This document shows positions 1-64,000 of a stretch of DNA of 64,000 nt, piece by piece (position 1 is the first letter of the stretch; every line of letters starts with the position of its first letter). This stretch comes from a virus, in the IMG/VR virus record IMGVR_UViG_3300018080_005856, positions 64,001 through 128,000 of that record; one strand, written 5' to 3'. The notes beneath the pieces were generated by a model that was not told the origin of the DNA, searched no databases, and saw nothing but the letters and a program-made list of their open reading frames with translations. The position numbers were made by a program, and so were the translations under genes.

Positions 1-896
1 TCCATCTTTAGTAGGGCTTTCAGAGAACTTGCTTTCTTATCTCTAGTAAGGAGGGTAGTCCCCTCTCTCATTGTTGATGTTGTTCGTGATACTGCGTCTG
101 CTACCTGTGACCGCAGTAGTGCATAATCTTCCTGCCTGCTGAATATAGTTGAGACTTTCTTACGCCTTGGTGCGTCTACACCGTTATCTTGATATATATC
201 GTAAGTAAATTTGATAGTGTTTATATCGGGTCGGTTGTCGAATATAGAAAGAGCATATACCCTGGGTTGTATCTGTTCTTTCGGGTCTTTCAAGACGGAC
301 AACAGGTCACTGCCTATATCGGCGCCCCTAGCCCGGGCATACTTGTAGTCTACTATCTCAGCTACGTCAGAATTGTCATAATGAAGTAATAGGTCTGTTA
401 TACCTGCTGCTTGTTCTTTGAGAGGGAGTGTCATTGTACGAACTGGTAACTCTGTAAGCAGCGATAGTCTACCCCCTGATCTTAGGAACCGTTTACCATA
501 GTCCCTTACCATCTTCTTGACAGCTCGACTTGGTTCTGCTAAAGCTGCTTCGCCCAAAGGAAGATGTTGTCTCAGAGCTTCCTGAGAATATGCTGTGGCT
601 TCATCAAGTAACCTTTTTACATTGCTAGCACCAGGGAAAGTCTTGTCACTCTCTGCTGTTCTCTTTAAGAATCCTAGTCCGTCTTCTATGGCTTTATGAA
701 CTGCTACCCCGTATGCATCAGCTGTGGATTTAACGTACGCATCATATGTTGATGTTCCGAGACGTTGCATCATTGCCCTAGCTGGACAAAGGTTCATTGA
801 CGTCACAAATGACGGGGATATATCTCTGCTTGTACTTTTAGGAAAGGATTCCCAGGGGGTCTTTAGGGTTGTGTTTTCGTGAAATAAATCTGCCAT
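1..896 (-). CDS. PD-(D/E)xK (RecB/AddB/Cas4-like) nuclease, 3'-truncated by the window edge
   Basis: Not in the ORF track; translated by hand from ATG at 896 and open to base 1. Motifs: ISPSF..LCPAR, GVAVHKAIE, TELPV, AGITDLL, EIVDYK and QPRVYAL, the usual PDDEXK_1 order. Confidence 0.75.
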   Translation of the reverse strand, partial: MADLFHENTTLKTPWESFPKSTSRDISPSFVTSMNLCPARAMMQRLGTSTYDAYVKSTADAYGVAVHKAIEDGLGFLKRTAESDKTFPGASNVKRLLDEATAYSQEALRQHLPLGEAALAEPSRAVKKMVRDYGKRFLRSGGRLSLLTELPVRTMTLPLKEQAAGITDLLLHYDNSDVAEIVDYKYARARGADIGSDLLSVLKDPKEQIQPRVYALSIFDNRPDINTIKFTYDIYQDNGVDAPRRKKVSTIFSRQEDYALLRSQVADAVSRTTSTMREGTTLLTRDKKASSLKALLKM

Positions 897-911
897 GCTA
901 GTACCCGTATG

Positions 912-1799
912 TTAAATTTCATCGTCACTACCATTATCCTCCACTATCTCGGCATCTACAACGGTGCGATTTTCCACTCCGGATACTACTTTCTCCAGCC
1001 TATCTACAAGAGCTGCCGTTCTGGCCAAAGCGTCTTGGCCAGCTTTCTTCTTATACTTTTCAGCCATTTCAGGAGTAGCAAGAAGTTGACGGTATATCTG
1101 GTCCCTCTGTCTCCTTACCCTCTCCTTTATACGTATAGAAATGGCCTCCTCCTCCTTGTAGTACACCTCTCCAGTTTCTTCATTTACTACCGTAGGTACC
1201 TGGGTTGAAAACCCTTCAGCTGCAAGAGTACCATCAGCCCTCATGGATAATAGGTCGGCCTCTATTAGACCCATGATAAGGTTGTGTGGTATTATATCCT
1301 CTTTAAGCCTTTCAGGTTCTGTTCCTAGTCTTTCAGATACTGAGTCTACATATTCATCATACAACATTGTAACCATCTTTGATTCTATAGGGCATCTTTC
1401 TCCCACTGGGGCCCGGCCTATGATATCATATGGGCAGTTGTCTTTGTTGGAACATTTAGGACCACATACTTGTATTATAGCATTAGCAAGAGTATTTCTT
1501 GGGGATGTTATAGCCTTGCTTAGTTTCTTCAGGACAGACAGGGTCCACTTATTATCCCTGAAGAATTCCTCTCCGTATATACTTATTATATTATCCTTCA
1601 TATATGCGGGGATCTTATAGTGGGGAACAACTCTGTTTGGATCCTTTACACGATACACAGGTTCATCTGATTCCAGCTCGACAGTGATTATTTCCTCTGT
1701 TATGTCGGCATCTCTTATACTGGGAACCTGAGAATCTTCGTGCTCTAGATTCTCATTTGTTCTCCGCTGTCTCTTGGTTTTAGTAGGTTGATCTGGCAT
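912..1799 (-). CDS. Hypothetical phage protein with Cys cluster (possible small terminase subunit)
   Basis: 295-aa ORF with CGPKC..CP..CPIE followed by a helical charged C-terminus. The TerS idea rests only on size and proximity to TerL. Confidence 0.4.
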   Translation of the reverse strand: MPDQPTKTKRQRRTNENLEHEDSQVPSIRDADITEEIITVELESDEPVYRVKDPNRVVPHYKIPAYMKDNIISIYGEEFFRDNKWTLSVLKKLSKAITSPRNTLANAIIQVCGPKCSNKDNCPYDIIGRAPVGERCPIESKMVTMLYDEYVDSVSERLGTEPERLKEDIIPHNLIMGLIEADLLSMRADGTLAAEGFSTQVPTVVNEETGEVYYKEEEAISIRIKERVRRQRDQIYRQLLATPEMAEKYKKKAGQDALARTAALVDRLEKVVSGVENRTVVDAEIVEDNGSDDEI

Positions 1800-2076
1800 T
1801 TGCCTCTTTGCGTGAGATCTCGTTGGCTTCTTTATTGAACCAGCCTATTGGGTCTTTTCCTATTTCCCGATTGATGGTTTCCCTCAGTTCTATTTGGTCC
1901 AATGATGGTGACATGGATGGTTCCTTCTCCAGTGCGCCAGTCATCAGCTTCCTGAAGGTATCTCTGTGTATGAACACAGACTTTAGCTCCCCTTTAGGTG
2001 AGAGAAAAGATATAGTTGCGGCATCCTTGACATTACTGAAGTCTACCATTCTTAGAGTTAAATCCTTATTAGCCAT
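1780..2076 (-). CDS. Hypothetical protein
   Basis: Track ORF 1780..2100. GGAGG upstream of ATG 2076 (MANKDL...) is the likelier start. Confidence 0.6.
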   Translation of the reverse strand: MANKDLTLRMVDFSNVKDAATISFLSPKGELKSVFIHRDTFRKLMTGALEKEPSMSPSLDQIELRETINREIGKDPIGWFNKEANEISRKEANARSTY

Positions 2077-2132
2077 GCAATCCTCCAAGTCATTGTGCAA
2101 TATAATGTGGACATTTTAGCATATTGGTCATA

Positions 2133-2159
2133 AATATACCACTATTTCATCAATGTCAA
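2133..2159 (-). promoter_or_regulatory. Leftward promoter candidate: TTGACA plus extended -10 TGGTATATT
   Basis: Minus-strand TTGACA at 2159-2154 and TG-G-TATATT at 2141-2133. The 15-nt spacer is short, so the extended -10 is the stronger element. Confidence 0.45.
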
Positions 2160-2211
2160 GCATTTATTCCAGTTCTATATGAATATTTGAGCATAAAACG
2201 TTATAAATGTG

Positions 2212-2240
2212 TTGACTAATAGGGACCTACCTGGTAGGCT
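2212..2240 (+). promoter_or_regulatory. Sigma70-type promoter for the HTH gene
   Basis: TTGACT-17 nt-TAGGCT with a TG extension, 30 nt upstream of ATG 2271. Confidence 0.55.
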
Positions 2241-2270
2241 ATATTAAATGAGACATATAGGTGGGGATAT

Positions 2271-2501
2271 ATGGCACTTCTTCATAAACCAGAAGGTTCC
2301 AAAGAAGAAAGACTAGAAGAAGCAGAACGTAAACACGGAAAGACAATGCATACCCTTATGAGCTATGGATGGAGTAATAAATCTATAGCGGCATATCTAG
2401 GGCTGGACGAGTGGACTGTGAGAAGGTTTCGCTGGAGGCATGATTTATCTAGAGAGTATAGACCTGATGGTATTCCGGTTTCCCAGTCTAGTGGTACATA
2501 G
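2271..2501 (+). CDS. Small helix-turn-helix DNA-binding protein
   Basis: GWSNKSIAAYLGLDEWTVRRFR is a classic HTH pattern; the gene has its own promoter candidate. Confidence 0.7.
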   Translation: MALLHKPEGSKEERLEEAERKHGKTMHTLMSYGWSNKSIAAYLGLDEWTVRRFRWRHDLSREYRPDGIPVSQSSGT

Positions 2502-3945
2502 GGGCTTCATTCCCCATCAGATATCTGGCATTCATATGGGCATTTTGTATGGCTGCCACCGCCCTCTGTCTTTCGGTAGCCAATCTGGCATTGCTCAATA
2601 CATCCATTTCATTACCAAACTCTGTGCGGAATAATCCTTTTACTGTTGGTGCTAATCTGGTTATGAGTTCTTCACTCTTTCGGATACCCCATACTGCGGC
2701 TTTGAGACCTTGGGGTATAAGGAAAGCAGCCATTGCACCGGCCTTAAGGCGTTTGGCCATAGCTACTCTTCCAGCATAGTTATCTCCGACGTCTTTTGCA
2801 AAGTTCTGCAGAAGTTTGTAGTCTTGTACTGAAGCTAGTCCTGTTTCCTGAGCTGCTCTCAATGTTGCCTCAGTAGCAGTACCATACGCTCTACCATAAA
2901 GCGCTTTGTTGTGTTTTAGTACAGCTCTAGTAGATACTAGCCTCCGTTGTGCCATATCGTTTCCGGTTAATCTTATAGCATCTTTTCCAAAGAGCATTCT
3001 CTTTCTAGCAGCAAGCCTTTCTTTAGATAGGATATGCCTGCCCTCAACCGGTTTACCTGGCTCTATTCCCCTAACTATATCAGCTATAGAGGTGCGCTTG
3101 AATTCTTTCACACTTCGATCATAGAATTCTCTCAGTTCTCTAGTAGTCCTGGGCCTTTCTCCTCCCCAGGCTGTTCTCCTTGCCTTTATATCTGGCCATA
3201 TCTCACTAGGCATAGGTCTAGTTTCAGTAGGGAAAGGACCGCCAGTAATATCCACTATCTCCCTTGTTATCTTCTTGGCAAGCTCGTCATTCTCAGTAAG
3301 AGCATTGTACACATCAGAAGATATGTGGCCGCTATCTAGGAGGCGCTGAAGACCTCTGTTTATATTCTTGGGTGAGACATAGAACTTATCAAGGCTACCA
3401 TACTTCCATATACCCATGGCTCTGAGGTATTCTACTTCCCCCTCTTTTGTATATATGTGCTTCCATGGTTTTATAGGAGTTACATGTCTATTAGGTGCCT
3501 TCAGGGTTTCCCGGAACTTCTGCAGGCTCTTGAAAACGTTGTCCCTTGTTCCCTTTGTGAAAGAGTCTTTTATTGCTTTTGCACTACGGGCTATGTCCTT
3601 GGTTTTCCCAAATGTGAATGCTTCCCCTCGATATAGACGAGTAGCAGTTGTCTGTATACCATATAATGCTTTACCTAGGAGACCATCAACTGTGGTGGCG
3701 CGATATCCATGCACCATGGATCTCCGCTGGTATCTCCTGTTTATCTCAAAAGGAGATTTCGACATATGGTATGTAGATCTTATAGTATTGGCGTAAAGGC
3801 TAAGCTTCAAAGGAAGCATTGCCACGGATGCGAAGTCAGGAAGTATCTCATGATAGTCAGGCATACGGAATGGGTCAGTCCTGACTTCTCCCATACTGTT
3901 TGCTATTCCTACTAGGTTCTCGCTACTGAGAGGATTGAGTGGCAT
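2488..3945 (-). CDS. Basic hypothetical protein, possibly an internal/ejected virion protein
   Basis: 485-aa R/K-rich ORF ending in LATERQRAVAAIQNAHMNARYLMGNEA. Composition resembles the 40047 and 46367 proteins. Confidence 0.5.
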   Translation of the reverse strand: MPLNPLSSENLVGIANSMGEVRTDPFRMPDYHEILPDFASVAMLPLKLSLYANTIRSTYHMSKSPFEINRRYQRRSMVHGYRATTVDGLLGKALYGIQTTATRLYRGEAFTFGKTKDIARSAKAIKDSFTKGTRDNVFKSLQKFRETLKAPNRHVTPIKPWKHIYTKEGEVEYLRAMGIWKYGSLDKFYVSPKNINRGLQRLLDSGHISSDVYNALTENDELAKKITREIVDITGGPFPTETRPMPSEIWPDIKARRTAWGGERPRTTRELREFYDRSVKEFKRTSIADIVRGIEPGKPVEGRHILSKERLAARKRMLFGKDAIRLTGNDMAQRRLVSTRAVLKHNKALYGRAYGTATEATLRAAQETGLASVQDYKLLQNFAKDVGDNYAGRVAMAKRLKAGAMAAFLIPQGLKAAVWGIRKSEELITRLAPTVKGLFRTEFGNEMDVLSNARLATERQRAVAAIQNAHMNARYLMGNEAPMYH

Positions 3946-3951
3946 AAATTG

Positions 3952-4224
3952 TTACCTTCTCCTGAAGTTGAACTTCAAACCATCTATGCCGGCCTGGTTT
4001 CTATTTGTTCTTATTCCGAATCTTCCAGACTCCATGGGGAATGCACTTCCTGGATAAAGTCCCTTCATCATATTCTCTCTCCAGCTATTAGCTCCTCTTA
4101 TCATAGCGCCACCTGCTACTGTAGCTCCAAGAGTGTATAACGCCCCACGGGATACAGTTGATCCAGCTATTGACCCCATTGTGCGCCTTGTTCCCTTGAA
4201 TATTCCCCTGATAATATCAGACAT
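3952..4224 (-). CDS. Small basic Gly-rich protein with a hydrophobic segment
   Basis: 90-aa ORF with GGAG upstream and the segment GALYTLGATVAGGAMI. Confidence 0.55.
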   Translation of the reverse strand: MSDIIRGIFKGTRRTMGSIAGSTVSRGALYTLGATVAGGAMIRGANSWRENMMKGLYPGSAFPMESGRFGIRTNRNQAGIDGLKFNFRRR

Positions 4225-4237
4225 TCTTTCTCTCCAG

Positions 4238-4285
4238 TGGTATATTATGCGATAATATTCTACAATATATACCTGTAATATACCA
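4238..4285. promoter_or_regulatory. Face-to-face extended -10 elements (10-bp inverted repeat TGGTATATTA) between divergent genes
   Basis: TGGTATATTA at 4238-4247 (+, pointing to terL) and its reverse complement TAATATACCA at 4276-4285 (-, pointing to the 4224 gene). Confidence 0.55.
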
Positions 4286-4297
4286 TAAGAGGTCTAA

Positions 4298-5992
4298 ATG
4301 GGAAGACGCTTCACAGAGAACCAGCTTGCTGCGTTAAAGAAAGAAGTAACCGATCCCGAGGAACTACAGCTTTTATTACTCGCGGATGATCCTGTATTGT
4401 GGGGAGAAACATACCTATATGATCCAGACACAGGAGAAGATAAGTTTGAATGTAAAGAACAGTTCCTAGATCTTTTAAGGTGTCCTAGGCTTAATAGGGC
4501 TGCCCGGGTTGGCCGGCAACAGGGCAAAACTGTTCATCTCTGTGTTGACATTCTATACAAATGTGCCACAACCCAGAGGAATGTTATCCTTGTCTTTATC
4601 CCATCAAAGAAACATATGAACCGGATGCTTGAGATTGTCAGTAACCTACTTCGGACATCAGAATTAAAGGGTTCATATAAGATGGGGAAGAAGATAAAAG
4701 CCAGGGACTCTCTGGAGCCCGAATATGATTATGAGATAAGATGTAGCACTGGGTCGGTTGCAAGGTTCTTCTTTATGGATCAGAAACCAGATAAGGCGCG
4801 TGGACAGGCTGCAGATAGCATATACATAGATGAGGCAGAGTATCTTCCTGAGAAAGCATGGCCAGTTATAAATGGTATCATAAAGGGTGATCCTAACATT
4901 CCTATATGGGCATCATCAACTCCTTCCGGTCTAGAGGACACATGGTTCAGAAACTTCTGTGACAGGTGTAGTGACCCAAAGAACATAAACGGAGAGGAAT
5001 TTCACCTCCCGTCGAATAAGGAGAAGAACTGGCCAGAAATAGAGAAGAGATTGAGAGATCTCATATTTGACGAAGTAACTTGGAAACTAGAGGTCTTGGC
5101 GGAATGGGCGGAGGCAAGAGGAGCAGTATATAAGAAGGACATAATAGATAGATCCATAGAAAGGGCTACAATAGGGGGGATATACCCTACCATGGAGGAT
5201 CTGAGATCAACACTAGAGTATCAGCAAGGACGCAAGTTCATAGGCGTTGATTGGAACAACCCCCAAAATGGTGTCAGAATAATAGAACTTACCGAAATGT
5301 ATGATATGCTATGGCTCACTCGTCATGAAACGATAGCATACGAGAAATATACCCAACTATCATCTGTGGATACCCTACTAGCCTTGGAAGATGAAAACAA
5401 GTACACTGTAATATCAGTAGATATGGGATATGGTGAAACTCAGATAGAACTTCTCACAAAGGGATTGTCTGACAGGCGGCTGGATCCGGCAAAGCTGCTA
5501 AATGTAGTTGACTCAGCAAAGAAGGAAACTGTTAATATCGTATATACTTCTCCTGAAGGAGGAAGACGCAGAGAGACAATTTCAGTGAGGGTAAAGACTA
5601 AGCTAGTTGGTCTAGTAAGCAAGTACTTGGAGACCAAGCTAGTTATCCCAAAGGAAGAGGACGAGTATAGGGAAGGGCTTGTTAAGGAAGTAAGGAACTT
5701 CAAGAGAAAGGAATCACTGCGAGAAGGAGGGTTCGTATACTCTGATAAAACCCATTCACTGTCTGCCCTTCAGATGTGTCTTCATGGGTATGATAAGGTT
5801 GATTCCAACATAGTAAGCGATAATACTATAGGTAGAGTAGCTACTGGTGACTTGGTAGAAATGGTAAAAGCAGCTAGGCCTGAAAGGTCAAATACATACG
5901 CTATAGCAGCAGGAAATCTGAACTATCGAGGAAATAGAGGAGGGAGAACAGCAGGGTTAAGTTATGGCAGACAAAGACGAACTGTTTTATAA
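4298..5992 (+). CDS. terL: Terminase large subunit
   Basis: Walker A GRQQGKT, Walker B SIYIDE, coupling motif SSTP, and RNase H-fold nuclease motifs IGVDWN and ISVDMGYG. Confidence 0.93.
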   Translation: MGRRFTENQLAALKKEVTDPEELQLLLLADDPVLWGETYLYDPDTGEDKFECKEQFLDLLRCPRLNRAARVGRQQGKTVHLCVDILYKCATTQRNVILVFIPSKKHMNRMLEIVSNLLRTSELKGSYKMGKKIKARDSLEPEYDYEIRCSTGSVARFFFMDQKPDKARGQAADSIYIDEAEYLPEKAWPVINGIIKGDPNIPIWASSTPSGLEDTWFRNFCDRCSDPKNINGEEFHLPSNKEKNWPEIEKRLRDLIFDEVTWKLEVLAEWAEARGAVYKKDIIDRSIERATIGGIYPTMEDLRSTLEYQQGRKFIGVDWNNPQNGVRIIELTEMYDMLWLTRHETIAYEKYTQLSSVDTLLALEDENKYTVISVDMGYGETQIELLTKGLSDRRLDPAKLLNVVDSAKKETVNIVYTSPEGGRRRETISVRVKTKLVGLVSKYLETKLVIPKEEDEYREGLVKEVRNFKRKESLREGGFVYSDKTHSLSALQMCLHGYDKVDSNIVSDNTIGRVATGDLVEMVKAARPERSNTYAIAAGNLNYRGNRGGRTAGLSYGRQRRTVL

Positions 5993-8525
5993 ACCAGATA
6001 TACAAGAGCCTATAAGAGAAAGAGACCAGGCTCCAGACAAGGTAGTAGAGGAAAGGATATATAAGTCCCAGTTACAGGAAGAACTGGGCATACGCCCAGA
6101 AGATATACCAGACCCGTTAGCATCCTATGAAAGCAAATTCGAGGAGTATAGAAAAGTAGCCCTGGAGATAAAGGAAAGGGCTACATTCCTCCTGGACAAG
6201 ACTATAGAAGACCTAGATCTCTATGTCGGAGATGCTCCAGTACATATCTTGGAGCTTATAACAGACCTTACTGATATAAGTTTTGTAGATGAAAACAACA
6301 ATCTTAAACCCCCTACTGACCCTGTCTATACGTTACCAGTAGAAGTAGCGAAGTGCATCTTCAGAGTAGCTGGAAAGTATGAGCCGAAGGGTAGAGAAAA
6401 GGATCTACTAGCGTCGGCTAAAAGCTTCGACAGTAAATCCTTTACCGATACTGTAAAGAAGAAGATGGAGAGTAGGAGTTATACACAGTCAATTATGTAT
6501 GGACTTCAGCTTCTCCTTACTGTTCTGAAACTGTCCCACGTTATAGCTGTGCACTATTCTGTAGGCTATCTGTGTGGTTTCTTCAAGGGGAAGATAAAGA
6601 TAAAGATACGCTTTAAGATTCCCAAACCTGTAAATAAGAGAATTACCGTATTCAATAAGTGTGTAGGAGATTGGATTTCTAACGAAGTAATAGCTCCAGT
6701 AGAGAGAAAACTCCTTACGGTAGTTGGATATAGTTGCAAGACGAAACAGAAACCAATAAAGAGATGTGACTCTGAGAGTTGGAGAAAGATTGATTTCACA
6801 GAAGTAAACTGTTGTGAAATGTCACCTATAAACTTCGGTGGGACATCAAACCCAGATAAATTCATACAAACGAGCTGCTGGAAGAGAATAGTAAGATCCG
6901 AACTAGATCCTAACTATACCGCAAAGAGAACTATATGCAGTTATGCAACAGCTAAGCAGATAGATTGGACAAGTGAAGGATCTTCCTCCAGGTCTTCTGG
7001 TACAACTGGTATATCGGGCCCGGGGTCGTGGGAAGACGAAGTGTCAGAGTATGAGGCCCAGGCTGCAAACATAGTAGGAGCTTATATAGAGACTAGGCCA
7101 TCCTCATCCGGGAACATGGATCCTCAAAACATACCTACGTTATCAAAATCAATTGAAACGGCAGATGCCGGCGTGGTAATGACTGATAGTGTTCTCAGTT
7201 CTATAAAGAACAACAGGAGATATGAGAGAACAGGATACAGCGAGGAACCGTGGGATTGTTTTGGCATGGAAGATTCTGATCAAAGGACCCCGGAAGAGCG
7301 AATGATGGCTGCCATAAACGATGCAGCAGGTAAGTGGCTTCCGAAAAGTGGGGTTCCCATAGAGGGTAAATCCTATTTCCAGTTTCTAGAGTCTATAGAC
7401 TCAGTACTATCTACTATATTGATGTACGCTGATAAGATAGTATCTGCTGTTGCAAATTTGTCGAAATGGGGGTCATCTAAGCAACTATGCTGTTTCGTGT
7501 ACCTTCTCACAGCGTTTGCTACAATATGGCATTCTCTCGTGAAAAGAGGAACATTTTGTCCTGATATGGCCTATGCTGATGCCTTCAGAAATGAACTGAG
7601 GTGGGCATATAACCTTAGAAATAACAAGGATATGCAAGAGCTTACAAAGCTGCTTCAGGTTATAAAGAATATAGTAGATATATTCATAAACAAGATGAAG
7701 CGCCAAATAATGATCTCTGGGTTCGTTCTTCCACTTGGTGAGATGTGGCAAATGATCAAAGTGGTAGTATCAAATGGTCTGTCAGAGTTCCTTGATATAC
7801 TATTTGGGCCCCTTGATGAAGTGCTGGCCGGCATGCAGACTATTCCTGAAGTAAGACATATGATGAATAATAACTGCTTTGGTTTTGGGGACTTCCTAAA
7901 ATTCCTGCTATGTTTACTGGGCAACCTTAAATGGGGAATAATAAACAACATAATGAGTGTTCTTGACTTTACTCTTCCTGACATTGTTCTGCTGCAGGAC
8001 ATTATGTTGTCCAGAATGAGGTTAAAATCTCTTGAATCCCTATCCAAGTTGCTCGGAAACGTTATAGCGCTTATACTAGGGTTGAAAGACTGCTATGATC
8101 CTAATGAGTTGCCTTCTCAGATAGTACAAGAAGAGCTTAATAATGAGTACAGTAACGCGGAAAGTCTGGCCCAGCTCATGGGTCTAGAGGGACTCGAAAA
8201 GTTAGACGAATATAGTACTCCTATACTATCTGATTCTGCTCTTTTCACTCCGGACGAGCAAGATGCCATTGATAATAAACAAGGTGGGATAGCTCGCCAG
8301 TTTGGAGACTTTGGGCACGCTGCCAAAGAAATAGCAGACAATGTCATGTCTGGCAAAGATCTCTCTGTACAGAGATTCATAGACCCAGAAACAGGGGAGA
8401 TTGTTTCCTTCGGATCGTTTGTAACGATGATGGAAGATATGAGTGGGGTAACTGTAAGCGAAATCCAGGAGTCTATGCTGCATATATTTGATATACTCAG
8501 AGGATATGGTGACGAAGATGTTTGA
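5964..8525 (+). CDS. Large hypothetical protein between TerL and portal
   Basis: 853-aa ORF overlapping both neighbours. Cys-rich with several hydrophobic helices; no motif recognised. Confidence 0.6.
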   Translation: MADKDELFYKPDIQEPIRERDQAPDKVVEERIYKSQLQEELGIRPEDIPDPLASYESKFEEYRKVALEIKERATFLLDKTIEDLDLYVGDAPVHILELITDLTDISFVDENNNLKPPTDPVYTLPVEVAKCIFRVAGKYEPKGREKDLLASAKSFDSKSFTDTVKKKMESRSYTQSIMYGLQLLLTVLKLSHVIAVHYSVGYLCGFFKGKIKIKIRFKIPKPVNKRITVFNKCVGDWISNEVIAPVERKLLTVVGYSCKTKQKPIKRCDSESWRKIDFTEVNCCEMSPINFGGTSNPDKFIQTSCWKRIVRSELDPNYTAKRTICSYATAKQIDWTSEGSSSRSSGTTGISGPGSWEDEVSEYEAQAANIVGAYIETRPSSSGNMDPQNIPTLSKSIETADAGVVMTDSVLSSIKNNRRYERTGYSEEPWDCFGMEDSDQRTPEERMMAAINDAAGKWLPKSGVPIEGKSYFQFLESIDSVLSTILMYADKIVSAVANLSKWGSSKQLCCFVYLLTAFATIWHSLVKRGTFCPDMAYADAFRNELRWAYNLRNNKDMQELTKLLQVIKNIVDIFINKMKRQIMISGFVLPLGEMWQMIKVVVSNGLSEFLDILFGPLDEVLAGMQTIPEVRHMMNNNCFGFGDFLKFLLCLLGNLKWGIINNIMSVLDFTLPDIVLLQDIMLSRMRLKSLESLSKLLGNVIALILGLKDCYDPNELPSQIVQEELNNEYSNAESLAQLMGLEGLEKLDEYSTPILSDSALFTPDEQDAIDNKQGGIARQFGDFGHAAKEIADNVMSGKDLSVQRFIDPETGEIVSFGSFVTMMEDMSGVTVSEIQESMLHIFDILRGYGDEDV

Positions 8526-10098
8526 TAGTATGTCCAGGAAAAGAACAGAGAGGAAGTTCAACAAGCTATATGATAAAGCTATTTCGGAGAAGCAAAGAGA
8601 TATCACACCTAAGCTATTTGAGGAACATTCAAATGGGGTGGGTGATGATTTCCATGTAGTAGTAGGAAAGAGTTTATTCTCTAAGGATCGACCTTCTACT
8701 AGGAAAGTATCCAAGTATCTTACGGAAAGAAGAAGATCGCAATCTGTGAGTTTGCTTAACAGTACTATCATGAGATCCCCATACCTATACGAAAGGATAG
8801 ATACCTTCTATGATAGGGAATCCTACTTCTCGAGATCTCTCATTAGACAAGTAGAAACAATGATGAGGAATGGATATGAGTTCACATCAGAAGATCCCAG
8901 GAAACTAGCTACTACCAAACAGGAATTTACCAGGATACAGATGGATAGTGGGATGCCTCTAAACCAGTTCCTATTCACAATGGGCATGAACCTGCTGAAA
9001 TACGGCATAGCCATAGTTCATAAGGTAAGAGAGAGGGTAAAAGACCCAGTAGCGGTAGATGACAAGAGGAAAAGTAGAGTTACTAGATTGAGATTCGTAA
9101 AACCCCACACAGCAAATTTCTATGTGAACAATAAAGGAAAGATAATAGGGGTATGGGATGGGAACTCAAATTATATATCTCAGGCGATACAGGGATATCT
9201 GGCTAATAATAAGCAGCAGAAGTTCAACGGTATATTAGCAGAAGATCTATTCATAGCCTACATGAGTGACCCCGGGGATGATATATTCCCAGAACCTCCC
9301 TGTTTTCAAATGCTGGATGATGTTCTTACTCTCAGATCTATAGAAGAAACTGTAGAACTACTATGTTTTCAATATGGATCCCCGCTGCTTCATGCCAAGG
9401 TAGGTAATGATGACTATCTTCCAACACCAGATGAGATAGATATTGTAAATGACCAACTTGTAAATGTAGCTCCGAATGGAATGATTACTACGGACCATAG
9501 GGTGAAAATAGACGTTGTCAACATCCAGGATGGAATAGCAAATCTCATACCGTTCTTGGAACACTTCAAGAATAGGGTACTAATGGGGTCAGGCAGTTCT
9601 CCCATATCTATAGGAGAAGGTGATACTGCTAACAGGAACACTGCTGAGAGTATAGATGATGCTCTCGCTGACCACTGTACCTATGTAGCTAACGCAATAT
9701 GCGATCCAATCAACCATAATCTCATACCAGATCTACTGGTAAGATCGGAAACACCATGGTCTGAAACAGACCTTTTCGATGTGAACGGAGAGCTAAACGT
9801 ACGTCTAGAGTTCAATGAAACAAGGTTAGAAAAGCAAATAGCCAGGGACAATAATGTCATAAACCTATGGGAGGGTAATCTATTAAGATTCCCAGAGGCA
9901 AGACGTATCCTGAAGAAGGGCCCGCTAAGGCGTGGTGAAGAGAAGGAATTATATGTTAATATGGTTCAAATACCACTGAAGGAAGCGGGAGTTAAAGATC
10001 CTTTTGCTGATACTTCAGTGAAGAATAAGACTACATCCCAGAACCAGCCTACTAACCAGTATGGTACAAAGGCCGGCCCGGGATCTAGAAAAGACTAA
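8488..10098 (+). CDS. Portal protein
   Basis: About 530 aa, located before the protease and capsid genes. Portal-like motifs LLKYGIAIVHK, YGSPLLHAKVG, GEGDTANRNTAE, RLEFNE and EARRIL. The true start may be 8506 or 8518. Confidence 0.85.
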   Translation: MIYSEDMVTKMFDSMSRKRTERKFNKLYDKAISEKQRDITPKLFEEHSNGVGDDFHVVVGKSLFSKDRPSTRKVSKYLTERRRSQSVSLLNSTIMRSPYLYERIDTFYDRESYFSRSLIRQVETMMRNGYEFTSEDPRKLATTKQEFTRIQMDSGMPLNQFLFTMGMNLLKYGIAIVHKVRERVKDPVAVDDKRKSRVTRLRFVKPHTANFYVNNKGKIIGVWDGNSNYISQAIQGYLANNKQQKFNGILAEDLFIAYMSDPGDDIFPEPPCFQMLDDVLTLRSIEETVELLCFQYGSPLLHAKVGNDDYLPTPDEIDIVNDQLVNVAPNGMITTDHRVKIDVVNIQDGIANLIPFLEHFKNRVLMGSGSSPISIGEGDTANRNTAESIDDALADHCTYVANAICDPINHNLIPDLLVRSETPWSETDLFDVNGELNVRLEFNETRLEKQIARDNNVINLWEGNLLRFPEARRILKKGPLRRGEEKELYVNMVQIPLKEAGVKDPFADTSVKNKTTSQNQPTNQYGTKAGPGSRKD

Positions 10099-10115
10099 TT
10101 ACAGCAGGTGCCGTT

Positions 10116-10529
10116 ATGGCAAAACTCACTACAAAGAAGAGGAAAAGACTACCAGATTCAGCATTCTGCGGCCCAAATCGCTCGTTCCCGGCTCATGATT
10201 GCAGCCATGTAAAGGCTGGCCTATCACTGTTGGGAAGGTATAAGGGCCCCGGGAGTAAGGCAAGCATACGAGCATGCCTTTACAGAAAGGCGAAGAAGAT
10301 GAACTGCTTCAAGTCTGATTCAATAGCTATGGCAGAAACTAGTGTCCTCATAGAGCTTGTAAAGATGTATGAGGATGATGCAATAGGATTTGCTGACATA
10401 GCATCCTTGGTATCGGAAATGTGCAATGGTAAAGTACTACCTAAAGATATGTCCAACATATTGGTTATGATGGAGAAGGGATATGTCGAAAGGGGTTTTT
10501 CCTTATTGAATAAGCTTTTGGCGGGATAA
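10116..10529 (+). CDS. Small head-associated protein (DUF6582-like N-terminus)
   Basis: LTTKKRKRLPDSAFCGPNRSFPAHDCSHV resembles a domain often found beside or fused to prohead proteases of large phages. Confidence 0.55.
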   Translation: MAKLTTKKRKRLPDSAFCGPNRSFPAHDCSHVKAGLSLLGRYKGPGSKASIRACLYRKAKKMNCFKSDSIAMAETSVLIELVKMYEDDAIGFADIASLVSEMCNGKVLPKDMSNILVMMEKGYVERGFSLLNKLLAG

Positions 10530-10550
10530 TAGGCTTCTGCAGTAATCCCG

Positions 10551-10580
10551 TTGTACACTATCACATAGATAGTATAAAAT
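10551..10580 (+). promoter_or_regulatory. Promoter candidate for the protease-capsid operon
   Basis: TTGTAC-18 nt-TAAAAT in the intergenic gap, followed by a GAGG RBS. Confidence 0.4.
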
Positions 10581-10605
10581 ATAACTTTACTAATGAGGTA
10601 TTATT

Positions 10606-12069
10606 ATGCGCCTGAGTATATTCAATTATGGTTTGGATCCTAACGCTACAGTCCCAAGGGCGGCCAAAGCCGAGGATGACAAACTAGTATCCCTGGCTGA
10701 AGAAGTCATAGAGAAACATAACTTTGGTAAAGGTGCTGTAGTAGTATCAGAAGCATTTCATACCGGATTACCTAACTTCAACAAGAGAATTTACATGGAG
10801 AAGGGTATGAAAGAGGCAGTAAGCACCTTTTATACTCCCCATATCACTCCATTTCTCATGCATCATGAGATGGGAGGTGGTAGTTTTCTTTCTGATGGTA
10901 ATCCTACTCTGATATCTGTAGGTTCAAACTTGTTTGCGGCTTACTATAGGAAGAAAACCGAGACGGCCACTGGACTAGCTTCTGGGTATGGAAAGGTAGC
11001 CACCTTTGTACCAGAAACTTCCAAAGTTGGCGAACAGAGTGCTATAGACGCACTACAATCTCGGAGACTTCTCACTGTTTCTATAGGTGCAAAAGTAAAC
11101 GACAGTGATTATAGATGTTCCATATGTGGCCTATCCAGGTATGATAGCGAGTGTGCTCATACACTTGGAGAAGAGTACGATAGTGAGATATGCTACGCGG
11201 AAGTGTATAACCCGTTGTTTAGAGAGTACTCTGTCGTGTATAATCCATCTGACATCAACGCTATTATACGAAGAGTTGATGTTATGGAAGGCGAAGATAA
11301 GAATGATCAGAGGCAAGAAATAGACCAGAATCCTGCTATGGGATATATAAATATCTACGATAGTGTAGGAAAGAGGTTTTACCCATCTGCTTCTACAAGT
11401 ACAAAAGAAGGTGGTGATACGATGAGTGATACTAAACCCACGGCATCCGAGATTGATAAGCTTTTGGTACAATATCAAGAGACAATAAAGGCAAAGGATG
11501 CTATTATAGCAGACAAGGACCTTGTTATTTCCGCTCTAGCAAGGGCTTTAAGTGACAAACTGAGTGCGGAAGTTTCTATTCCCGATGAAGACATAATTCC
11601 TGAATCAGATGACACTGATGAAACGGATCCCGGGGATGAAGAGGAAACTACCGATGATGGTGAGCCTGAAGGAGACGAGACTCCTGAAGAGGAGCCAGCA
11701 GACGAGGAACCAGCGGGGGAAAGTGACGATCCTCCTGAAGGAGAAACCGATTCTGATGGTAGTGATACAGATGAGACTGGTAATAGAGCCGATGGCTCTC
11801 CAGATAACGGCCAGCCTGGTGAGAGCTCAAGTGCGGGTGTAGCTACTGATACGGCTGAAGAGTCGGATCAGGCCGGACAAACTCAAGAGGCAGCTCCTCA
11901 ATCAGAAACACCTGATGAGGGCGACGGCAGTACAGATACTAAGGCACCTAGTGTCAAGAGTGTCAGGGAAATGCTGTTAAGTGGGCGCTTTTCGAGGCAA
12001 CTTCCACCGACCAGCAGACCCAAGGGACTCCCTAGGAGACCCATAACGGTTGCCAAAGCAGCCGAATAA
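10606..12069 (+). CDS. Prohead maturation protease with C-terminal scaffold region
   Basis: Motifs HTGLPNFN, PFLMHH, LTVSIG, CSICG..CAH..C and FREYSVVYNPSD, then a coiled coil and a long D/E-rich tail. Located upstream of the capsid genes. Confidence 0.8.
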   Translation: MRLSIFNYGLDPNATVPRAAKAEDDKLVSLAEEVIEKHNFGKGAVVVSEAFHTGLPNFNKRIYMEKGMKEAVSTFYTPHITPFLMHHEMGGGSFLSDGNPTLISVGSNLFAAYYRKKTETATGLASGYGKVATFVPETSKVGEQSAIDALQSRRLLTVSIGAKVNDSDYRCSICGLSRYDSECAHTLGEEYDSEICYAEVYNPLFREYSVVYNPSDINAIIRRVDVMEGEDKNDQRQEIDQNPAMGYINIYDSVGKRFYPSASTSTKEGGDTMSDTKPTASEIDKLLVQYQETIKAKDAIIADKDLVISALARALSDKLSAEVSIPDEDIIPESDDTDETDPGDEEETTDDGEPEGDETPEEEPADEEPAGESDDPPEGETDSDGSDTDETGNRADGSPDNGQPGESSSAGVATDTAEESDQAGQTQEAAPQSETPDEGDGSTDTKAPSVKSVREMLLSGRFSRQLPPTSRPKGLPRRPITVAKAAE

Positions 12070-12092
12070 ACCAATAAAGTCGAGGTGAAGAC

Positions 12093-13208
12093 ATGAGTTC
12101 AGATCTCTTCTACAATCCGACTGGTAGCGACTTTACCGGCAAGCTTCCTATGAAGACTGTCAGTAAGCTTGCATACCTTGACAGTATTGAAGACCTTTAC
12201 AGATACAATGGAGAAGTATCAGTAGGTGCATATTATCCTGTTAGGGTTCTCCCCTCGGTGTCTATTGATTTAGATGCTGAGTGGCCGGTAGTTATGCCTG
12301 CGGGAACAATCGTAAGCGTTGTTCCTATAAAGGATGCTCTAGGTTATACAGCGGATGATAATGAGTCTGGTATTCGTCAGAGCGGCACAGTTTATGTATC
12401 CATAAGTGCAATCGACAGCACAGCTTTGGAAAAGAATATTAATTTCCTCTATACCAAAGAAGTGGCTGGGTTGCTGGTGCCAGCAAATGGCGGAACTCAG
12501 ACGAACGACGCATACACTGACGATTGCGGGACATATGGTATTCTCACAATGTCTGGGACTGTTGCTGAAGCTGGTGATACGTTCACCAGAGCGGCAAACT
12601 ATCCAATAGGCATTGTCAACAACTCAGTGTACGCAGACATGAGGTACAGGTACCTCAACTATGACGCTAGGCAAGGAAGTAACAGTCAGGCTGTTGCTCT
12701 GGACGGCGTTATCACAATTCCATATATCACAATATATGGTGCTGGTGTTACAGACACAGTTCTCGCGGCCGTAAGAACAGCTGTTGATGCAAAACATCAA
12801 TATGCATGGTTCACTGGTGCAGATGCTGACACTGTAAATGCCTACATCAAACCTGGTTGCTTCTTGATGCCAGACATCAAGGGTAAGTTCACCAACTATG
12901 ATTCGGTTGATGAACACCAGAAGTTTGCAAAGATAATCGAGACCAAACACAGGGTCCCATGGGCTCTTGATGAGTTGATAGACTCGATTCCTAATTCTGG
13001 CATGAAGGGTACAGATACTGGCGGTCTTAAAGCCAGGATGTATCATTTCATCAAACAGATCCTGACTCAAACAGCAGTCAAGGGTGCCACTTATGCGGCT
13101 GTAAAGGCCAACCAAAAGAGCATTCTCCATACTGCTGTACTAACTGACACCGCCAACGTCACGATTGCCATAGGCATGATGGATGTTGCGTTCGGTAGCT
13201 TGAAATAA
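12093..13208 (+). CDS. Capsid decoration / minor head protein
   Basis: 371 aa, between protease and MCP, with a GAGGTGA RBS. VVMPAGTIVSV, LVPANGG and PIGIV are typical of such pre-MCP proteins. Confidence 0.6.
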   Translation: MSSDLFYNPTGSDFTGKLPMKTVSKLAYLDSIEDLYRYNGEVSVGAYYPVRVLPSVSIDLDAEWPVVMPAGTIVSVVPIKDALGYTADDNESGIRQSGTVYVSISAIDSTALEKNINFLYTKEVAGLLVPANGGTQTNDAYTDDCGTYGILTMSGTVAEAGDTFTRAANYPIGIVNNSVYADMRYRYLNYDARQGSNSQAVALDGVITIPYITIYGAGVTDTVLAAVRTAVDAKHQYAWFTGADADTVNAYIKPGCFLMPDIKGKFTNYDSVDEHQKFAKIIETKHRVPWALDELIDSIPNSGMKGTDTGGLKARMYHFIKQILTQTAVKGATYAAVKANQKSILHTAVLTDTANVTIAIGMMDVAFGSLK

Positions 13209-13232
13209 GAGAGATAAGGGGGTAATCATACA

Positions 13233-14687
13233 ATGAGAAACGTAAAGGCTAACAGCCCATTGCGCCACGTCGAATCCTATGATCCGAACAAATCTCTCGA
13301 GAGAGCGGAAGCCAGTCTTGAAAAGGAAGGGTATTGTGTTAAAGACGAAAACGGCGAATACACCGACGAGTTCGTCCGCAGCGTTACAGAACGTGACGCA
13401 GCTGACATAAACGAGATCCTTAACGCTTTCGCTACAGGCAAGCTAGCCGGAGAGAATGTGACGCTCAAAGAGATCATGACCTCTGTGGATTTCCCGCAGC
13501 TGTTCTATGCAGCTACAGAAATCCTTATGAAGAGCAGGATAGTCCCGGATAGACTTATATCCAGGAACCTTTTCGAAACAATTCCCTACGCAGGTAACGC
13601 GATCAACGTAACGATCAGGACCCTGGGTGGAGTAGAAGTTGAGGAAGTTCCGGAAGGATCTAAGTATCCCGAAACCTCTAGTGCTGTTTCTGACCAGGCA
13701 TTCAGGATCTACCTGGAAATCAAGAAATATGGTGCTAAGGTAGCAGGAACAAGGGAACTCCTTGAGTCTGACAACTGGGGAATATTCGCCTACACAGTGA
13801 AATCCCTGGCAGATGAGCTCCTTAACAAGAAAGAGGCCCTCTGTGTTAAGATGCTGAATGAAATGGCAGGGCATACCCTTAAAGACAATGCAGACGCTGC
13901 AAATGTCCAGCTGGGTTCCTGTACAGGCCGCGGCATTGACGGTGCCCAAAATGGCGCCCTCGGTTTAGATGACATCATGGAAATCCTGGCATGGATGGAA
14001 ATGAGGGGGTATATGATAGACACTATCATGATACACCCATTCGCATGGGCTCTATGGGCTCGTGATACCGAGATCAGGGAAGTCATGATGGGTAATGGTG
14101 TAACCTACATTCCTCAGGGTGGACCAGCTCCTGGCTGGGATCCAATGCCATGGGGTTCGCTAGGTCAGCCATGGAGTAAGTACGGTGGAGCTGGAACACA
14201 GTCCCTTACGCCTGCAGCAGCTAATGCAGCCGGCGCTTCGAGCTGGAACGCTCCTGATTCACTGTATGGCAAGCTCGGTATAGGCACAGGTTATGCATGG
14301 CCTAACCTGACTCCTTTCGGAGCTACATACTACACTACTCCAAAACACGTTGATCGTCCTTTCAAGATCCTTGTTACTCCTCTGGTGCCTTACTACCAGA
14401 TATCAGGAGGAAGCAAGGCCGGTAAATATGCGTGCAATATCGTGTTTGCTGACTCGAGAAAGTGCGGTCTTATACTGCAGAAAGAGAATCCAACCATGGA
14501 ACAGTGGGCAGATATAGAGAGAGAAATCAACTATATCAAGATCCGCGAGAGATATGGTATGGCCCTCCAGGAGCAGGGTAGAGCCGTAGCGGTTGCAAGG
14601 AATGTTGTTATTGACAGGACCTATGCTTTTGACAATGTCAACAGCCAGACTCTGTCAGCACTAACGACAACCACCAACCTGGTGTAA
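13233..14687 (+). CDS. Major capsid protein (HK97-like fold)
   Basis: Motifs VEEVPEGSKYPE, KKYGAKVAGTRELLESDNW, IMIHPFAW and YIKIRERYG; followed by a terminator. Confidence 0.9.
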   Translation: MRNVKANSPLRHVESYDPNKSLERAEASLEKEGYCVKDENGEYTDEFVRSVTERDAADINEILNAFATGKLAGENVTLKEIMTSVDFPQLFYAATEILMKSRIVPDRLISRNLFETIPYAGNAINVTIRTLGGVEVEEVPEGSKYPETSSAVSDQAFRIYLEIKKYGAKVAGTRELLESDNWGIFAYTVKSLADELLNKKEALCVKMLNEMAGHTLKDNADAANVQLGSCTGRGIDGAQNGALGLDDIMEILAWMEMRGYMIDTIMIHPFAWALWARDTEIREVMMGNGVTYIPQGGPAPGWDPMPWGSLGQPWSKYGGAGTQSLTPAAANAAGASSWNAPDSLYGKLGIGTGYAWPNLTPFGATYYTTPKHVDRPFKILVTPLVPYYQISGGSKAGKYACNIVFADSRKCGLILQKENPTMEQWADIEREINYIKIRERYGMALQEQGRAVAVARNVVIDRTYAFDNVNSQTLSALTTTTNLV

Positions 14688-14720
14688 GATAATAAAGATC
14701 AGAAGATCTTGATTATAACG

Positions 14721-14755
14721 GAAGCCGACCCCTTAATTGGGGCCGGCTTTCTTGT
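14721..14755 (+). terminator. Intrinsic terminator after the MCP gene
   Basis: Hairpin AAGCCGACCCC-TTAATT-GGGGCCGGCTT (one mismatch) followed by TCTTGT. Confidence 0.75.
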
Positions 14756-14781
14756 ATCTAATACGGTATTTATGGTAGAAT
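14752..14781 (+). promoter_or_regulatory. Promoter candidate for the neck/tail operon
   Basis: TTGTAT-18 nt-TAGAAT with a TG extension, then an AGGAGG RBS before 14817. Confidence 0.5.
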
Positions 14782-14816
14782 ATCTCAGACTAACACACTA
14801 TAGGAGGACTTGAAAC

Positions 14817-15299
14817 ATGGGAACAGGTAATCAACAAGCTTTAAAGCCGGCTATACCAGCCGAGGAAGTAACCCCAGATGTAGTAAGAGATGGAGTTACT
14901 ATAGCTCTGGGAAACAGGGATGTCTTTTGGAAAACTGACTCAGGTAGCGTGTCCCTGAACGCATTCACCGGTGACATATCTACCAAGGTTGCTGGAAGAG
15001 GCCTGTCTGATATGGATGTTATGGCTATAGTTAATGGTGTAAGATCTGGGAGAATAATGATAGTAGACAAATTGATAAAGGGCGATCCAGTGGATACTAC
15101 TCTTTTAACGTCTGAATATGCTCCCGGGGCCCGTAAACTGTTAGATTATAACGATGGAGAATTCAGGGAAGCAGTAGAAAGCAATTTCTCTATCAAACTT
15201 CTAAAAACAGCTCTATCACTTGAGAAGAGTGGAGCAAATCGGAAGGAAAGGATAAAACTACTGGGCGATAAGTTGCTCGAGATTATGGAAAGCAGATAA
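14817..15299 (+). CDS. Hypothetical head-completion region protein
   Basis: 160 aa with a strong AGGAGG RBS; TAATG-coupled to the next gene. Confidence 0.6.
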   Translation: MGTGNQQALKPAIPAEEVTPDVVRDGVTIALGNRDVFWKTDSGSVSLNAFTGDISTKVAGRGLSDMDVMAIVNGVRSGRIMIVDKLIKGDPVDTTLLTSEYAPGARKLLDYNDGEFREAVESNFSIKLLKTALSLEKSGANRKERIKLLGDKLLEIMESR

Positions 15300-16558
15300 T
15301 GGCAATAACCGTTGTAAGCACCACTCCGGCCTCAGGGTCAACAGAACAGTATATTGATTACAGTATCTTTGTACAGTTTAGTGCTGAAATAGAGTCGTCA
15401 TATCTAGACAGTACGTATTTCAAGATATATCGTACAAACGAGTCCCACACATCGTTCTATGAGCTAGTTGCAGTTACCGTGTCTAAAGATGGGGCCGTTG
15501 TAGAAATAGACCCTATGTCGAACCTGAGACCGTCAGAGTACTACACTCTGATTATAGTTGGGGGCACAGCGGGAATACAGTCTATAACTGGGGATACTCT
15601 GGGCTCTAACTCTGTTATCTACTGGAAAACAGCAGCTACGATATCCCCGGTTACTAGTACACCCGGGGTAATACCCGATGTAGTACTATATCAAGATGGG
15701 GATCGTACTGACGACGAATATGAGCCTTCTTCTGATGCATTCTCAGCTACCGGTTCCGGCGCCGCGATTTCTCTGGTATCTACTTTCCCTACCAATAAGA
15801 GTGTTGGAGTTACTACTCTAGATAATCTGATATTCCTGTATAACGACGATATAGCTTCGGATTTAACTGTACCAGTCAACATTCTGAAAGGCAGATATAA
15901 TGATCTACCTGTTGATATGGATCCGTTTGGGGATAGAAGTATTACAATAACTGGAGTAGTTTCGTACGATAACCAGGTTGTTTTCTCCATGTCCGGGATT
16001 GTTGATAGTGAGAACAAAGAGTACACTTTTACAATGGCTCCCGGTGTAATACGAGGAGAAACACGTGAAGGGGTGGATTCTAGAACTCATGAAATAAAGC
16101 TCATGGGCCCACTAGATCCTGTTTATGCTACTCCTGACCAAATATCCACCAGGGTTACGGGTTGGGACGCAGAGGTAGACACATCATTCACAGACTATGA
16201 CCTATGGAAACTTATCCTTGAAGCATCAACCTGGGTTAGGGATGTCTACGGTGCTACTATGACTGAAGACAATATGATCCAGGTGAACAAGCTTACCATT
16301 TGTCTGGTTCTTCTAGAAATGTTCATACGTGGATTCATCTTATCTGGAGGAGTCAGAGCCAGAACTCTTCTAGCTATCAGAGTGGATTATGAGCAAACGG
16401 ATTGGAATACGGTAGTAGATGAGCTAGAGAAATGTATAAGAGATTCTATGCCTGATGATGTTGCATCTGCCGGTGGAGTAGCTATAGGGATTAAATCCGG
16501 TGCCGGATTAAACAGTATAGCTGGCTTTAACACCAAGAGATATGGGATATACCGATAA
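15299..16558 (+). CDS. Ig-like (Big_5/SbsA-type) domains plus putative head-tail adaptor
   Basis: Two Ig-like starts (VVSTTPASG..IFVQFS..IDP..LRPSEYYTLII and LVSTFPTN), then a helical C-terminus (YATPDQI..DLWKLILEAS). Located after the MCP. Confidence 0.6.
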   Translation: MAITVVSTTPASGSTEQYIDYSIFVQFSAEIESSYLDSTYFKIYRTNESHTSFYELVAVTVSKDGAVVEIDPMSNLRPSEYYTLIIVGGTAGIQSITGDTLGSNSVIYWKTAATISPVTSTPGVIPDVVLYQDGDRTDDEYEPSSDAFSATGSGAAISLVSTFPTNKSVGVTTLDNLIFLYNDDIASDLTVPVNILKGRYNDLPVDMDPFGDRSITITGVVSYDNQVVFSMSGIVDSENKEYTFTMAPGVIRGETREGVDSRTHEIKLMGPLDPVYATPDQISTRVTGWDAEVDTSFTDYDLWKLILEASTWVRDVYGATMTEDNMIQVNKLTICLVLLEMFIRGFILSGGVRARTLLAIRVDYEQTDWNTVVDELEKCIRDSMPDDVASAGGVAIGIKSGAGLNSIAGFNTKRYGIYR

Positions 16559-17064
16559 TGCCTAGATGGATTAACATGAGGAGGCACGCCCGGGCCCTCA
16601 CCAGAGGGGATCGTATAACTGTTTCCCAGGGTAAGTGGATAGTTCTCAGACTCATGAGAATTGGCCATTATTCAGAATACTGGAATAATGATAGGCAAGA
16701 AGCTATCGGTGGGCCAAAATGGCTATACGATGATATTGTCTTGAGGGCAATTTCCAGGCCCGGTTCAGTACAGGCAGCGCTCCCGGGAATATCCCAGACA
16801 GCAGAAAACGTCATAGGGACTGCAGGTATAGAAGATGTCTCCCAGATGATATACGCTATAGAGATAACAGAGGATCTAGTAAGATATCCTATGGAGGGAG
16901 ACAGAATATATGAAATAACTGATTTTGCCAGCAGAACTAAACCTATTCCGCCACTGACTGCCACCAGTATGTACGAGGTACTCAATATGATACCGGATAT
17001 AGGAGACCATGGTAGAGTAGAAATCCTGTATCTTCATACCATAAGGAGAGCAGGGGAGTCATAG
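16558..17064 (+). CDS. Putative neck / head-closure protein
   Basis: 168 aa, beta-rich, with PMEGDRIYE; lies between adaptor and sheath genes. Confidence 0.5.
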   Translation: MPRWINMRRHARALTRGDRITVSQGKWIVLRLMRIGHYSEYWNNDRQEAIGGPKWLYDDIVLRAISRPGSVQAALPGISQTAENVIGTAGIEDVSQMIYAIEITEDLVRYPMEGDRIYEITDFASRTKPIPPLTATSMYEVLNMIPDIGDHGRVEILYLHTIRRAGES

Positions 17065-17066
17065 AA

Positions 17067-17813
17067 ATGGCTATTAACTATTATGGAATTCCACAGAATC
17101 CTGCTTTTGATATGGATTCTTACCTAGAATTAAGGGACAAAGTAGAGGCATATAGACACCATATATGGACTTCTGATATCCTGGACCATCTAAGACTCCC
17201 AGGGCAAACAAGTATATGGGATCTTCTGATATATGTGGGAAAATGCCTAGAAGAATGGTTGGAAAACGTAGGCTATTCTGGTGAAAACATACTGTATTCG
17301 CCAGCCTATCCTGATATCATATATTCATTGCATGGGAGTTCTACTGCTACACAGGACTCTCCGCATAGAAAGGTTCAGCCCATCATAAGCTACATGGTGG
17401 AAAGAAGAGAGCCGGATTCCCAAGGTAAAAGCCCCTTCTCAGGAAAGGGTAAAATGTGGAAATTCAGGAACTGCGGAGAGTATAAGAGCCCTACAGGTGA
17501 AACTTATAGGGTAAGATACAAGTCCTGGGAAAGTCAAGTGAACTTTTCCTGTATACATAGGTCTGGGACAGAAGCGGAGGCATTGTGTATCGGATTTGAA
17601 CAGTTTATGGATCTGAACGAGAAGCACTTCCTGGAGGCTGGTATGAATAGAATGGTAGCCATGGGAAGATCTCCAGAACCAAACGTAGTTCTGCAGAATG
17701 CTGGAGTTCATTATCGTGAAACAAAGTTCTGGTTTAGAACACAGGAGTTCCAATTCGCTGGACCGTTTGCTAATATTACTGACGTCGATCTTGACGTCTC
17801 AGTTCAGACTTAA
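17067..17813 (+). CDS. Putative tail completion/terminator protein
   Basis: 248 aa immediately before the sheath gene; position-based call. Confidence 0.45.
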   Translation: MAINYYGIPQNPAFDMDSYLELRDKVEAYRHHIWTSDILDHLRLPGQTSIWDLLIYVGKCLEEWLENVGYSGENILYSPAYPDIIYSLHGSSTATQDSPHRKVQPIISYMVERREPDSQGKSPFSGKGKMWKFRNCGEYKSPTGETYRVRYKSWESQVNFSCIHRSGTEAEALCIGFEQFMDLNEKHFLEAGMNRMVAMGRSPEPNVVLQNAGVHYRETKFWFRTQEFQFAGPFANITDVDLDVSVQT

Positions 17814-17845
17814 GGGTCTGGACTATCTTCTCTGGGAGGTAAAAT

Positions 17846-20275
17846 ATGAGCCTTGAAGAATACAACGGTGTACGCTCAACGATCATAGATCAGAAGACTA
17901 ACCCTCCTGTTGGTAATGTATCCAGACAAAGTACATTCATCTTCGGGACGGCCAAGTCAGGCCCAAGACATACCCCTACTAGAGTAACCACAGATAGTGT
18001 CAGAAGTATATTCGGGGAGGTTCCCATAGACTCCAGTTTTGATACTTCTCTTGTACGTGGTTACTATGAGTACATACAGTCATGTAAGGGCACTCCTGAT
18101 GTTTCTTTGATCAGAGTTGGTACCACATCACCGGCCAGAATAGACCTATACGAGAATGTAACTACCCTATCTGGGGAGTTAAGCTATACTCTAGACGGAA
18201 GTACTCCATCTAAATCCATGTATATTCAAGCTTTGACCGAAGGGTCAGAGATGAATGCTACAACTGTGGAAGTCACAGAGGATGATACAACTGGATTACC
18301 TTCGTATATGGAAATAGAACTTCCGGACGGGACTGTAGCTGGCTATAATCTTTCTCCATCTTCCAGTGCGGCTGGAGTGGTTACACGTGTTTCAGAACTA
18401 TGCGCGTATATAAACTCCAATTCCTCATTGAATGAGTACATAGTAGCAGGGTTCACTGCTCTAGAAGAGACAATTGAACTCACTATTACAGCCGTTAGTG
18501 GAGAATTAACAAGAACATATGAGATAGAGCCCGATGCCCCGGCTGTTAACGAGTCATGGGGAGATAAACTCATAGCTGTAAAAGAAGCATATCAATCACA
18601 AACTATTTCAGGAGAAGTAGATGCTGGCGATATGACTGCAGAATTACCTGTTATTCCTGTAAAGAGTATGAACGAAGGAGTTCCGACAATAACGGACTTT
18701 ATAAGGTTCTCTACTCTTGAAACCGTTGTAACAGTAACGCCTGATCTTGTGGGTCAAACAAACTATGAGGCAGATCTGTACTGTGCATCAGTTACTGGAT
18801 GGGATAATAGCTACGACATTTCAGGAAACTCTGAGCATGGATGGAGCTTTAAGCTCTATGTTAAACGTTCAGGTTCCACTTCCAACACAGAACTTACCGT
18901 AGATACAGATTATACTATCGACTCTACGAATGGGGCGGTAACTATAATAGCTGCTCTTCAGGTAGGGGATGTGTATTATGCGACTTACCGGTATGAGGTT
19001 TCTTACTCTGAGGCCAAGAGGCGGTCAGAGTTAACTAGTGGATCGGCTAGGAGCTACTTCATTACTGGAGATGAGATCATATTTGGTGCGGCTCAGCCGG
19101 CCGATATGTTGGTATACTATACTACCAACGTATATATGGATTCATCTGATATAACTATCAACAGCTTTCTTGACCCTGTTATCACGTTCAACAATGCTGA
19201 TAATCTGCCGGAAGAAGGTGGTACGGTATACCTCACTATACAGTATGAGCCAGAACTACCGGCGGCCAGTGGGAAAGTATTGCCTGGTAGTGTAACACAG
19301 CCGGGTTCACTAAGTGGTGGATCAGATGGTCGTATCCTGAGCAAGAAAGACTACGAAGACGCTGTAGTAGATGCTCTTGTAGCAGTCGACCTTTACCCAA
19401 GGCGCCATAACGTAATTATGGGGTGTTACCTTGACGATACTGTATCAGGATACAACGCTGAAACAGGTCTTGCAGAGAATCAAGCTCTCAATATGTGGTC
19501 AACATTCTTGCCATATATAGATAGGGCATCTAATCTTACCAATGAGTGTGATATGGAGATTCCAGTTAGACCATGTGCAGACCTGACACAGGATAATGTA
19601 AACACCTGGATCGGTAAGCTGATAAACAACTCGGATACAGACCCAAATAGACCAGCTAATATCATAGACTCGGTCAACAACTTCCGTGCTGAAGCTCCTC
19701 TAGGGGTTCTCATTGTGACCATTCCAGAAGTAAACGGCGGTAGAAGGTACTTTGCTAACCCTGGCTGTATATATGCCGGCTACAAGCAAAATATGCCATA
19801 CGATAGGTCAGCTACCCATGACTTCCTTCCTGGTAATATTAAAGACCTTGGTGTCAAGATCTTTAACGCGGAGACAATAGGCAAGTTAAACCTGAAAAGG
19901 TATACAACTGCTATACTTGACTACGCGGGGAGATTCATATGGGCAGATGCTCCTACTCTCGGTATAAAGTACCGGTCCCAGTTTGACAGACAGTTTGTCA
20001 GGGATACCGTATACCTTGCGGTAGGTATGGCACGAGAAGTAGCTGAGAAGTACATTGGTAAACCAAGGCTACCTCAGTATATAATATCTATGAAGAAGGA
20101 TGTTTCGAAAGCTCTGGACATGCTAGTTCCGGATGTTCTCAACGACTTCTATGTAGATGTTGTACCAGTAGTTGATGGATACATCACTGGTAAGACTAAA
20201 CTGAGAATGATGCTGGTAACAGCTAAAGAAATCAGGACGGTCGAGATAGAGACTTCCGTCAGCTTGGTACAGTAA
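17846..20275 (+). CDS. Contractile tail sheath protein
   Basis: N-terminal FIFGTAKSGP..P, LSGGSDG, and C-terminal VRDTVYLAVGMAREVAEKYIGKP..EIRTVEIETSV. 809 aa including a beta-rich insertion. Confidence 0.85.
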   Translation: MSLEEYNGVRSTIIDQKTNPPVGNVSRQSTFIFGTAKSGPRHTPTRVTTDSVRSIFGEVPIDSSFDTSLVRGYYEYIQSCKGTPDVSLIRVGTTSPARIDLYENVTTLSGELSYTLDGSTPSKSMYIQALTEGSEMNATTVEVTEDDTTGLPSYMEIELPDGTVAGYNLSPSSSAAGVVTRVSELCAYINSNSSLNEYIVAGFTALEETIELTITAVSGELTRTYEIEPDAPAVNESWGDKLIAVKEAYQSQTISGEVDAGDMTAELPVIPVKSMNEGVPTITDFIRFSTLETVVTVTPDLVGQTNYEADLYCASVTGWDNSYDISGNSEHGWSFKLYVKRSGSTSNTELTVDTDYTIDSTNGAVTIIAALQVGDVYYATYRYEVSYSEAKRRSELTSGSARSYFITGDEIIFGAAQPADMLVYYTTNVYMDSSDITINSFLDPVITFNNADNLPEEGGTVYLTIQYEPELPAASGKVLPGSVTQPGSLSGGSDGRILSKKDYEDAVVDALVAVDLYPRRHNVIMGCYLDDTVSGYNAETGLAENQALNMWSTFLPYIDRASNLTNECDMEIPVRPCADLTQDNVNTWIGKLINNSDTDPNRPANIIDSVNNFRAEAPLGVLIVTIPEVNGGRRYFANPGCIYAGYKQNMPYDRSATHDFLPGNIKDLGVKIFNAETIGKLNLKRYTTAILDYAGRFIWADAPTLGIKYRSQFDRQFVRDTVYLAVGMAREVAEKYIGKPRLPQYIISMKKDVSKALDMLVPDVLNDFYVDVVPVVDGYITGKTKLRMMLVTAKEIRTVEIETSVSLVQ

Positions 20276-20286
20276 GGAGGTAATAA

Positions 20287-21087
20287 ATGAGTGTAGAAGG
20301 TTCAAACAGCGTAGTATCTCAGTTTACACAAACATATACTACGTTTAGTGGTGTCGATATAACGGCCCTGTTTGATGATATGACAGTAATGACTGTTCAG
20401 GGTATTGCAGTGTCAATTACCCGAGAAAAGGTCCCTGTCTACGTTTTCGGAAGAGCAAGGCCAGTCTCCATATCGCGTGGAAAGAGAGGTATAGCTGGAA
20501 CTTTACAGTTCGTTCTGTTTGACAGAGACGCGCTATACCATCTCATGCAAAATCCAGATCACTTCTATTACGCACATGCGGATGAAGTAAACTGGCTCAC
20601 AAATGCGGCAAATATGGCCAATTACCCAGGTCAACAGGGTACTGCTCAGATGGAAGACGGAACACAGCGTCCAGCTGGAGTTGCCAGGTCCCAAACAGCA
20701 ATACCCGACTACATGGATCAAATATGGCCATTTGACGTAACTCTGGTTGCCCAGAATGAGTATGGGCAAGGAGCATGGTCAGCCATAATAGGTCTGGAGA
20801 TCATAAACGAAGGTGGTGGTATCAGTATGGATGATCTCACCAATGAAGAGCAAGCGACATATATCGCGTTGCATAGAGTCCCATGGACAACCCTCTCACC
20901 TCTAGATAGAGATGAAGGTAATACCGACTACTGGGTATCTCAAGTACAGCTTTCAACAGATGGCAGGCTTGGTATATTTGGTGGCCGTCCTGGTGAGGAT
21001 TCTACCTTCGTTCCTGCTGGATATAACGAGGATGCGTATACTTATACAGCTAATCCTACTGAAGACGTTGTATATCCCAGCACCTAA
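20287..21087 (+). CDS. Tail tube protein
   Basis: Directly after the sheath with an AAGGAGG RBS. Motifs TFSGVDI, SITREKVPVYVFG, RGKRGIAGTLQF, PFDVTLVAQNEYG and EGGGISMDD. A terminator follows. Confidence 0.8.
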   Translation: MSVEGSNSVVSQFTQTYTTFSGVDITALFDDMTVMTVQGIAVSITREKVPVYVFGRARPVSISRGKRGIAGTLQFVLFDRDALYHLMQNPDHFYYAHADEVNWLTNAANMANYPGQQGTAQMEDGTQRPAGVARSQTAIPDYMDQIWPFDVTLVAQNEYGQGAWSAIIGLEIINEGGGISMDDLTNEEQATYIALHRVPWTTLSPLDRDEGNTDYWVSQVQLSTDGRLGIFGGRPGEDSTFVPAGYNEDAYTYTANPTEDVVYPST

Positions 21088-21148
21088 CAATTAAGGCAGT
21101 TCCTCCTTTCCGTTAGTCCTCCACTCTCCATCTAACAAGATAGAGAGC

Positions 21149-21184
21149 GAAGCCGGGTCAGAAATGGCCCGGTTTCTTTATATT
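21149..21184 (+). terminator. Intrinsic terminator after the tail tube gene
   Basis: GAAGCCGGGTCA-GAAA-TGGCCCGGTTTC followed by TTTATATT. Confidence 0.8.
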
Positions 21185-21238
21185 ACAGTTGCAAAAAGCT
21201 ACAGTATACGTTAACTTTTGCACTTAGAATATCATAGG

Positions 21239-21268
21239 TTGCGCATTATTGCGCTATGGTGATATAAT
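21239..21268 (+). promoter_or_regulatory. Sigma70-type promoter candidate
   Basis: TTGCGC-18 nt-TATAAT upstream of the Zn-finger gene. Confidence 0.5.
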
Positions 21269-21270
21269 TC

Positions 21271-21462
21271 ATGAGAGGTATGACATATATGAGAAAGAGG
21301 GGAAACTACGTCAAATGCCCACTATGTGGGGGAAAGGGACAGGTGCAAGACAAGGATACTAAGGAACTGCTACCGTGTCCCAAATGTGACAGAGGCTTTA
21401 TCCATGTGTCTGATGTTGGTTCAACAATGATATTTGATGAGGATGATGGTTATATAGACTAA
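21271..21462 (+). CDS. Small DnaJ-type zinc-finger protein
   Basis: CPLCGGKG...CPKCDRG; TAATG-coupled to the next gene. The start may be 21289. Confidence 0.65.
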   Translation: MRGMTYMRKRGNYVKCPLCGGKGQVQDKDTKELLPCPKCDRGFIHVSDVGSTMIFDEDDGYID

Positions 21463-22856
21463 TGGCTACTACAGATATTGACTCTCGTATAGCTAATATC
21501 GATCCAGATAAGGTAGATGATTATATATCATCACCGATGTATCCTACAGTAATGGACTACCCTGAGTCTATATCCGTTGGGGATAAGCTGTTTCCGTTGC
21601 TGTATATATACTATTTTGGGAACCCAACAGATTATTCAAAGATATCAAACACCAATCTATTCACCAAAGGTATGGAAGACTATATAGAGTTGATATCTGC
21701 GGTAGGTGGTTATTCTGAGTCTAAAAGTGCCCAGATGATAACAACATGGGTCAAAAGCACACAGGCGCTGAAGAAGTTCCGTCTTATGTTTGACTCAGCA
21801 TGCAAGAATAACCCGCAATTCGTATGGCTTATGGCAAACGCAGCATCTGCAGCAATGAAGAAGTACTCTAGTAGATTAAGTTACGATGATGAGAGGCCTC
21901 TACCTGGGTCAACATATTACAGACAACATTTGCCCAACGGGAAAACAAAGTTCTCATCTGTCCCTGCTATAAATGGAAATACTGGTACTGATATAGGAAC
22001 CTCCATGGAAGCTCTCAGAATACTATTTGAGAACGGACTTCTTACCTACGACTATGACCTGGGGATAAGGCCAATCAACATATTCACTGGAGAAATGTCA
22101 GAGGAGAAAGAGGAACTAAACAAGGAAAATGTTACTGCAAGATACTTAGGCCTCCCGACAAGAGGAATATTCACTGCCAGTAAAACCAAGAAGGGGTCCT
22201 CTATGTATCATACCTTTTCCGGTATAGATATAAATGCCCTAGCGTCTCTAGACACCAATGTTGCTGACCTGAACCAGCTGCTCTCATTATCCTGGTCCAT
22301 ACATAGGGGAACAACCTCTCTGAGAACTGTTGGGAAGGCTTCTCCCGGAGGTAGAGTTAAAGGGGGCAGAACTGTTGCTGGCACTATGGTATTCGCGCTA
22401 ACTGACCATCACCCACTACGGGATATTATCCCTGATACCTGGGAGGGGAGAAAGACTCAAGTGCTTAATGATCCAGACAACTGGAAGCCCCTTGTAATGG
22501 CGGACGAGATTCCAGGGTTTGATCTAGTATTAACCCTTACCAACGAGTACGGGTTTGCTGCTATCACTACGCTGTATGGTGTTCAAATAGCTGACGAGGG
22601 TGGGGTCTTCGGAATGGATAACCTTATGACTGAAATGGTACTACAGTATACAGCTGTAGCTATGGATCCTATAATGGAAGTATCTCTGGATGAGAATGGG
22701 GTCATAGATCCTTTTGGTATCCTACAGGGGGGTTATTCCAAAATGTGGAGAAAGCGGGAACTCATATCAGCCGGCGCTGGATTCTCAGACTTGGAAGCAG
22801 CATATGAGAGGTATTATGATACAGTACTATTCACTCCGAAAGTAAGAAGTAAATAA
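21462..22856 (+). CDS. Tail tube paralogue with N-terminal extension (tube initiator-like)
   Basis: The C-terminal half (TFSGIDI, GGRTVAGTMVF, GFDLVLTLTNEYG, EGGVFGMD) aligns by eye with 20287..21087. Confidence 0.75.
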   Translation: MATTDIDSRIANIDPDKVDDYISSPMYPTVMDYPESISVGDKLFPLLYIYYFGNPTDYSKISNTNLFTKGMEDYIELISAVGGYSESKSAQMITTWVKSTQALKKFRLMFDSACKNNPQFVWLMANAASAAMKKYSSRLSYDDERPLPGSTYYRQHLPNGKTKFSSVPAINGNTGTDIGTSMEALRILFENGLLTYDYDLGIRPINIFTGEMSEEKEELNKENVTARYLGLPTRGIFTASKTKKGSSMYHTFSGIDINALASLDTNVADLNQLLSLSWSIHRGTTSLRTVGKASPGGRVKGGRTVAGTMVFALTDHHPLRDIIPDTWEGRKTQVLNDPDNWKPLVMADEIPGFDLVLTLTNEYGFAAITTLYGVQIADEGGVFGMDNLMTEMVLQYTAVAMDPIMEVSLDENGVIDPFGILQGGYSKMWRKRELISAGAGFSDLEAAYERYYDTVLFTPKVRSK

Positions 22857-22953
22857 CTATAATGGCCACAATCAAAGATGCTACTGGCCCTAGGGCCGCC
22901 AGCAAGGCAAAGCCTATTAACGCACCTATTACATGTCCAAAAGCTGATAACAT
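22831..22953 (-). CDS. 40-aa hydrophobic membrane microprotein
   Basis: Below the track cutoff. MLSAFGHVIGALIGFALLAALGPVASLIVAIIVIYFLLSE; its ATG overlaps the upstream TAA (TAATG) and GGAG lies about 7 nt upstream. Confidence 0.65.
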   Translation of the reverse strand: MLSAFGHVIGALIGFALLAALGPVASLIVAIIVIYFLLSE

Positions 22954-23957
22954 TAGGGGTACTCCCAGTTAATACCATCAGTAGTGTATCTGTTGTATAA
23001 AACGTAGTAGTGCTCCTGGTCGTCTGAATTCCACTCATAATAACCACCAACGATGTTCCATATTTTATCCTTGTATACTATTGCACTATAAGCCGGAAAC
23101 GAGAAATTGTATGGGCAACCCGTACCGTAAAGTGAATCCATGGATACTCTGGACCAGTTCTCTAAATCGTCTATAGTGGTATTCCATATATCATATAACT
23201 TTTGAGGAACTGTACCATATGCTTCTCTTCCTCCCATTACCCAGAACTTATTGTTATAAACAAGAAACGCATGGCCTGTTCTATGCGGGACCAGCGTGTC
23301 TAGAGTTATGGCTTCCCACGTAACAGCATTATCTGATACAAACAGACCACTGCCTGAAGATATATATATTCTACCGTCATATACGACACATCTAGGATGT
23401 CCAGATTCTAGGTTAGAATTATAACATCGCCAGGTTTCTCCATCGGTAGATGAACAAGCTGTACTGGCAGCTTCTAAGGAAGTGTGCATTCCACCTATGA
23501 CCCACATCGCACCATTGAAAACTATGAGAGAATGATATGCTCTTTTCCCGAAGGGGGCATGTTCTGTTACACAAGTCCAGTCTTTGCCATTAGAGGATGA
23601 CCATACGTCGTCTTCATATTCGTAAGCTGGTGTAGGACCATCTGATAATTCTCCACCAGTGATCCATAGCTTCCCATTGTACTCTACTATTCCATCCATC
23701 ACCCTGGGAGGAAATTCTGGTTTGTCCTTTATAAGAGTCCAGTCTTTGCCATTCTTCGAAGAATATATTCCACCATAGTCTACTACTCCGCCGTACTCTG
23801 TGTGGTAACCACAGTGGACAAATATCTTGTCCTTGAATATTGTGACTGTAGGCCAGCTCAATGCCGGAAGTTCGTCGTATATTACTTCCTCTTCCAATCC
23901 ACATCCTGGCAACAGAATGATAATGATGGCTATAATCTGAAATATCACTGGTTTCAT
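22953..23957 (-). CDS. Lipoprotein with kelch-like beta-propeller
   Basis: GAGGTGA RBS before MKPVIFQIIAIIIILLPGC (lipobox LPG-C). Repeated LWITGG / MWVIGG / FWVMGG ... W-S-DG-W blades. The track start at 24011 is probably too long. Confidence 0.8.
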   Translation of the reverse strand: MKPVIFQIIAIIIILLPGCGLEEEVIYDELPALSWPTVTIFKDKIFVHCGYHTEYGGVVDYGGIYSSKNGKDWTLIKDKPEFPPRVMDGIVEYNGKLWITGGELSDGPTPAYEYEDDVWSSSNGKDWTCVTEHAPFGKRAYHSLIVFNGAMWVIGGMHTSLEAASTACSSTDGETWRCYNSNLESGHPRCVVYDGRIYISSGSGLFVSDNAVTWEAITLDTLVPHRTGHAFLVYNNKFWVMGGREAYGTVPQKLYDIWNTTIDDLENWSRVSMDSLYGTGCPYNFSFPAYSAIVYKDKIWNIVGGYYEWNSDDQEHYYVLYNRYTTDGINWEYP

Positions 23958-23967
23958 AACTTTCACC

Positions 23968-25941
23968 TCACCTATACCAAATGTCCCATGCCCAGCGGTC
24001 AGCTCCTTCACCTGTCAGCATAATAAGCTTATCTTTAAAAGATTCCATAGTATGCCCGCGTCTGGGTATAACTTCGCTATTAAAGCTTACAGGATTCCAT
24101 GTTATACCGTCAGATGACGACCAGGTGTCGTCACGGCGGCCAAAGGTGTAAGGGCTTTCATCATCAAAATGTACCCTTAAACATACAGCAGTACAGTAGG
24201 CGTCATGTGTATATTCAATAGTGCCGTAACTTACCAGTGTGACCCCAACTTCCAAATCTGTAATTTCCGCCCAGGTCCAGGGCACCCCGGTGTCCGGGTT
24301 GTCTGTCCAGGTGTATGTTCTGCCTTCATAATTGCCTGTTGTAGATATTATTGGATCCAGATCTGTAGATTCAAATATAGAACCGTTTGTCATTATAGCT
24401 GCCCTCGCATTTGCAGAGGAACCGCTCCTTCTCACAGAAACAAACACCTCTATGCTTGCTATATAGCCGCCCCAGGCCAGAGGATTGTCCTCTACCTCGT
24501 AGAGGTCCCTGTAAGTGCCTCCGGATGGAGGACCGCCTTCAGTAGATACCCTGGTTATATCACCATCTATTTCTCCCGGATCATTTACACTGCTGTAATG
24601 CGGAGAAGATGGGGGATACGGCATGCTGGTTTCTGAACCATCGCCAGTCACCATCAGTACACCTACTGCCGGGATCCCATACTCTCCGCCGTTGATCCAT
24701 AACTTCCCGTCATGCACTGCGGAAGCAAACATTGCTCGTGTTCCAAAACCTATACCAGCTGGAGGTACTTTGTCCCATACAAGGCCGTCAGACGAATGCC
24801 ACACTTCTGAACTATAGGTATAGCCAGTTATAAGACCATACGAAGACGGTGAAGAACTGTATGAGCATGACATGCCGCCGATAAGCCACATCTCATTATT
24901 GAATACCCGCAACTCAAATAGGGTCCTGCTGGTGAATATGTCCCTGACGTGAGCCCAGTCTGCTGCATTGAATGGATAAGAAGGCCCATGGTCAACTATG
25001 CACGTGTAATGAGAATTATAGTGTGTGACAATATCGCCTACAGAGTAGGACATATCGTACCGCCATCTTGGCGGAGTTACAAGCTCCCAGTCTACTCCGT
25101 TTGTAGACCGCCATACATCATTCTCAAATCCCATTCCGATACAGCCGCCTATAACCCACATGTAACCATCAAAAGAGACAGCTTTATGGCCGGCCCTACC
25201 GCAGAACCCGGGACTGTTCGTTGCTCTGTGCCAGTCTGTGCCATCATAAGAGTACCATACGTCATCGTTGTATGTAGTATCCAGAGACCGGCCTCCTATG
25301 TTCCATATTCTGCCATCATATACGCATGCTGCACTTGCATGGTTGGATATGTTTTCAAAGACAGGATGTTCTGTAGCCAGATACCAGTTGACAGCGTCAT
25401 CTGTATACCATATATCATTAATGAAGTTACCCGAATCGAAGGTGGCTGTATTTACATAGTTCTGGTACCCATTAAAACCACCTATAACCCATAACTTGTC
25501 ATCAAATATAACTGACTGGTACAGACTTCTGGATCTGAACCATGACATTGAGGAAAGAGAAGCCCAGTTATCACCAACTTTTAGAGTATGGCCGGCAGCC
25601 ATTTGACTGTAATCACTGTACCCCTTACTATCACAGTATGCCTGAACCTGGTAGTAATAAAAGTATCCGTCTTTTACGTCAGTGTCAGTAAAGGACAGCT
25701 CTGTAGTTTCACCGATGTAATCTACAACTTCACAAGCTGCCCCGCTCCTGTAAATATAGTAGAGTTCAGCATACTCTACAGCATCCCAGGTTATTACTAC
25801 TCTATCGGCATAATCACCGCAGGTAGCGTGTATGTTTTCCGGTGCCAGATAAGGGGGCTCCTCTTGCTCTATGTCATCATGGCATAGACATCCTGAAAGG
25901 AGAATTAGTAGGAATTGACATAATATTGTTGCAGTCTTCAC
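23968..25941 (-). CDS. Lipoprotein with FN3, kelch-like propeller and CBM5/12-like insert
   Basis: GGAGG before GTG 25941 and lipobox LSG-C. FN3 (VVITWDAV..YYIYRS..FTDT..YYYQVQA), WxIGG...VW-S-DG-W repeats, and WRYDMSYSVGDIVTHYNSHYTC. Confidence 0.8.
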   Translation of the reverse strand: MKTATILCQFLLILLSGCLCHDDIEQEEPPYLAPENIHATCGDYADRVVITWDAVEYAELYYIYRSGAACEVVDYIGETTELSFTDTDVKDGYFYYYQVQAYCDSKGYSDYSQMAAGHTLKVGDNWASLSSMSWFRSRSLYQSVIFDDKLWVIGGFNGYQNYVNTATFDSGNFINDIWYTDDAVNWYLATEHPVFENISNHASAACVYDGRIWNIGGRSLDTTYNDDVWYSYDGTDWHRATNSPGFCGRAGHKAVSFDGYMWVIGGCIGMGFENDVWRSTNGVDWELVTPPRWRYDMSYSVGDIVTHYNSHYTCIVDHGPSYPFNAADWAHVRDIFTSRTLFELRVFNNEMWLIGGMSCSYSSSPSSYGLITGYTYSSEVWHSSDGLVWDKVPPAGIGFGTRAMFASAVHDGKLWINGGEYGIPAVGVLMVTGDGSETSMPYPPSSPHYSSVNDPGEIDGDITRVSTEGGPPSGGTYRDLYEVEDNPLAWGGYIASIEVFVSVRRSGSSANARAAIMTNGSIFESTDLDPIISTTGNYEGRTYTWTDNPDTGVPWTWAEITDLEVGVTLVSYGTIEYTHDAYCTAVCLRVHFDDESPYTFGRRDDTWSSSDGITWNPVSFNSEVIPRRGHTMESFKDKLIMLTGEGADRWAWDIWYR

Positions 25942-25984
25942 AATGTACCTCCAAGGTAGCATGATCTAGATTTACTACCGGTGG

Positions 25985-26222
25985 GTTCCAGAAGTGAGCT
26001 ATGTGAGATACATATCTTAATGAAGCCGTCTCCAGGGACCCATCGCGTTGTTCCCGCACGGACTCGTACTTATTAGTCATGAGTAGTTGTTCACTATGAT
26101 TTGTGAACAAATATATCCAGTCAGTATCTGACTGTAATGCCTATCTCACATATGTAGGAAAGCTTTCCTAGTTGGAACTATATTTCGCGTTTCCGAGTGT
26201 TAGACCAGAAGCATCTTCTGGT
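25985..26222. ncRNA. Candidate multi-branched structured RNA/DNA element
   Basis: Nested inverted repeats in an intergenic gap: an 11-bp perfect enclosing stem plus six hairpins (see findings). No known family recognised. Confidence 0.45.
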
Positions 26223-26233
26223 TAGTGCCTTTC

Positions 26234-26650
26234 CTATCTTGCTTCTTTACAAGCTTTATCCATTTCTTCGTTAAACTCCCGATTAACATGGACAGCTGTT
26301 ATTGTTACATCATTCTCCTTCTCTATTTTAGATATTCTATCTTTATATGGTCTTAGCTTTCTACTCTTTACATTGTATACTCCGGTTAATTGGAGAACAA
26401 CAAGTTCAGAGTCACCTATTACCCGTATCAATGTAGCATCTGGATCAGCAACCATGAGAGTTTCGATCCCAACCGTAACAGCTTCCCACTCAGCTTCATT
26501 GTTTGTATGGATCCCATCCATTCTCCAGCTCTGTTCTATGATTGCACCAGAATCTGAAGTTGCTTTGAACGCGCAGCTGGCTTTCCCAGGATTGGGACTA
26601 GCGCCTCCATCAAATCTCAGTGTCCATACGTGTAGCTTCTTCTGTTCCAT
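26234..26650 (-). CDS. rnhA: Ribonuclease HI
   Basis: FDGGASPNPG, TNNEAEWEA, GDSELVVLQ and HVNREFNEEMD give a complete D-E-D-D active site. Confidence 0.92.
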   Translation of the reverse strand: MEQKKLHVWTLRFDGGASPNPGKASCAFKATSDSGAIIEQSWRMDGIHTNNEAEWEAVTVGIETLMVADPDATLIRVIGDSELVVLQLTGVYNVKSRKLRPYKDRISKIEKENDVTITAVHVNREFNEEMDKACKEAR

Positions 26651-26819
26651 TGACAGCCTCCTTATTGGAATCCTTGGCTTCCAGAGGTTCTGTCTTCTTC
26701 CTACGTACTACTAGACGTTTTCCACACTTCAGACATTCCTTCTGACTTGGGTCATCTATGAAGTTCTTTACTCCGCAGCTGCATAGTATTTCCCTGTATT
26801 TATATCTTATCTCTTCCAA
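26610..26819 (-). CDS. Small zinc-ribbon protein
   Basis: CSCG...CLKCGKRL; TTG start with GAGG upstream. Confidence 0.55.
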   Translation of the reverse strand: MEEIRYKYREILCSCGVKNFIDDPSQKECLKCGKRLVVRRKKTEPLEAKDSNKEAVNGTEEATRMDTEI

Positions 26820-26829
26820 TGCAATCCCT

Positions 26830-27123
26830 CTAGTTGTATTTTATAAGTGATGTAACGGTATAGGAAAAGAACGAGGTAAGGAATCCTTGTAGCACGGGAT
26901 ACAGCCATGTGTCTATCCCTTCGGGTTTGATGATGAAGGATCCAAACACCCCTACCCAGAAACCTATACATTGTGAACAGTATAAGAACTTGGATAGGTA
27001 CGTATCTACGGGAGGAGATACCATCTCTATTATCTTATCTTTAATACCATCAAGGAGAAAGGCATTACTCATAGAAACAGTTACAGCTACCCATATAGTA
27101 TTTACTATTATAAACTTAGTCAT
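26830..27123 (-). CDS. Small membrane protein, DUF1360-like
   Basis: Hydrophobic helices around LYCSQCIGFWV. Confidence 0.6.
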   Translation of the reverse strand: MTKFIIVNTIWVAVTVSMSNAFLLDGIKDKIIEMVSPPVDTYLSKFLYCSQCIGFWVGVFGSFIIKPEGIDTWLYPVLQGFLTSFFSYTVTSLIKYN

Positions 27124-27535
27124 TTGACTCTTCTTCTAATAATGGTTTCAAAGCCAACCTCACCAGTCTGGCTATGTTAAAAGCCACGTCGAGAAATGAC
27201 CCCTCCTTTATAGCTTGTTTCACTCCGTCGTATTGATTACCACAGCCTGTCATTCCTGGCTCTTTCAGCACACAACCTTCACATCTATCCTTGATATATA
27301 TATGACATAGCGGGCACATTTCCTCAGTCGTAACGTGTCCTATATGTTGTCTGATACTCTTGTCTAAAACGGCTATAGTAAGATATTTACCAACAAGAGA
27401 ATAAGCCTGGAGAAGCTCATCAGGGTACTTTCCTCTCATCTCATTTACAGTATCTACGGACAGCTGTGCGATACGTCTTATAAGTTCTTCTCCATGCATC
27501 CGTTGCGGCACCTCCTTACAACCGGGAGTTCCCAT
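27116..27535 (-). CDS. Hypothetical Cys-cluster protein
   Basis: CPLC..RCEGC..GC; packed within the operon. Confidence 0.6.
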   Translation of the reverse strand: MGTPGCKEVPQRMHGEELIRRIAQLSVDTVNEMRGKYPDELLQAYSLVGKYLTIAVLDKSIRQHIGHVTTEEMCPLCHIYIKDRCEGCVLKEPGMTGCGNQYDGVKQAIKEGSFLDVAFNIARLVRLALKPLLEEESND

Positions 27536-27551
27536 CTCTTTCTATATACTC

Positions 27552-27788
27552 TCATTGTCCTGGGTCAAGCTCAATAATGCTGGATATAGTATGATAGTCT
27601 ATCACAGCTTTTGTATTCAGTATTATACTACTTTCCGTTATCTTTATTACTATTCCTGTCGCTATGTTTGTTGTCGGTGCTAGTTGAGTTGTAAAAGTAT
27701 TGTACCATATTCCTACAATCTTTCCCACTAGACCAGAGTACCTGACTATACTCATTAAACCGCTGCTGCCAGTGTGTTCAATCCTCAT
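27552..27788 (-). CDS. Hypothetical small protein
   Basis: 78-aa ORF that fills the operon gap. Confidence 0.5.
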   Translation of the reverse strand: MRIEHTGSSGLMSIVRYSGLVGKIVGIWYNTFTTQLAPTTNIATGIVIKITESSIILNTKAVIDYHTISSIIELDPGQ

Positions 27789-27796
27789 GGTGTTTC

Positions 27797-28063
27797 CTAT
27801 CCAATAGAAACATCTATTTTAAGCTCAACTGGAACTACCTTACAATATCGAACGTTATTGGCTCCCCACTTTTCAACCGCCGTAACATATATGGCCTTCT
27901 TTATCTTCATGTCTTGTGGTGATGATGAATATTCATCAAAACTCACAACCGTCTGCGTCTGGCCCTTCGGCGTCAGCTTTCGTATCAGAAGGAACTCCAC
28001 TGTCGGGAGGTCCACCATTAGCTCCTCCTTGGTCTGGTTCTGCTCCTTTATCTTCCCCGCCAT
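27797..28063 (-). CDS. Hypothetical small protein
   Basis: 88 aa with AGGAGG upstream. Confidence 0.6.
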   Translation of the reverse strand: MAGKIKEQNQTKEELMVDLPTVEFLLIRKLTPKGQTQTVVSFDEYSSSPQDMKIKKAIYVTAVEKWGANNVRYCKVVPVELKIDVSIG

Positions 28064-28382
28064 CTTCTGGTTTCCTCCTTCTTATAGCTGATATCTCTTC
28101 TTTCATGGTATGTGTGTCCAACCATCTCTCCTTTTCCTCTTCCATAATACTATTGAGTGCCTTAGACAGAGCATACTGGAGTACCTTAGCTGGTGCTCTA
28201 TTGTCACTCTTTACACTCATTCCTATGGATAACTTTCTTGTTATCCTCGACCCAGGCCCGTCTGGGCTGTCTGGGTCAGGAACAATAATATCGATAGATT
28301 CCTGATATGTTTGCCATAAGGAATCTGTCCATAGATTATCCCGCATACCTCTGGTAGCGTCATCAAGTTCATTATCACCCAT
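27936..28382 (-). CDS. Hypothetical protein
   Basis: 148 aa starting 8 nt after recA with a GAGG RBS. Its low-complexity tail overlaps the next gene by 128 nt. Confidence 0.5.
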   Translation of the reverse strand: MGDNELDDATRGMRDNLWTDSLWQTYQESIDIIVPDPDSPDGPGSRITRKLSIGMSVKSDNRAPAKVLQYALSKALNSIMEEEKERWLDTHTMKEEISAIRRRKPEDGGEDKGAEPDQGGANGGPPDSGVPSDTKADAEGPDADGCEF

Positions 28383-28389
28383 ATAATCC

Positions 28390-29484
28390 TCACATTATTT
28401 CCTGTTGTTGTTCTGCAGACATCAGCTTGGTGTTGAGTACATTTGGATCCCTGCATATCGCAGCAATCTCATCTAGGATTGGCTTGTTGTTCAGAAGGAA
28501 TTCTGTGACATTAGCCGCTCCCTGCCCCAGTCTTTCGCCATTGTATGAATACCAAGTACCAGCCTTGGTTATGACTCCCAATTTGGAGCCCATATCTACT
28601 ATTCCAGATGCTACTGTCTTCTTGGCATCATAGTACATTGTGAACTCTTCAACAGCATAGGGAGGACCCACTTTATTCTTTATAGCTTTTACCTTTACAG
28701 TGTTTGCATACGCATCACTTCCAGATGTAAGCACACCAGTCTTTCTCATATCAAGACGAAGTGATGAGTAGAATTTCAGTGCATTTCCTCCAGTGGTTGT
28801 TTCGGGGCTACCAAACATAACCCCTATTTTGTGCCTTATCTGGTTTATGAATATGACACATGTCTTACTCTTGGCAATATTTCCGGTGAGTTTCCTTAGT
28901 GCCTGACTCATCAGCCTAGCCTGGAGACCCATATGGGAATCACCCATACTACCTTCCAGTTCAGCTCTAGGCACAAGAGATGCTACAGAGTCTATTACTA
29001 TTACATCTATTACTCCCGACTTTACACCGTCCTCTACCATACTCAGAGCGTCTTCTCCAGTATCTGGTTGAGCAATGTTCAGCTTCTTTACTCCTATATT
29101 GCTTACGTGTCCAGGTTCCAGAGCATGCTCCATATCAACATATAGATGTTTTCCACCCATGGCCTGTGCCTGCTGTATCACATGTAAACATAGGGTTGTT
29201 TTGCCAGACATTTCTGGGCCTATTATCTCGGTTATTCTTCCTCTGGGTATTCCTCCCACCCGGGTTACCCTGTCTACTGGAAGGATACCGGTGGGTATTA
29301 CTTCTACCTTAGAAGTAGTTTCTTCAGCCTCTTCAGCACTATCACCGAATACCATAATAGAACCATCTCCATAGGTCTTACGCATCTTGACAAGAGCCTC
29401 TTCATACAGTTCCTCTCTGCTCTTGTCTTTGTTTGGAGCCTCCTCAGGGGCTTTAGTAGTTTTACCTTTTGTTGCTTTACTCAT
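28390..29484 (-). CDS. recA: Recombinase RecA (bacterial type)
   Basis: GGIPRGRITEIIGPEMSGKTT, IAQPDTGEDAL, VIDSVASLVPRAELEG, FINQIRHKIGVMFGSPETTTGGNALKFY and KNKVGPPY; AGGAGG RBS. Confidence 0.98.
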   Translation of the reverse strand: MSKATKGKTTKAPEEAPNKDKSREELYEEALVKMRKTYGDGSIMVFGDSAEEAEETTSKVEVIPTGILPVDRVTRVGGIPRGRITEIIGPEMSGKTTLCLHVIQQAQAMGGKHLYVDMEHALEPGHVSNIGVKKLNIAQPDTGEDALSMVEDGVKSGVIDVIVIDSVASLVPRAELEGSMGDSHMGLQARLMSQALRKLTGNIAKSKTCVIFINQIRHKIGVMFGSPETTTGGNALKFYSSLRLDMRKTGVLTSGSDAYANTVKVKAIKNKVGPPYAVEEFTMYYDAKKTVASGIVDMGSKLGVITKAGTWYSYNGERLGQGAANVTEFLLNNKPILDEIAAICRDPNVLNTKLMSAEQQQEIM

Positions 29485-29553
29485 TAGTGTTCCTCCTTGT
29501 TTATTTCCCTCTATAAGTTCCAGACCTCATAGTCTTTGTATCCTCAATATGAT

Positions 29554-29583
29554 ACAATACACCATGTAACTATATATTGTCAA
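29554..29583 (-). promoter_or_regulatory. Sigma70-type promoter for the recA cassette
   Basis: Minus-strand TTGACA (29583-29578)-18 nt-TATTGT (29559-29554). Confidence 0.55.
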
Positions 29584-29605
29584 GCACATATCAACGGAGA
29601 AATAT

Positions 29606-32600
29606 ATGGGTAATAGACCCTCTAATTCTGAGAATATAATACTTCCTGACCCTATAACCTATGACGCATACAACCGTGGCTATAAAAGCGGAGCTCAAAC
29701 ATCCATCTTTATAGGCCCTATATGGGTAGAGGAGCTCGTCTCAGTACAGGTAAGAAGTCAGACAACCGATGTACCAGTATGGGGATACTCGAATCCTTAC
29801 TATGGTGACATACTTCAAGGAAACTATCAGGTAACAGGACAACTAGCTGTTTCTTATACTGAACCAGATTATCTGTTGAGAATAATAAACACAGCCAGGA
29901 ACGCGAGTATTCAAGACGATGAACTTGCTGCTCTCATAGAGCAAAGGAAAAGCATATTTCTGGACACTGTGAAGTATAAGCTTATCCAAGAACAAAAGAT
30001 GCAGGGTAATCTGGATATAGATGATATCTCTACCATACAAACTGCTGAAAGGTTTGTTCAAAGAATAACAAGAGAGGTAGAAACAACTGTTCTGAACACT
30101 GGTGGGACTGTAAGGAATAATGCGTTCGAGATAACCATAATAACTGGGAACATAGAATCTGGTGACTCGTCCATAGACATATATGAGGGCGTTAAGATAA
30201 TGGGTACTGGTAAAGTAATCAGTACAGATGATACTGCCATTATAGAAATGTATGAGTTCATGGGTAGAAAGAAACCAGATCTTAAAAAGCCAATAGTAGT
30301 CCAGGCAATATCAAATAGACTGTCTAAAGCCAATCTCATGTCTATGGCTAAAGAAGTTACAGATAAACTTATAGATAGGGTAATGGAGCCGCCAACGATG
30401 TTGGCGTCAAGCCTAACACCGCGGGCAATGGAATTAGGATCCACGGACAAAATTGCTATAGCCGGGCATCTACCAAGGAAACCAAGGTTTTATGGAAAGG
30501 AATGCTCTTTCTCAGAAATATCATTCGCTATGGAGCACCCAGATACATTTACAGAGTATACCGATGAGAATGATGAAGTAACACCAATAGTATCGGATTC
30601 AAAGCTTAAGATATACAATAAAGACAGTATAACTCCCAGTGAAGTAGACATAAAGCTGACGTGCCCATTCGTAGATCCTGTTAATGAGGGGCAGCGGAAA
30701 GGGTTTGACAATAGATTCGGTAGACTGGTATCACCAGATAGAGAACATACTGCAAACCATGTAAATGCTGTGGCCCCTATAGAACCGGCAAGCATAATAG
30801 ACCATGTAGGTGGCTCTATAGTAATGCCAAGATACGAAAGCAAAGAGTTTGAGATAGGATCATATTATCCGCCAGAAATAGTAGACATAAGTACATTTGA
30901 ATACGATGAGGAAGACCTCCCTACTCTTACTGCAGGAACATTATGGTGCAATACACTTGGGTTCAGATCTAGTACATCTAAATATGTTAGAGCAAAAGAC
31001 CTGACACCGGAGGAACTTGCATCTGATGCAAGAATAGGAGATATAGCTCAGCCGATGAACACCCTGGCCATAATAGGTGGAGTAATGGCAGAGTGGGAAG
31101 AAGATGAAGACACATTCTCATTTAAGATAGATGTTCCTAGGGCTATTGACTATGTAAATACACATAAGGGTTCTGATAAAGTGACAAAGAGAGAAATGCT
31201 CCTAGGCAAGCCCGGACATTTCCTAAATATAAGAATGGATGCCTCAACCGAGGAATTTGACAGTGCATCCACAAGAAGAACAAACTACGACAATGACTCG
31301 TCAGAAACAGCCACATATGATTGGATCTCAATTGAAGGACCATTGGTAGATGAGAGCAACAGTGCTGTAGAGAATACACAGGCTGATGATACTTCTACTA
31401 CTACCCCTCCGCCCGTTAATGACTGGAAGATATATGAGAACTCTGAGTTCGCTATATCATATGAGTCAATAGATATGCCACTTCCCTCTACAGGAGATCC
31501 TGATACATTGTCTCCACACTACTTTGAGATAACTCTTAATATAACTCAGGCTGATCTAGCTACCTCACTGAATAAGACCCTGTATATTACACCATTTATA
31601 TTTATGGATAATGACTCAGCAGAGTCTACACTTACATCATACGGGCCTCCTCCAGAATATGGTATAACAGTAACCCCGGAGAAAACTCCATCTGGGACCG
31701 ATATAGATAGCTACTTTGGAAGCGACGATAAATCATCTTTTGACAGATTAGCATATTTCCTTAGCAGCAGAAATGGCAACGATGATAGTTGTGATGTAGA
31801 AATAGTGTTTGACTGTGTAGTAGCAGACCAGGCTGGGTATTATAGTACAGATGGAAGGGTAAAAATATATGGCATATATTTTATCAAAACACCAAACGAC
31901 TATGATACAGTGGTAGCTGATGATGGTTCTTCTCAGAGCAGAACCAGTCTGGGAGAACCCAGACAGGTAAGAGTGTTCTTCCTAGCCGGTATAATGCCGC
32001 TTCTCGCTCTTCCCACAGGCAAGGAGGACACAGATGCTATGGTAGATATATCTCACACAGTAGAAGGCCAATCAGGAAGATATCTTGAGATATATAATAT
32101 TACACGATGTGATGCTATGCTTCATAACGCCCAAGCTATTGTAGATTTGAACGCAGGCATATGGCAGGCGGTAAAGAACGCCATAATTGCTATATTCCAG
32201 GATCTATTGAATATAGATGCCCCCGTGACCGGGTACACGTACCCTGTAAAAGCCAGCTGGGATAGATTTGCCGGTTTTCTAGATGGGTATAGTATAAGAG
32301 TAAATTATGGTATAATAGCAGACCAGATAAAGAACTGCTCCTTCACTACTGAGGGTATAGATAAATATGTCAATAGGGCAATGGAAATAGACAGTTCAGG
32401 AAGAAAGTGGACATTAGCAAAGGCTCTTACCATAGCGGAAGAAATAGTAGAAAGCAAAGCATCAGGCCTCAACTCGGAAACTGAAGATGAAATAGAATCT
32501 ATGGTAATAGGAGCCATAGAGTCAAAAGTAACAGAGCTTGGTGGTACTATAATAGATAGAAACTCAGCCAAGCGAACATTTGTTATTGACATGGAAGTCC

Positions 32601-32734
32601 TTATGCCTGCAAGTGACGTAGTGTCATATGGATTATCATCGGCCGGATATGAATACCTGTCTTCGCTAACGACATCATCTGATGATACTACTGTACCAAC
32701 TGGTTACATAAACCTCGGAGGATATACTGAATGA
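29606..32734 (+). CDS. Virion protein with an N-terminal tail-tube-like domain
   Basis: The N-terminus (YKSGAQTSIFIG, VPVWGYS, GNYQVTGQLAVSY, FEITI, EMYEFMGR) is a third tube-fold paralogue; the rest is acidic and beta-rich. Confidence 0.65.
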   Translation: MGNRPSNSENIILPDPITYDAYNRGYKSGAQTSIFIGPIWVEELVSVQVRSQTTDVPVWGYSNPYYGDILQGNYQVTGQLAVSYTEPDYLLRIINTARNASIQDDELAALIEQRKSIFLDTVKYKLIQEQKMQGNLDIDDISTIQTAERFVQRITREVETTVLNTGGTVRNNAFEITIITGNIESGDSSIDIYEGVKIMGTGKVISTDDTAIIEMYEFMGRKKPDLKKPIVVQAISNRLSKANLMSMAKEVTDKLIDRVMEPPTMLASSLTPRAMELGSTDKIAIAGHLPRKPRFYGKECSFSEISFAMEHPDTFTEYTDENDEVTPIVSDSKLKIYNKDSITPSEVDIKLTCPFVDPVNEGQRKGFDNRFGRLVSPDREHTANHVNAVAPIEPASIIDHVGGSIVMPRYESKEFEIGSYYPPEIVDISTFEYDEEDLPTLTAGTLWCNTLGFRSSTSKYVRAKDLTPEELASDARIGDIAQPMNTLAIIGGVMAEWEEDEDTFSFKIDVPRAIDYVNTHKGSDKVTKREMLLGKPGHFLNIRMDASTEEFDSASTRRTNYDNDSSETATYDWISIEGPLVDESNSAVENTQADDTSTTTPPPVNDWKIYENSEFAISYESIDMPLPSTGDPDTLSPHYFEITLNITQADLATSLNKTLYITPFIFMDNDSAESTLTSYGPPPEYGITVTPEKTPSGTDIDSYFGSDDKSSFDRLAYFLSSRNGNDDSCDVEIVFDCVVADQAGYYSTDGRVKIYGIYFIKTPNDYDTVVADDGSSQSRTSLGEPRQVRVFFLAGIMPLLALPTGKEDTDAMVDISHTVEGQSGRYLEIYNITRCDAMLHNAQAIVDLNAGIWQAVKNAIIAIFQDLLNIDAPVTGYTYPVKASWDRFAGFLDGYSIRVNYGIIADQIKNCSFTTEGIDKYVNRAMEIDSSGRKWTLAKALTIAEEIVESKASGLNSETEDEIESMVIGAIESKVTELGGTIIDRNSAKRTFVIDMEVLMPASDVVSYGLSSAGYEYLSSLTTSSDDTTVPTGYINLGGYTE

Positions 32735-35700
32735 GCACTGATATAAAGGATCCATCTGACCTTGGAAATTCCATAAACTCTTTCAATATAGTAGAGTGTT
32801 GTGAGTATACCCCTATAGATATGTACATATGTATTCCTAATCTAGGATATGGGTTCCCATCTCATGTAATAGAGACATTTGCTTCCAAATTCCATAAGAT
32901 AATTCCGGATAATGCGCATTCTGTAGTAAGCGAGGAGGATTCCAAGATCCAGATCAGTGACGATGCTGGTATAATAATGGAAAAAGACAAGTTTGCTGTA
33001 GCAGGAAAAGGGTTTCTATCAGATCATATGATAACTAGAATACCTTTGAACAGCCCTTGTGCAAAGAAGGCTAGGCTCAATCCTCCTCTGAAACTGCCGA
33101 TACCTTTTAGAGTTAGAGATATAAGTGGTAGCGCAGCTACTGGTATGGTAATGACAAATCTATCTGTCAGAAACGAGCAAGCTGCTCTTTATAACATGAT
33201 GAGTAGTGTAGCTGAAGATGAGACTATGGATAACATCAAGGATTCCATAGCAAAAGCAATAGCCGCTTCTCATTTTAGAGCCGCTAGTGACCTGAACAAA
33301 GAAGGTACTGATGATGCCGGAACTTCTGCTGATAAGTTCACAGGAACTGTTGGAGAGGACACAGAGAGAGTAGAATTTACACATTTATTCAAGGGAGAAA
33401 ACGGCGAGCTTAGTGCAGAAGATGTTAATTATCAATCTATTGTAAGTAAATCTAACTATGATACCCCCTGGGCAGAATGTCTCCTAAGGCCCGCTATTTT
33501 CGTATCATACGTAAACGATAATGGAGATCTTAGAGTTTACTACTCTCCAGATCTTACAGCTCAATTGATGAAAAGCATAGTAATAGAGGGAAAGTCCACC
33601 CCTCCAGAACTAAAGTTTGAGAAAACTCTATATGCCTTTGGTGTTGATTCAGCATATAGAGGACTCATGCAAGACTGGATGACTTTTGTTGATAGTGGTA
33701 ATGAAGATGGGATTACAGGAAATAACGATCTCAGCTCGTTTTATATCTCATCAGAATTCGTACCATGTGAGATGTTCAGAGATGGGCTTCATATGGGAGA
33801 TATTGAAGACCTAAGTGTCAGAAATAGACTGGTGGATGGGGGAGCTGATCAAACCGTTACATGTACTCTAATAACTCCATCACCTCCCTTGTTCACAAAT
33901 GGTGAAATATACAGAGATAATCCTAAGAAGGATAACGAGTCATTTTACCTTCCTTTTAGCCAGGCCTACCTGCTCCCTCTGGCATCTTACAGTAAGTATG
34001 CAGTTGGCTGGGATGAATCAGAAACTTGTCAACTATGCGGAGGTACTGGAAGTATAGGATTCACTAGCTGCTTTGTATGCGATAAAGGGGAAGGAATACT
34101 ATGTCCTACTTGCCTCAATAACACAGAAAGAATAGACGGTACAGATGAAGAAGTATATGGATACCAATCTTCAGAATGTAGTTATTGTAATGCACCTGGT
34201 AATCAGTGGGAGGCTGTAAGCAGATTTACTGTTGTCTTAACATATTCACTTCTAGGAAAGATACCATGCCCTAGTTGTTTTAACCAAGCCATTCAGAGTG
34301 CCAACCATGATATATATCTTGTATCTGAATACATAGGGACTAGTAGGGGAAGCGGTGCAGGAACATGCTCCACATGCAAAGGTACGGGCTATGTTCAGTG
34401 TCCGAATTGTATAGGTAATCCGGATGGTCTCAGTGAAACTCCAGGATATCAGCGCAGCAAATGTCCAACCTGCTTCGATAGTAGCAGCGGAAGCTACAGA
34501 GGAAAAAGCACACCGGTGGCTGGAAGATTGTCATGCACTTCAGATAATCTCGAGTTTGTAGCTGGGGCCCCAGAGACATCCATATATTATGAGAATATGA
34601 GCATCAGGCTAGCGCCTACTTGCAATGATACTGGGACAGTAAGCTTAGATACATGTCCAGCGTGTGGAGGGACCGGAACATCTTATAGATTCTATGCTGG
34701 TTCGTATTGTATAGGGGGAGAATATACCTTTGATCAGAAACCACATACTTGTGTAGTACAGAGCGATCAAGAGAGTGAAACGGACTTTACATCAATGGCG
34801 TACGTATCTGGCAAGAACATGGTAAGCTGGTACAACAAATCTGCGTATCTAGAAATGCCTCTTTCCTCATCTAACGATGCTGGCTGGGCAGCTGATATGA
34901 CCTTCAATAGCGAAGCATCCAACCTAAAGTGGTTACCCCCATACATGTATGAGATATATTCTAATAATAGTGTAAAGGTATATTGCAGGCTACCAGAAGG
35001 AACCAAAGTACATCTCTACAACCCCCCGGTGATGACCTTTGCTGAACTACCAGAAGACTTGGGTCATATAATACTTGACTCTACTCCTGATTTGGCTGCC
35101 ACTACAGCATATGATGGTGGTACCTGGGCTTACGTAGAATCTGATTCAGATATACCTCTAGAATCTGGTATACGGTGTATTACAACTAAGAATAATGAGT
35201 TATATGATTTCACATATATGTCACCCCTGGTTGATATAACACTTTCTGGGAATGTGGAAGGAAATATGGTTCTCCATTCTGAGGGGTTCGCACACCTTTC
35301 CGAGTCTTTGAGAATGTACTATGACTTTCTGAGAGAATATAAAGATGTCTTAAAACATGTGGATACCGCTAGAGTAGAGGAAATACCTGATTACTCAACC
35401 ACGACCTCTAGATTTCTGTACGCCCCAAGCAACGCGGAAGATCTTAAACTCTCTGGAGATGATATAGATAATACAACATCATGGATATCTCTGACTGCAT
35501 TTAGAGATGTTCCTAGCTTTGGTACAGGCTTTCTATTCGCAGATAAAGACAGACAGAAAACTATATCAGAATTCAGCAATACCATATTGACTGATATGAG
35601 TAGTCTAATTGATGGCAGACCCGCCACAGACGATCAGTGCAGTCTTATTATAGACACAATACTTGGAATATCTACATCTCATTCTGATATGACATACTGC

Positions 35701-38631
35701 GAACCAGATCACGACCATAGGCTTTCTTATGTATCAAAGGGAGTAGCTAGTGAAATAACCAGCAATTATAGTGGAGACGATATACAGGCGGTTAAGGGCG
35801 CATCTATTATATACGATACAACTTCCGGTACAGAGCCTGAGGGGGATGGAACAGATGTAAAACCTATCAAGCCGTCTATCCATACTATAGACACTACAAT
35901 AGCTGATGATGGTGGAATATCTATAAGCACTCTATTATCTGCACCCATAGAATCTGATGACCTAACAGTATGTGATAATATGAAAACACTGGCTACCAGT
36001 CTGAAGAAGATGATAATAGATCTTTCTGATATGGTAACACATGTATTGATAAAACTGGATGATGCTTCTGATCTATCGTCACCAGTCCCAATGTTTTCTC
36101 CTAACTATTTCAGAAGAGACACAACATACGACAACTTTCTTACCGGCAAAATAGAGGACGTGAAAGCACTATTGGGCAGTGGAGAAGATGCTAGTCTACT
36201 TACCAGAGACTTTATAGGAGTGATTACAGAGTATGTAAAAGACCTAAAGAAGAATGGGAAAGCTGACAGGCCCAGCAATCTGATGCAATCAGTACAAACA
36301 GCAAGAGGAGAATATACCTTTGCCGCAGCTTACCTATCATCCATAGCAGGATGGTTAGTTAAGCAAAGATACAATGTTGATGATATAGAACATACGTTCG
36401 CTGCCATAGATAGCGATGGATTATCAACAAACGTAGTGTTTACAAAGGAAGCCAATCATAAAGGTCTTCTTGTTTATAATATGAGGAAAGCATACTATGT
36501 TATTGTATCAACTATATCATTCCTGGTAGCTACAATAGAAAGGTTGTTAGTGTACATGTACTCTGTAGATCTAAGGTACGACCCCCTGCCGGCATACCTC
36601 AACGATACAACCGGCGGAAATACTGTTCCTTTACATATATACGGATTCAAATCACAGGACGGTAACCCATGCTATCCTAAAGTTAAAAGCGACATAGTAA
36701 TATCTGAACTGTCGGCTAGTACTATAAACCTGAACACGATATCATACTTTGCAGATAATGACGATGATATAAAGTACGACGTTACATTAAAGATTCCTAC
36801 CCTAAGTGATATGTCCGTGAAACCTTTGCCACTTCTAGGATTCGGAGCTAACGCTACCACAAGAGCGTTAGCAAGTTGGGATGAGACTCATAAGTATGCA
36901 TTCGAGCCCAGAGGAATATTCGAGGGTTTTACCTCAGTGCCACCAACATTGGACGTATCTACATATAACATGGTTTCCCTCTCTGGAATGGTAAACATAC
37001 AGGATAATCTATCTAGAAGGGATTACATGGTATATGACGGAAACTATGTTACCTATATCAACTCTTCTGAAGAACATACGTACTCCGGTCTTATGGCTAG
37101 CACTATAAGAACCGAACTAGAAGAGGTATATGCATCAGAGGTAGTTCCTCCTATAGGCGCGTTGGAAGTAGAAGGAGAGATAAGCATGGCAGATGCCTTT
37201 CCATTCATAGCGGGGGGTCCCCTGGTTATAGCTTTACCTACCAGTATAAGAATGGACAACGTGGATTTCTTATCGGCACGACCACTGCCGGCTCAAACCT
37301 CAGCACTTTCTGGTGTATCAATAGACTACGCCACGTCGGAATCTATACCTTCAGGTATATTTTCAGATCCAGAAGGCGCTATATCTCGTATAGGTACAGC
37401 ATGCACAGATATGCTAGGCTTTGTATCGAATGCCAGGAATACCATGGTTATTTTCAGCAAGATGTCTTCTGACTCCAAGTATGAGTATGTGTTTCCTATA
37501 GCTGGACAAGCTGATACTCTATTGGGTACTACAAGCCAAGGAGAATCTCTCATGATGTGCTACCTCGCAGAAGCACTAGGTATGAGAATACGAACACCAT
37601 TCGGTACCGGAGGAGAGGTAAGTGCATCCAAGATATCGGCTATAATGGGAAGCAGTACTGGGTGGACTGATGGTGGTACAAGTGATTATCATATAATGAA
37701 TTACAATCTATGGTTGTCCAAAAGAAGGGCATACATGATCTTTAATATAATGATGTCAGTACTGTTGCATAGACGCCGGATGCATATAGCGGACTGGGAA
37801 AGCTCAAAATACTACTATGAATGGGACCTGGTGTTTTACTCAGACGCATATTATAAATGTACTACAGCACATACATCCTCTGGGTCTTTCGATATATCTA
37901 AGTGGACAGAAATAGCTATAGGTAGTAATGCAGAAGATGGGGAACCCCTATACAGGGAGCTGGTATCATACAAGAACCCATCTAGTGGAACAACTCTAAA
38001 ATATATGGTAGAATTAGTATACGCTACAGCTCAGCCCACTGAATCAACAACAGTAAAAGCACGAAAAGCTTTTCATTGTTACGGATTTGGCTCACTGTTT
38101 CAGAGCCCAAACACTGGAGATAATGCTGCTAGACGCAATCAGAGAGTTACCGACATACATATAAACGTACCGGTTTCATTAGACTCATCTAGAATGTGGG
38201 CATTCAACCATCTCAACAGAAGATTCGGGGCTCCATTCTGTGCAGACCTAGATATTTCTACTGTTCCTGTTACTCCTACACCACCAGGGAATAGTTACAT
38301 AGGAGGATGGGCATTGCCTAAGGCAGGAAAAACCCCAGGACAGTGGGAAACGTTGAACACGCCTGTAACCAGTAGCAACACGATAGAGGCAGCAAGTGCA
38401 ACCACAGAGGACTTCCTGAGGTCAAACCTAAAGTGGATGGCACAGGGATGGAATGGTATAGTTAAACAGAAGTTGAGAAACATATCTAAGGATACGGGTG
38501 GGGAAGCAATGAGTCTTAACAGTAAGATAAATAGTTTCCTTGGTTCAGAAGAAGGAATGGCAGCTTTTGCTATACCTAGATCTGGTAGGTTAACAGATCA
38601 GATATGGCTTAAAATAACAGACTTGAGTTAG
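32731..38631 (+). CDS. Giant tail/baseplate-associated protein with DnaJ-type Zn fingers, OmpA-like and CBM5/12-like domains
   Basis: CxxC(xGxG) array at about 34030-34680. AGQAD..YNLWLSKRRA..GFG..RRNQRV, with WESSKYYYEWDLVFYSDAYYKCTTAHTS inside it. Confidence 0.6.
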   Translation: MSTDIKDPSDLGNSINSFNIVECCEYTPIDMYICIPNLGYGFPSHVIETFASKFHKIIPDNAHSVVSEEDSKIQISDDAGIIMEKDKFAVAGKGFLSDHMITRIPLNSPCAKKARLNPPLKLPIPFRVRDISGSAATGMVMTNLSVRNEQAALYNMMSSVAEDETMDNIKDSIAKAIAASHFRAASDLNKEGTDDAGTSADKFTGTVGEDTERVEFTHLFKGENGELSAEDVNYQSIVSKSNYDTPWAECLLRPAIFVSYVNDNGDLRVYYSPDLTAQLMKSIVIEGKSTPPELKFEKTLYAFGVDSAYRGLMQDWMTFVDSGNEDGITGNNDLSSFYISSEFVPCEMFRDGLHMGDIEDLSVRNRLVDGGADQTVTCTLITPSPPLFTNGEIYRDNPKKDNESFYLPFSQAYLLPLASYSKYAVGWDESETCQLCGGTGSIGFTSCFVCDKGEGILCPTCLNNTERIDGTDEEVYGYQSSECSYCNAPGNQWEAVSRFTVVLTYSLLGKIPCPSCFNQAIQSANHDIYLVSEYIGTSRGSGAGTCSTCKGTGYVQCPNCIGNPDGLSETPGYQRSKCPTCFDSSSGSYRGKSTPVAGRLSCTSDNLEFVAGAPETSIYYENMSIRLAPTCNDTGTVSLDTCPACGGTGTSYRFYAGSYCIGGEYTFDQKPHTCVVQSDQESETDFTSMAYVSGKNMVSWYNKSAYLEMPLSSSNDAGWAADMTFNSEASNLKWLPPYMYEIYSNNSVKVYCRLPEGTKVHLYNPPVMTFAELPEDLGHIILDSTPDLAATTAYDGGTWAYVESDSDIPLESGIRCITTKNNELYDFTYMSPLVDITLSGNVEGNMVLHSEGFAHLSESLRMYYDFLREYKDVLKHVDTARVEEIPDYSTTTSRFLYAPSNAEDLKLSGDDIDNTTSWISLTAFRDVPSFGTGFLFADKDRQKTISEFSNTILTDMSSLIDGRPATDDQCSLIIDTILGISTSHSDMTYCEPDHDHRLSYVSKGVASEITSNYSGDDIQAVKGASIIYDTTSGTEPEGDGTDVKPIKPSIHTIDTTIADDGGISISTLLSAPIESDDLTVCDNMKTLATSLKKMIIDLSDMVTHVLIKLDDASDLSSPVPMFSPNYFRRDTTYDNFLTGKIEDVKALLGSGEDASLLTRDFIGVITEYVKDLKKNGKADRPSNLMQSVQTARGEYTFAAAYLSSIAGWLVKQRYNVDDIEHTFAAIDSDGLSTNVVFTKEANHKGLLVYNMRKAYYVIVSTISFLVATIERLLVYMYSVDLRYDPLPAYLNDTTGGNTVPLHIYGFKSQDGNPCYPKVKSDIVISELSASTINLNTISYFADNDDDIKYDVTLKIPTLSDMSVKPLPLLGFGANATTRALASWDETHKYAFEPRGIFEGFTSVPPTLDVSTYNMVSLSGMVNIQDNLSRRDYMVYDGNYVTYINSSEEHTYSGLMASTIRTELEEVYASEVVPPIGALEVEGEISMADAFPFIAGGPLVIALPTSIRMDNVDFLSARPLPAQTSALSGVSIDYATSESIPSGIFSDPEGAISRIGTACTDMLGFVSNARNTMVIFSKMSSDSKYEYVFPIAGQADTLLGTTSQGESLMMCYLAEALGMRIRTPFGTGGEVSASKISAIMGSSTGWTDGGTSDYHIMNYNLWLSKRRAYMIFNIMMSVLLHRRRMHIADWESSKYYYEWDLVFYSDAYYKCTTAHTSSGSFDISKWTEIAIGSNAEDGEPLYRELVSYKNPSSGTTLKYMVELVYATAQPTESTTVKARKAFHCYGFGSLFQSPNTGDNAARRNQRVTDIHINVPVSLDSSRMWAFNHLNRRFGAPFCADLDISTVPVTPTPPGNSYIGGWALPKAGKTPGQWETLNTPVTSSNTIEAASATTEDFLRSNLKWMAQGWNGIVKQKLRNISKDTGGEAMSLNSKINSFLGSEEGMAAFAIPRSGRLTDQIWLKITDLS

Positions 38632-38643
38632 GAGGAACTAACG

Positions 38644-39237
38644 ATGAGCGAAGAGAATAAGCAAGACAAGGATCATGAAACTGTGAACGGGGACGTAGAA
38701 GAAACCACAGTAGATCATGAGGAAGATCAGAGAAACCAGGATGAAGGGTTCTTCGATAATGTGAGTGATACGGTAAAGGACGAGTTCGAGAAAGTAGAGA
38801 TACTTATGAAAAGAGCTCGTGAGGAGCGTGATCGTGTGAGAGATGAGGTAAAGAAGAAGTATCCAGGAGTAAGAATGTTCTCAGTAGTTACACCATACTC
38901 TGGTGTTTACATCGTTCGCGCACAGGATGTAGCCGATATAAAAGCATCCACTAAGGCAGTGGACAAATATATCGATGACGAGATAGTGAAAGAGGGGGGC
39001 AGGGAGAAACTGTCAGCCATGCCAGAATCGGAAAGGAACATTATAGTGCAGCGTATAAATGCTGAAGCTGCTGATATAAGCAACGATATATCCTTATCCA
39101 GGTGCGTTCTCTATCCGTATGACTTTGGTAAAATGGTAGAAACGGGAGAAGGTATACCGGCCGGAGTATATCCCCTGCTCATAGAGAAAATATATGAGGT
39201 ATCCGGGTGGCAGGATGTGGACGTAGAGGAGATATAA
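38644..39237 (+). CDS. Putative tail assembly chaperone
   Basis: Acidic 197-aa protein with YIVRA, CVLYP and PAGVYPLLIEKIYEVSGW; AGGAGG RBS; precedes the TMP-position gene. Confidence 0.55.
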   Translation: MSEENKQDKDHETVNGDVEETTVDHEEDQRNQDEGFFDNVSDTVKDEFEKVEILMKRAREERDRVRDEVKKKYPGVRMFSVVTPYSGVYIVRAQDVADIKASTKAVDKYIDDEIVKEGGREKLSAMPESERNIIVQRINAEAADISNDISLSRCVLYPYDFGKMVETGEGIPAGVYPLLIEKIYEVSGWQDVDVEEI

Positions 39238-39246
39238 AGGTCCTCG

Positions 39247-40038
39247 ATGAAACAGTATGGAATTAGAATAAAGGGGAAGAAGGGTAATGTAGAAACTCAT
39301 GTTGATGTGTTCCATCTTCCTCTATCTTATATGGACTGGGCTGTGTACTCGGGAAGTGATGAGCTATTTGACCATGCCACAATAAGATATCTCCTTTATC
39401 AATACGTAATAAGAGTGGTTGATAATGGGGTAGAGGTACCAACAGATTCTCTCTTGAAGATGGAAGTTTCTGTCATAGAGAAAGTAATCACCAACCTAAT
39501 AGAGACCTCAATATTCCACAAGCCCGAATCATTCTATGAACTCATAGAGTCATTGGATAAGAAATCAAAGACATTATCTGGCTGCTATGATCTGTTCATT
39601 TTCCAACAACTAGGAGTTGAATCATACCTTCAGCTCATCGAGAGAGATGCATATACCCGGGCTCAAATTATAATGATGATTGAGAAAAGCACGGGTATAA
39701 ATGTAAAAGCAAGGTTCGATGAAGCTGTTTCCAAGGGTATACCTCTGGATCTTATTTCTACCCCAGAACAATATAGAAAGGGAATGAAGCAAAGGGGATT
39801 CTCCAAACCAATGGAGAGAGCTAGGAAATCCCCTCTAGATGCCCATAGGGATGCTTTTGGAGATGCACAAAGGCCACCCAGAGAAGACATGCCATCTAAT
39901 ATAGACTCGATGCTTCAGGAATCTCGTGACTCTCTTGCAGCAGCACTACAGGCTGGGAAGAGAAAACCATCAGGTAAGAAGCCTACATTCGATTGGACAA
40001 AAGACCAAGGGGCATTCGACCAGTTCGACTCGGAGTGA
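39247..40038 (+). CDS. Hypothetical protein, possible second tail chaperone
   Basis: 263 aa, located between the chaperone-like gene and the 2105-aa gene. Confidence 0.45.
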   Translation: MKQYGIRIKGKKGNVETHVDVFHLPLSYMDWAVYSGSDELFDHATIRYLLYQYVIRVVDNGVEVPTDSLLKMEVSVIEKVITNLIETSIFHKPESFYELIESLDKKSKTLSGCYDLFIFQQLGVESYLQLIERDAYTRAQIIMMIEKSTGINVKARFDEAVSKGIPLDLISTPEQYRKGMKQRGFSKPMERARKSPLDAHRDAFGDAQRPPREDMPSNIDSMLQESRDSLAAALQAGKRKPSGKKPTFDWTKDQGAFDQFDSE

Positions 40039-40046
40039 GGTAAACT

Positions 40047-43000
40047 ATGATAGGTGGCCTCCTTAAAATAGCTGGTCAAATGGCAGCATGGGGAGTATCC
40101 GTATCTGCCACAGCTGGTGTTGCAAAATGGATGGGTTCACGGTTATCTCAGGCAGCTACCAACTATGCTGTAAGGGGTGCCCAGAGTATACGGGTCAGAG
40201 ATAGGATAACTAGAGGTCTTCTCACCCATCTTACCGGTAGAGCAAATCCAAAATCTCAAGTAGAGCGTGCAAGAACGCTCATGTCTGCATCCAGAGCTAG
40301 AGCTCACAGCAGTTACAGCCAGGCTATTAGAAGATTCAACGAGAAAGGCCGGAGGAATGCCGGGTTCTTCATGAGAACTATGAGGGATGAAGCTCTGGCT
40401 CTTCCTATGAACTACACAATGTATCGTCTTGAAAGACACAAGGCTGTAAGTCCAGAGGAACGAGAGCAGACCGAATCATTCCGAAAGTGGTATATGGGAA
40501 CTCCAATGGCAATGAGTGTTGGCATTGGCTTTGCTATGGAAAGAATGCGCCATGGGAGAACAATGCGGGCAGCCACAGCTAAGCTTGCCAAGAAGCTTGG
40601 TTCATCTAGGGTTAAATCTGCCCTGAGACCTTTTGCTACACATGGTGGATCAAGCTCAAAGGCCTTATATAGTGCTGGCAAAACCTACCAGAACGTAACT
40701 TCAAGATTGGGAAGAATGGCTAGGGCCAAATTCGTGGCTACAGAAGGAAGGCCCATGCTTGGTATGCTAGGTACAATGGGGCCAGTAGCTCTTACAAAGA
40801 AGATATGGGATGCATATAAGAGTGAGGTAGTTCACGTAGCTGGAGGAGATAGGTCTGTATTTCTTGATAGAGTTATGCGAGATCATGAAAGTCTTCTAGA
40901 GACCACTAAGCAAATGTCCCTAAGAAGAGTAGCAGATGGTGAATTCTCAAACAAAGAAGCGTCAGCGTATGTTAAAACTATGACTTCCAAGATATCTGAT
41001 CTTACCCGTATGAGGGTAGACAAATTCAGAGATAAGATAGTTTCCAAGAACAGGTTTACACAGTTCTGGAATAACATGGTCAAGAGTCTTAAAGATCCGT
41101 CAGCTCAGTTAAACCCAGAGATGATGCAGGTAGATGGTAAGTGGTCAAAGGTACTCAACCGCAATGAGACCATACCAACCGGAAGATACATACTGGGCGG
41201 TAAGATGAACGAGAATGGTCTTATCACTGGTGGGACCACAATAGACTTTGGTGCACTCTCCATAGCTCGTGTCAAAGATATGGCACTCGGAATGGCCACC
41301 AAAGGTACAATGGGTAAGTTTCTACATCTATTTGGTGCTCGAGATGTGTTGGCTGCTAAAGATAGTGAACACGCTATGGTAGGTGCCGTTACAATGACCG
41401 GAAGTAACCCTCTATACTTTCCTATGGCATACTTTGATGAAAGCGGGGAATATTCTGCCAAAGATATTATGGCACAAATGATGGGATTCCATGATTACGG
41501 CTCAGCTCAGAAAGCCGATAGAACAAAGATAGAGGACTTCCTTAATACCCGTCTTGACATATATCAAAGAGAATATGGTATAAAAGATGACAGACAAATA
41601 TTAGAGAAGGCATTTCTGGCATCAGCTAGGCATGGTGAGCTAAAGATGAAAGCAGACGATATGCTGATTCATCAGCCTGGAGGAAGACTTCAGATACTCA
41701 CTATGCAAAAGAAGGATCAAATGTGGCAACCTCTTTCCGTGGATGTCGGAGGATTCAATGGTCAGTTGCTAGAGTTCATGAAGTTCACAAGGGAACATGA
41801 TAGCGTTCCTGCTAAGCTAATACGCAGTTTCACCGGTTATGAGAAAGCATCATACACTGCTGCTGCTGGTGGAGTCGTTGACGTAACCCATGGAATAGGC
41901 ATGCTTGGTAAAATAGTAGATGCTGCATCTATGGAAGAACAACAGGGGTTGATGTACAAACTAAAGAACCTGTTAGACTTTGGATATGCTCAAGATAGGT
42001 CGATATTTACCAGGGTAAAATCCATATTTACCAAACATACTGACCCGAGGTACCCAACTACATTCTTCTCCAAGGACTTTGTAGGATCTCCTGAATGGAA
42101 AGATAAGCTTATCAGAGGAGAGCGAAGTAGAGAGGACCTAGTAGAATTCTTCAGGACCCAGGCTGACAATGCTATGAATGAGTATTGGCAAGGTGCTGTA
42201 AGGAGATACGGGGGGTCAGATGAAGTTGTGCAAGTGTTCAAAGAGCTGAGCCAAAAACATGCAGACAAAGGCATGGGTGGATTTGCTGATTACATGATTA
42301 CTAAGAATACAAGTGTAGGCGAAGCCAAAAGAACCGTAGATGATCTGTTAGAAGCCATCAAGGCATTTCCAGATATAGACTCTGACCCAGGAGAGCTCAG
42401 AAGGCACTTTATGTTCAGAGATATAGAAGATCTCAAAGCGATAAGAAGAATGTTTACCGCCCCCACTGGTAAAACAGTTCTGGACGTAATGGGTCATATA
42501 TCATCCAGAAGAAGAACAGTATTCGGGGGAAGATGGACAGCACCTAACAAGCTCGATGAATATAATGCTCTAGTTCTCAGATTGGAAACTGGGATATATC
42601 AAAGTGGAAGACTACCCGTAGTTCCGGAAACCAGTAAGATGATAGGAGTCATGAGAGACTTTGGTGATTTGCCGGCACCATTGACAAATGCAGAAAGGTC
42701 AGCATGGTATGCCGGTTCTCATTTGGCCAGGGAGTATCACAACCTGGCTTCTATAGTAAATGAAGCAACTGAGGGAGCCCTATCTGATAATTCCAAGGGA
42801 AGAATAATGGGAATATTAGACAGCGTTGCCAATGTGAATGGAGCAACCTATAAGGACATCACAAGATACTATAGGAAACGGAAAAGGTTCGCACCGTGGG
42901 CCATGTGGGATTATGACCACAGAATGAAGTGGGAAGATTCGCACAATGTCAAGACGGGAATATACCTTGTACCTAAGAAAACTACACACGGGTTTGTCAG

Positions 43001-46000
43001 CAAGGAAACTGTTCCTCTTGGTAGCGGTGAGGAACTGAGTATAGCTCGAGGAGTAATGGATGCATCAAACATATCAGTAATGAGTATGTTTCATGCATTT
43101 AACCGGGCTGCTTCTGAAATGTTGGGAATAGGTTTCGATGAAACAAATCTGAGTACCCCATTCCAGTACTTTGAGAAGATGTTGTTTCAGAGAGTAGTTC
43201 CATTTACAGCCATGTATATGGGCTATAGCGTGCTAGACCGACTGGCAGATAGATACATGGACGGCACCCCTTTCGGTGAGGGGCTTACAACATTTGGAGC
43301 TAATGTTCTAGCTGGAGCAAGAGTAGGCGCGCAAGGGTTCCTAGATGTTACCGGGGCTACTGGTATAGCGTCATATATGGAAGATTTGATGCCAGGTATT
43401 GTCACTTCTCCTATGGGTGGTCTGACGAGAGGTATTGCTCCTCTGGGTGCTGGAATGTCTATAGGGATGAGAATGGCTGGACCTAGAGGTGCCCTGACTG
43501 GTGGCATCGTAGGATCTGCCGTTAGCATGCTAGTAGGTGGCGGGCCATTAGGTGCCTTTGGAATGTGGGACATAAGTAAGACTAGATCAGAACTGGTTCA
43601 AGAGCTCCTGGGAGAGAAACAGGTTCCTGTAAGAAAGGGAAGATGGTGGGAGTTATCATCGAGCCCCTTCGAGGGAACAAGAATACAATATTACAGGCCA
43701 CATATATATTCTCTCATGAGATCTGATTACAAGGAAACTCCCGGGTTTAAGGACTCGCTGTTTACTGAAATGGTAGGTAATATAGCACCAGACTGGTACG
43801 CTATGAAGAACTACTATTCTAGGCCATACCCAGTAACGGCAGGGCTTTTCTCAAACCTTCCTGTATTTGGTAACATGTTTGATCTCATGGCATCTACTAC
43901 CAGTCTAGGCCGCCTAGCCTCTTTAAGAGGCATACCTATGCATCGCGGAGAAGAATCTCCTCTATACATGCAGAGGATGGGGGAGGAAACAGGGTTTAGT
44001 TCAGAAACAGTGGCAAGAGACTTCGTATCCAGGGAGGGATATTTCTCTCAAACAGATGGTTCAGCCGGCACATCTGTAGGAGCTATGATGAGTTCTTATA
44101 CTGGACAAAGTCCAGTTCAGGCAGGAACTACTGCTAATTATACTGCAGCACCAATGATGAGGTCCTCCTTTGAATGGGGACTTGGTGAATCTGTCGAGAA
44201 TGTAAAGGATATAGTAGGTATCAGAGGTTTTATGCTAGGCTCTATGTTCGAAAACATGACAGGGCGCAAGAGTTTATTCGATTATGCTCCGCAGCTTGCA
44301 TCTCCAGTTGAGATACCCGGCATACAGCGTGAATATTGGGACTACGAGCTTGGAGGCATCCTTGGGATGTCTGAGATCATACGTAGGTATATAAACCCAA
44401 AGCGCGGGAATATGGAAATATACAACCCTATAAGAAATACTATGCCGCCATGGCTCCCGGGGCATGATTATTATATAGATTTCCAGCACGGGGATCCATA
44501 TACTATGGTTCCCATGGGAGAGGCTCGTCTTCCTGGCGCCTCATACGAAACTCTACATGATGTTGATCTTACTATGCCTATAACCTCAGAAATCATGGGA
44601 GAGAGTGCTGAAACTCAGGCATCATATTATCTGGGCATACCAAACTATATGGCAGAAAGAAACCGCGCTATGGAGGTTGCTAAGGAGATTGCTATAAGCT
44701 ATAGGGCAGATGCACAGAAATACGGTGAACTCTTATCAGAAGAGAGAACTGTATACAATGTAAACTTTGATGCATCAGCTACTGTAGACGCAATAGTGTC
44801 CCAAAAGAGGTCAGGAAGTTATATACCGGTAAAAGTAGTACCAAAGGGATTTGCCGGCCAATCTAATCTGAACGCCTTTCTCGTTATGGCCGATGTTGAT
44901 AAGGGTATCCTAGTGGAGGTAGACCCTAGAAGTGGAGGTATATCTGAAAGAATAGTCAAGAAAGACGTAAAGAGGTTCACACGGGATATAAAGGCGGCTA
45001 CCGCCGCCAGGACCCTAGCCTATAACCAAGTAACCTCTTTAGAGGACGAAAACAAAGCATTCAACCTAGCTAACGCATACTCATGGTTTGACAGATATAG
45101 AATTCTGGCCGACGTGGCTCATTATTCAAGAGAATACAGAGAAGCCAAAAGTATTGTGCGCAAACAGATAAATGCAGGCAGGTTACCAGTTGATAAGATC
45201 TCTGAATTCGAGATGATAGAAGAACAGGTAGAGAATAAGAAGAAGGCATTCGAGTTCTCTGAATATAGATTTAAAGATCTAGGGGAGGGGCTGACTCCGT
45301 ACACTAAGGCCCGGGACAGGTTCGTTGAAGACGAATATAATACTCTAGAACAGAATGTAGGTGCTCTATGGGAAAGAGCTTCACACATAAGAAATCCACT
45401 GCAGAGTAAGTTCTATCATAACCTGGATGCATTAGAGGAATATGAAAGGAATGCAATATATGGTAAAACACTAAAGATGTGGCAAAACCCTATAGAAGAC
45501 TGGGTAAAGTCATACTATCTTAGTGCAGTTGGTGAGGATAACCCGGTGCAGGCCTCTGTTAACTGGGCCACTGCTGGATATCTTTTGGGAGGGGGCCCTC
45601 TAGCAGCACTAGGAGCAAGTGCCGGTGGCGCCTTCACAAGCATAATGAATCTTGGAGATGAGGCTTACATACCCGAGAGGACAATGAAAGTCCGGGATAT
45701 TGTATCCCAAGCTGATGCAGTAAAGTACTCAAAGTACATGAAACTGTATCAGGAGACTGGGGATGAGCAGTACTTATCGAAAGCCAATCGTACTCTAACA
45801 GGAAAGTCATTGGAGGGAGAAGCTCTTACAGCCAGGAAGATAGGCAGATCATTAGGCCGCCCAGAGAAAGACTATGTTGAAGATATCATAAACAATGTTA
45901 CCAGATCAAACATATCCCGGGTAACACAGTTACTACCTACTCCAGCAGTTGCATCAGTTTACCATACAATGGGAGAAGTAGGTTATGCTGAAGATATGAT

Positions 46001-46364
46001 GAGACAATTCAGCCGTGCCCAGAAGGAAAGATATGTTCCGAGTATGGATTCTCCCATATATTCAGCTGATGTTCCTATAGAGGCGCCAATAATCTCTTCG
46101 TTCGAGCAGGAGGGTCTTAATGCTCATGATGCAGGATATGGCTGGTATAGCCAGATGGCTCAGATAGAGAGACTAAAATCTATGGGTGTATATGGTGGGG
46201 AAGGTATATATAATGAATTCGGTAGTCGTGTTTCAGTTAAAAGCTTTGAGAGATCTCTCAGTACGACTGAGTCTATTAGGAAATTACTGTCTAGATTCAG
46301 TACAAATGTACAAATAACTCAGGACGGTTCCGATAGAGTAGAAGTTGAGATAATAACGAGGTAG
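40047..46364 (+). CDS. Tape-measure-position / ejected virion protein with TM-like segments and a degenerate PD-(D/E)xK domain
   Basis: 2105 aa, helical and basic, with Gly/Ala-rich hydrophobic stretches (about 43190-43570 and 45560-45650). Contains EERTVY..SATVDAIV..YIPVK..QSNLNAFL..KGILVEVD. Confidence 0.6.
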   Translation: MIGGLLKIAGQMAAWGVSVSATAGVAKWMGSRLSQAATNYAVRGAQSIRVRDRITRGLLTHLTGRANPKSQVERARTLMSASRARAHSSYSQAIRRFNEKGRRNAGFFMRTMRDEALALPMNYTMYRLERHKAVSPEEREQTESFRKWYMGTPMAMSVGIGFAMERMRHGRTMRAATAKLAKKLGSSRVKSALRPFATHGGSSSKALYSAGKTYQNVTSRLGRMARAKFVATEGRPMLGMLGTMGPVALTKKIWDAYKSEVVHVAGGDRSVFLDRVMRDHESLLETTKQMSLRRVADGEFSNKEASAYVKTMTSKISDLTRMRVDKFRDKIVSKNRFTQFWNNMVKSLKDPSAQLNPEMMQVDGKWSKVLNRNETIPTGRYILGGKMNENGLITGGTTIDFGALSIARVKDMALGMATKGTMGKFLHLFGARDVLAAKDSEHAMVGAVTMTGSNPLYFPMAYFDESGEYSAKDIMAQMMGFHDYGSAQKADRTKIEDFLNTRLDIYQREYGIKDDRQILEKAFLASARHGELKMKADDMLIHQPGGRLQILTMQKKDQMWQPLSVDVGGFNGQLLEFMKFTREHDSVPAKLIRSFTGYEKASYTAAAGGVVDVTHGIGMLGKIVDAASMEEQQGLMYKLKNLLDFGYAQDRSIFTRVKSIFTKHTDPRYPTTFFSKDFVGSPEWKDKLIRGERSREDLVEFFRTQADNAMNEYWQGAVRRYGGSDEVVQVFKELSQKHADKGMGGFADYMITKNTSVGEAKRTVDDLLEAIKAFPDIDSDPGELRRHFMFRDIEDLKAIRRMFTAPTGKTVLDVMGHISSRRRTVFGGRWTAPNKLDEYNALVLRLETGIYQSGRLPVVPETSKMIGVMRDFGDLPAPLTNAERSAWYAGSHLAREYHNLASIVNEATEGALSDNSKGRIMGILDSVANVNGATYKDITRYYRKRKRFAPWAMWDYDHRMKWEDSHNVKTGIYLVPKKTTHGFVSKETVPLGSGEELSIARGVMDASNISVMSMFHAFNRAASEMLGIGFDETNLSTPFQYFEKMLFQRVVPFTAMYMGYSVLDRLADRYMDGTPFGEGLTTFGANVLAGARVGAQGFLDVTGATGIASYMEDLMPGIVTSPMGGLTRGIAPLGAGMSIGMRMAGPRGALTGGIVGSAVSMLVGGGPLGAFGMWDISKTRSELVQELLGEKQVPVRKGRWWELSSSPFEGTRIQYYRPHIYSLMRSDYKETPGFKDSLFTEMVGNIAPDWYAMKNYYSRPYPVTAGLFSNLPVFGNMFDLMASTTSLGRLASLRGIPMHRGEESPLYMQRMGEETGFSSETVARDFVSREGYFSQTDGSAGTSVGAMMSSYTGQSPVQAGTTANYTAAPMMRSSFEWGLGESVENVKDIVGIRGFMLGSMFENMTGRKSLFDYAPQLASPVEIPGIQREYWDYELGGILGMSEIIRRYINPKRGNMEIYNPIRNTMPPWLPGHDYYIDFQHGDPYTMVPMGEARLPGASYETLHDVDLTMPITSEIMGESAETQASYYLGIPNYMAERNRAMEVAKEIAISYRADAQKYGELLSEERTVYNVNFDASATVDAIVSQKRSGSYIPVKVVPKGFAGQSNLNAFLVMADVDKGILVEVDPRSGGISERIVKKDVKRFTRDIKAATAARTLAYNQVTSLEDENKAFNLANAYSWFDRYRILADVAHYSREYREAKSIVRKQINAGRLPVDKISEFEMIEEQVENKKKAFEFSEYRFKDLGEGLTPYTKARDRFVEDEYNTLEQNVGALWERASHIRNPLQSKFYHNLDALEEYERNAIYGKTLKMWQNPIEDWVKSYYLSAVGEDNPVQASVNWATAGYLLGGGPLAALGASAGGAFTSIMNLGDEAYIPERTMKVRDIVSQADAVKYSKYMKLYQETGDEQYLSKANRTLTGKSLEGEALTARKIGRSLGRPEKDYVEDIINNVTRSNISRVTQLLPTPAVASVYHTMGEVGYAEDMMRQFSRAQKERYVPSMDSPIYSADVPIEAPIISSFEQEGLNAHDAGYGWYSQMAQIERLKSMGVYGGEGIYNEFGSRVSVKSFERSLSTTESIRKLLSRFSTNVQITQDGSDRVEVEIITR

Positions 46365-46366
46365 TA

Positions 46367-49300
46367 ATGGCATTTACAGACCCCAGAAGGGCAATAGCGA
46401 AGGCTGAACAGGGAGAAATGTCTGAATTCAGTACCATAAAGAACCTTGGTCTGATAGGAATGATATCTGTTACTGGTATACGGCTTAGTAATTACATGGA
46501 ACGTCAAAGAGCGGCCATAGAGGAAAACGTCCTAAGAGCAAAAACAGAGATAGAAAGAGCTGCTCTTATCTTTACTGACGATACTAATATGAAACTGAAT
46601 ACCAAGGAAGGTACAGTAAGTCGAGTAGAGTACATAGATACCGGTGAAGGTTATGACCCTATGGCTGAGTGGCAAGCGTTAAAGGAGAAAGGACTAAGTG
46701 AACCAGCTCCATTCACCGACACGATGATGCCAGCTGAGATGTCAGATGAATTATATGAACAGGCAAAGTTGGTAGATGATCTCAATATGAGACTTGCCGG
46801 CAGGGAACCAATGACTGCCAGTGAAGCAAGTCAATCTATGGCAAGATATAGGAGACTGAGTGATAGACTCCAAAAGGAGTACCCTGGATTACAAGCTTCC
46901 GTAGAAAGTGTAGAAGGTTTACGAATAACAAAGGTTACAGAAACTGGTACAGACTTTCTGATGCATGTACATGATGGTGTACGTCACGAGGTCATAAACC
47001 TACCTAAGTGGTCATCTGGTATATTGTCATGGGGTGGTAATATGTATGCTACCAAACAACCAGCCCAGATAACGGGAAATATGATACAGGTGGGCGGCAC
47101 AATAGAGAATGTTATCAAGAGAGTAGCGGAAAGATTAAGAAAAGGAACATTTGGAAGAGTAGGAAAAGCCAGAGAACTAAGGGATATAATAAGAAACCAA
47201 CTGCACGTAAACATAGGCAAACTAGTAGATGGCCATAGTATAAAGCATTTACTGACCAAGGAGGTCAGCTTTGAATCTCTGGCAGCAAAGTTTGGTGGAA
47301 AACCATCAGAAGCAGGTTCCCAAGCTAGGGAATGGGTAGCTTCTCTAACAGATAGGCTCAGTGTATATGCTAAAACAGGGCCGGGCCTCAGAAGACTGGA
47401 CAAGATATTTCCAGGTAATATACCTACAATAAGTCTTACATCATCATCAGAGGCTTCTTTCGTAAAAGGCTTTAACATGAGAACCAGGCTGCCATACGGC
47501 GTTGGACCATTGGATACACGAGCCAAAGCATCAACCACAAGGGCTAACTACATAAAGGGAAAATATATGTTTGACGCTCGTATGAGTCCAACAAAGGTTG
47601 CCTCCAAACTTGGGCCTCTTCCCATGGATGCTGCAGATCTACTATCTAAGGAAATGGTGGAAGGGCTCCCTGGTGGATTTATGAACATGGGAGTATATCT
47701 TGGAAAGGGGGAGATAGAAAAGTTAGGACCTGGTGGTGGTGTATATTTGCTAAGGAACCTGATGGATCCTACTGGACAAATGTCAGAAGACTTGCTGAAT
47801 GCCAGAGAGTTCGATGGTGTAAGAGAACGTGTGCATAGAATTCCTATAACTAGCAGACAGGAAGGGATGCAAATCCTGAGGGATATGAAAGCTATGATAG
47901 GAGATAAGAAAGAGCTCATTCTCAGAAAAGGTTCTCAGATAGGCCCGATAGGCTCACCGAGAGCCGTAGTAATGGATGAAAGACAGAAAGTTACCTATAC
48001 TAATATCATAGAAGATGAATTGATAATAAGGACAGAAGCAGACAGACCTCTTGGACTCATGACAAAAGCCACCCAGAGTAAAGTTATGATTCAGAGAGTA
48101 GAAATGGCCGGAACATCTTCTGAACTATTTTCCTCGCTACATCCGGAATCTACGCTAATAGGAAAGATGGTGCAACAGACAAAAGCAGCACAGCTTGGTG
48201 CAGAAATGCTCGTGAACATGGATGCCCTAATGAAATATCAAGGGGGTGGCCTAGGATGGGGAATTATCCAAAAGACCATGTCCGACCTCATAAACCTAAA
48301 GAAAGCTGAGATAGCTCGAATACATAAGGAGAATGCCTCTAAGATATTACCAACAGAGATGAAGAAATTAGAGGGGGAGCTTAAGGACCTCCTGAGAACA
48401 TTCTTAGGGGCTGATATAGATAACGTTGTACATAGTGTAGGTATAGTCCAGGATGCCAATAGACCATATATCATTCTAAAGGGTGCCGATCAGATGCCAT
48501 CAGGGGTAGCAGCAACTATGGCAGACCCCGCATTCTACAAACTCATCGATATAGAAGACGCATTCTTTAAAGCATCAGCAGGGGATTGGAGCAAACTAGA
48601 AGAGTATGAAAGAAGAGTTTCCACACATGCAAAGAATGTAGGATTACCACAGTATCGCATGATCACTACTGTGAGTAATGTAGAACGAGAAATGGCAAGC
48701 ATGGTGGAAAAGTCAGAACAGTTCATGCCCACTATAGTCAGAACCAGATTATCTAAGGGAGGAAAAGTAGGTCATAAAATGATATGGGCAATGGCCCAAG
48801 TCCCATGGATGACCCACCAGCAGAATGCCTATGAGTATGCTAGATTTGGTGGGCTAGTACGTTCCAAGGGTGGATACAGTGGGGGGTTTAGATCAACACT
48901 TGATCACTACGAAATAGCCAAAACGGCTGGTTGGCATCAATATGCCAGGTATCTGGATATGCTTATGGATCATGATATGGACTATATCAGAGATAAAATG
49001 TATACAGCTGAAGCCATGCTACTAGGTCCCAAAGCGTCATTACAGAAGCCACCCATAGGGACTATAAACGTTAGTGGGATGACAGTCATAAAGCAAGCCC
49101 AGCTGAACCAAACCGGTATAAACAAGCGTCTTGCCGAGTACAATTTCCATGAAGGAGCAATGAAATATGCCGGAATATGGAGAGTACACCATAGCAATTT
49201 ATCTGGACTGCAGGGAGCTATAGATGATCCAGAAGTGAAACATCTAATAGATGATGGAATTATCCAGTTTGATGACCTGAGGACTACCGCGCACGCTGCG

Positions 49301-52300
49301 TCAGGGCGCCACTCAGTAGATGTTACTGACTCAGCACTTGTACATGATATAGTAGACCTGATGAAAGGAGCAAAACCAGATGAAGCTGTGTTCTTAGAGT
49401 TACCGGAAACAATAGTTATGAACGGAAAGGAGGTAAGATACATACCTATAGATAAGTTCGATGTAGCTGATACCTTCGAACTAGAAGCACGAAGAGGACC
49501 AGATGGTACCACCCTGGATGATTATCTGCATAAGAAGTTTACAACCGGTTCTGGGTTTCACAGTAACCGAATGTACATAATGAAAGAGACAGCACGGATA
49601 TCCGAAGAGATGAGAATGTTGAAGAGAAATAGGAAGGGTACCTCTCATTTGAAAGAAGAAATGAAAATAGCTGTATCCAGGTATTATGCTGAGTTGGATA
49701 GACTTCTCAATATGAAGAACAGCCCGGCTCTAAAAGCAATGTTCTCATATAATATGCCTTTCAGTATGAGAGGGGTAATAAACAGTTTATCAAAACATGA
49801 CGCTGGCAAACTCGTAAAGGGAGTAGATGGTATACCGGTAGATCAAATGTATATACATGCTGACTATGCTACGCAACTTATATCAGGTGGAAAGATAAAG
49901 AGCATGTCACATGCCAGGAACTTGGCTAGAAGCACCGAGGCTATATTAAAAGTCCAGGAACTTCTAAAAGGAGTTGATACTTCGTTCTTCGAAACATCAT
50001 CAGTAGATGATATGGCAGAACTAACAGTCAAACTGGGTAAGAGCTTGGGGAGAATGACAAGAGAAACCAAGGCAACTATGGATCTTCAAACTGTCAAGGA
50101 ACTAATAGGCCTGGGCTATGCTGCCAGAAAGCGGGGATCTACTATGCTAAGGTCAATGTTGGAGTCTAAGGATGGACGCTCAAGAATGGGAAGGCTGGCA
50201 AATGAACTCAAGAACTCTTCATTGATGAAAGGTGAACTAGACGGCATGGCTGCAGACGATCTTAAAAGAGTAAGGGCCATGAGTAAATACACTCTAGAAA
50301 CAGTTCAGGCTATTCAAGAGGGTACCTTGGAAGTTGGGGGAGTCATGGTACGGGCGCCTGAGCTTTCCCAGATGTCCATGAACTATTTCAAAATGAAGGT
50401 CCTTGGAGCTACAGAGTTTTCCCAAAAGACTGTAAACGATAAGTTGGTCAAGGAAATACTAAGCCGCATGAAGGATGATAAGGGAAAGGGAGGCATGTAT
50501 ATAGCCAAAGAGGCGGCAAAGCAGATAAGCGGTGACCAGGATATGGACCCTAGCGGGTTTGTTGTTACTACCCTAGATGTGCTTGAAAACCAATCAAAGA
50601 AGGTTGCTCAGCTATCTATATTAAAGGAGGCAAAGCTTCTAGGAGTAAAGGGTAGTGATATACAGAAAGCACTGTATCATGACGTCACAGAAGAGACTCT
50701 AGTAAATCTTACCATGTCAAGATTATTCCAAACAGCTACAGACGACGAGGGAAAGATCATACTACAAAGACCAGCTAGTATATCCGCTATCACACAAATG
50801 GATGCCATGGGAGACCTTCTAAAGGAAGCCAGAGTAGATATAAAGGGAATAGAACAGTACGTAGGAGAATCGCTGTTGGGATTCTATCCGGATCCGGCTG
50901 ACCTAAAGGCACTAGGTCTTACTCATGTGCAGGTAAGAGACAATGTTGTTGATAAGATAATGAAGGAGGCCAGAAAGTATCTGGGAAACAACGCAAGGCT
51001 GGAAAACCTTTCTGTTATAGTAGGAACCAGGGAGTTACCTAATAAGTCCATAAGAAAGACTGTAGAGCAGCCGAGTATAGCTGTAAAAGATCCCCAGAAA
51101 CTTATATCTGAGACGCCCGAAGCAGCTCCAATAGTTGCCAAGCAGGCCATTACTGCTGATGAACTTTATGTTCGTGATGCAATATCAAAAGTAGACGCGT
51201 CAGAGTTCAAGGCTTATCAGGAAAGAGTTATAAGAGAAGAAGCCCCAAGGTTCCAAATAATAAAGGAGCAGGTACCGACTGGATACAACGCTGCAAAGGC
51301 CTTATACACTCTGAACTACAGTTACGTAACAAATGAAGCAGACAAGGCATTCCTTACATGGATGGCAGATAAAGTACTAGCACAGAATGTAATTTCCTCC
51401 AAGCATGGTACTCCCCAGGTTCTCGTAGACATGACTAAGACTCTTAGGAAACTTGGCAGCATACATAACGAAGTGATGGAAGCTGATATAACAAAGCTTG
51501 TTACGCAGAATGCGTATCTTACTGTGAGCCAAGCTGAGAAAGAGGACATGGCAAGATTAGGGTTCAAAACGGAAGATGTGAATATGGATCTTTACCAGGA
51601 CTATATTGACAAGAAGTTGGTCAATCTTACTGAGTTGAATAACATACATGAGACAGTTACCAATGATATGATAACAAACGCCTCTACTCTCCGTAGCAGC
51701 GAGATGGATATAGAGAAAGTGTTCCGTTCAACTGTAGATCTTAAAGTGAAGAACAGTTCTCTTCTCAAGAATTATCAAATGCTGGAGATGGATTTCACTC
51801 CTCTATTAGTATCTAATGAATTAAGAAGAGCTAAGGAAGCTAAAGAGAACGTAGCCAAGTTTAGAAAGAAGATGACAATGGCTAGTGTTCTGGGAGAACC
51901 TGAAGATGTGATAAGACAGAGATATATTACTATGATAGGAGCTATGAGAGAATACTCTTTTAAGAACAGGGGAATAAGTGTATTTGATGACCCAGCAGTT
52001 AGCACGTTCAGACATATGGAGGGAGGGGAAAGATCTGCCCTGGAGCTCATAAAACGATTCGTAAGCAGAGAATCAACAAGAACAAATAGCGCTGACGGGA
52101 TTGTCACAGTAAGAGCTCAAAATACCATAGAGGGAAGGCTCATTAAACTAGGAGCAGTTATCACAGGACGCAACGATATAAACCGTATGATAATAGGCGG
52201 AGATACGTTATCTGACCGCCAAATGAGATTAAATTACCTCCACAGCCGAGAATTACGGCAACTCAGAAGAAGCTATGCTGAAAGAATAGTAGAAGAGAGC

Positions 52301-52732
52301 AGTGTATTCCGTACTGGATCTATGTTTAATCTGATAGAGAAGAAAATAGTGCAGAGTACTGACACAGTAGCCCAGGATATGGCTCTAAAAAGAGTAGGTA
52401 AACTGAAAGGGGCCAGTTTGCTTGTAGGTCTTTTAGCTGGTACAATAATAGGGCAGTCAATAAATCAGATTGCACATGGATATCCTGTTCCAGATCTAGG
52501 AGGAATAAGAGAAGGTCTTGGGGGAGAATACTTTGAGAATAGATCGGGTTACCTCGGAAGAGAAATAGAGGCAACCATGGGGCACAGACCAACCAAGATA
52601 ACCTCCAACAGAATATACGAGAATGTGGTTAATCGAGAACTTGGTTCTATAGGCGACGCTGAGGTGGCTGCCGGGTCCACGGTGGGAGTACGGAACCTTT
52701 CACCATATCTCAAAGGTACTATAATAAGATGA
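46367..52732 (+). CDS. Single-chain two-barrel (beta+beta'-like) RNA polymerase, probably virion-packaged
   Basis: Ordered motifs: PLGLMTKATQSKVMI, EMLVNMD, H-x7-AR, GGFR, FSMRGVI, VRAPELS, SGDQDMD, K-x5-GY (bridge-like) and QNVISSKH (trigger-like). Confidence 0.78.
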   Translation: MAFTDPRRAIAKAEQGEMSEFSTIKNLGLIGMISVTGIRLSNYMERQRAAIEENVLRAKTEIERAALIFTDDTNMKLNTKEGTVSRVEYIDTGEGYDPMAEWQALKEKGLSEPAPFTDTMMPAEMSDELYEQAKLVDDLNMRLAGREPMTASEASQSMARYRRLSDRLQKEYPGLQASVESVEGLRITKVTETGTDFLMHVHDGVRHEVINLPKWSSGILSWGGNMYATKQPAQITGNMIQVGGTIENVIKRVAERLRKGTFGRVGKARELRDIIRNQLHVNIGKLVDGHSIKHLLTKEVSFESLAAKFGGKPSEAGSQAREWVASLTDRLSVYAKTGPGLRRLDKIFPGNIPTISLTSSSEASFVKGFNMRTRLPYGVGPLDTRAKASTTRANYIKGKYMFDARMSPTKVASKLGPLPMDAADLLSKEMVEGLPGGFMNMGVYLGKGEIEKLGPGGGVYLLRNLMDPTGQMSEDLLNAREFDGVRERVHRIPITSRQEGMQILRDMKAMIGDKKELILRKGSQIGPIGSPRAVVMDERQKVTYTNIIEDELIIRTEADRPLGLMTKATQSKVMIQRVEMAGTSSELFSSLHPESTLIGKMVQQTKAAQLGAEMLVNMDALMKYQGGGLGWGIIQKTMSDLINLKKAEIARIHKENASKILPTEMKKLEGELKDLLRTFLGADIDNVVHSVGIVQDANRPYIILKGADQMPSGVAATMADPAFYKLIDIEDAFFKASAGDWSKLEEYERRVSTHAKNVGLPQYRMITTVSNVEREMASMVEKSEQFMPTIVRTRLSKGGKVGHKMIWAMAQVPWMTHQQNAYEYARFGGLVRSKGGYSGGFRSTLDHYEIAKTAGWHQYARYLDMLMDHDMDYIRDKMYTAEAMLLGPKASLQKPPIGTINVSGMTVIKQAQLNQTGINKRLAEYNFHEGAMKYAGIWRVHHSNLSGLQGAIDDPEVKHLIDDGIIQFDDLRTTAHAASGRHSVDVTDSALVHDIVDLMKGAKPDEAVFLELPETIVMNGKEVRYIPIDKFDVADTFELEARRGPDGTTLDDYLHKKFTTGSGFHSNRMYIMKETARISEEMRMLKRNRKGTSHLKEEMKIAVSRYYAELDRLLNMKNSPALKAMFSYNMPFSMRGVINSLSKHDAGKLVKGVDGIPVDQMYIHADYATQLISGGKIKSMSHARNLARSTEAILKVQELLKGVDTSFFETSSVDDMAELTVKLGKSLGRMTRETKATMDLQTVKELIGLGYAARKRGSTMLRSMLESKDGRSRMGRLANELKNSSLMKGELDGMAADDLKRVRAMSKYTLETVQAIQEGTLEVGGVMVRAPELSQMSMNYFKMKVLGATEFSQKTVNDKLVKEILSRMKDDKGKGGMYIAKEAAKQISGDQDMDPSGFVVTTLDVLENQSKKVAQLSILKEAKLLGVKGSDIQKALYHDVTEETLVNLTMSRLFQTATDDEGKIILQRPASISAITQMDAMGDLLKEARVDIKGIEQYVGESLLGFYPDPADLKALGLTHVQVRDNVVDKIMKEARKYLGNNARLENLSVIVGTRELPNKSIRKTVEQPSIAVKDPQKLISETPEAAPIVAKQAITADELYVRDAISKVDASEFKAYQERVIREEAPRFQIIKEQVPTGYNAAKALYTLNYSYVTNEADKAFLTWMADKVLAQNVISSKHGTPQVLVDMTKTLRKLGSIHNEVMEADITKLVTQNAYLTVSQAEKEDMARLGFKTEDVNMDLYQDYIDKKLVNLTELNNIHETVTNDMITNASTLRSSEMDIEKVFRSTVDLKVKNSSLLKNYQMLEMDFTPLLVSNELRRAKEAKENVAKFRKKMTMASVLGEPEDVIRQRYITMIGAMREYSFKNRGISVFDDPAVSTFRHMEGGERSALELIKRFVSRESTRTNSADGIVTVRAQNTIEGRLIKLGAVITGRNDINRMIIGGDTLSDRQMRLNYLHSRELRQLRRSYAERIVEESSVFRTGSMFNLIEKKIVQSTDTVAQDMALKRVGKLKGASLLVGLLAGTIIGQSINQIAHGYPVPDLGGIREGLGGEYFENRSGYLGREIEATMGHRPTKITSNRIYENVVNRELGSIGDAEVAAGSTVGVRNLSPYLKGTIIR

Positions 52733-52881
52733 AGATAACATTGTATGTACGACCTGATGCCAATGTATCATCATATGCCAGGTCCATAAAGTCACTCATA
52801 GAAGAAGAAACCGGGCAGTTGTGTATAGTGAAGGTTTCTGAAAGTAAATTTAAGCCTGTGAAGGTAAAAGAAGAGAGTTAA
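52729..52881 (+). CDS. 50-aa hypothetical protein
   Basis: Below the track cutoff. MKITLYVRPDANVSSYARSIKSLIEEETGQLCIVKVSESKFKPVKVKEES; ATGA overlap upstream and TAATG overlap downstream. Confidence 0.65.
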   Translation: MKITLYVRPDANVSSYARSIKSLIEEETGQLCIVKVSESKFKPVKVKEES

Positions 52882-54767
52882 TGAGTACTTCCTCGGATAA
52901 CATAAGAAGGATGGCTGCCGGAGAACCTATAGCTAGGATAGGCGCTATATGGTACGGTGATGTAAGCGGGACAACTATTCCTAACATATACTATTTCGGG
53001 AATAAGAATATGCAGAGTGTTATGCCACTGCGGGCAGAGTCAGCTATATCGTTCTCAACTTCTAGTCCTCCTGTAGATATGTTACAGATGGAAATAGTGA
53101 TCAACTACAGCAAGTTCGTCACACATCTCCAGCGCCTTATGGCACAGATACAGATATCTCCAGTGCTACCAGTACAAAACCCGGTTGTTGCTGCAATGAC
53201 ACAGCCTGTACAGACCAACAAAGAGGTGTACGTTGCCTATGGTTTCATGAATGTCAATGATAAAGATATAAAAGACTCCTCAAATCGCAGGGCACTTATG
53301 AACATGTATGCTACTGTGCCTGTCAATATGAAAATAGACAACGCAGTTATAGAAACTATTCCTGGCAATCCCAGAGATGTAAGAGTAATCCTGAGGCTTA
53401 CCAGGACATTAACAGCTACTGTATATGGTGATAAAACACAGTATATCAGAACTATGGAAGGGGCTGTAAATCAGAACAAGTACATAGAGAAACTTCTATC
53501 AGAAAGTGGCGATAATGAGCAAATAGCTGCTATGGCTACTATGATGGGAGTGAATACCCCAGCAATACAGGATGCTATAGATGCTATGTCTACTCCAATA
53601 TCGTTAGGAGAGGACATAGGTATAACTATAGGAGCAGAAGTGAATGAAGTACTTGCACCAGACCTATACCGGGTTACCACAGATGATGGTAATAGTGCTC
53701 TTATTATGCCATATGGTATTGAATGTTTTAACAGCAGAGAAAAGATAAGACTATTTATGGATGTAAGTCACTATGATGATTACCCAGTAAAAGGAGCAGA
53801 GAAGAACAGTGTAGAGGCTTTAGGATACTTTATAGGGAGTATGTTTGGACTTACCATTCCCAATGAAAGGTTGAGAATAACTGGACCTGATTTCTCAGGG
53901 GCCAATAACAGAATAACCATGCATACTATACAGAAGGGGCCAATAGGTCTTCTCGATAATCCCAATGCAAGCAATGAAGATGTTTCTATACATTATTGCA
54001 TCATAACTCATGATCAAATGGGAGATATAGGTAATACCTTATTATCGTTGGGAGAAGCTTTCGACTCTCCATTATATGATAGTGAGATAGTTCCAGAAGG
54101 ATACACAACAGCTAGGATTGCAGCAATAAAGGCTGGGGAAGAGACCGTATCAAAGCAAGAAGCTGGAGACACCTATAGTACGTATTCATGTGCCAAGGTA
54201 TTGACTAGGAATGCCAAGGCAGAAATACCATGGACACAAAGAAGAAACATGAGGAACAAGATTTCTACTGGGGTAGACCCATCTGTAGGATTTATATCAA
54301 GTCCATATACAGCTACGGTGGAATCTATAACTAATGGCGATACTATTGTTGTCAAGAAGTCAGACAATTCTTCAGTAACTCTTGGATTGTTTGGTATAGA
54401 TGCGCCGGAAACTGGACAACCTGGAGGAAATGAGGCAACAGCCTGTCTTTCTAGCTTGCTTCCAATAGGTAAAACTGTAACAATTCAACATGTTCCATCT
54501 GGTCCAGCCGGGGGTGAAGTAGATATATTTTCCAGATATTCATCAATAGTGAAATCAGGAAGACTTAATATAAATACAGAGATGCTGAAAAGGGGTATGG
54601 CGTGGGCATATCCTAACAAACGTTTTGATGTATTGAATGAAGAATACGAAAACCTTATGGTTGCTGCAAGAGATAGAAAGATAGGTATATGGGCATTGAC
54701 AGAGAAGAAAGCAAAATGGACTCCTGCCGAATACCGTAGATACATGCAGTCCAAGGGAAGGATATAA
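52881..54767 (+). CDS. Tail-associated protein with thermonuclease (SNase-like) domains
   Basis: C-terminal ITNGDT..LFGIDAPE..DIFSR..INTEMLKRGMAW..ARDRKIGIW, plus a second degenerate copy upstream. Confidence 0.8.
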   Translation: MSTSSDNIRRMAAGEPIARIGAIWYGDVSGTTIPNIYYFGNKNMQSVMPLRAESAISFSTSSPPVDMLQMEIVINYSKFVTHLQRLMAQIQISPVLPVQNPVVAAMTQPVQTNKEVYVAYGFMNVNDKDIKDSSNRRALMNMYATVPVNMKIDNAVIETIPGNPRDVRVILRLTRTLTATVYGDKTQYIRTMEGAVNQNKYIEKLLSESGDNEQIAAMATMMGVNTPAIQDAIDAMSTPISLGEDIGITIGAEVNEVLAPDLYRVTTDDGNSALIMPYGIECFNSREKIRLFMDVSHYDDYPVKGAEKNSVEALGYFIGSMFGLTIPNERLRITGPDFSGANNRITMHTIQKGPIGLLDNPNASNEDVSIHYCIITHDQMGDIGNTLLSLGEAFDSPLYDSEIVPEGYTTARIAAIKAGEETVSKQEAGDTYSTYSCAKVLTRNAKAEIPWTQRRNMRNKISTGVDPSVGFISSPYTATVESITNGDTIVVKKSDNSSVTLGLFGIDAPETGQPGGNEATACLSSLLPIGKTVTIQHVPSGPAGGEVDIFSRYSSIVKSGRLNINTEMLKRGMAWAYPNKRFDVLNEEYENLMVAARDRKIGIWALTEKKAKWTPAEYRRYMQSKGRI

Positions 54768-57700
54768 TGGCAAATAAGGTACATATAACTGACGAAGATA
54801 GAAAAGCAGCTGCCGACGTTTTCTCTGCATATACCGGTGAACTGGATGAAGATCAATATATAGATCCAGGTACTATACCAGTCACTGATGATATGAGTGA
54901 GTGCCAACCATTCATAGACCTTGTTAAACAGCTTACTGGAGAATCCACTACCGACATAGCTGATCTTCCGTTTGATAAGTACACACCATTTGACCAAACA
55001 CGTTTGGATCATCAGTTCAGGATAACAACAGTACATAAGGATCTTACAGCTATTGTACCAGAGGTAGACAGGTTCAAGGAATTCTACAGGATAGCTGAGC
55101 AATTTACTAATGAGAGTTCTCTGATAGTATCAGCAGCAATGGACTCCAATATCAAAGATATCACATGTATGCCTCCCTCTTATGTGTTTTCATATGCAGC
55201 AAAGAAGATCAGAGAAGTCATTACTATGCTGCAGAAGGAGAACATACCAGGGTTATCTGACCTGAAGGACTATGCCGGCAGATTTGATCGGCTAGCCTCA
55301 GACGCGAAACATATGCAGGCACCATATCCTGACACATCTACTCCTGCGTTTGATCCAGATGATTATGCTATCAGAATAGTTGCAGATAGTGTTACGTTCC
55401 CGCTTGTACCACGACTTAACGAAACGGAACCAACTGGGGACTTTGGATTTATGACTCCTGAGAGACCCTCACATAGAGGACTAGATCTTAAAGTCTACAC
55501 CGAGCAGGCAGTAAGCAATACGGGGAAAATATATTATACTTCTTCACACCCTGTTGTTGCAATTGCAGAAGGCAAGGTAATACATTGTACCTCTTCTAAC
55601 AATCTAGCTAAACCATGTGTACGATTCGATACTGATACTAATCATGGAGAAGATGTAGACGGGAAGATATTCGAGGGTAGAGACGGTGGGAACATCGTAA
55701 TCATATGGCATCCTGATCTTGGTAAAATGTCAGCATACATGCACCTTAGTGAAATATCTGTAAAGAAAGGTAACAGTGTATTAGCCGGTGATGTAATAGG
55801 AGTAGCAGGAAATACTGGTGGATCTACCGGACCGCATCTCCATTTCGAGATGAGAGATCCTTCCCTAGCCAAGGGAGCGGCAGCAGATATCTCATCGTGG
55901 AGAAAAGGAGTACCAATAAACCCATGGCCATACATTGGTGGAGGATATAATGGGGATCCCACAAACTCTGAACCAGCCATAAAGCTTGAAGCAACTCAGG
56001 GAAACCTGAAGGCTGAGGATACAGTAGAAGACTTCAGAGAATATCTCAATTCTTTAACAATGTCACCGGCGGAGAACCCCGAAGATCAATCAAATGTACT
56101 ATATGCAATTCACAGACAGATAATGGCTAGGGTAACTTCTTCCGTTCACTCTGTGTATGTTAATGATATCAGCGGGAAAGCTGAACAAGTGACAATAAAC
56201 TGGATGCCGGGAACAAGCAAAGCTATTCCTATAGAGGGGCAAAGTGCACCGGTTATACAATCACTTGGTGGAAGAAACGTGCAGGTTTCTATTTCGTTAA
56301 AAGGCATTAGTCCTGTAGAAGTGGCCAAGATAGCTCTTATGTTTAAGGTTCCCAGTACTGACGAAACAATAGCAGGTATGCTGACGCTAGCAAGAAGTGG
56401 CATGTTCGGAGAAACATCCATCAGAAACAGTTACCTGCAAAGATGGTACAGAACTGATCAAATAGAGAGCATGTTACGTGGCATAAGTGGTTCCACCCAA
56501 AAAGTACATCTAGATGAACCAGTAATCGTAGATAATGAATACCTTAACTCTATGGGGCTTAAAACCTTTCATCCTATAAGTATGGAAGTGAAAACAGTTC
56601 CCCAAGCATCAGAAGCATATGACATACTTCTAACGCTATCATATATGAACCTCAGAAATAGAAGCTTAGAATCTTTGAAGAAAAGCAGACATGGTATTCA
56701 GGCACCAGTTTTACCTGTAACGGCTAGAGTTTTTCCAGAAAAGGCAACGGGAGATTCAGGGTTCGGACTAGAATCCGATTATCAAGCATATGGGATACTG
56801 AGTAGATTGTCCATTGTAAACTGTCTTGCTGAAATATTACCTCTGTATATCATGTCCAGAGTGTATAGGTTGTATAAAACTATGTCAGAATATACTCCAG
56901 GATCAGTAATAGATCTAGACGGACTAGATATCATGACAAAGATCCTAGCACCAACCGGCATAGATACGGCCATAGAGAAAGTATTCTCCACAGTAAGAGA
57001 TTACGATACGGATGTTCCCTCCTTCTCCAGTGCTATACTCGATGCATCTATGGAACTTGCCAACCTGGGGACTGTTGCAGCATTGTCACGTTACACTGAA
57101 AAGACAATAGAAGTAGCAAAACAGGGTACAGGCAGCAATAAGTTCTCAAAGATTGTTGCCGCAACACTTGGTGCTGTTACTACGTTAAACAGTGTTCTGA
57201 AATACGCTTTTGGTCCTGTTGGCACCCCAGAAGTAAACAGAGGAGCGGAGACAAGAACACTTTATATGAACATTCCCAGCCTTGCTCCTATAATGATATG
57301 GTCATTGTTAGCGGAATTTATAGACAGATTATCAGCCGGGAAGGAGAATGAGTTCTTTTCAGAAATATCCAATGATGTCATAGATATGTTGAATGATTCC
57401 TATGCTGAGCCCAATGTCAGAACACTCAGAATTGGTGGGAGCGATGAAGTATTCGTAGAAGTAAAGGGAGCTATAGGACAAGAAGCAGCTGGTGGAGAAT
57501 ACAAACCTCTGTTTATCGGAGAGATAAAACTCTCTATGATAATGGGAGGAGAACACGATGATAGTGAACGCAATACTCTATTCGGAAGCATAGATGTCAG
57601 TGAAGGTCTTGGTCAAATATGGTTCGGATCCGAAGATGCTAAAGCTTTAAGGAAGAAGCTTGTGGATGAAATCGAAACCATGGCCAGGAATCCGAGAGGA

Positions 57701-60700
57701 AACTACGATACGAGATTCCTATATCCGGCAGCTTATGGTGCTGTAGAGATAAACTGGTTAGCAATAGATGCTATAAGAGCTGCAGCTTTAGCTATAGGAC
57801 CAATGCTGGCCAATGATAATATGAAGCCGGGAGGTGATATTCCCGATGGACATATGAGTGAGTTCTTCCAAACCGCAGCAGAGCTTCTTAGAGATGAAAG
57901 TGCTAGAAACCATTGCTCCGACGTTCTTACATCTGTTCTCACGTATTCTATGGCAGATGTACTAGCAAATGGAATGATAGCTACTCATGGTAGAAAAGCG
58001 GCATATGCTCATAATGACTCTGTACTAAGAGCGTTTAACAAGATGTCCAGTTTAGAAACAGAGGATACAGTTGTTACAGCTCTGCAGTATTTGGGATCCA
58101 GAATACAATCACATATAGTGAAAGCCAGAAGAGTTACACAAAGCAGAGATATGTGCACACAGGTAGTATCCGGAGTGTTTGCCGATAGATCTTTCGGTGG
58201 TTCCAAGGACCTAAGGAAAGGATATTGCTGTGCTCTCGGCTCTGTTCTTAATTATATGTATCAAGTTGCCTATGCCGGCACAGAAACAGTGAGCAGCCTT
58301 CCGCCTGAATATAATGACTATACTATCCCAGCCATGCTACAGATAATAGATAGGGATCGTGGTGAGCTCATGATAGACGAGCTATTGCATCGTGGCAAAA
58401 GCTTCTTCGCTGCTACGGTCGGTTTTCTCCCTGACATAATAATAGGAGCAGCTATAGCTTTGTCAGGTCCTGGGGCAGTGCTAACCACTATATTCTATAT
58501 AATACGCGGAGCCATGGATATATGGGCAGTATGGGATCTAGTCATGAGTATATTCAAAGAGAATGCTATAGAATTTGCATTCGGAAGAGGTAACATATTT
58601 GCCATGTCCAGATGGTGTTCAGGAAGAATATCAGATGCAATGGATCAATCACAATTGCTAGAATGCTGTATTAAGAGCGGAATCTGGATGCCGGCAGCTC
58701 TAAAACCAAGGGGTGATACATTTGATGAAGAAAGAACATCATATAGAGATTTCCCTACTGTGCATAGGGGCGGAAAACCATTACCCCCAGACTTCTTCGT
58801 ATATAAAGTAGGCATTTTATCTAAGGCGTATGACGATATGAAATCGTACATAAACTCGGCTGTAGAGTCTACTAGAGACCGTTACGCCGACTTGGATAAC
58901 GATAATGTTGAGGCACTAAAGACTGAGCTAAAGCAAGAAATAGACGAATCGAGAGAACTATCTAGGGCTAGAGTTCAGGATGCTCTTACCAGAGCGCTAA
59001 TAGATAGTACTCCTGAGGACAAATCACTAAAGAAAGACTACATGCAGGCTGTAGGGAAATCTGGGGATATCATAAGCTATGTAGTATATGGTAATAGAAC
59101 AGATGCAGCAAAGAAAGGGCATATATGTTCTACAAAGTATGGGTCATATAGTAGTACAGTCAGCAAGGCCGGATCTATGTTGCATCTTGATATGAGTGAC
59201 GTAGGTGTAGTAGTAAAGATAGGCAGTTCTTTCACTCCTATATCGAAGGGACCAGAACTGTCAGAACTCATAACTAATAAAGGCGAGCTAATGCAAATGA
59301 TCGTAGAGGCCGCTAACTCGAGCCCCTATGGTAAAGTAAGAGAAAACCTGAAGTCATTCCTACAGAGATCTATAAGAGAAATACTAGATTATATAGCAGC
59401 TACAAAGGCTCTAGGGGGACAGTTCGTATACGGTCTTGATACCATGCCAGGAACTATAGGAAACTTGATATTAATCAAGAACATTGTTGGTTCCAACATA
59501 AGGGCTATAGGGAAACCGGGACTGGCATTGTTCAAGAGCCAGATGGATAAGGTTGGACGAGATTCTCTAAGAAGATCCTCTACTCTACAAACCCAATATA
59601 TATTCCCAACTGTGAAGCTATACTTTATAGAAGAAGACAGCGAGAACTTTTATCTATTTGATGATTTGTATTCATATGCATCTATAGTAGAAGTATCAGT
59701 TCATATGGATAAATACAGCCCGGTCCGTACATCTGAGATAAAGATAACAAACCTATTTGGTATGTTGAACGATATACTATCTGACTCAAAGAACAAGGAG
59801 TATAACTTCTTTAGCGGTCCAGATGAGAACGCTCCTCTAAACTCTGTTATGTTGAGACCGGGATGCAAGATAAAGATCCAAGCCGGCACTACTCCAATCC
59901 TAGACGAGCATGATACTATATTCACTGGAAGAATAAGCACTATAGATTTCAATGTTATCACAACTATTACAGCGGTAAGCGCTGGGGACATGTTTACAGA
60001 AAGCTTAAGCATGGACGTGGTAAAGGTCTATGGTAGTCAGGCCAATGCAACAGGCGGACTAGGTACTAAACTGATACAGGCACCTATCCGTGAGGGAATA
60101 CAGTCTATGGTTGGTGATGACTACATGGCTCCAATTACAAAGCTAAAGACTGTCATAGGGTATGTATTGTATGATGTTGTACAGTCCACGGAGAGGCTCA
60201 CAGATTTCTCGCTAAGGCCACCTGTAGAAGTACAGGATCCTGAAATATCTCCTGCTACCAGTAATCTCATGGATATACTGAAGAAGAAGCTTATTATAAC
60301 TCAGTCATCCTCGTTCATAGAATCAGTGAGCGGGGCCAGGGTAGATCTTCAGGAGAACCAACAACTGTTTGAAAACATATACCTTGATACCGATGTTATA
60401 GGGTCATCATGGTTCGGAAACTTGACGTTTATAGGAGAAGGTGTGTGGGTTTCTAGAGATGAGTCAGCATGGGATATAATGAGTGAACTAAATCTTCTCT
60501 TACCCAACCACGATGTTCTAGTGAGACCATATGATACTAGATCTACTCTAGTTTGGAATAACGACGATGGTTATTACCGGTTCAGGAGATGTGTAGACCT
60601 TGATAATATCCTTACTAATGCTCTTACAACCAAGCTTAGAATAGCAGGCCGGGACCCAAGGTTCAAACTTCTCCCTCTATTTGACGTAATAAATCAGGGT

Positions 60701-63049
60701 ATGAATGGTGGGAGCCCAAGAAGGAAAGCCGCGGCCATAGCGCTGCTTACGCAGCTGGCTTACATATCACAACGAATATATGGGAGTTTCATGCTTACTG
60801 CCCCCACAGAGTACAGGGCTGAGATTCCTGATGATAAACTAATTCTAATGTCACCAGATATATCAAACGAGGAAATGATACCTAAAGCTCTAGATTGGTT
60901 ATCCCCTGAACTCATAAAGAACACGGGATCTGTGTCTGTAGATATAGCAGAAATTCTTGAGAACATTGCAGACGAAAATGAAGAGGAGGACGAGTTCATA
61001 CAAAATGGTGTCAGTAACCTAAAGCTCGAAGATGTATCAATATCACCAGACTCATCACCAATACCGAGCTATATAAAGAAAGACGAGGCCAAGACTGCTT
61101 ATCTGTTGTCATTAAACCTTGCTGCTGATAGTACAATGAACTTTATGAGAGAATTAGCATTCACAAGGAGCAAGAACCACAGGAAAGTATCTGATATGCA
61201 CATTAAGGTGTCGGGTAGAGATATAATAAAGAACGATATAACACTCATGGAGCCATATAACACGGTGAGAATGTCATATCCGAAAGAGGACCTAAGCGAT
61301 GACGAGCTCTCAGCTGCAGCACTTTTGGGTGTGAGCGGAGAGGGAAATGAAATCATGGTACCCATTCATTATAAGCTTAAACCATGGGGAAGGAAGATAT
61401 ACCAGACACATTTTAAGAATGCGAATGTTCTTCCCACAGCACGTACCAGTGCTATATCCACCGCGACTACAAGCGTGTTGGCTAATCTTATGAAGGAAAC
61501 ATATGGTGGGACAATTACTCTGCTTGGGGACTCCAGAATAATGGAGGGAGATAGGATATTCCTATGGGATGAAAACAGGGATCTATACGGGGTAGTTGGA
61601 GTAAAATCACATACTTTCATAATGAGTCCAGAATCAGGTTGTATGAGTGTGATAGAACCGGAAATGATTACTAGGAACGATGGAAAGCTGAAGAGGAACC
61701 TGTATGATACTACTGTTACCACACTCAACATAATAACAAAGACACTAGGGACCTTGGTATTAATAGGCGGTTCATACCTGTTGTTCAGATATGCACGATC
61801 AAGATATAGAATGTCAAGTGCTCTACTGGATGTAACAGAACAGTCAGGATTCTGGGTGAGATTGTTAACGGGTATAGGAAGATCCTTGAGAAATCTAAGA
61901 GATAATCTTCCTCTTGCCAAACTCATAGGAAGAGGTTTTACTTCATGGTTCCATACTCTTGATAACGGTAAACTAGCGAAAGGGCTTTACCGTAGTTACA
62001 TGAAGACGTCCAGTACACTGAGGGAAATATTCGATCCTAACTTTGTAACAGATACAACAACGGCACTAAGAACTTGGGCAAGAGGGGTAAGTGAAACATA
62101 CAAGGATCTCCCTCTAGTTGGATCTATCATAGGCAGTAAACTTACTGATAGAAACCTCAACCGGGTAATAGAAAAGGCTGTAGATACTGCCATGGACAGT
62201 CTAGTTACATTGAAATCAAGCAAAATGGCAGCCAGCATAGATATACCAACAGGTGAGTCTTTTAGAAGAATAGTAAAAGACAATGTGATAAAAGAACTAG
62301 ACAACTATCTCCTTACTTTACCTACACCAGTTATTATACCTGACAATAGACTCCTCAGAAGTGGACTGGAAACAGCCGTCTCAACAGTTATCGACTCACG
62401 TATAAAGATCTCAAAAGGAACTGCAGTATCTATGGTAGAGGATTTCGATAGCACATTGAGGAACCTTGTAAAGGAAATGGAGGTTGGAGAGAATACGGTT
62501 AGAGAATACGTTAGGAACCTTAACCCGTCTCAATATCCTTCGGGTATCCTAGGCAGAGGACTACACCTAAGAACTGCAAAGGAGAAGGACTTTATAGTAA
62601 AAGCAACAGAGGGAATGATAACTGAAACAAGGAGAATGTGTATATCCGACTCTAAATCTCTGTTATCTATGGTAAAACGGTACGGGGGAATGCTTACAAA
62701 AGTAGCAATAGGCGGGAGTATAGCTTACGAAGCGTTCTCTGCGGCAGCCAGTGCTATAGAACTATACATGTTTATAAGGGAAACAGCAGACAAAATAGTG
62801 TTATCTCCTCTCATGTTCAGAGGAGAACCATTCATGGCTGGCCTAGAAGGTGTTACAAAGCAGGATGGTGAACAAGCAGGTTTTGCTGGTATAATGGTTT
62901 CCAGGTTCACCGATGTTGTAGAGGCCTTTGGAGATAGATTATCATCTCCTGTATTATCAGCTTTGGTAGAACTGGAAAAGATGAAAAGGGGCACAGTCAG
63001 GGATATAGGTGGAGGAAACAGGCCAGGACCTGTAGTAGAGAGAGATTAA
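54767..63049 (+). CDS. Giant tail-tip protein: M23 peptidase plus baseplate-hub-like region
   Basis: M23 motifs HRGLD (55472), YMHL and GNTGGSTGPHLHFE (55835). Hub-like LRPGCKIKIQAG..IFTGRI and YGGTITLLGDSRIMEGDRIFL. Two hydrophobic segments. Confidence 0.8.
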   Translation: MANKVHITDEDRKAAADVFSAYTGELDEDQYIDPGTIPVTDDMSECQPFIDLVKQLTGESTTDIADLPFDKYTPFDQTRLDHQFRITTVHKDLTAIVPEVDRFKEFYRIAEQFTNESSLIVSAAMDSNIKDITCMPPSYVFSYAAKKIREVITMLQKENIPGLSDLKDYAGRFDRLASDAKHMQAPYPDTSTPAFDPDDYAIRIVADSVTFPLVPRLNETEPTGDFGFMTPERPSHRGLDLKVYTEQAVSNTGKIYYTSSHPVVAIAEGKVIHCTSSNNLAKPCVRFDTDTNHGEDVDGKIFEGRDGGNIVIIWHPDLGKMSAYMHLSEISVKKGNSVLAGDVIGVAGNTGGSTGPHLHFEMRDPSLAKGAAADISSWRKGVPINPWPYIGGGYNGDPTNSEPAIKLEATQGNLKAEDTVEDFREYLNSLTMSPAENPEDQSNVLYAIHRQIMARVTSSVHSVYVNDISGKAEQVTINWMPGTSKAIPIEGQSAPVIQSLGGRNVQVSISLKGISPVEVAKIALMFKVPSTDETIAGMLTLARSGMFGETSIRNSYLQRWYRTDQIESMLRGISGSTQKVHLDEPVIVDNEYLNSMGLKTFHPISMEVKTVPQASEAYDILLTLSYMNLRNRSLESLKKSRHGIQAPVLPVTARVFPEKATGDSGFGLESDYQAYGILSRLSIVNCLAEILPLYIMSRVYRLYKTMSEYTPGSVIDLDGLDIMTKILAPTGIDTAIEKVFSTVRDYDTDVPSFSSAILDASMELANLGTVAALSRYTEKTIEVAKQGTGSNKFSKIVAATLGAVTTLNSVLKYAFGPVGTPEVNRGAETRTLYMNIPSLAPIMIWSLLAEFIDRLSAGKENEFFSEISNDVIDMLNDSYAEPNVRTLRIGGSDEVFVEVKGAIGQEAAGGEYKPLFIGEIKLSMIMGGEHDDSERNTLFGSIDVSEGLGQIWFGSEDAKALRKKLVDEIETMARNPRGNYDTRFLYPAAYGAVEINWLAIDAIRAAALAIGPMLANDNMKPGGDIPDGHMSEFFQTAAELLRDESARNHCSDVLTSVLTYSMADVLANGMIATHGRKAAYAHNDSVLRAFNKMSSLETEDTVVTALQYLGSRIQSHIVKARRVTQSRDMCTQVVSGVFADRSFGGSKDLRKGYCCALGSVLNYMYQVAYAGTETVSSLPPEYNDYTIPAMLQIIDRDRGELMIDELLHRGKSFFAATVGFLPDIIIGAAIALSGPGAVLTTIFYIIRGAMDIWAVWDLVMSIFKENAIEFAFGRGNIFAMSRWCSGRISDAMDQSQLLECCIKSGIWMPAALKPRGDTFDEERTSYRDFPTVHRGGKPLPPDFFVYKVGILSKAYDDMKSYINSAVESTRDRYADLDNDNVEALKTELKQEIDESRELSRARVQDALTRALIDSTPEDKSLKKDYMQAVGKSGDIISYVVYGNRTDAAKKGHICSTKYGSYSSTVSKAGSMLHLDMSDVGVVVKIGSSFTPISKGPELSELITNKGELMQMIVEAANSSPYGKVRENLKSFLQRSIREILDYIAATKALGGQFVYGLDTMPGTIGNLILIKNIVGSNIRAIGKPGLALFKSQMDKVGRDSLRRSSTLQTQYIFPTVKLYFIEEDSENFYLFDDLYSYASIVEVSVHMDKYSPVRTSEIKITNLFGMLNDILSDSKNKEYNFFSGPDENAPLNSVMLRPGCKIKIQAGTTPILDEHDTIFTGRISTIDFNVITTITAVSAGDMFTESLSMDVVKVYGSQANATGGLGTKLIQAPIREGIQSMVGDDYMAPITKLKTVIGYVLYDVVQSTERLTDFSLRPPVEVQDPEISPATSNLMDILKKKLIITQSSSFIESVSGARVDLQENQQLFENIYLDTDVIGSSWFGNLTFIGEGVWVSRDESAWDIMSELNLLLPNHDVLVRPYDTRSTLVWNNDDGYYRFRRCVDLDNILTNALTTKLRIAGRDPRFKLLPLFDVINQGMNGGSPRRKAAAIALLTQLAYISQRIYGSFMLTAPTEYRAEIPDDKLILMSPDISNEEMIPKALDWLSPELIKNTGSVSVDIAEILENIADENEEEDEFIQNGVSNLKLEDVSISPDSSPIPSYIKKDEAKTAYLLSLNLAADSTMNFMRELAFTRSKNHRKVSDMHIKVSGRDIIKNDITLMEPYNTVRMSYPKEDLSDDELSAAALLGVSGEGNEIMVPIHYKLKPWGRKIYQTHFKNANVLPTARTSAISTATTSVLANLMKETYGGTITLLGDSRIMEGDRIFLWDENRDLYGVVGVKSHTFIMSPESGCMSVIEPEMITRNDGKLKRNLYDTTVTTLNIITKTLGTLVLIGGSYLLFRYARSRYRMSSALLDVTEQSGFWVRLLTGIGRSLRNLRDNLPLAKLIGRGFTSWFHTLDNGKLAKGLYRSYMKTSSTLREIFDPNFVTDTTTALRTWARGVSETYKDLPLVGSIIGSKLTDRNLNRVIEKAVDTAMDSLVTLKSSKMAASIDIPTGESFRRIVKDNVIKELDNYLLTLPTPVIIPDNRLLRSGLETAVSTVIDSRIKISKGTAVSMVEDFDSTLRNLVKEMEVGENTVREYVRNLNPSQYPSGILGRGLHLRTAKEKDFIVKATEGMITETRRMCISDSKSLLSMVKRYGGMLTKVAIGGSIAYEAFSAAASAIELYMFIRETADKIVLSPLMFRGEPFMAGLEGVTKQDGEQAGFAGIMVSRFTDVVEAFGDRLSSPVLSALVELEKMKRGTVRDIGGGNRPGPVVERD

Positions 63050-63052
63050 CAT

Positions 63053-64000
63053 ATGGCAGAGAACAAACCTAAAAGTATGGAAGGCCCTCCCCAGGGTACG
63101 TTCAAGACCACTGGAGTATTAGTAGATAGTCCTAGTGGTGAAAGAACCCAGCACAGTGGTTCTCTCATAGATAATACTATAATGGGAGGTAGCCTGTATG
63201 TGAGTCTGATGGTAAAAGACCCATATACTGGCCAAGCTGTAAGATTGGATGGGATAAAGGTGGAGAGAACATTAGGTACTATTGTATCGGGTATCCCGGA
63301 AGAAGGATTCTTCGAATTAACATGCCCAAGCTACAGTAAGTTCAAGGCCCGGGATCCAGAAGGTATGACTGCTCTCCCGAAGAGCAAGGCTACTGTAGTA
63401 CAGAATACAGCACTACCCACCCCTATAAAGGTAAAGGACTCAGTTGATAATTTCTCTTCTACTTCCAACAGCCCAGTGTGCAAGAAGTTCAATGAGAACG
63501 TCAATGTTGCACAAAGACATCTTGGTTTGGTTCATGAAAGAGATGACCTAGAGATAGTACAGGGGCCCGAGAACGGAGCATCTCCTGGTATGGCAATAAA
63601 CCAGAGAGCTGGTTCAGTGTACCTATTTGGGAATGACGGAAAACAGAATATGAATATAAGCCCAGGTGGTGGAGTAAAGATGAACGCAGCTACGGTGGAT
63701 TCCGGTTCTGCACAGAAAGAACTGACTACAATGAACTATGGTGGCATGCCACAAGTAGAGAATCCAATGAATAACGTTGTACCTCAGGGTACTATTCTAA
63801 TGCCACAGCCGCGTACTGTTCCAAACGTACTGAAAATACTCAACATGGTAGCCACTATTGTGGACATGGCAGATCTCATAAAAGCATGTTCTGATGCTGT
63901 AAAGGCAGTGAAAACTGCACAAGGAGCAGAGGAAGATCAGCTTCTCAACGATATATACAACGATGCGGCAGGGTATAGTTCTTTCGAAGAACAATTCATG
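63053..64000 (+). CDS. Baseplate-region protein (possible spike), truncated by the window edge
   Basis: Translated by hand from ATG 63053 (MAENKPKSMEG...) and open for 316 codons. Position after the hub gene; function inferred only. Confidence 0.5.
   Translation, partial: MAENKPKSMEGPPQGTFKTTGVLVDSPSGERTQHSGSLIDNTIMGGSLYVSLMVKDPYTGQAVRLDGIKVERTLGTIVSGIPEEGFFELTCPSYSKFKARDPEGMTALPKSKATVVQNTALPTPIKVKDSVDNFSSTSNSPVCKKFNENVNVAQRHLGLVHERDDLEIVQGPENGASPGMAINQRAGSVYLFGNDGKQNMNISPGGGVKMNAATVDSGSAQKELTTMNYGGMPQVENPMNNVVPQGTILMPQPRTVPNVLKILNMVATIVDMADLIKACSDAVKAVKTAQGAEEDQLLNDIYNDAAGYSSFEEQFM

Follow-up and report, generated by a model that had tools for sequence, protein, structure and literature searches.

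A candidate single-chain beta-beta' RNA polymerase encoded in the tail-gene module of a large contractile-tailed phage

RESULTS

Gene, neighbourhood and family

The window (the whole stretch of 64,000 nucleotides that was analysed) belongs to a large, uncultured, contractile-tailed phage, and a gene for a 2121-aa polymerase candidate sits among its tail genes (Table 1). The protein had no matches in Pfam, PHROG, PDB sequences or phage GenBank. No Pfam polymerase domain was detected in it, and every sequence-level match to known polymerases was individually insignificant. A profile search retrieved about 24 full-length metagenomic relatives with 17 to 46% identity; no paper on this polymerase family was found in the literature.

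Table 1. Positions of the polymerase candidate, its parts and its neighbours in the window
Feature	Position	Strand	Basis
P0001, single-chain beta-beta'-type RNA polymerase candidate, 2121 aa	46367..52732	+	ORF, ATG start, family, fold matches
N-terminal hydrophobic helix, residues 23-41	46433..46489	+	Kyte-Doolittle 1.02 over 19 residues
Beta-like module, residues ~166-839	46862..48883	+	Collinear with whole beta/Rpb2 subunits
Two-lysine loop K567...K572, beta-like barrel	48065..48082	+	Conservation, hhalign pairing, pLDDT ~85-89
Beta'-like module, residues ~884-1700: clamp-like start, catalytic barrel, bridge-helix, trigger-loop region	49016..51466	+	Fold matches
Catalytic double-psi beta-barrel A, residues ~1127-1400	49745..50566	+	Generic DPBB alignments, predicted strands/helices
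Predicted metal-binding triad D1390-Q-D1392-M-D1394	50534..50548	+	Three invariant Asp, hhalign pairing, codons re-read
Bridge-helix-like helix 1629-1653 and trigger-loop-like helical hairpin 1657-1697 (QNxISSKHGTP)	51251..51457	+	Conservation, predicted helices
C-terminal tail: hydrophobic helix 2010-2033, then Gly-rich motif	52394..52729	+	Kyte-Doolittle 1.53, alignment
Upstream partner, 2105 aa, 0 Cys	40047..46364	+	~2110-aa protein before the polymerase gene on the contigs of three relatives
628-aa protein, C-terminal staphylococcal-nuclease domain	52881..54767	+	Pfam SNase E 1e-9; PHROG endonuclease
Tape-measure-like protein, 2760 aa, M23 peptidase domain, six hydrophobic segments	54767..63049	+	Pfam Peptidase_M23 E 8e-18; PHROG; hydropathy

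The gene lies in a tightly packed same-strand block that runs from the sheath to the baseplate wedge. The earlier note had placed it between a gene in the tape measure position and the baseplate genes. The tape-measure-like gene, whose product matched PHROG tape-measure and endolysin families, lies downstream, not upstream. Contigs of three relatives, of which two are distant, were examined and showed the same neighbour order: proteins of about 150, 268 and 2110 aa, the polymerase, a protein of 345 to 630 aa and one of 2585 to 2916 aa; an M23 domain was present in the last of these in one relative. In the closest relative's contig, the nuclease-domain gene had the same position and domain. The 2105-aa upstream protein matched no family and nothing in the Atlas, and comparison of both proteins ruled out that it is a paralogue of the polymerase candidate.

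The hydrophobic N- and C-terminal segments described previously (residues 23-41 and 2010-2028) were conserved across the family. The N-terminal helix is found in nearly all full-length relatives and is preceded by a conserved M-x-DPRR start. Nowhere is the family more conserved than in the C-terminal tail, which carries the Gly-rich motif GYPVPDL..GLGGEY..GRE..KG-x-(I/V)-(V/I)-R; G2021, G2025, Q2030, P2042, G2050, G2053, E2054, E2068 and G2117 are invariant in it. Cysteine was absent from 20 of 24 family members and occurred once in each of the rest. For comparison, the phi14:2 polymerase, whose injection is proven, has 2 cysteines in 2180 aa, and E. coli beta' has 15.

Predicted fold

AlphaFold models were built without templates for residues 150-900 and residues 545-1700. 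For residues 150-900 (pLDDT 81.8, pTM 0.80), the best 50 Foldseek matches were all of the beta type (best E 2.2e-6). In the wide VIA search, the best 9 of 48,161 chains were second-largest polymerase subunits with Z values of 8.1 to 11.7, and the next unrelated chain had a Z of 5.6. The Z values were 11.7 for PhiKZ, 10.8 for AR9, 10.5 for ASFV and 10.2 for both Xanthomonas beta and vaccinia. With Xanthomonas beta, 463 residues were aligned (model 18..690 with beta 33..1303).

For residues 545-1700 (pLDDT 71.7, pTM 0.61), the best 50 Foldseek matches were all beta', and VIA aligned about 330 residues at Z values of 9.0 to 9.5 (model 340..1156 with beta' 25..1150). In the exhaustive search, the best 16 of 48,161 chains were all two-barrel polymerases (Z 7.5 to 9.0), with which the model is collinear over about 800 residues. 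The structural alignments to beta' pass through the bridge-helix/trigger-loop region, to about beta' residue 1150. Generic double-psi barrels (the designed 7dww and 7dvc; CDC48-N, VAT-N and PEX1-N) aligned to model 584..935, and a helical insert, residues 1143-1320 (about 180 residues), is predicted to divide barrel A. ZmRDR2 and P74-26 gp62, single chains with both barrels, superposed from model residue 27/69 to 1150, which suggests that the modelled barrels may have the mutual arrangement found in real enzymes.

These searches establish a fold-level relationship to RNA polymerases and the order of the modules. Because residues 150-900 matched second-largest subunits and residues 545-1700 matched largest subunits or single-chain two-barrel enzymes, the models support a multisubunit-type fusion, beta followed by beta', and not one of the crAss gp66/QDE-1 type. 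The earlier note's single-chain two-barrel polymerase, beta-like and then beta'-like, was thus upheld by the fold searches on both models, but the likeness is closer to the multisubunit type (PhiKZ/AR9, bacterial, poxviral) than to gp66 and YonO, which the note had cited. The findings support the conclusion that one gene, invisible to standard annotation, encodes both core subunits of an RNA polymerase, beta and beta', in one chain.

Conservation of catalytic residues

Conservation was counted over 24 aligned full-length relatives (mean column identity, 27%); 25 columns were invariant and 32 further columns were at least 90% conserved, giving 57 conserved columns. Each motif quoted earlier was found at the residue given for it; ISGDQDMDPSG at 50525-50557 and PLGLMTKATQSKVMIQR at 48047-48097 were re-read. 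Among the 13 residues that had been named in the earlier note, K572, H817, D1390, D1392, D1394, K1633 and Q1673 were invariant, and K567 and H1680 were each at least 90% conserved. Thus, 9/13 fell inside the 57 conserved columns (hypergeometric P = 2.5e-12) and 7/13 inside the 25 invariant ones (P = 2e-11). N617, R842, R1135 and R1329 were not conserved across this alignment. At R1329, the counterpart of beta' R425, about half of the members carry R and most others G; the neighbouring P1331 is invariant. K1679 and G1681 in the trigger-loop-like region are also invariant.

The family consensus of the triad is (R/G)DFDxD, with DFDGD, DIDGD or DMDGD in certain members, from which DQDMD in the phage under study differs. 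The proposed residue pairings with E. coli RpoB and RpoC were recovered as the best-scoring local profile alignments, each weak alone. VRAPELS...DQDMD was paired by hhalign with NRAPTLH...NADFDGD of beta', K567/K572 with K1065/K1073 (alignment to beta 1040-1342, E 0.16), and MKNSPALK...PFSMRG, the barrel's first strand, with GKQGRF...DYSGRS of RpoC. Profile alignment with the bridge-helix/trigger-loop part of E. coli beta' found nothing; helices are predicted in this region with a pLDDT of only about 50 to 70. The alignment establishes that catalytic residues are conserved, and the protein would presumably be catalytically active.

DISCUSSION

Comparison with known polymerases

The jumbo-phage polymerases of PhiKZ and AR9 (PDB 7OGP, 7S00) are beta/beta' relatives that lack homologues of alpha, omega and sigma (PMC7824862, PMC13282480). 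These enzymes ranked first among the structural matches to the beta-like half and also matched the beta' half strongly (Z 8.6 and 8.5), with no detectable sequence similarity to the 2121-aa protein. Their virion enzymes are injected and transcribe early genes, the role proposed here. Their beta and beta' are split over four or five polypeptides, whereas one chain is present here, and their genes lie outside the tail module, with the virion enzyme carried in the head, whereas the gene described here lies in the tail module.

In Thermus phage P23-45, the virion RNA polymerase gp96 forms one chain with the tape measure protein, and gp64 is non-virion (PMC10770324; PDB 8H2N, 8F5M). That long-tailed phage likewise has a two-barrel polymerase at the tape-measure locus, thought to exit through the tail, a second, non-virion two-barrel polymerase and, within that gene region, membrane segments and a peptidase of the M23 type. 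However, gp96 is small, flat, of the YonO/QDE-1 clade and fused to the ruler in a phage with a non-contractile tail; here, a separate 2121-aa protein with the full beta-plus-beta' layout is encoded beside a ruler-like gene of a contractile-tailed phage. The structural match of the beta'-like model was lower for gp96 (Z 6.5) and P74-26 gp62 (Z 7.5).

The virion RNA polymerase of crAss-like phage phi14:2, gp66 (PDB 6VR4; bioRxiv 10.1101/2020.03.07.982082), is likewise a single chain (2180 aa, with DFDxD at 1361-1365 compared with the triad at 1390-1394 here), encoded within a run of genes for giant virion proteins, with 2 cysteines and an R-x-P motif upstream of the triad. It is QDE-1-like, with a connector of about 140 residues joining the barrels and 1600 residues of unknown fold, whereas here some 800 residues separate the barrels, each of which is part of a whole beta-like or beta'-like module. 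The Z for gp66 was only 6.5 (beta'-like model), profile comparison of the two proteins found nothing, and its phage is a podovirus. The giant virion RNA polymerase of coliphage N4 is expelled with other ejection proteins and starts early transcription (PMC13434306). Its role is analogous, but its right-hand fold is T7-like, with no relation to two-barrel enzymes, and it is packaged in a podovirus head.

Cellular beta and beta' (Z 8.9 to 10.2, 343 to 463 residues aligned) share with the protein the module order, the K...K and R-x-P...DxDxD barrel motifs and the bridge-helix/trigger-loop positions, as in E. coli RpoB/RpoC. The 2121-aa protein is about 630 residues shorter than both subunits combined, has hydrophobic terminal helices and a family-specific C-terminal tail in addition and, having no cysteines, lacks all beta' zinc sites. 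Natural rpoB-rpoC fusions occur in some bacteria.

Function and delivery

We give a probability of about two in three to an active, DNA-dependent single-chain beta-beta' polymerase that is packaged, injected through the tail and starts phage transcription. Packaging and injection are suggested by the conserved synteny with the M23 tape-measure-like and nuclease genes, the cysteine depletion and the conserved hydrophobic termini. Tail-operon genes need not encode virion proteins, and an active enzyme made in the cell for middle or late genes, its tail-gene location being incidental, would fit the fold and catalytic residues too. PhiKZ-type phages have non-virion enzymes, and the non-virion polymerases of PhiKZ and AR9 were the best matches of the beta part. 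Nevertheless, we consider such an unpackaged enzyme unlikely: it would not need hydrophobic helices at both termini, the family shares its near lack of cysteine with the injected phi14:2 enzyme, and the three relatives examined, two of them distant, retain the gene order with the tape-measure-like protein, the nuclease and other giant proteins. In addition, a polymerase that appeared only along with the late structural proteins would be unable to initiate its own expression.

A polymerase derivative that has lost polymerisation and acts in structure or ejection, as a scaffold, channel component or DNA-binding plug, would agree with the non-canonical DQDMD, the loss of R1329 in half of the family and the strongest conservation lying in a non-polymerase tail. 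Against this, the three Asp, both Lys, H817, K1633 and QNxISSKHG are kept among members less than 20% identical, indicating selection on catalysis beyond the fold alone, and loss of polymerisation appears improbable. Another activity of a two-barrel enzyme, whether primase-like, RNA-dependent (QDE-1/RDR) or that of a DNA polymerase (archaeal PolD), is slightly less probable still: QDE-1 (Z 8.8) and ZmRDR2 (Z 8.6) matched the beta'-like model about as well as beta' subunits did, differences of up to 1 Z unit counting as ties, but over its N-terminal 670 residues the protein runs collinear with whole beta, parts outside the barrel included, no RdRP or PolD chain was among the beta-like model's matches, and no PolD chain was in the best 50 matches listed for the beta'-like model. 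Chance motifs combined with a prediction biased to a familiar fold are very improbable even with an alignment of only 24 sequences and no sequence method significant against any known polymerase, given that two independent, template-free half-models each brought up the corresponding polymerase subunit alone, the beta part being clearly separated from the next fold, and that the residues picked out from the raw sequence proved to be invariant.

For the packaged, injected polymerase, the following course is proposed. The catalytic magnesium would be held by D1390, D1392 and D1394 on the beta'-type barrel, as in cellular enzymes, with K567 and K572 on the beta-type barrel facing the nucleotide; the bridge-helix-like helix (K1633) and then the trigger-loop-like hairpin (Q1673...H1680) would complete the active site. 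The gene would be expressed together with the tail genes, and the enzyme would enter the virion along with the 2105-aa neighbour that lacks cysteine, the protein bearing the nuclease domain and the tape-measure-like M23 protein. At infection, it would probably be delivered alongside the DNA; it may pass through the contractile tail at least partly unfolded and refold in the cell, for which neither zinc nor disulfides would be needed. The injected enzyme could then transcribe the first phage genes, the host polymerase not being required. A second polymerase candidate of 814 aa, YonO/RdRP-like, is encoded elsewhere in the same phage genome and may take over later, as in Thermus phage P23-45.

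P0001 and its relatives

The virus record holding the window is linear (150,487 bp; estimated 79% complete), and the window covers its bases 64001 to 128000. P0001, the product of the gene analyzed here (Features discussed in the text), had been read in an earlier note as a single-chain RNA polymerase with beta-like motifs followed by beta'-like ones. All of the motifs quoted there were found at the residues named, and two were re-read from the DNA.

Pfam and PHROG scans of P0001, its halves, and its relatives detected no polymerase family, and the Pfam RNA_pol_Rpb1_2 model had no match anywhere in this phage genome. A PF21476 match on one relative was below threshold and was taken as chance. 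Nor did the Pfam scan show an exonuclease domain in P0001. Searches of PDB sequences with phmmer and profiles gave P0001 no match, as did tblastn across 50,697 phage records, and no relatives were found when IMG/VR was scanned with conserved peptide patterns. A word-indexed search of 5.8 billion proteins returned only three relatives (2110 to 2125 aa each). A profile of residues 545 to 1700 searched against 1.84 billion cluster representatives returned 29 proteins, about 24 of which were full length (1816 to 2295 aa). All family members come from metagenomes, one of them on a 217,693-bp contig, and are labeled hypothetical or not at all. Annotation with Pfam, PHROGs, and PDB sequences misses this family entirely, so phages bringing their own transcription enzyme may be undercounted.

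Features discussed in the text. Positions are in window nucleotides, P0001 residues, or, with the prefix G000:C1, nucleotides of the whole virus record.
Feature	Position	Strand	Product or content
Minus-strand gene block	22953-29484	-	
1966-aa protein gene	32731-38631	+	40 Cys
2105-aa protein gene	40047-46364	+	0 Cys, 27 tryptophans
P0001 gene	46367-52732	+	2121 residues
N-terminal hydrophobic helix	P0001 23-41		
Beta-like module	P0001 ~166-839		
Lysine loop	P0001 567-572		K567, K572
Beta'-like module	P0001 ~884-1700		
Asp triad	P0001 1390-1394		D1390, D1392, D1394
Conserved C-terminal tail	P0001 2010-2121		Hydrophobic, Gly-rich
628-aa protein gene	52881-54767	+	C-terminal staphylococcal-nuclease domain
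518-aa protein gene (L005)	G000:C1:12978-14534	-	DUF285, BspA-type leucine-rich repeats
TTTCCATA-N4-TG elements	G000:C1, 29.6-48.0 kb	-	12 copies
814-aa ORF (L004)	G000:C1:49014-51458, outside the window	-	Putative second polymerase

Residue conservation

The 24 full-length members aligned for conservation share 17 to 46% identity with the query, with a mean column identity of 27%, and only 25 columns are invariant. Among the residues found in all 24 sequences are K572, H817, P1331, D1390, D1392, D1394, K1633, Q1673, K1679, and G1681; K567 and H1680 are conserved in at least 90%. The alignment shows selection on the putative metal-binding and nucleotide-facing residues as well as on the bridge-helix-like and trigger-loop-like ones. 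The family consensus at the Asp triad is (R/G)DFDxD, and several members have exactly DFDGD, DIDGD, or DMDGD, indicating that DQDMD in P0001 is one version of a motif universal among these polymerases. Nine of the 13 residues singled out in the earlier note fell in the 57 conserved columns (P = 2.5e-12). The part of that proposal concerning R1329 was not borne out, since only about half of the members retain this residue and about half have Gly in its place.

P0001 contains no cysteine, nor do 20 of the 24 family members over their more than 2000 residues; each of the others has one. The zinc-binding Cys clusters of beta' are therefore absent from P0001, compared with 15 Cys in E. coli beta'. 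These clusters are typical of cellular enzymes and do not define the superfamily. The other structural proteins of this phage have normal cysteine counts, apart from the neighboring 2105-aa protein. The best-conserved part of the family is its C-terminal 110 residues.

Fold of the beta-like half

AlphaFold2 models of both halves were built without templates from 24-sequence alignments; model positions are numbered within each model. For the beta-like model (residues 150 to 900; pLDDT 81.8, pTM 0.80), the best 50 Foldseek matches in the PDB were all second-largest polymerase subunits, led by plastid RpoB (E 2.2e-6) and including mycobacterial beta (E 5.8e-6) and vaccinia Rpo132 (E 1.5e-4). When the model was compared exhaustively with 48,161 representative chains, the nine that scored highest were all of the beta/Rpb2 type (Z 8.1 to 11.7): the PhiKZ non-virion enzyme (Z 11.7), AR9 (10.8), ASFV (10.5), Xanthomonas beta (10.2), vaccinia (10.2), plastid RpoB (9.8), and the second-largest subunits of Pol IV (9.5), Pol I (9.0), and Pol III (8.1). 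The next chain, of an unrelated fold, scored 5.6. The alignment with Xanthomonas beta covered 463 residues (model 18..690 to beta 33..1303). The model predicts that the N-terminal module of P0001 follows the second-largest subunit collinearly, and not in the barrel alone. K567 and K572 are located in a confidently modeled hairpin loop within this module, and the best local hhalign alignment pairs them with K1065 and K1073 of E. coli beta, although weakly (E 0.16).

Searched by shape against the ESM Atlas, the beta-like model returned only noise (TM <0.3). In BFVD, the best viral match was A0A8S5SD80, a "Minor tail protein" of the uncultured gut phage Siphoviridae sp. ctnpt50 (E 4.2e-7), and A0A172Q0S6 of Acinetobacter phage vB_AbaM_ME3 also matched (E 3.5e-5). 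Neither protein was retrieved by the sequence searches. The "minor tail protein" match hints that the polymerase class is wider than the P0001 family, and beta-like polymerase modules may go unrecognized in other phages, in proteins named as tail proteins or as hypothetical.

Fold of the beta'-like half

The beta'-like model (residues 545 to 1700) was of lower confidence (pLDDT 71.7, pTM 0.61). Its best 50 Foldseek matches were all to beta', at probabilities of 0.9 to 1.0 but with E values that were weak, starting at 4e-3. Realignment gave Z 9.0 to 9.5 over about 330 residues (model 340..1156 to beta' 25..1150). Of the 48,161 chains compared exhaustively, each of the 16 best was a two-barrel polymerase: Pol I, Pol II, mycobacterial beta', plastid RpoC1, QDE-1, AR9, RDR2, archaeal RpoA', PhiKZ, Pol IV, S. 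pombe Pol I, vaccinia, Pol III, ASFV, Pol V, and P74-26 gp62. P23-45 gp96 and phi14:2 gp66 ranked below these. The scores of beta' (8.9 to 9.0), QDE-1 (8.8), and RDR2 (8.6) are tied; gp62 scored 7.5 and gp96 and gp66 scored 6.5.

Generic double-psi barrels (designed DPBBs, CDC48-N, and VAT-N) aligned to model positions 584..935, which places the predicted catalytic barrel at P0001 residues ~1127 to 1400; a helical insertion some 180 residues long splits the barrel. The best local hhalign alignments paired VRAPELS...DQDMD with NRAPTLH...NADFDGD of E. coli (E 0.005) and, at the first strand of the beta' barrel, GKxSP...PFSxxG with GKQGRF...DYSGRS (E 0.025). The three pairings with E. coli sequences, including that of the lysines, are weak singly but agree with the order seen at the fold level. 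They likewise agree with the residue pairings proposed in the earlier note. The bridge-helix and trigger-loop region was modeled at a pLDDT of only 50 to 70, and hhalign against the corresponding segment of E. coli beta' aligned nothing meaningfully. In the model, P0001 runs in register with the largest subunit through the bridge helix and trigger loop, this latter part being of low confidence.

Domain layout and polymerase type

The fold searches of both template-free models returned polymerase subunits in the order beta, then beta', as the earlier note had proposed for this single chain. Other identities were also considered. A short-connector enzyme would have the layout of the QDE-1/YonO/gp66/gp96 clade, whose barrels are joined by a connector of about 140 residues and which is without beta-type lobes or a whole beta' clamp. 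QDE-1 does score level with beta' against the beta'-like model. In P0001, the lysine loop and the Asp triad are about 820 residues apart, and the residues preceding that loop align collinearly with beta over its N-terminal two thirds. By these models, the layout is that of a beta-then-beta' fusion of the multisubunit type and not the short-connector one. Whole-profile hhalign with phi14:2 gp66 gave only chance-level alignments; a pairing of residues 623 to 646 with the gp66 bridge helix was rejected because the fold searches put that segment in the beta-like half. ZmRDR2 and P74-26 gp62, single chains with both barrels, could be superposed in a single alignment on the beta'-like model, from its residue 27/69 up to 1150. 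This superposition is indirect support for a predicted arrangement in which the Asp triad and the lysines lie in one active site between facing barrels.

Another identity, that of a tape measure, was rejected on the predicted fold and because the 2760-aa neighbor is the protein with such features. Tail tape measure proteins are long, mostly helical rulers with internal membrane segments and often a peptidase domain. The P0001 models are mixed alpha/beta polymerase modules with no peptidase domain, and the hydrophobic helices, which are kept across the family, are found at the two termini and nowhere internally.

Gene neighborhood and proposed delivery

The genes for the large terminase, portal, capsid protein, and tail sheath are located upstream in the window, and the baseplate wedge gene lies downstream of the window. 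Between sheath and wedge, and within this structural/ejection module, the P0001 gene is part of a tightly packed, same-strand run of giant genes (1042, 1966, 197, 263, 2105, 2121, 628, and 2760 aa) and adjoins the region of an M23 tape-measure-like gene. The product of the latter (2760 aa) has an M23 peptidase domain, tape-measure PHROG matches, and six hydrophobic segments and is a ruler-like gene product. The 628-aa protein, whose gene separates that of the polymerase from the tape-measure-like one, may be a nuclease that is injected (Pfam E 1e-9 for its nuclease domain); its position and domain are kept in the closest relative. The gene order is kept in the contigs of one close and two distant relatives: ~150, ~268, and ~2110 aa, the polymerase, 345 to 630 aa, and 2585 to 2916 aa.

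In these relatives, the counterpart of the 2105-aa protein is always encoded directly upstream of the polymerase. This protein had no family, PDB, or Atlas match and is a candidate co-ejected partner. That it is a paralogue of P0001 was rejected on comparison.

Two other features of this region were observed. The 1966-aa protein is cysteine-rich, unlike its neighbors, and has a weak CBM_5_12 match and a weak zinc-finger-like match. The structural operon, which is on the plus strand, is broken by a block of minus-strand genes; this block lies after the tail sheath/tube region and before the run of giant genes.

Second polymerase candidate and promoter-like elements

The nearest ESM Atlas models to the 814-aa protein by shape belonged to phage clusters rich in PF05183 RdRP (TM 0.49 over 578 residues). 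In its six-member family, R496-Y-P-N and Q534-S-D-x-D-D are invariant, with a spacing like that of the R-x-P...DxDxD strand pair of the catalytic barrel. It had no Pfam, PHROG, or PDB-sequence match, and no sequence method confirms a polymerase identity. The 814-aa protein may be a second, non-virion two-barrel polymerase resembling YonO.

The element TTTCCATA-N4-TG occurs 12 times, compared with about 0.25 copies expected per strand. All 12 copies are on the minus strand and lie downstream of the 814-aa gene, within a block of leftward genes. These elements are promoter candidates for one of the two phage polymerases.

Comparison with known injected polymerases

Injected polymerases allow transcription to start without the host enzyme and to escape drugs and defenses aimed at it. 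To our knowledge, four designs are known. The N4 type has a T7-like fold. The PhiKZ/AR9 type is multisubunit, with split beta and beta' (PMC7824862, PMC13282480). The crAss-like phi14:2 gp66 is a QDE-1-like single chain (bioRxiv 10.1101/2020.03.07.982082), and P23-45 gp96 is a small polymerase fused to a ruler protein, with gp64 as a second enzyme (PMC10770324). None of PhiKZ/AR9, gp96/gp64, and gp66 unites a whole beta-plus-beta' single chain with a location in a contractile-tail module, and a full-text literature search found no description of such a polymerase family. The experimentally proven injected polymerase gp66 has 2 Cys in 2180 residues, and the P0001 family is likewise nearly cysteine-free.

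The P0001 enzyme is inferred to be active, to be assembled into the virion with its neighbor proteins, and to exit via the contractile tail at least partly unfolded. It would then refold without zinc or disulfides and transcribe the earliest phage genes, after which the 814-aa candidate may take over transcription. A broader reading is more tentative, and we give it a probability of about 0.3: a lineage of complete, zinc-free and cysteine-free beta-beta' polymerases would pass through contractile tails within a conserved ejection set of giant proteins (the 2105-aa partner, the nuclease, and the M23 ruler-like protein), start a cascade with a YonO/RdRP-like second enzyme, and perhaps be one branch of a wider unannotated tail-module class labeled "minor tail protein" or "hypothetical."

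A one-chain beta-plus-beta' enzyme without any cysteine, encoded beside a contractile-tail ruler gene, would add a fifth design to these four. Such an enzyme would show that a multisubunit-type core can be fused, slimmed by about 630 residues and, if the proposed delivery holds, passed down a tail tube. Structural and biochemical studies would also gain a compact single-gene polymerase of the cellular type. If the broader reading is true, the existence of both fused and split multisubunit enzymes in phages would bear on the origin of the cellular beta/beta' core.

Elsewhere in the record, the 518-aa protein matched DUF285 and BspA-type leucine-rich repeats in Pfam (E 5e-22 and 1e-13). It may be host-surface-binding, which gives a weak hint to the host.
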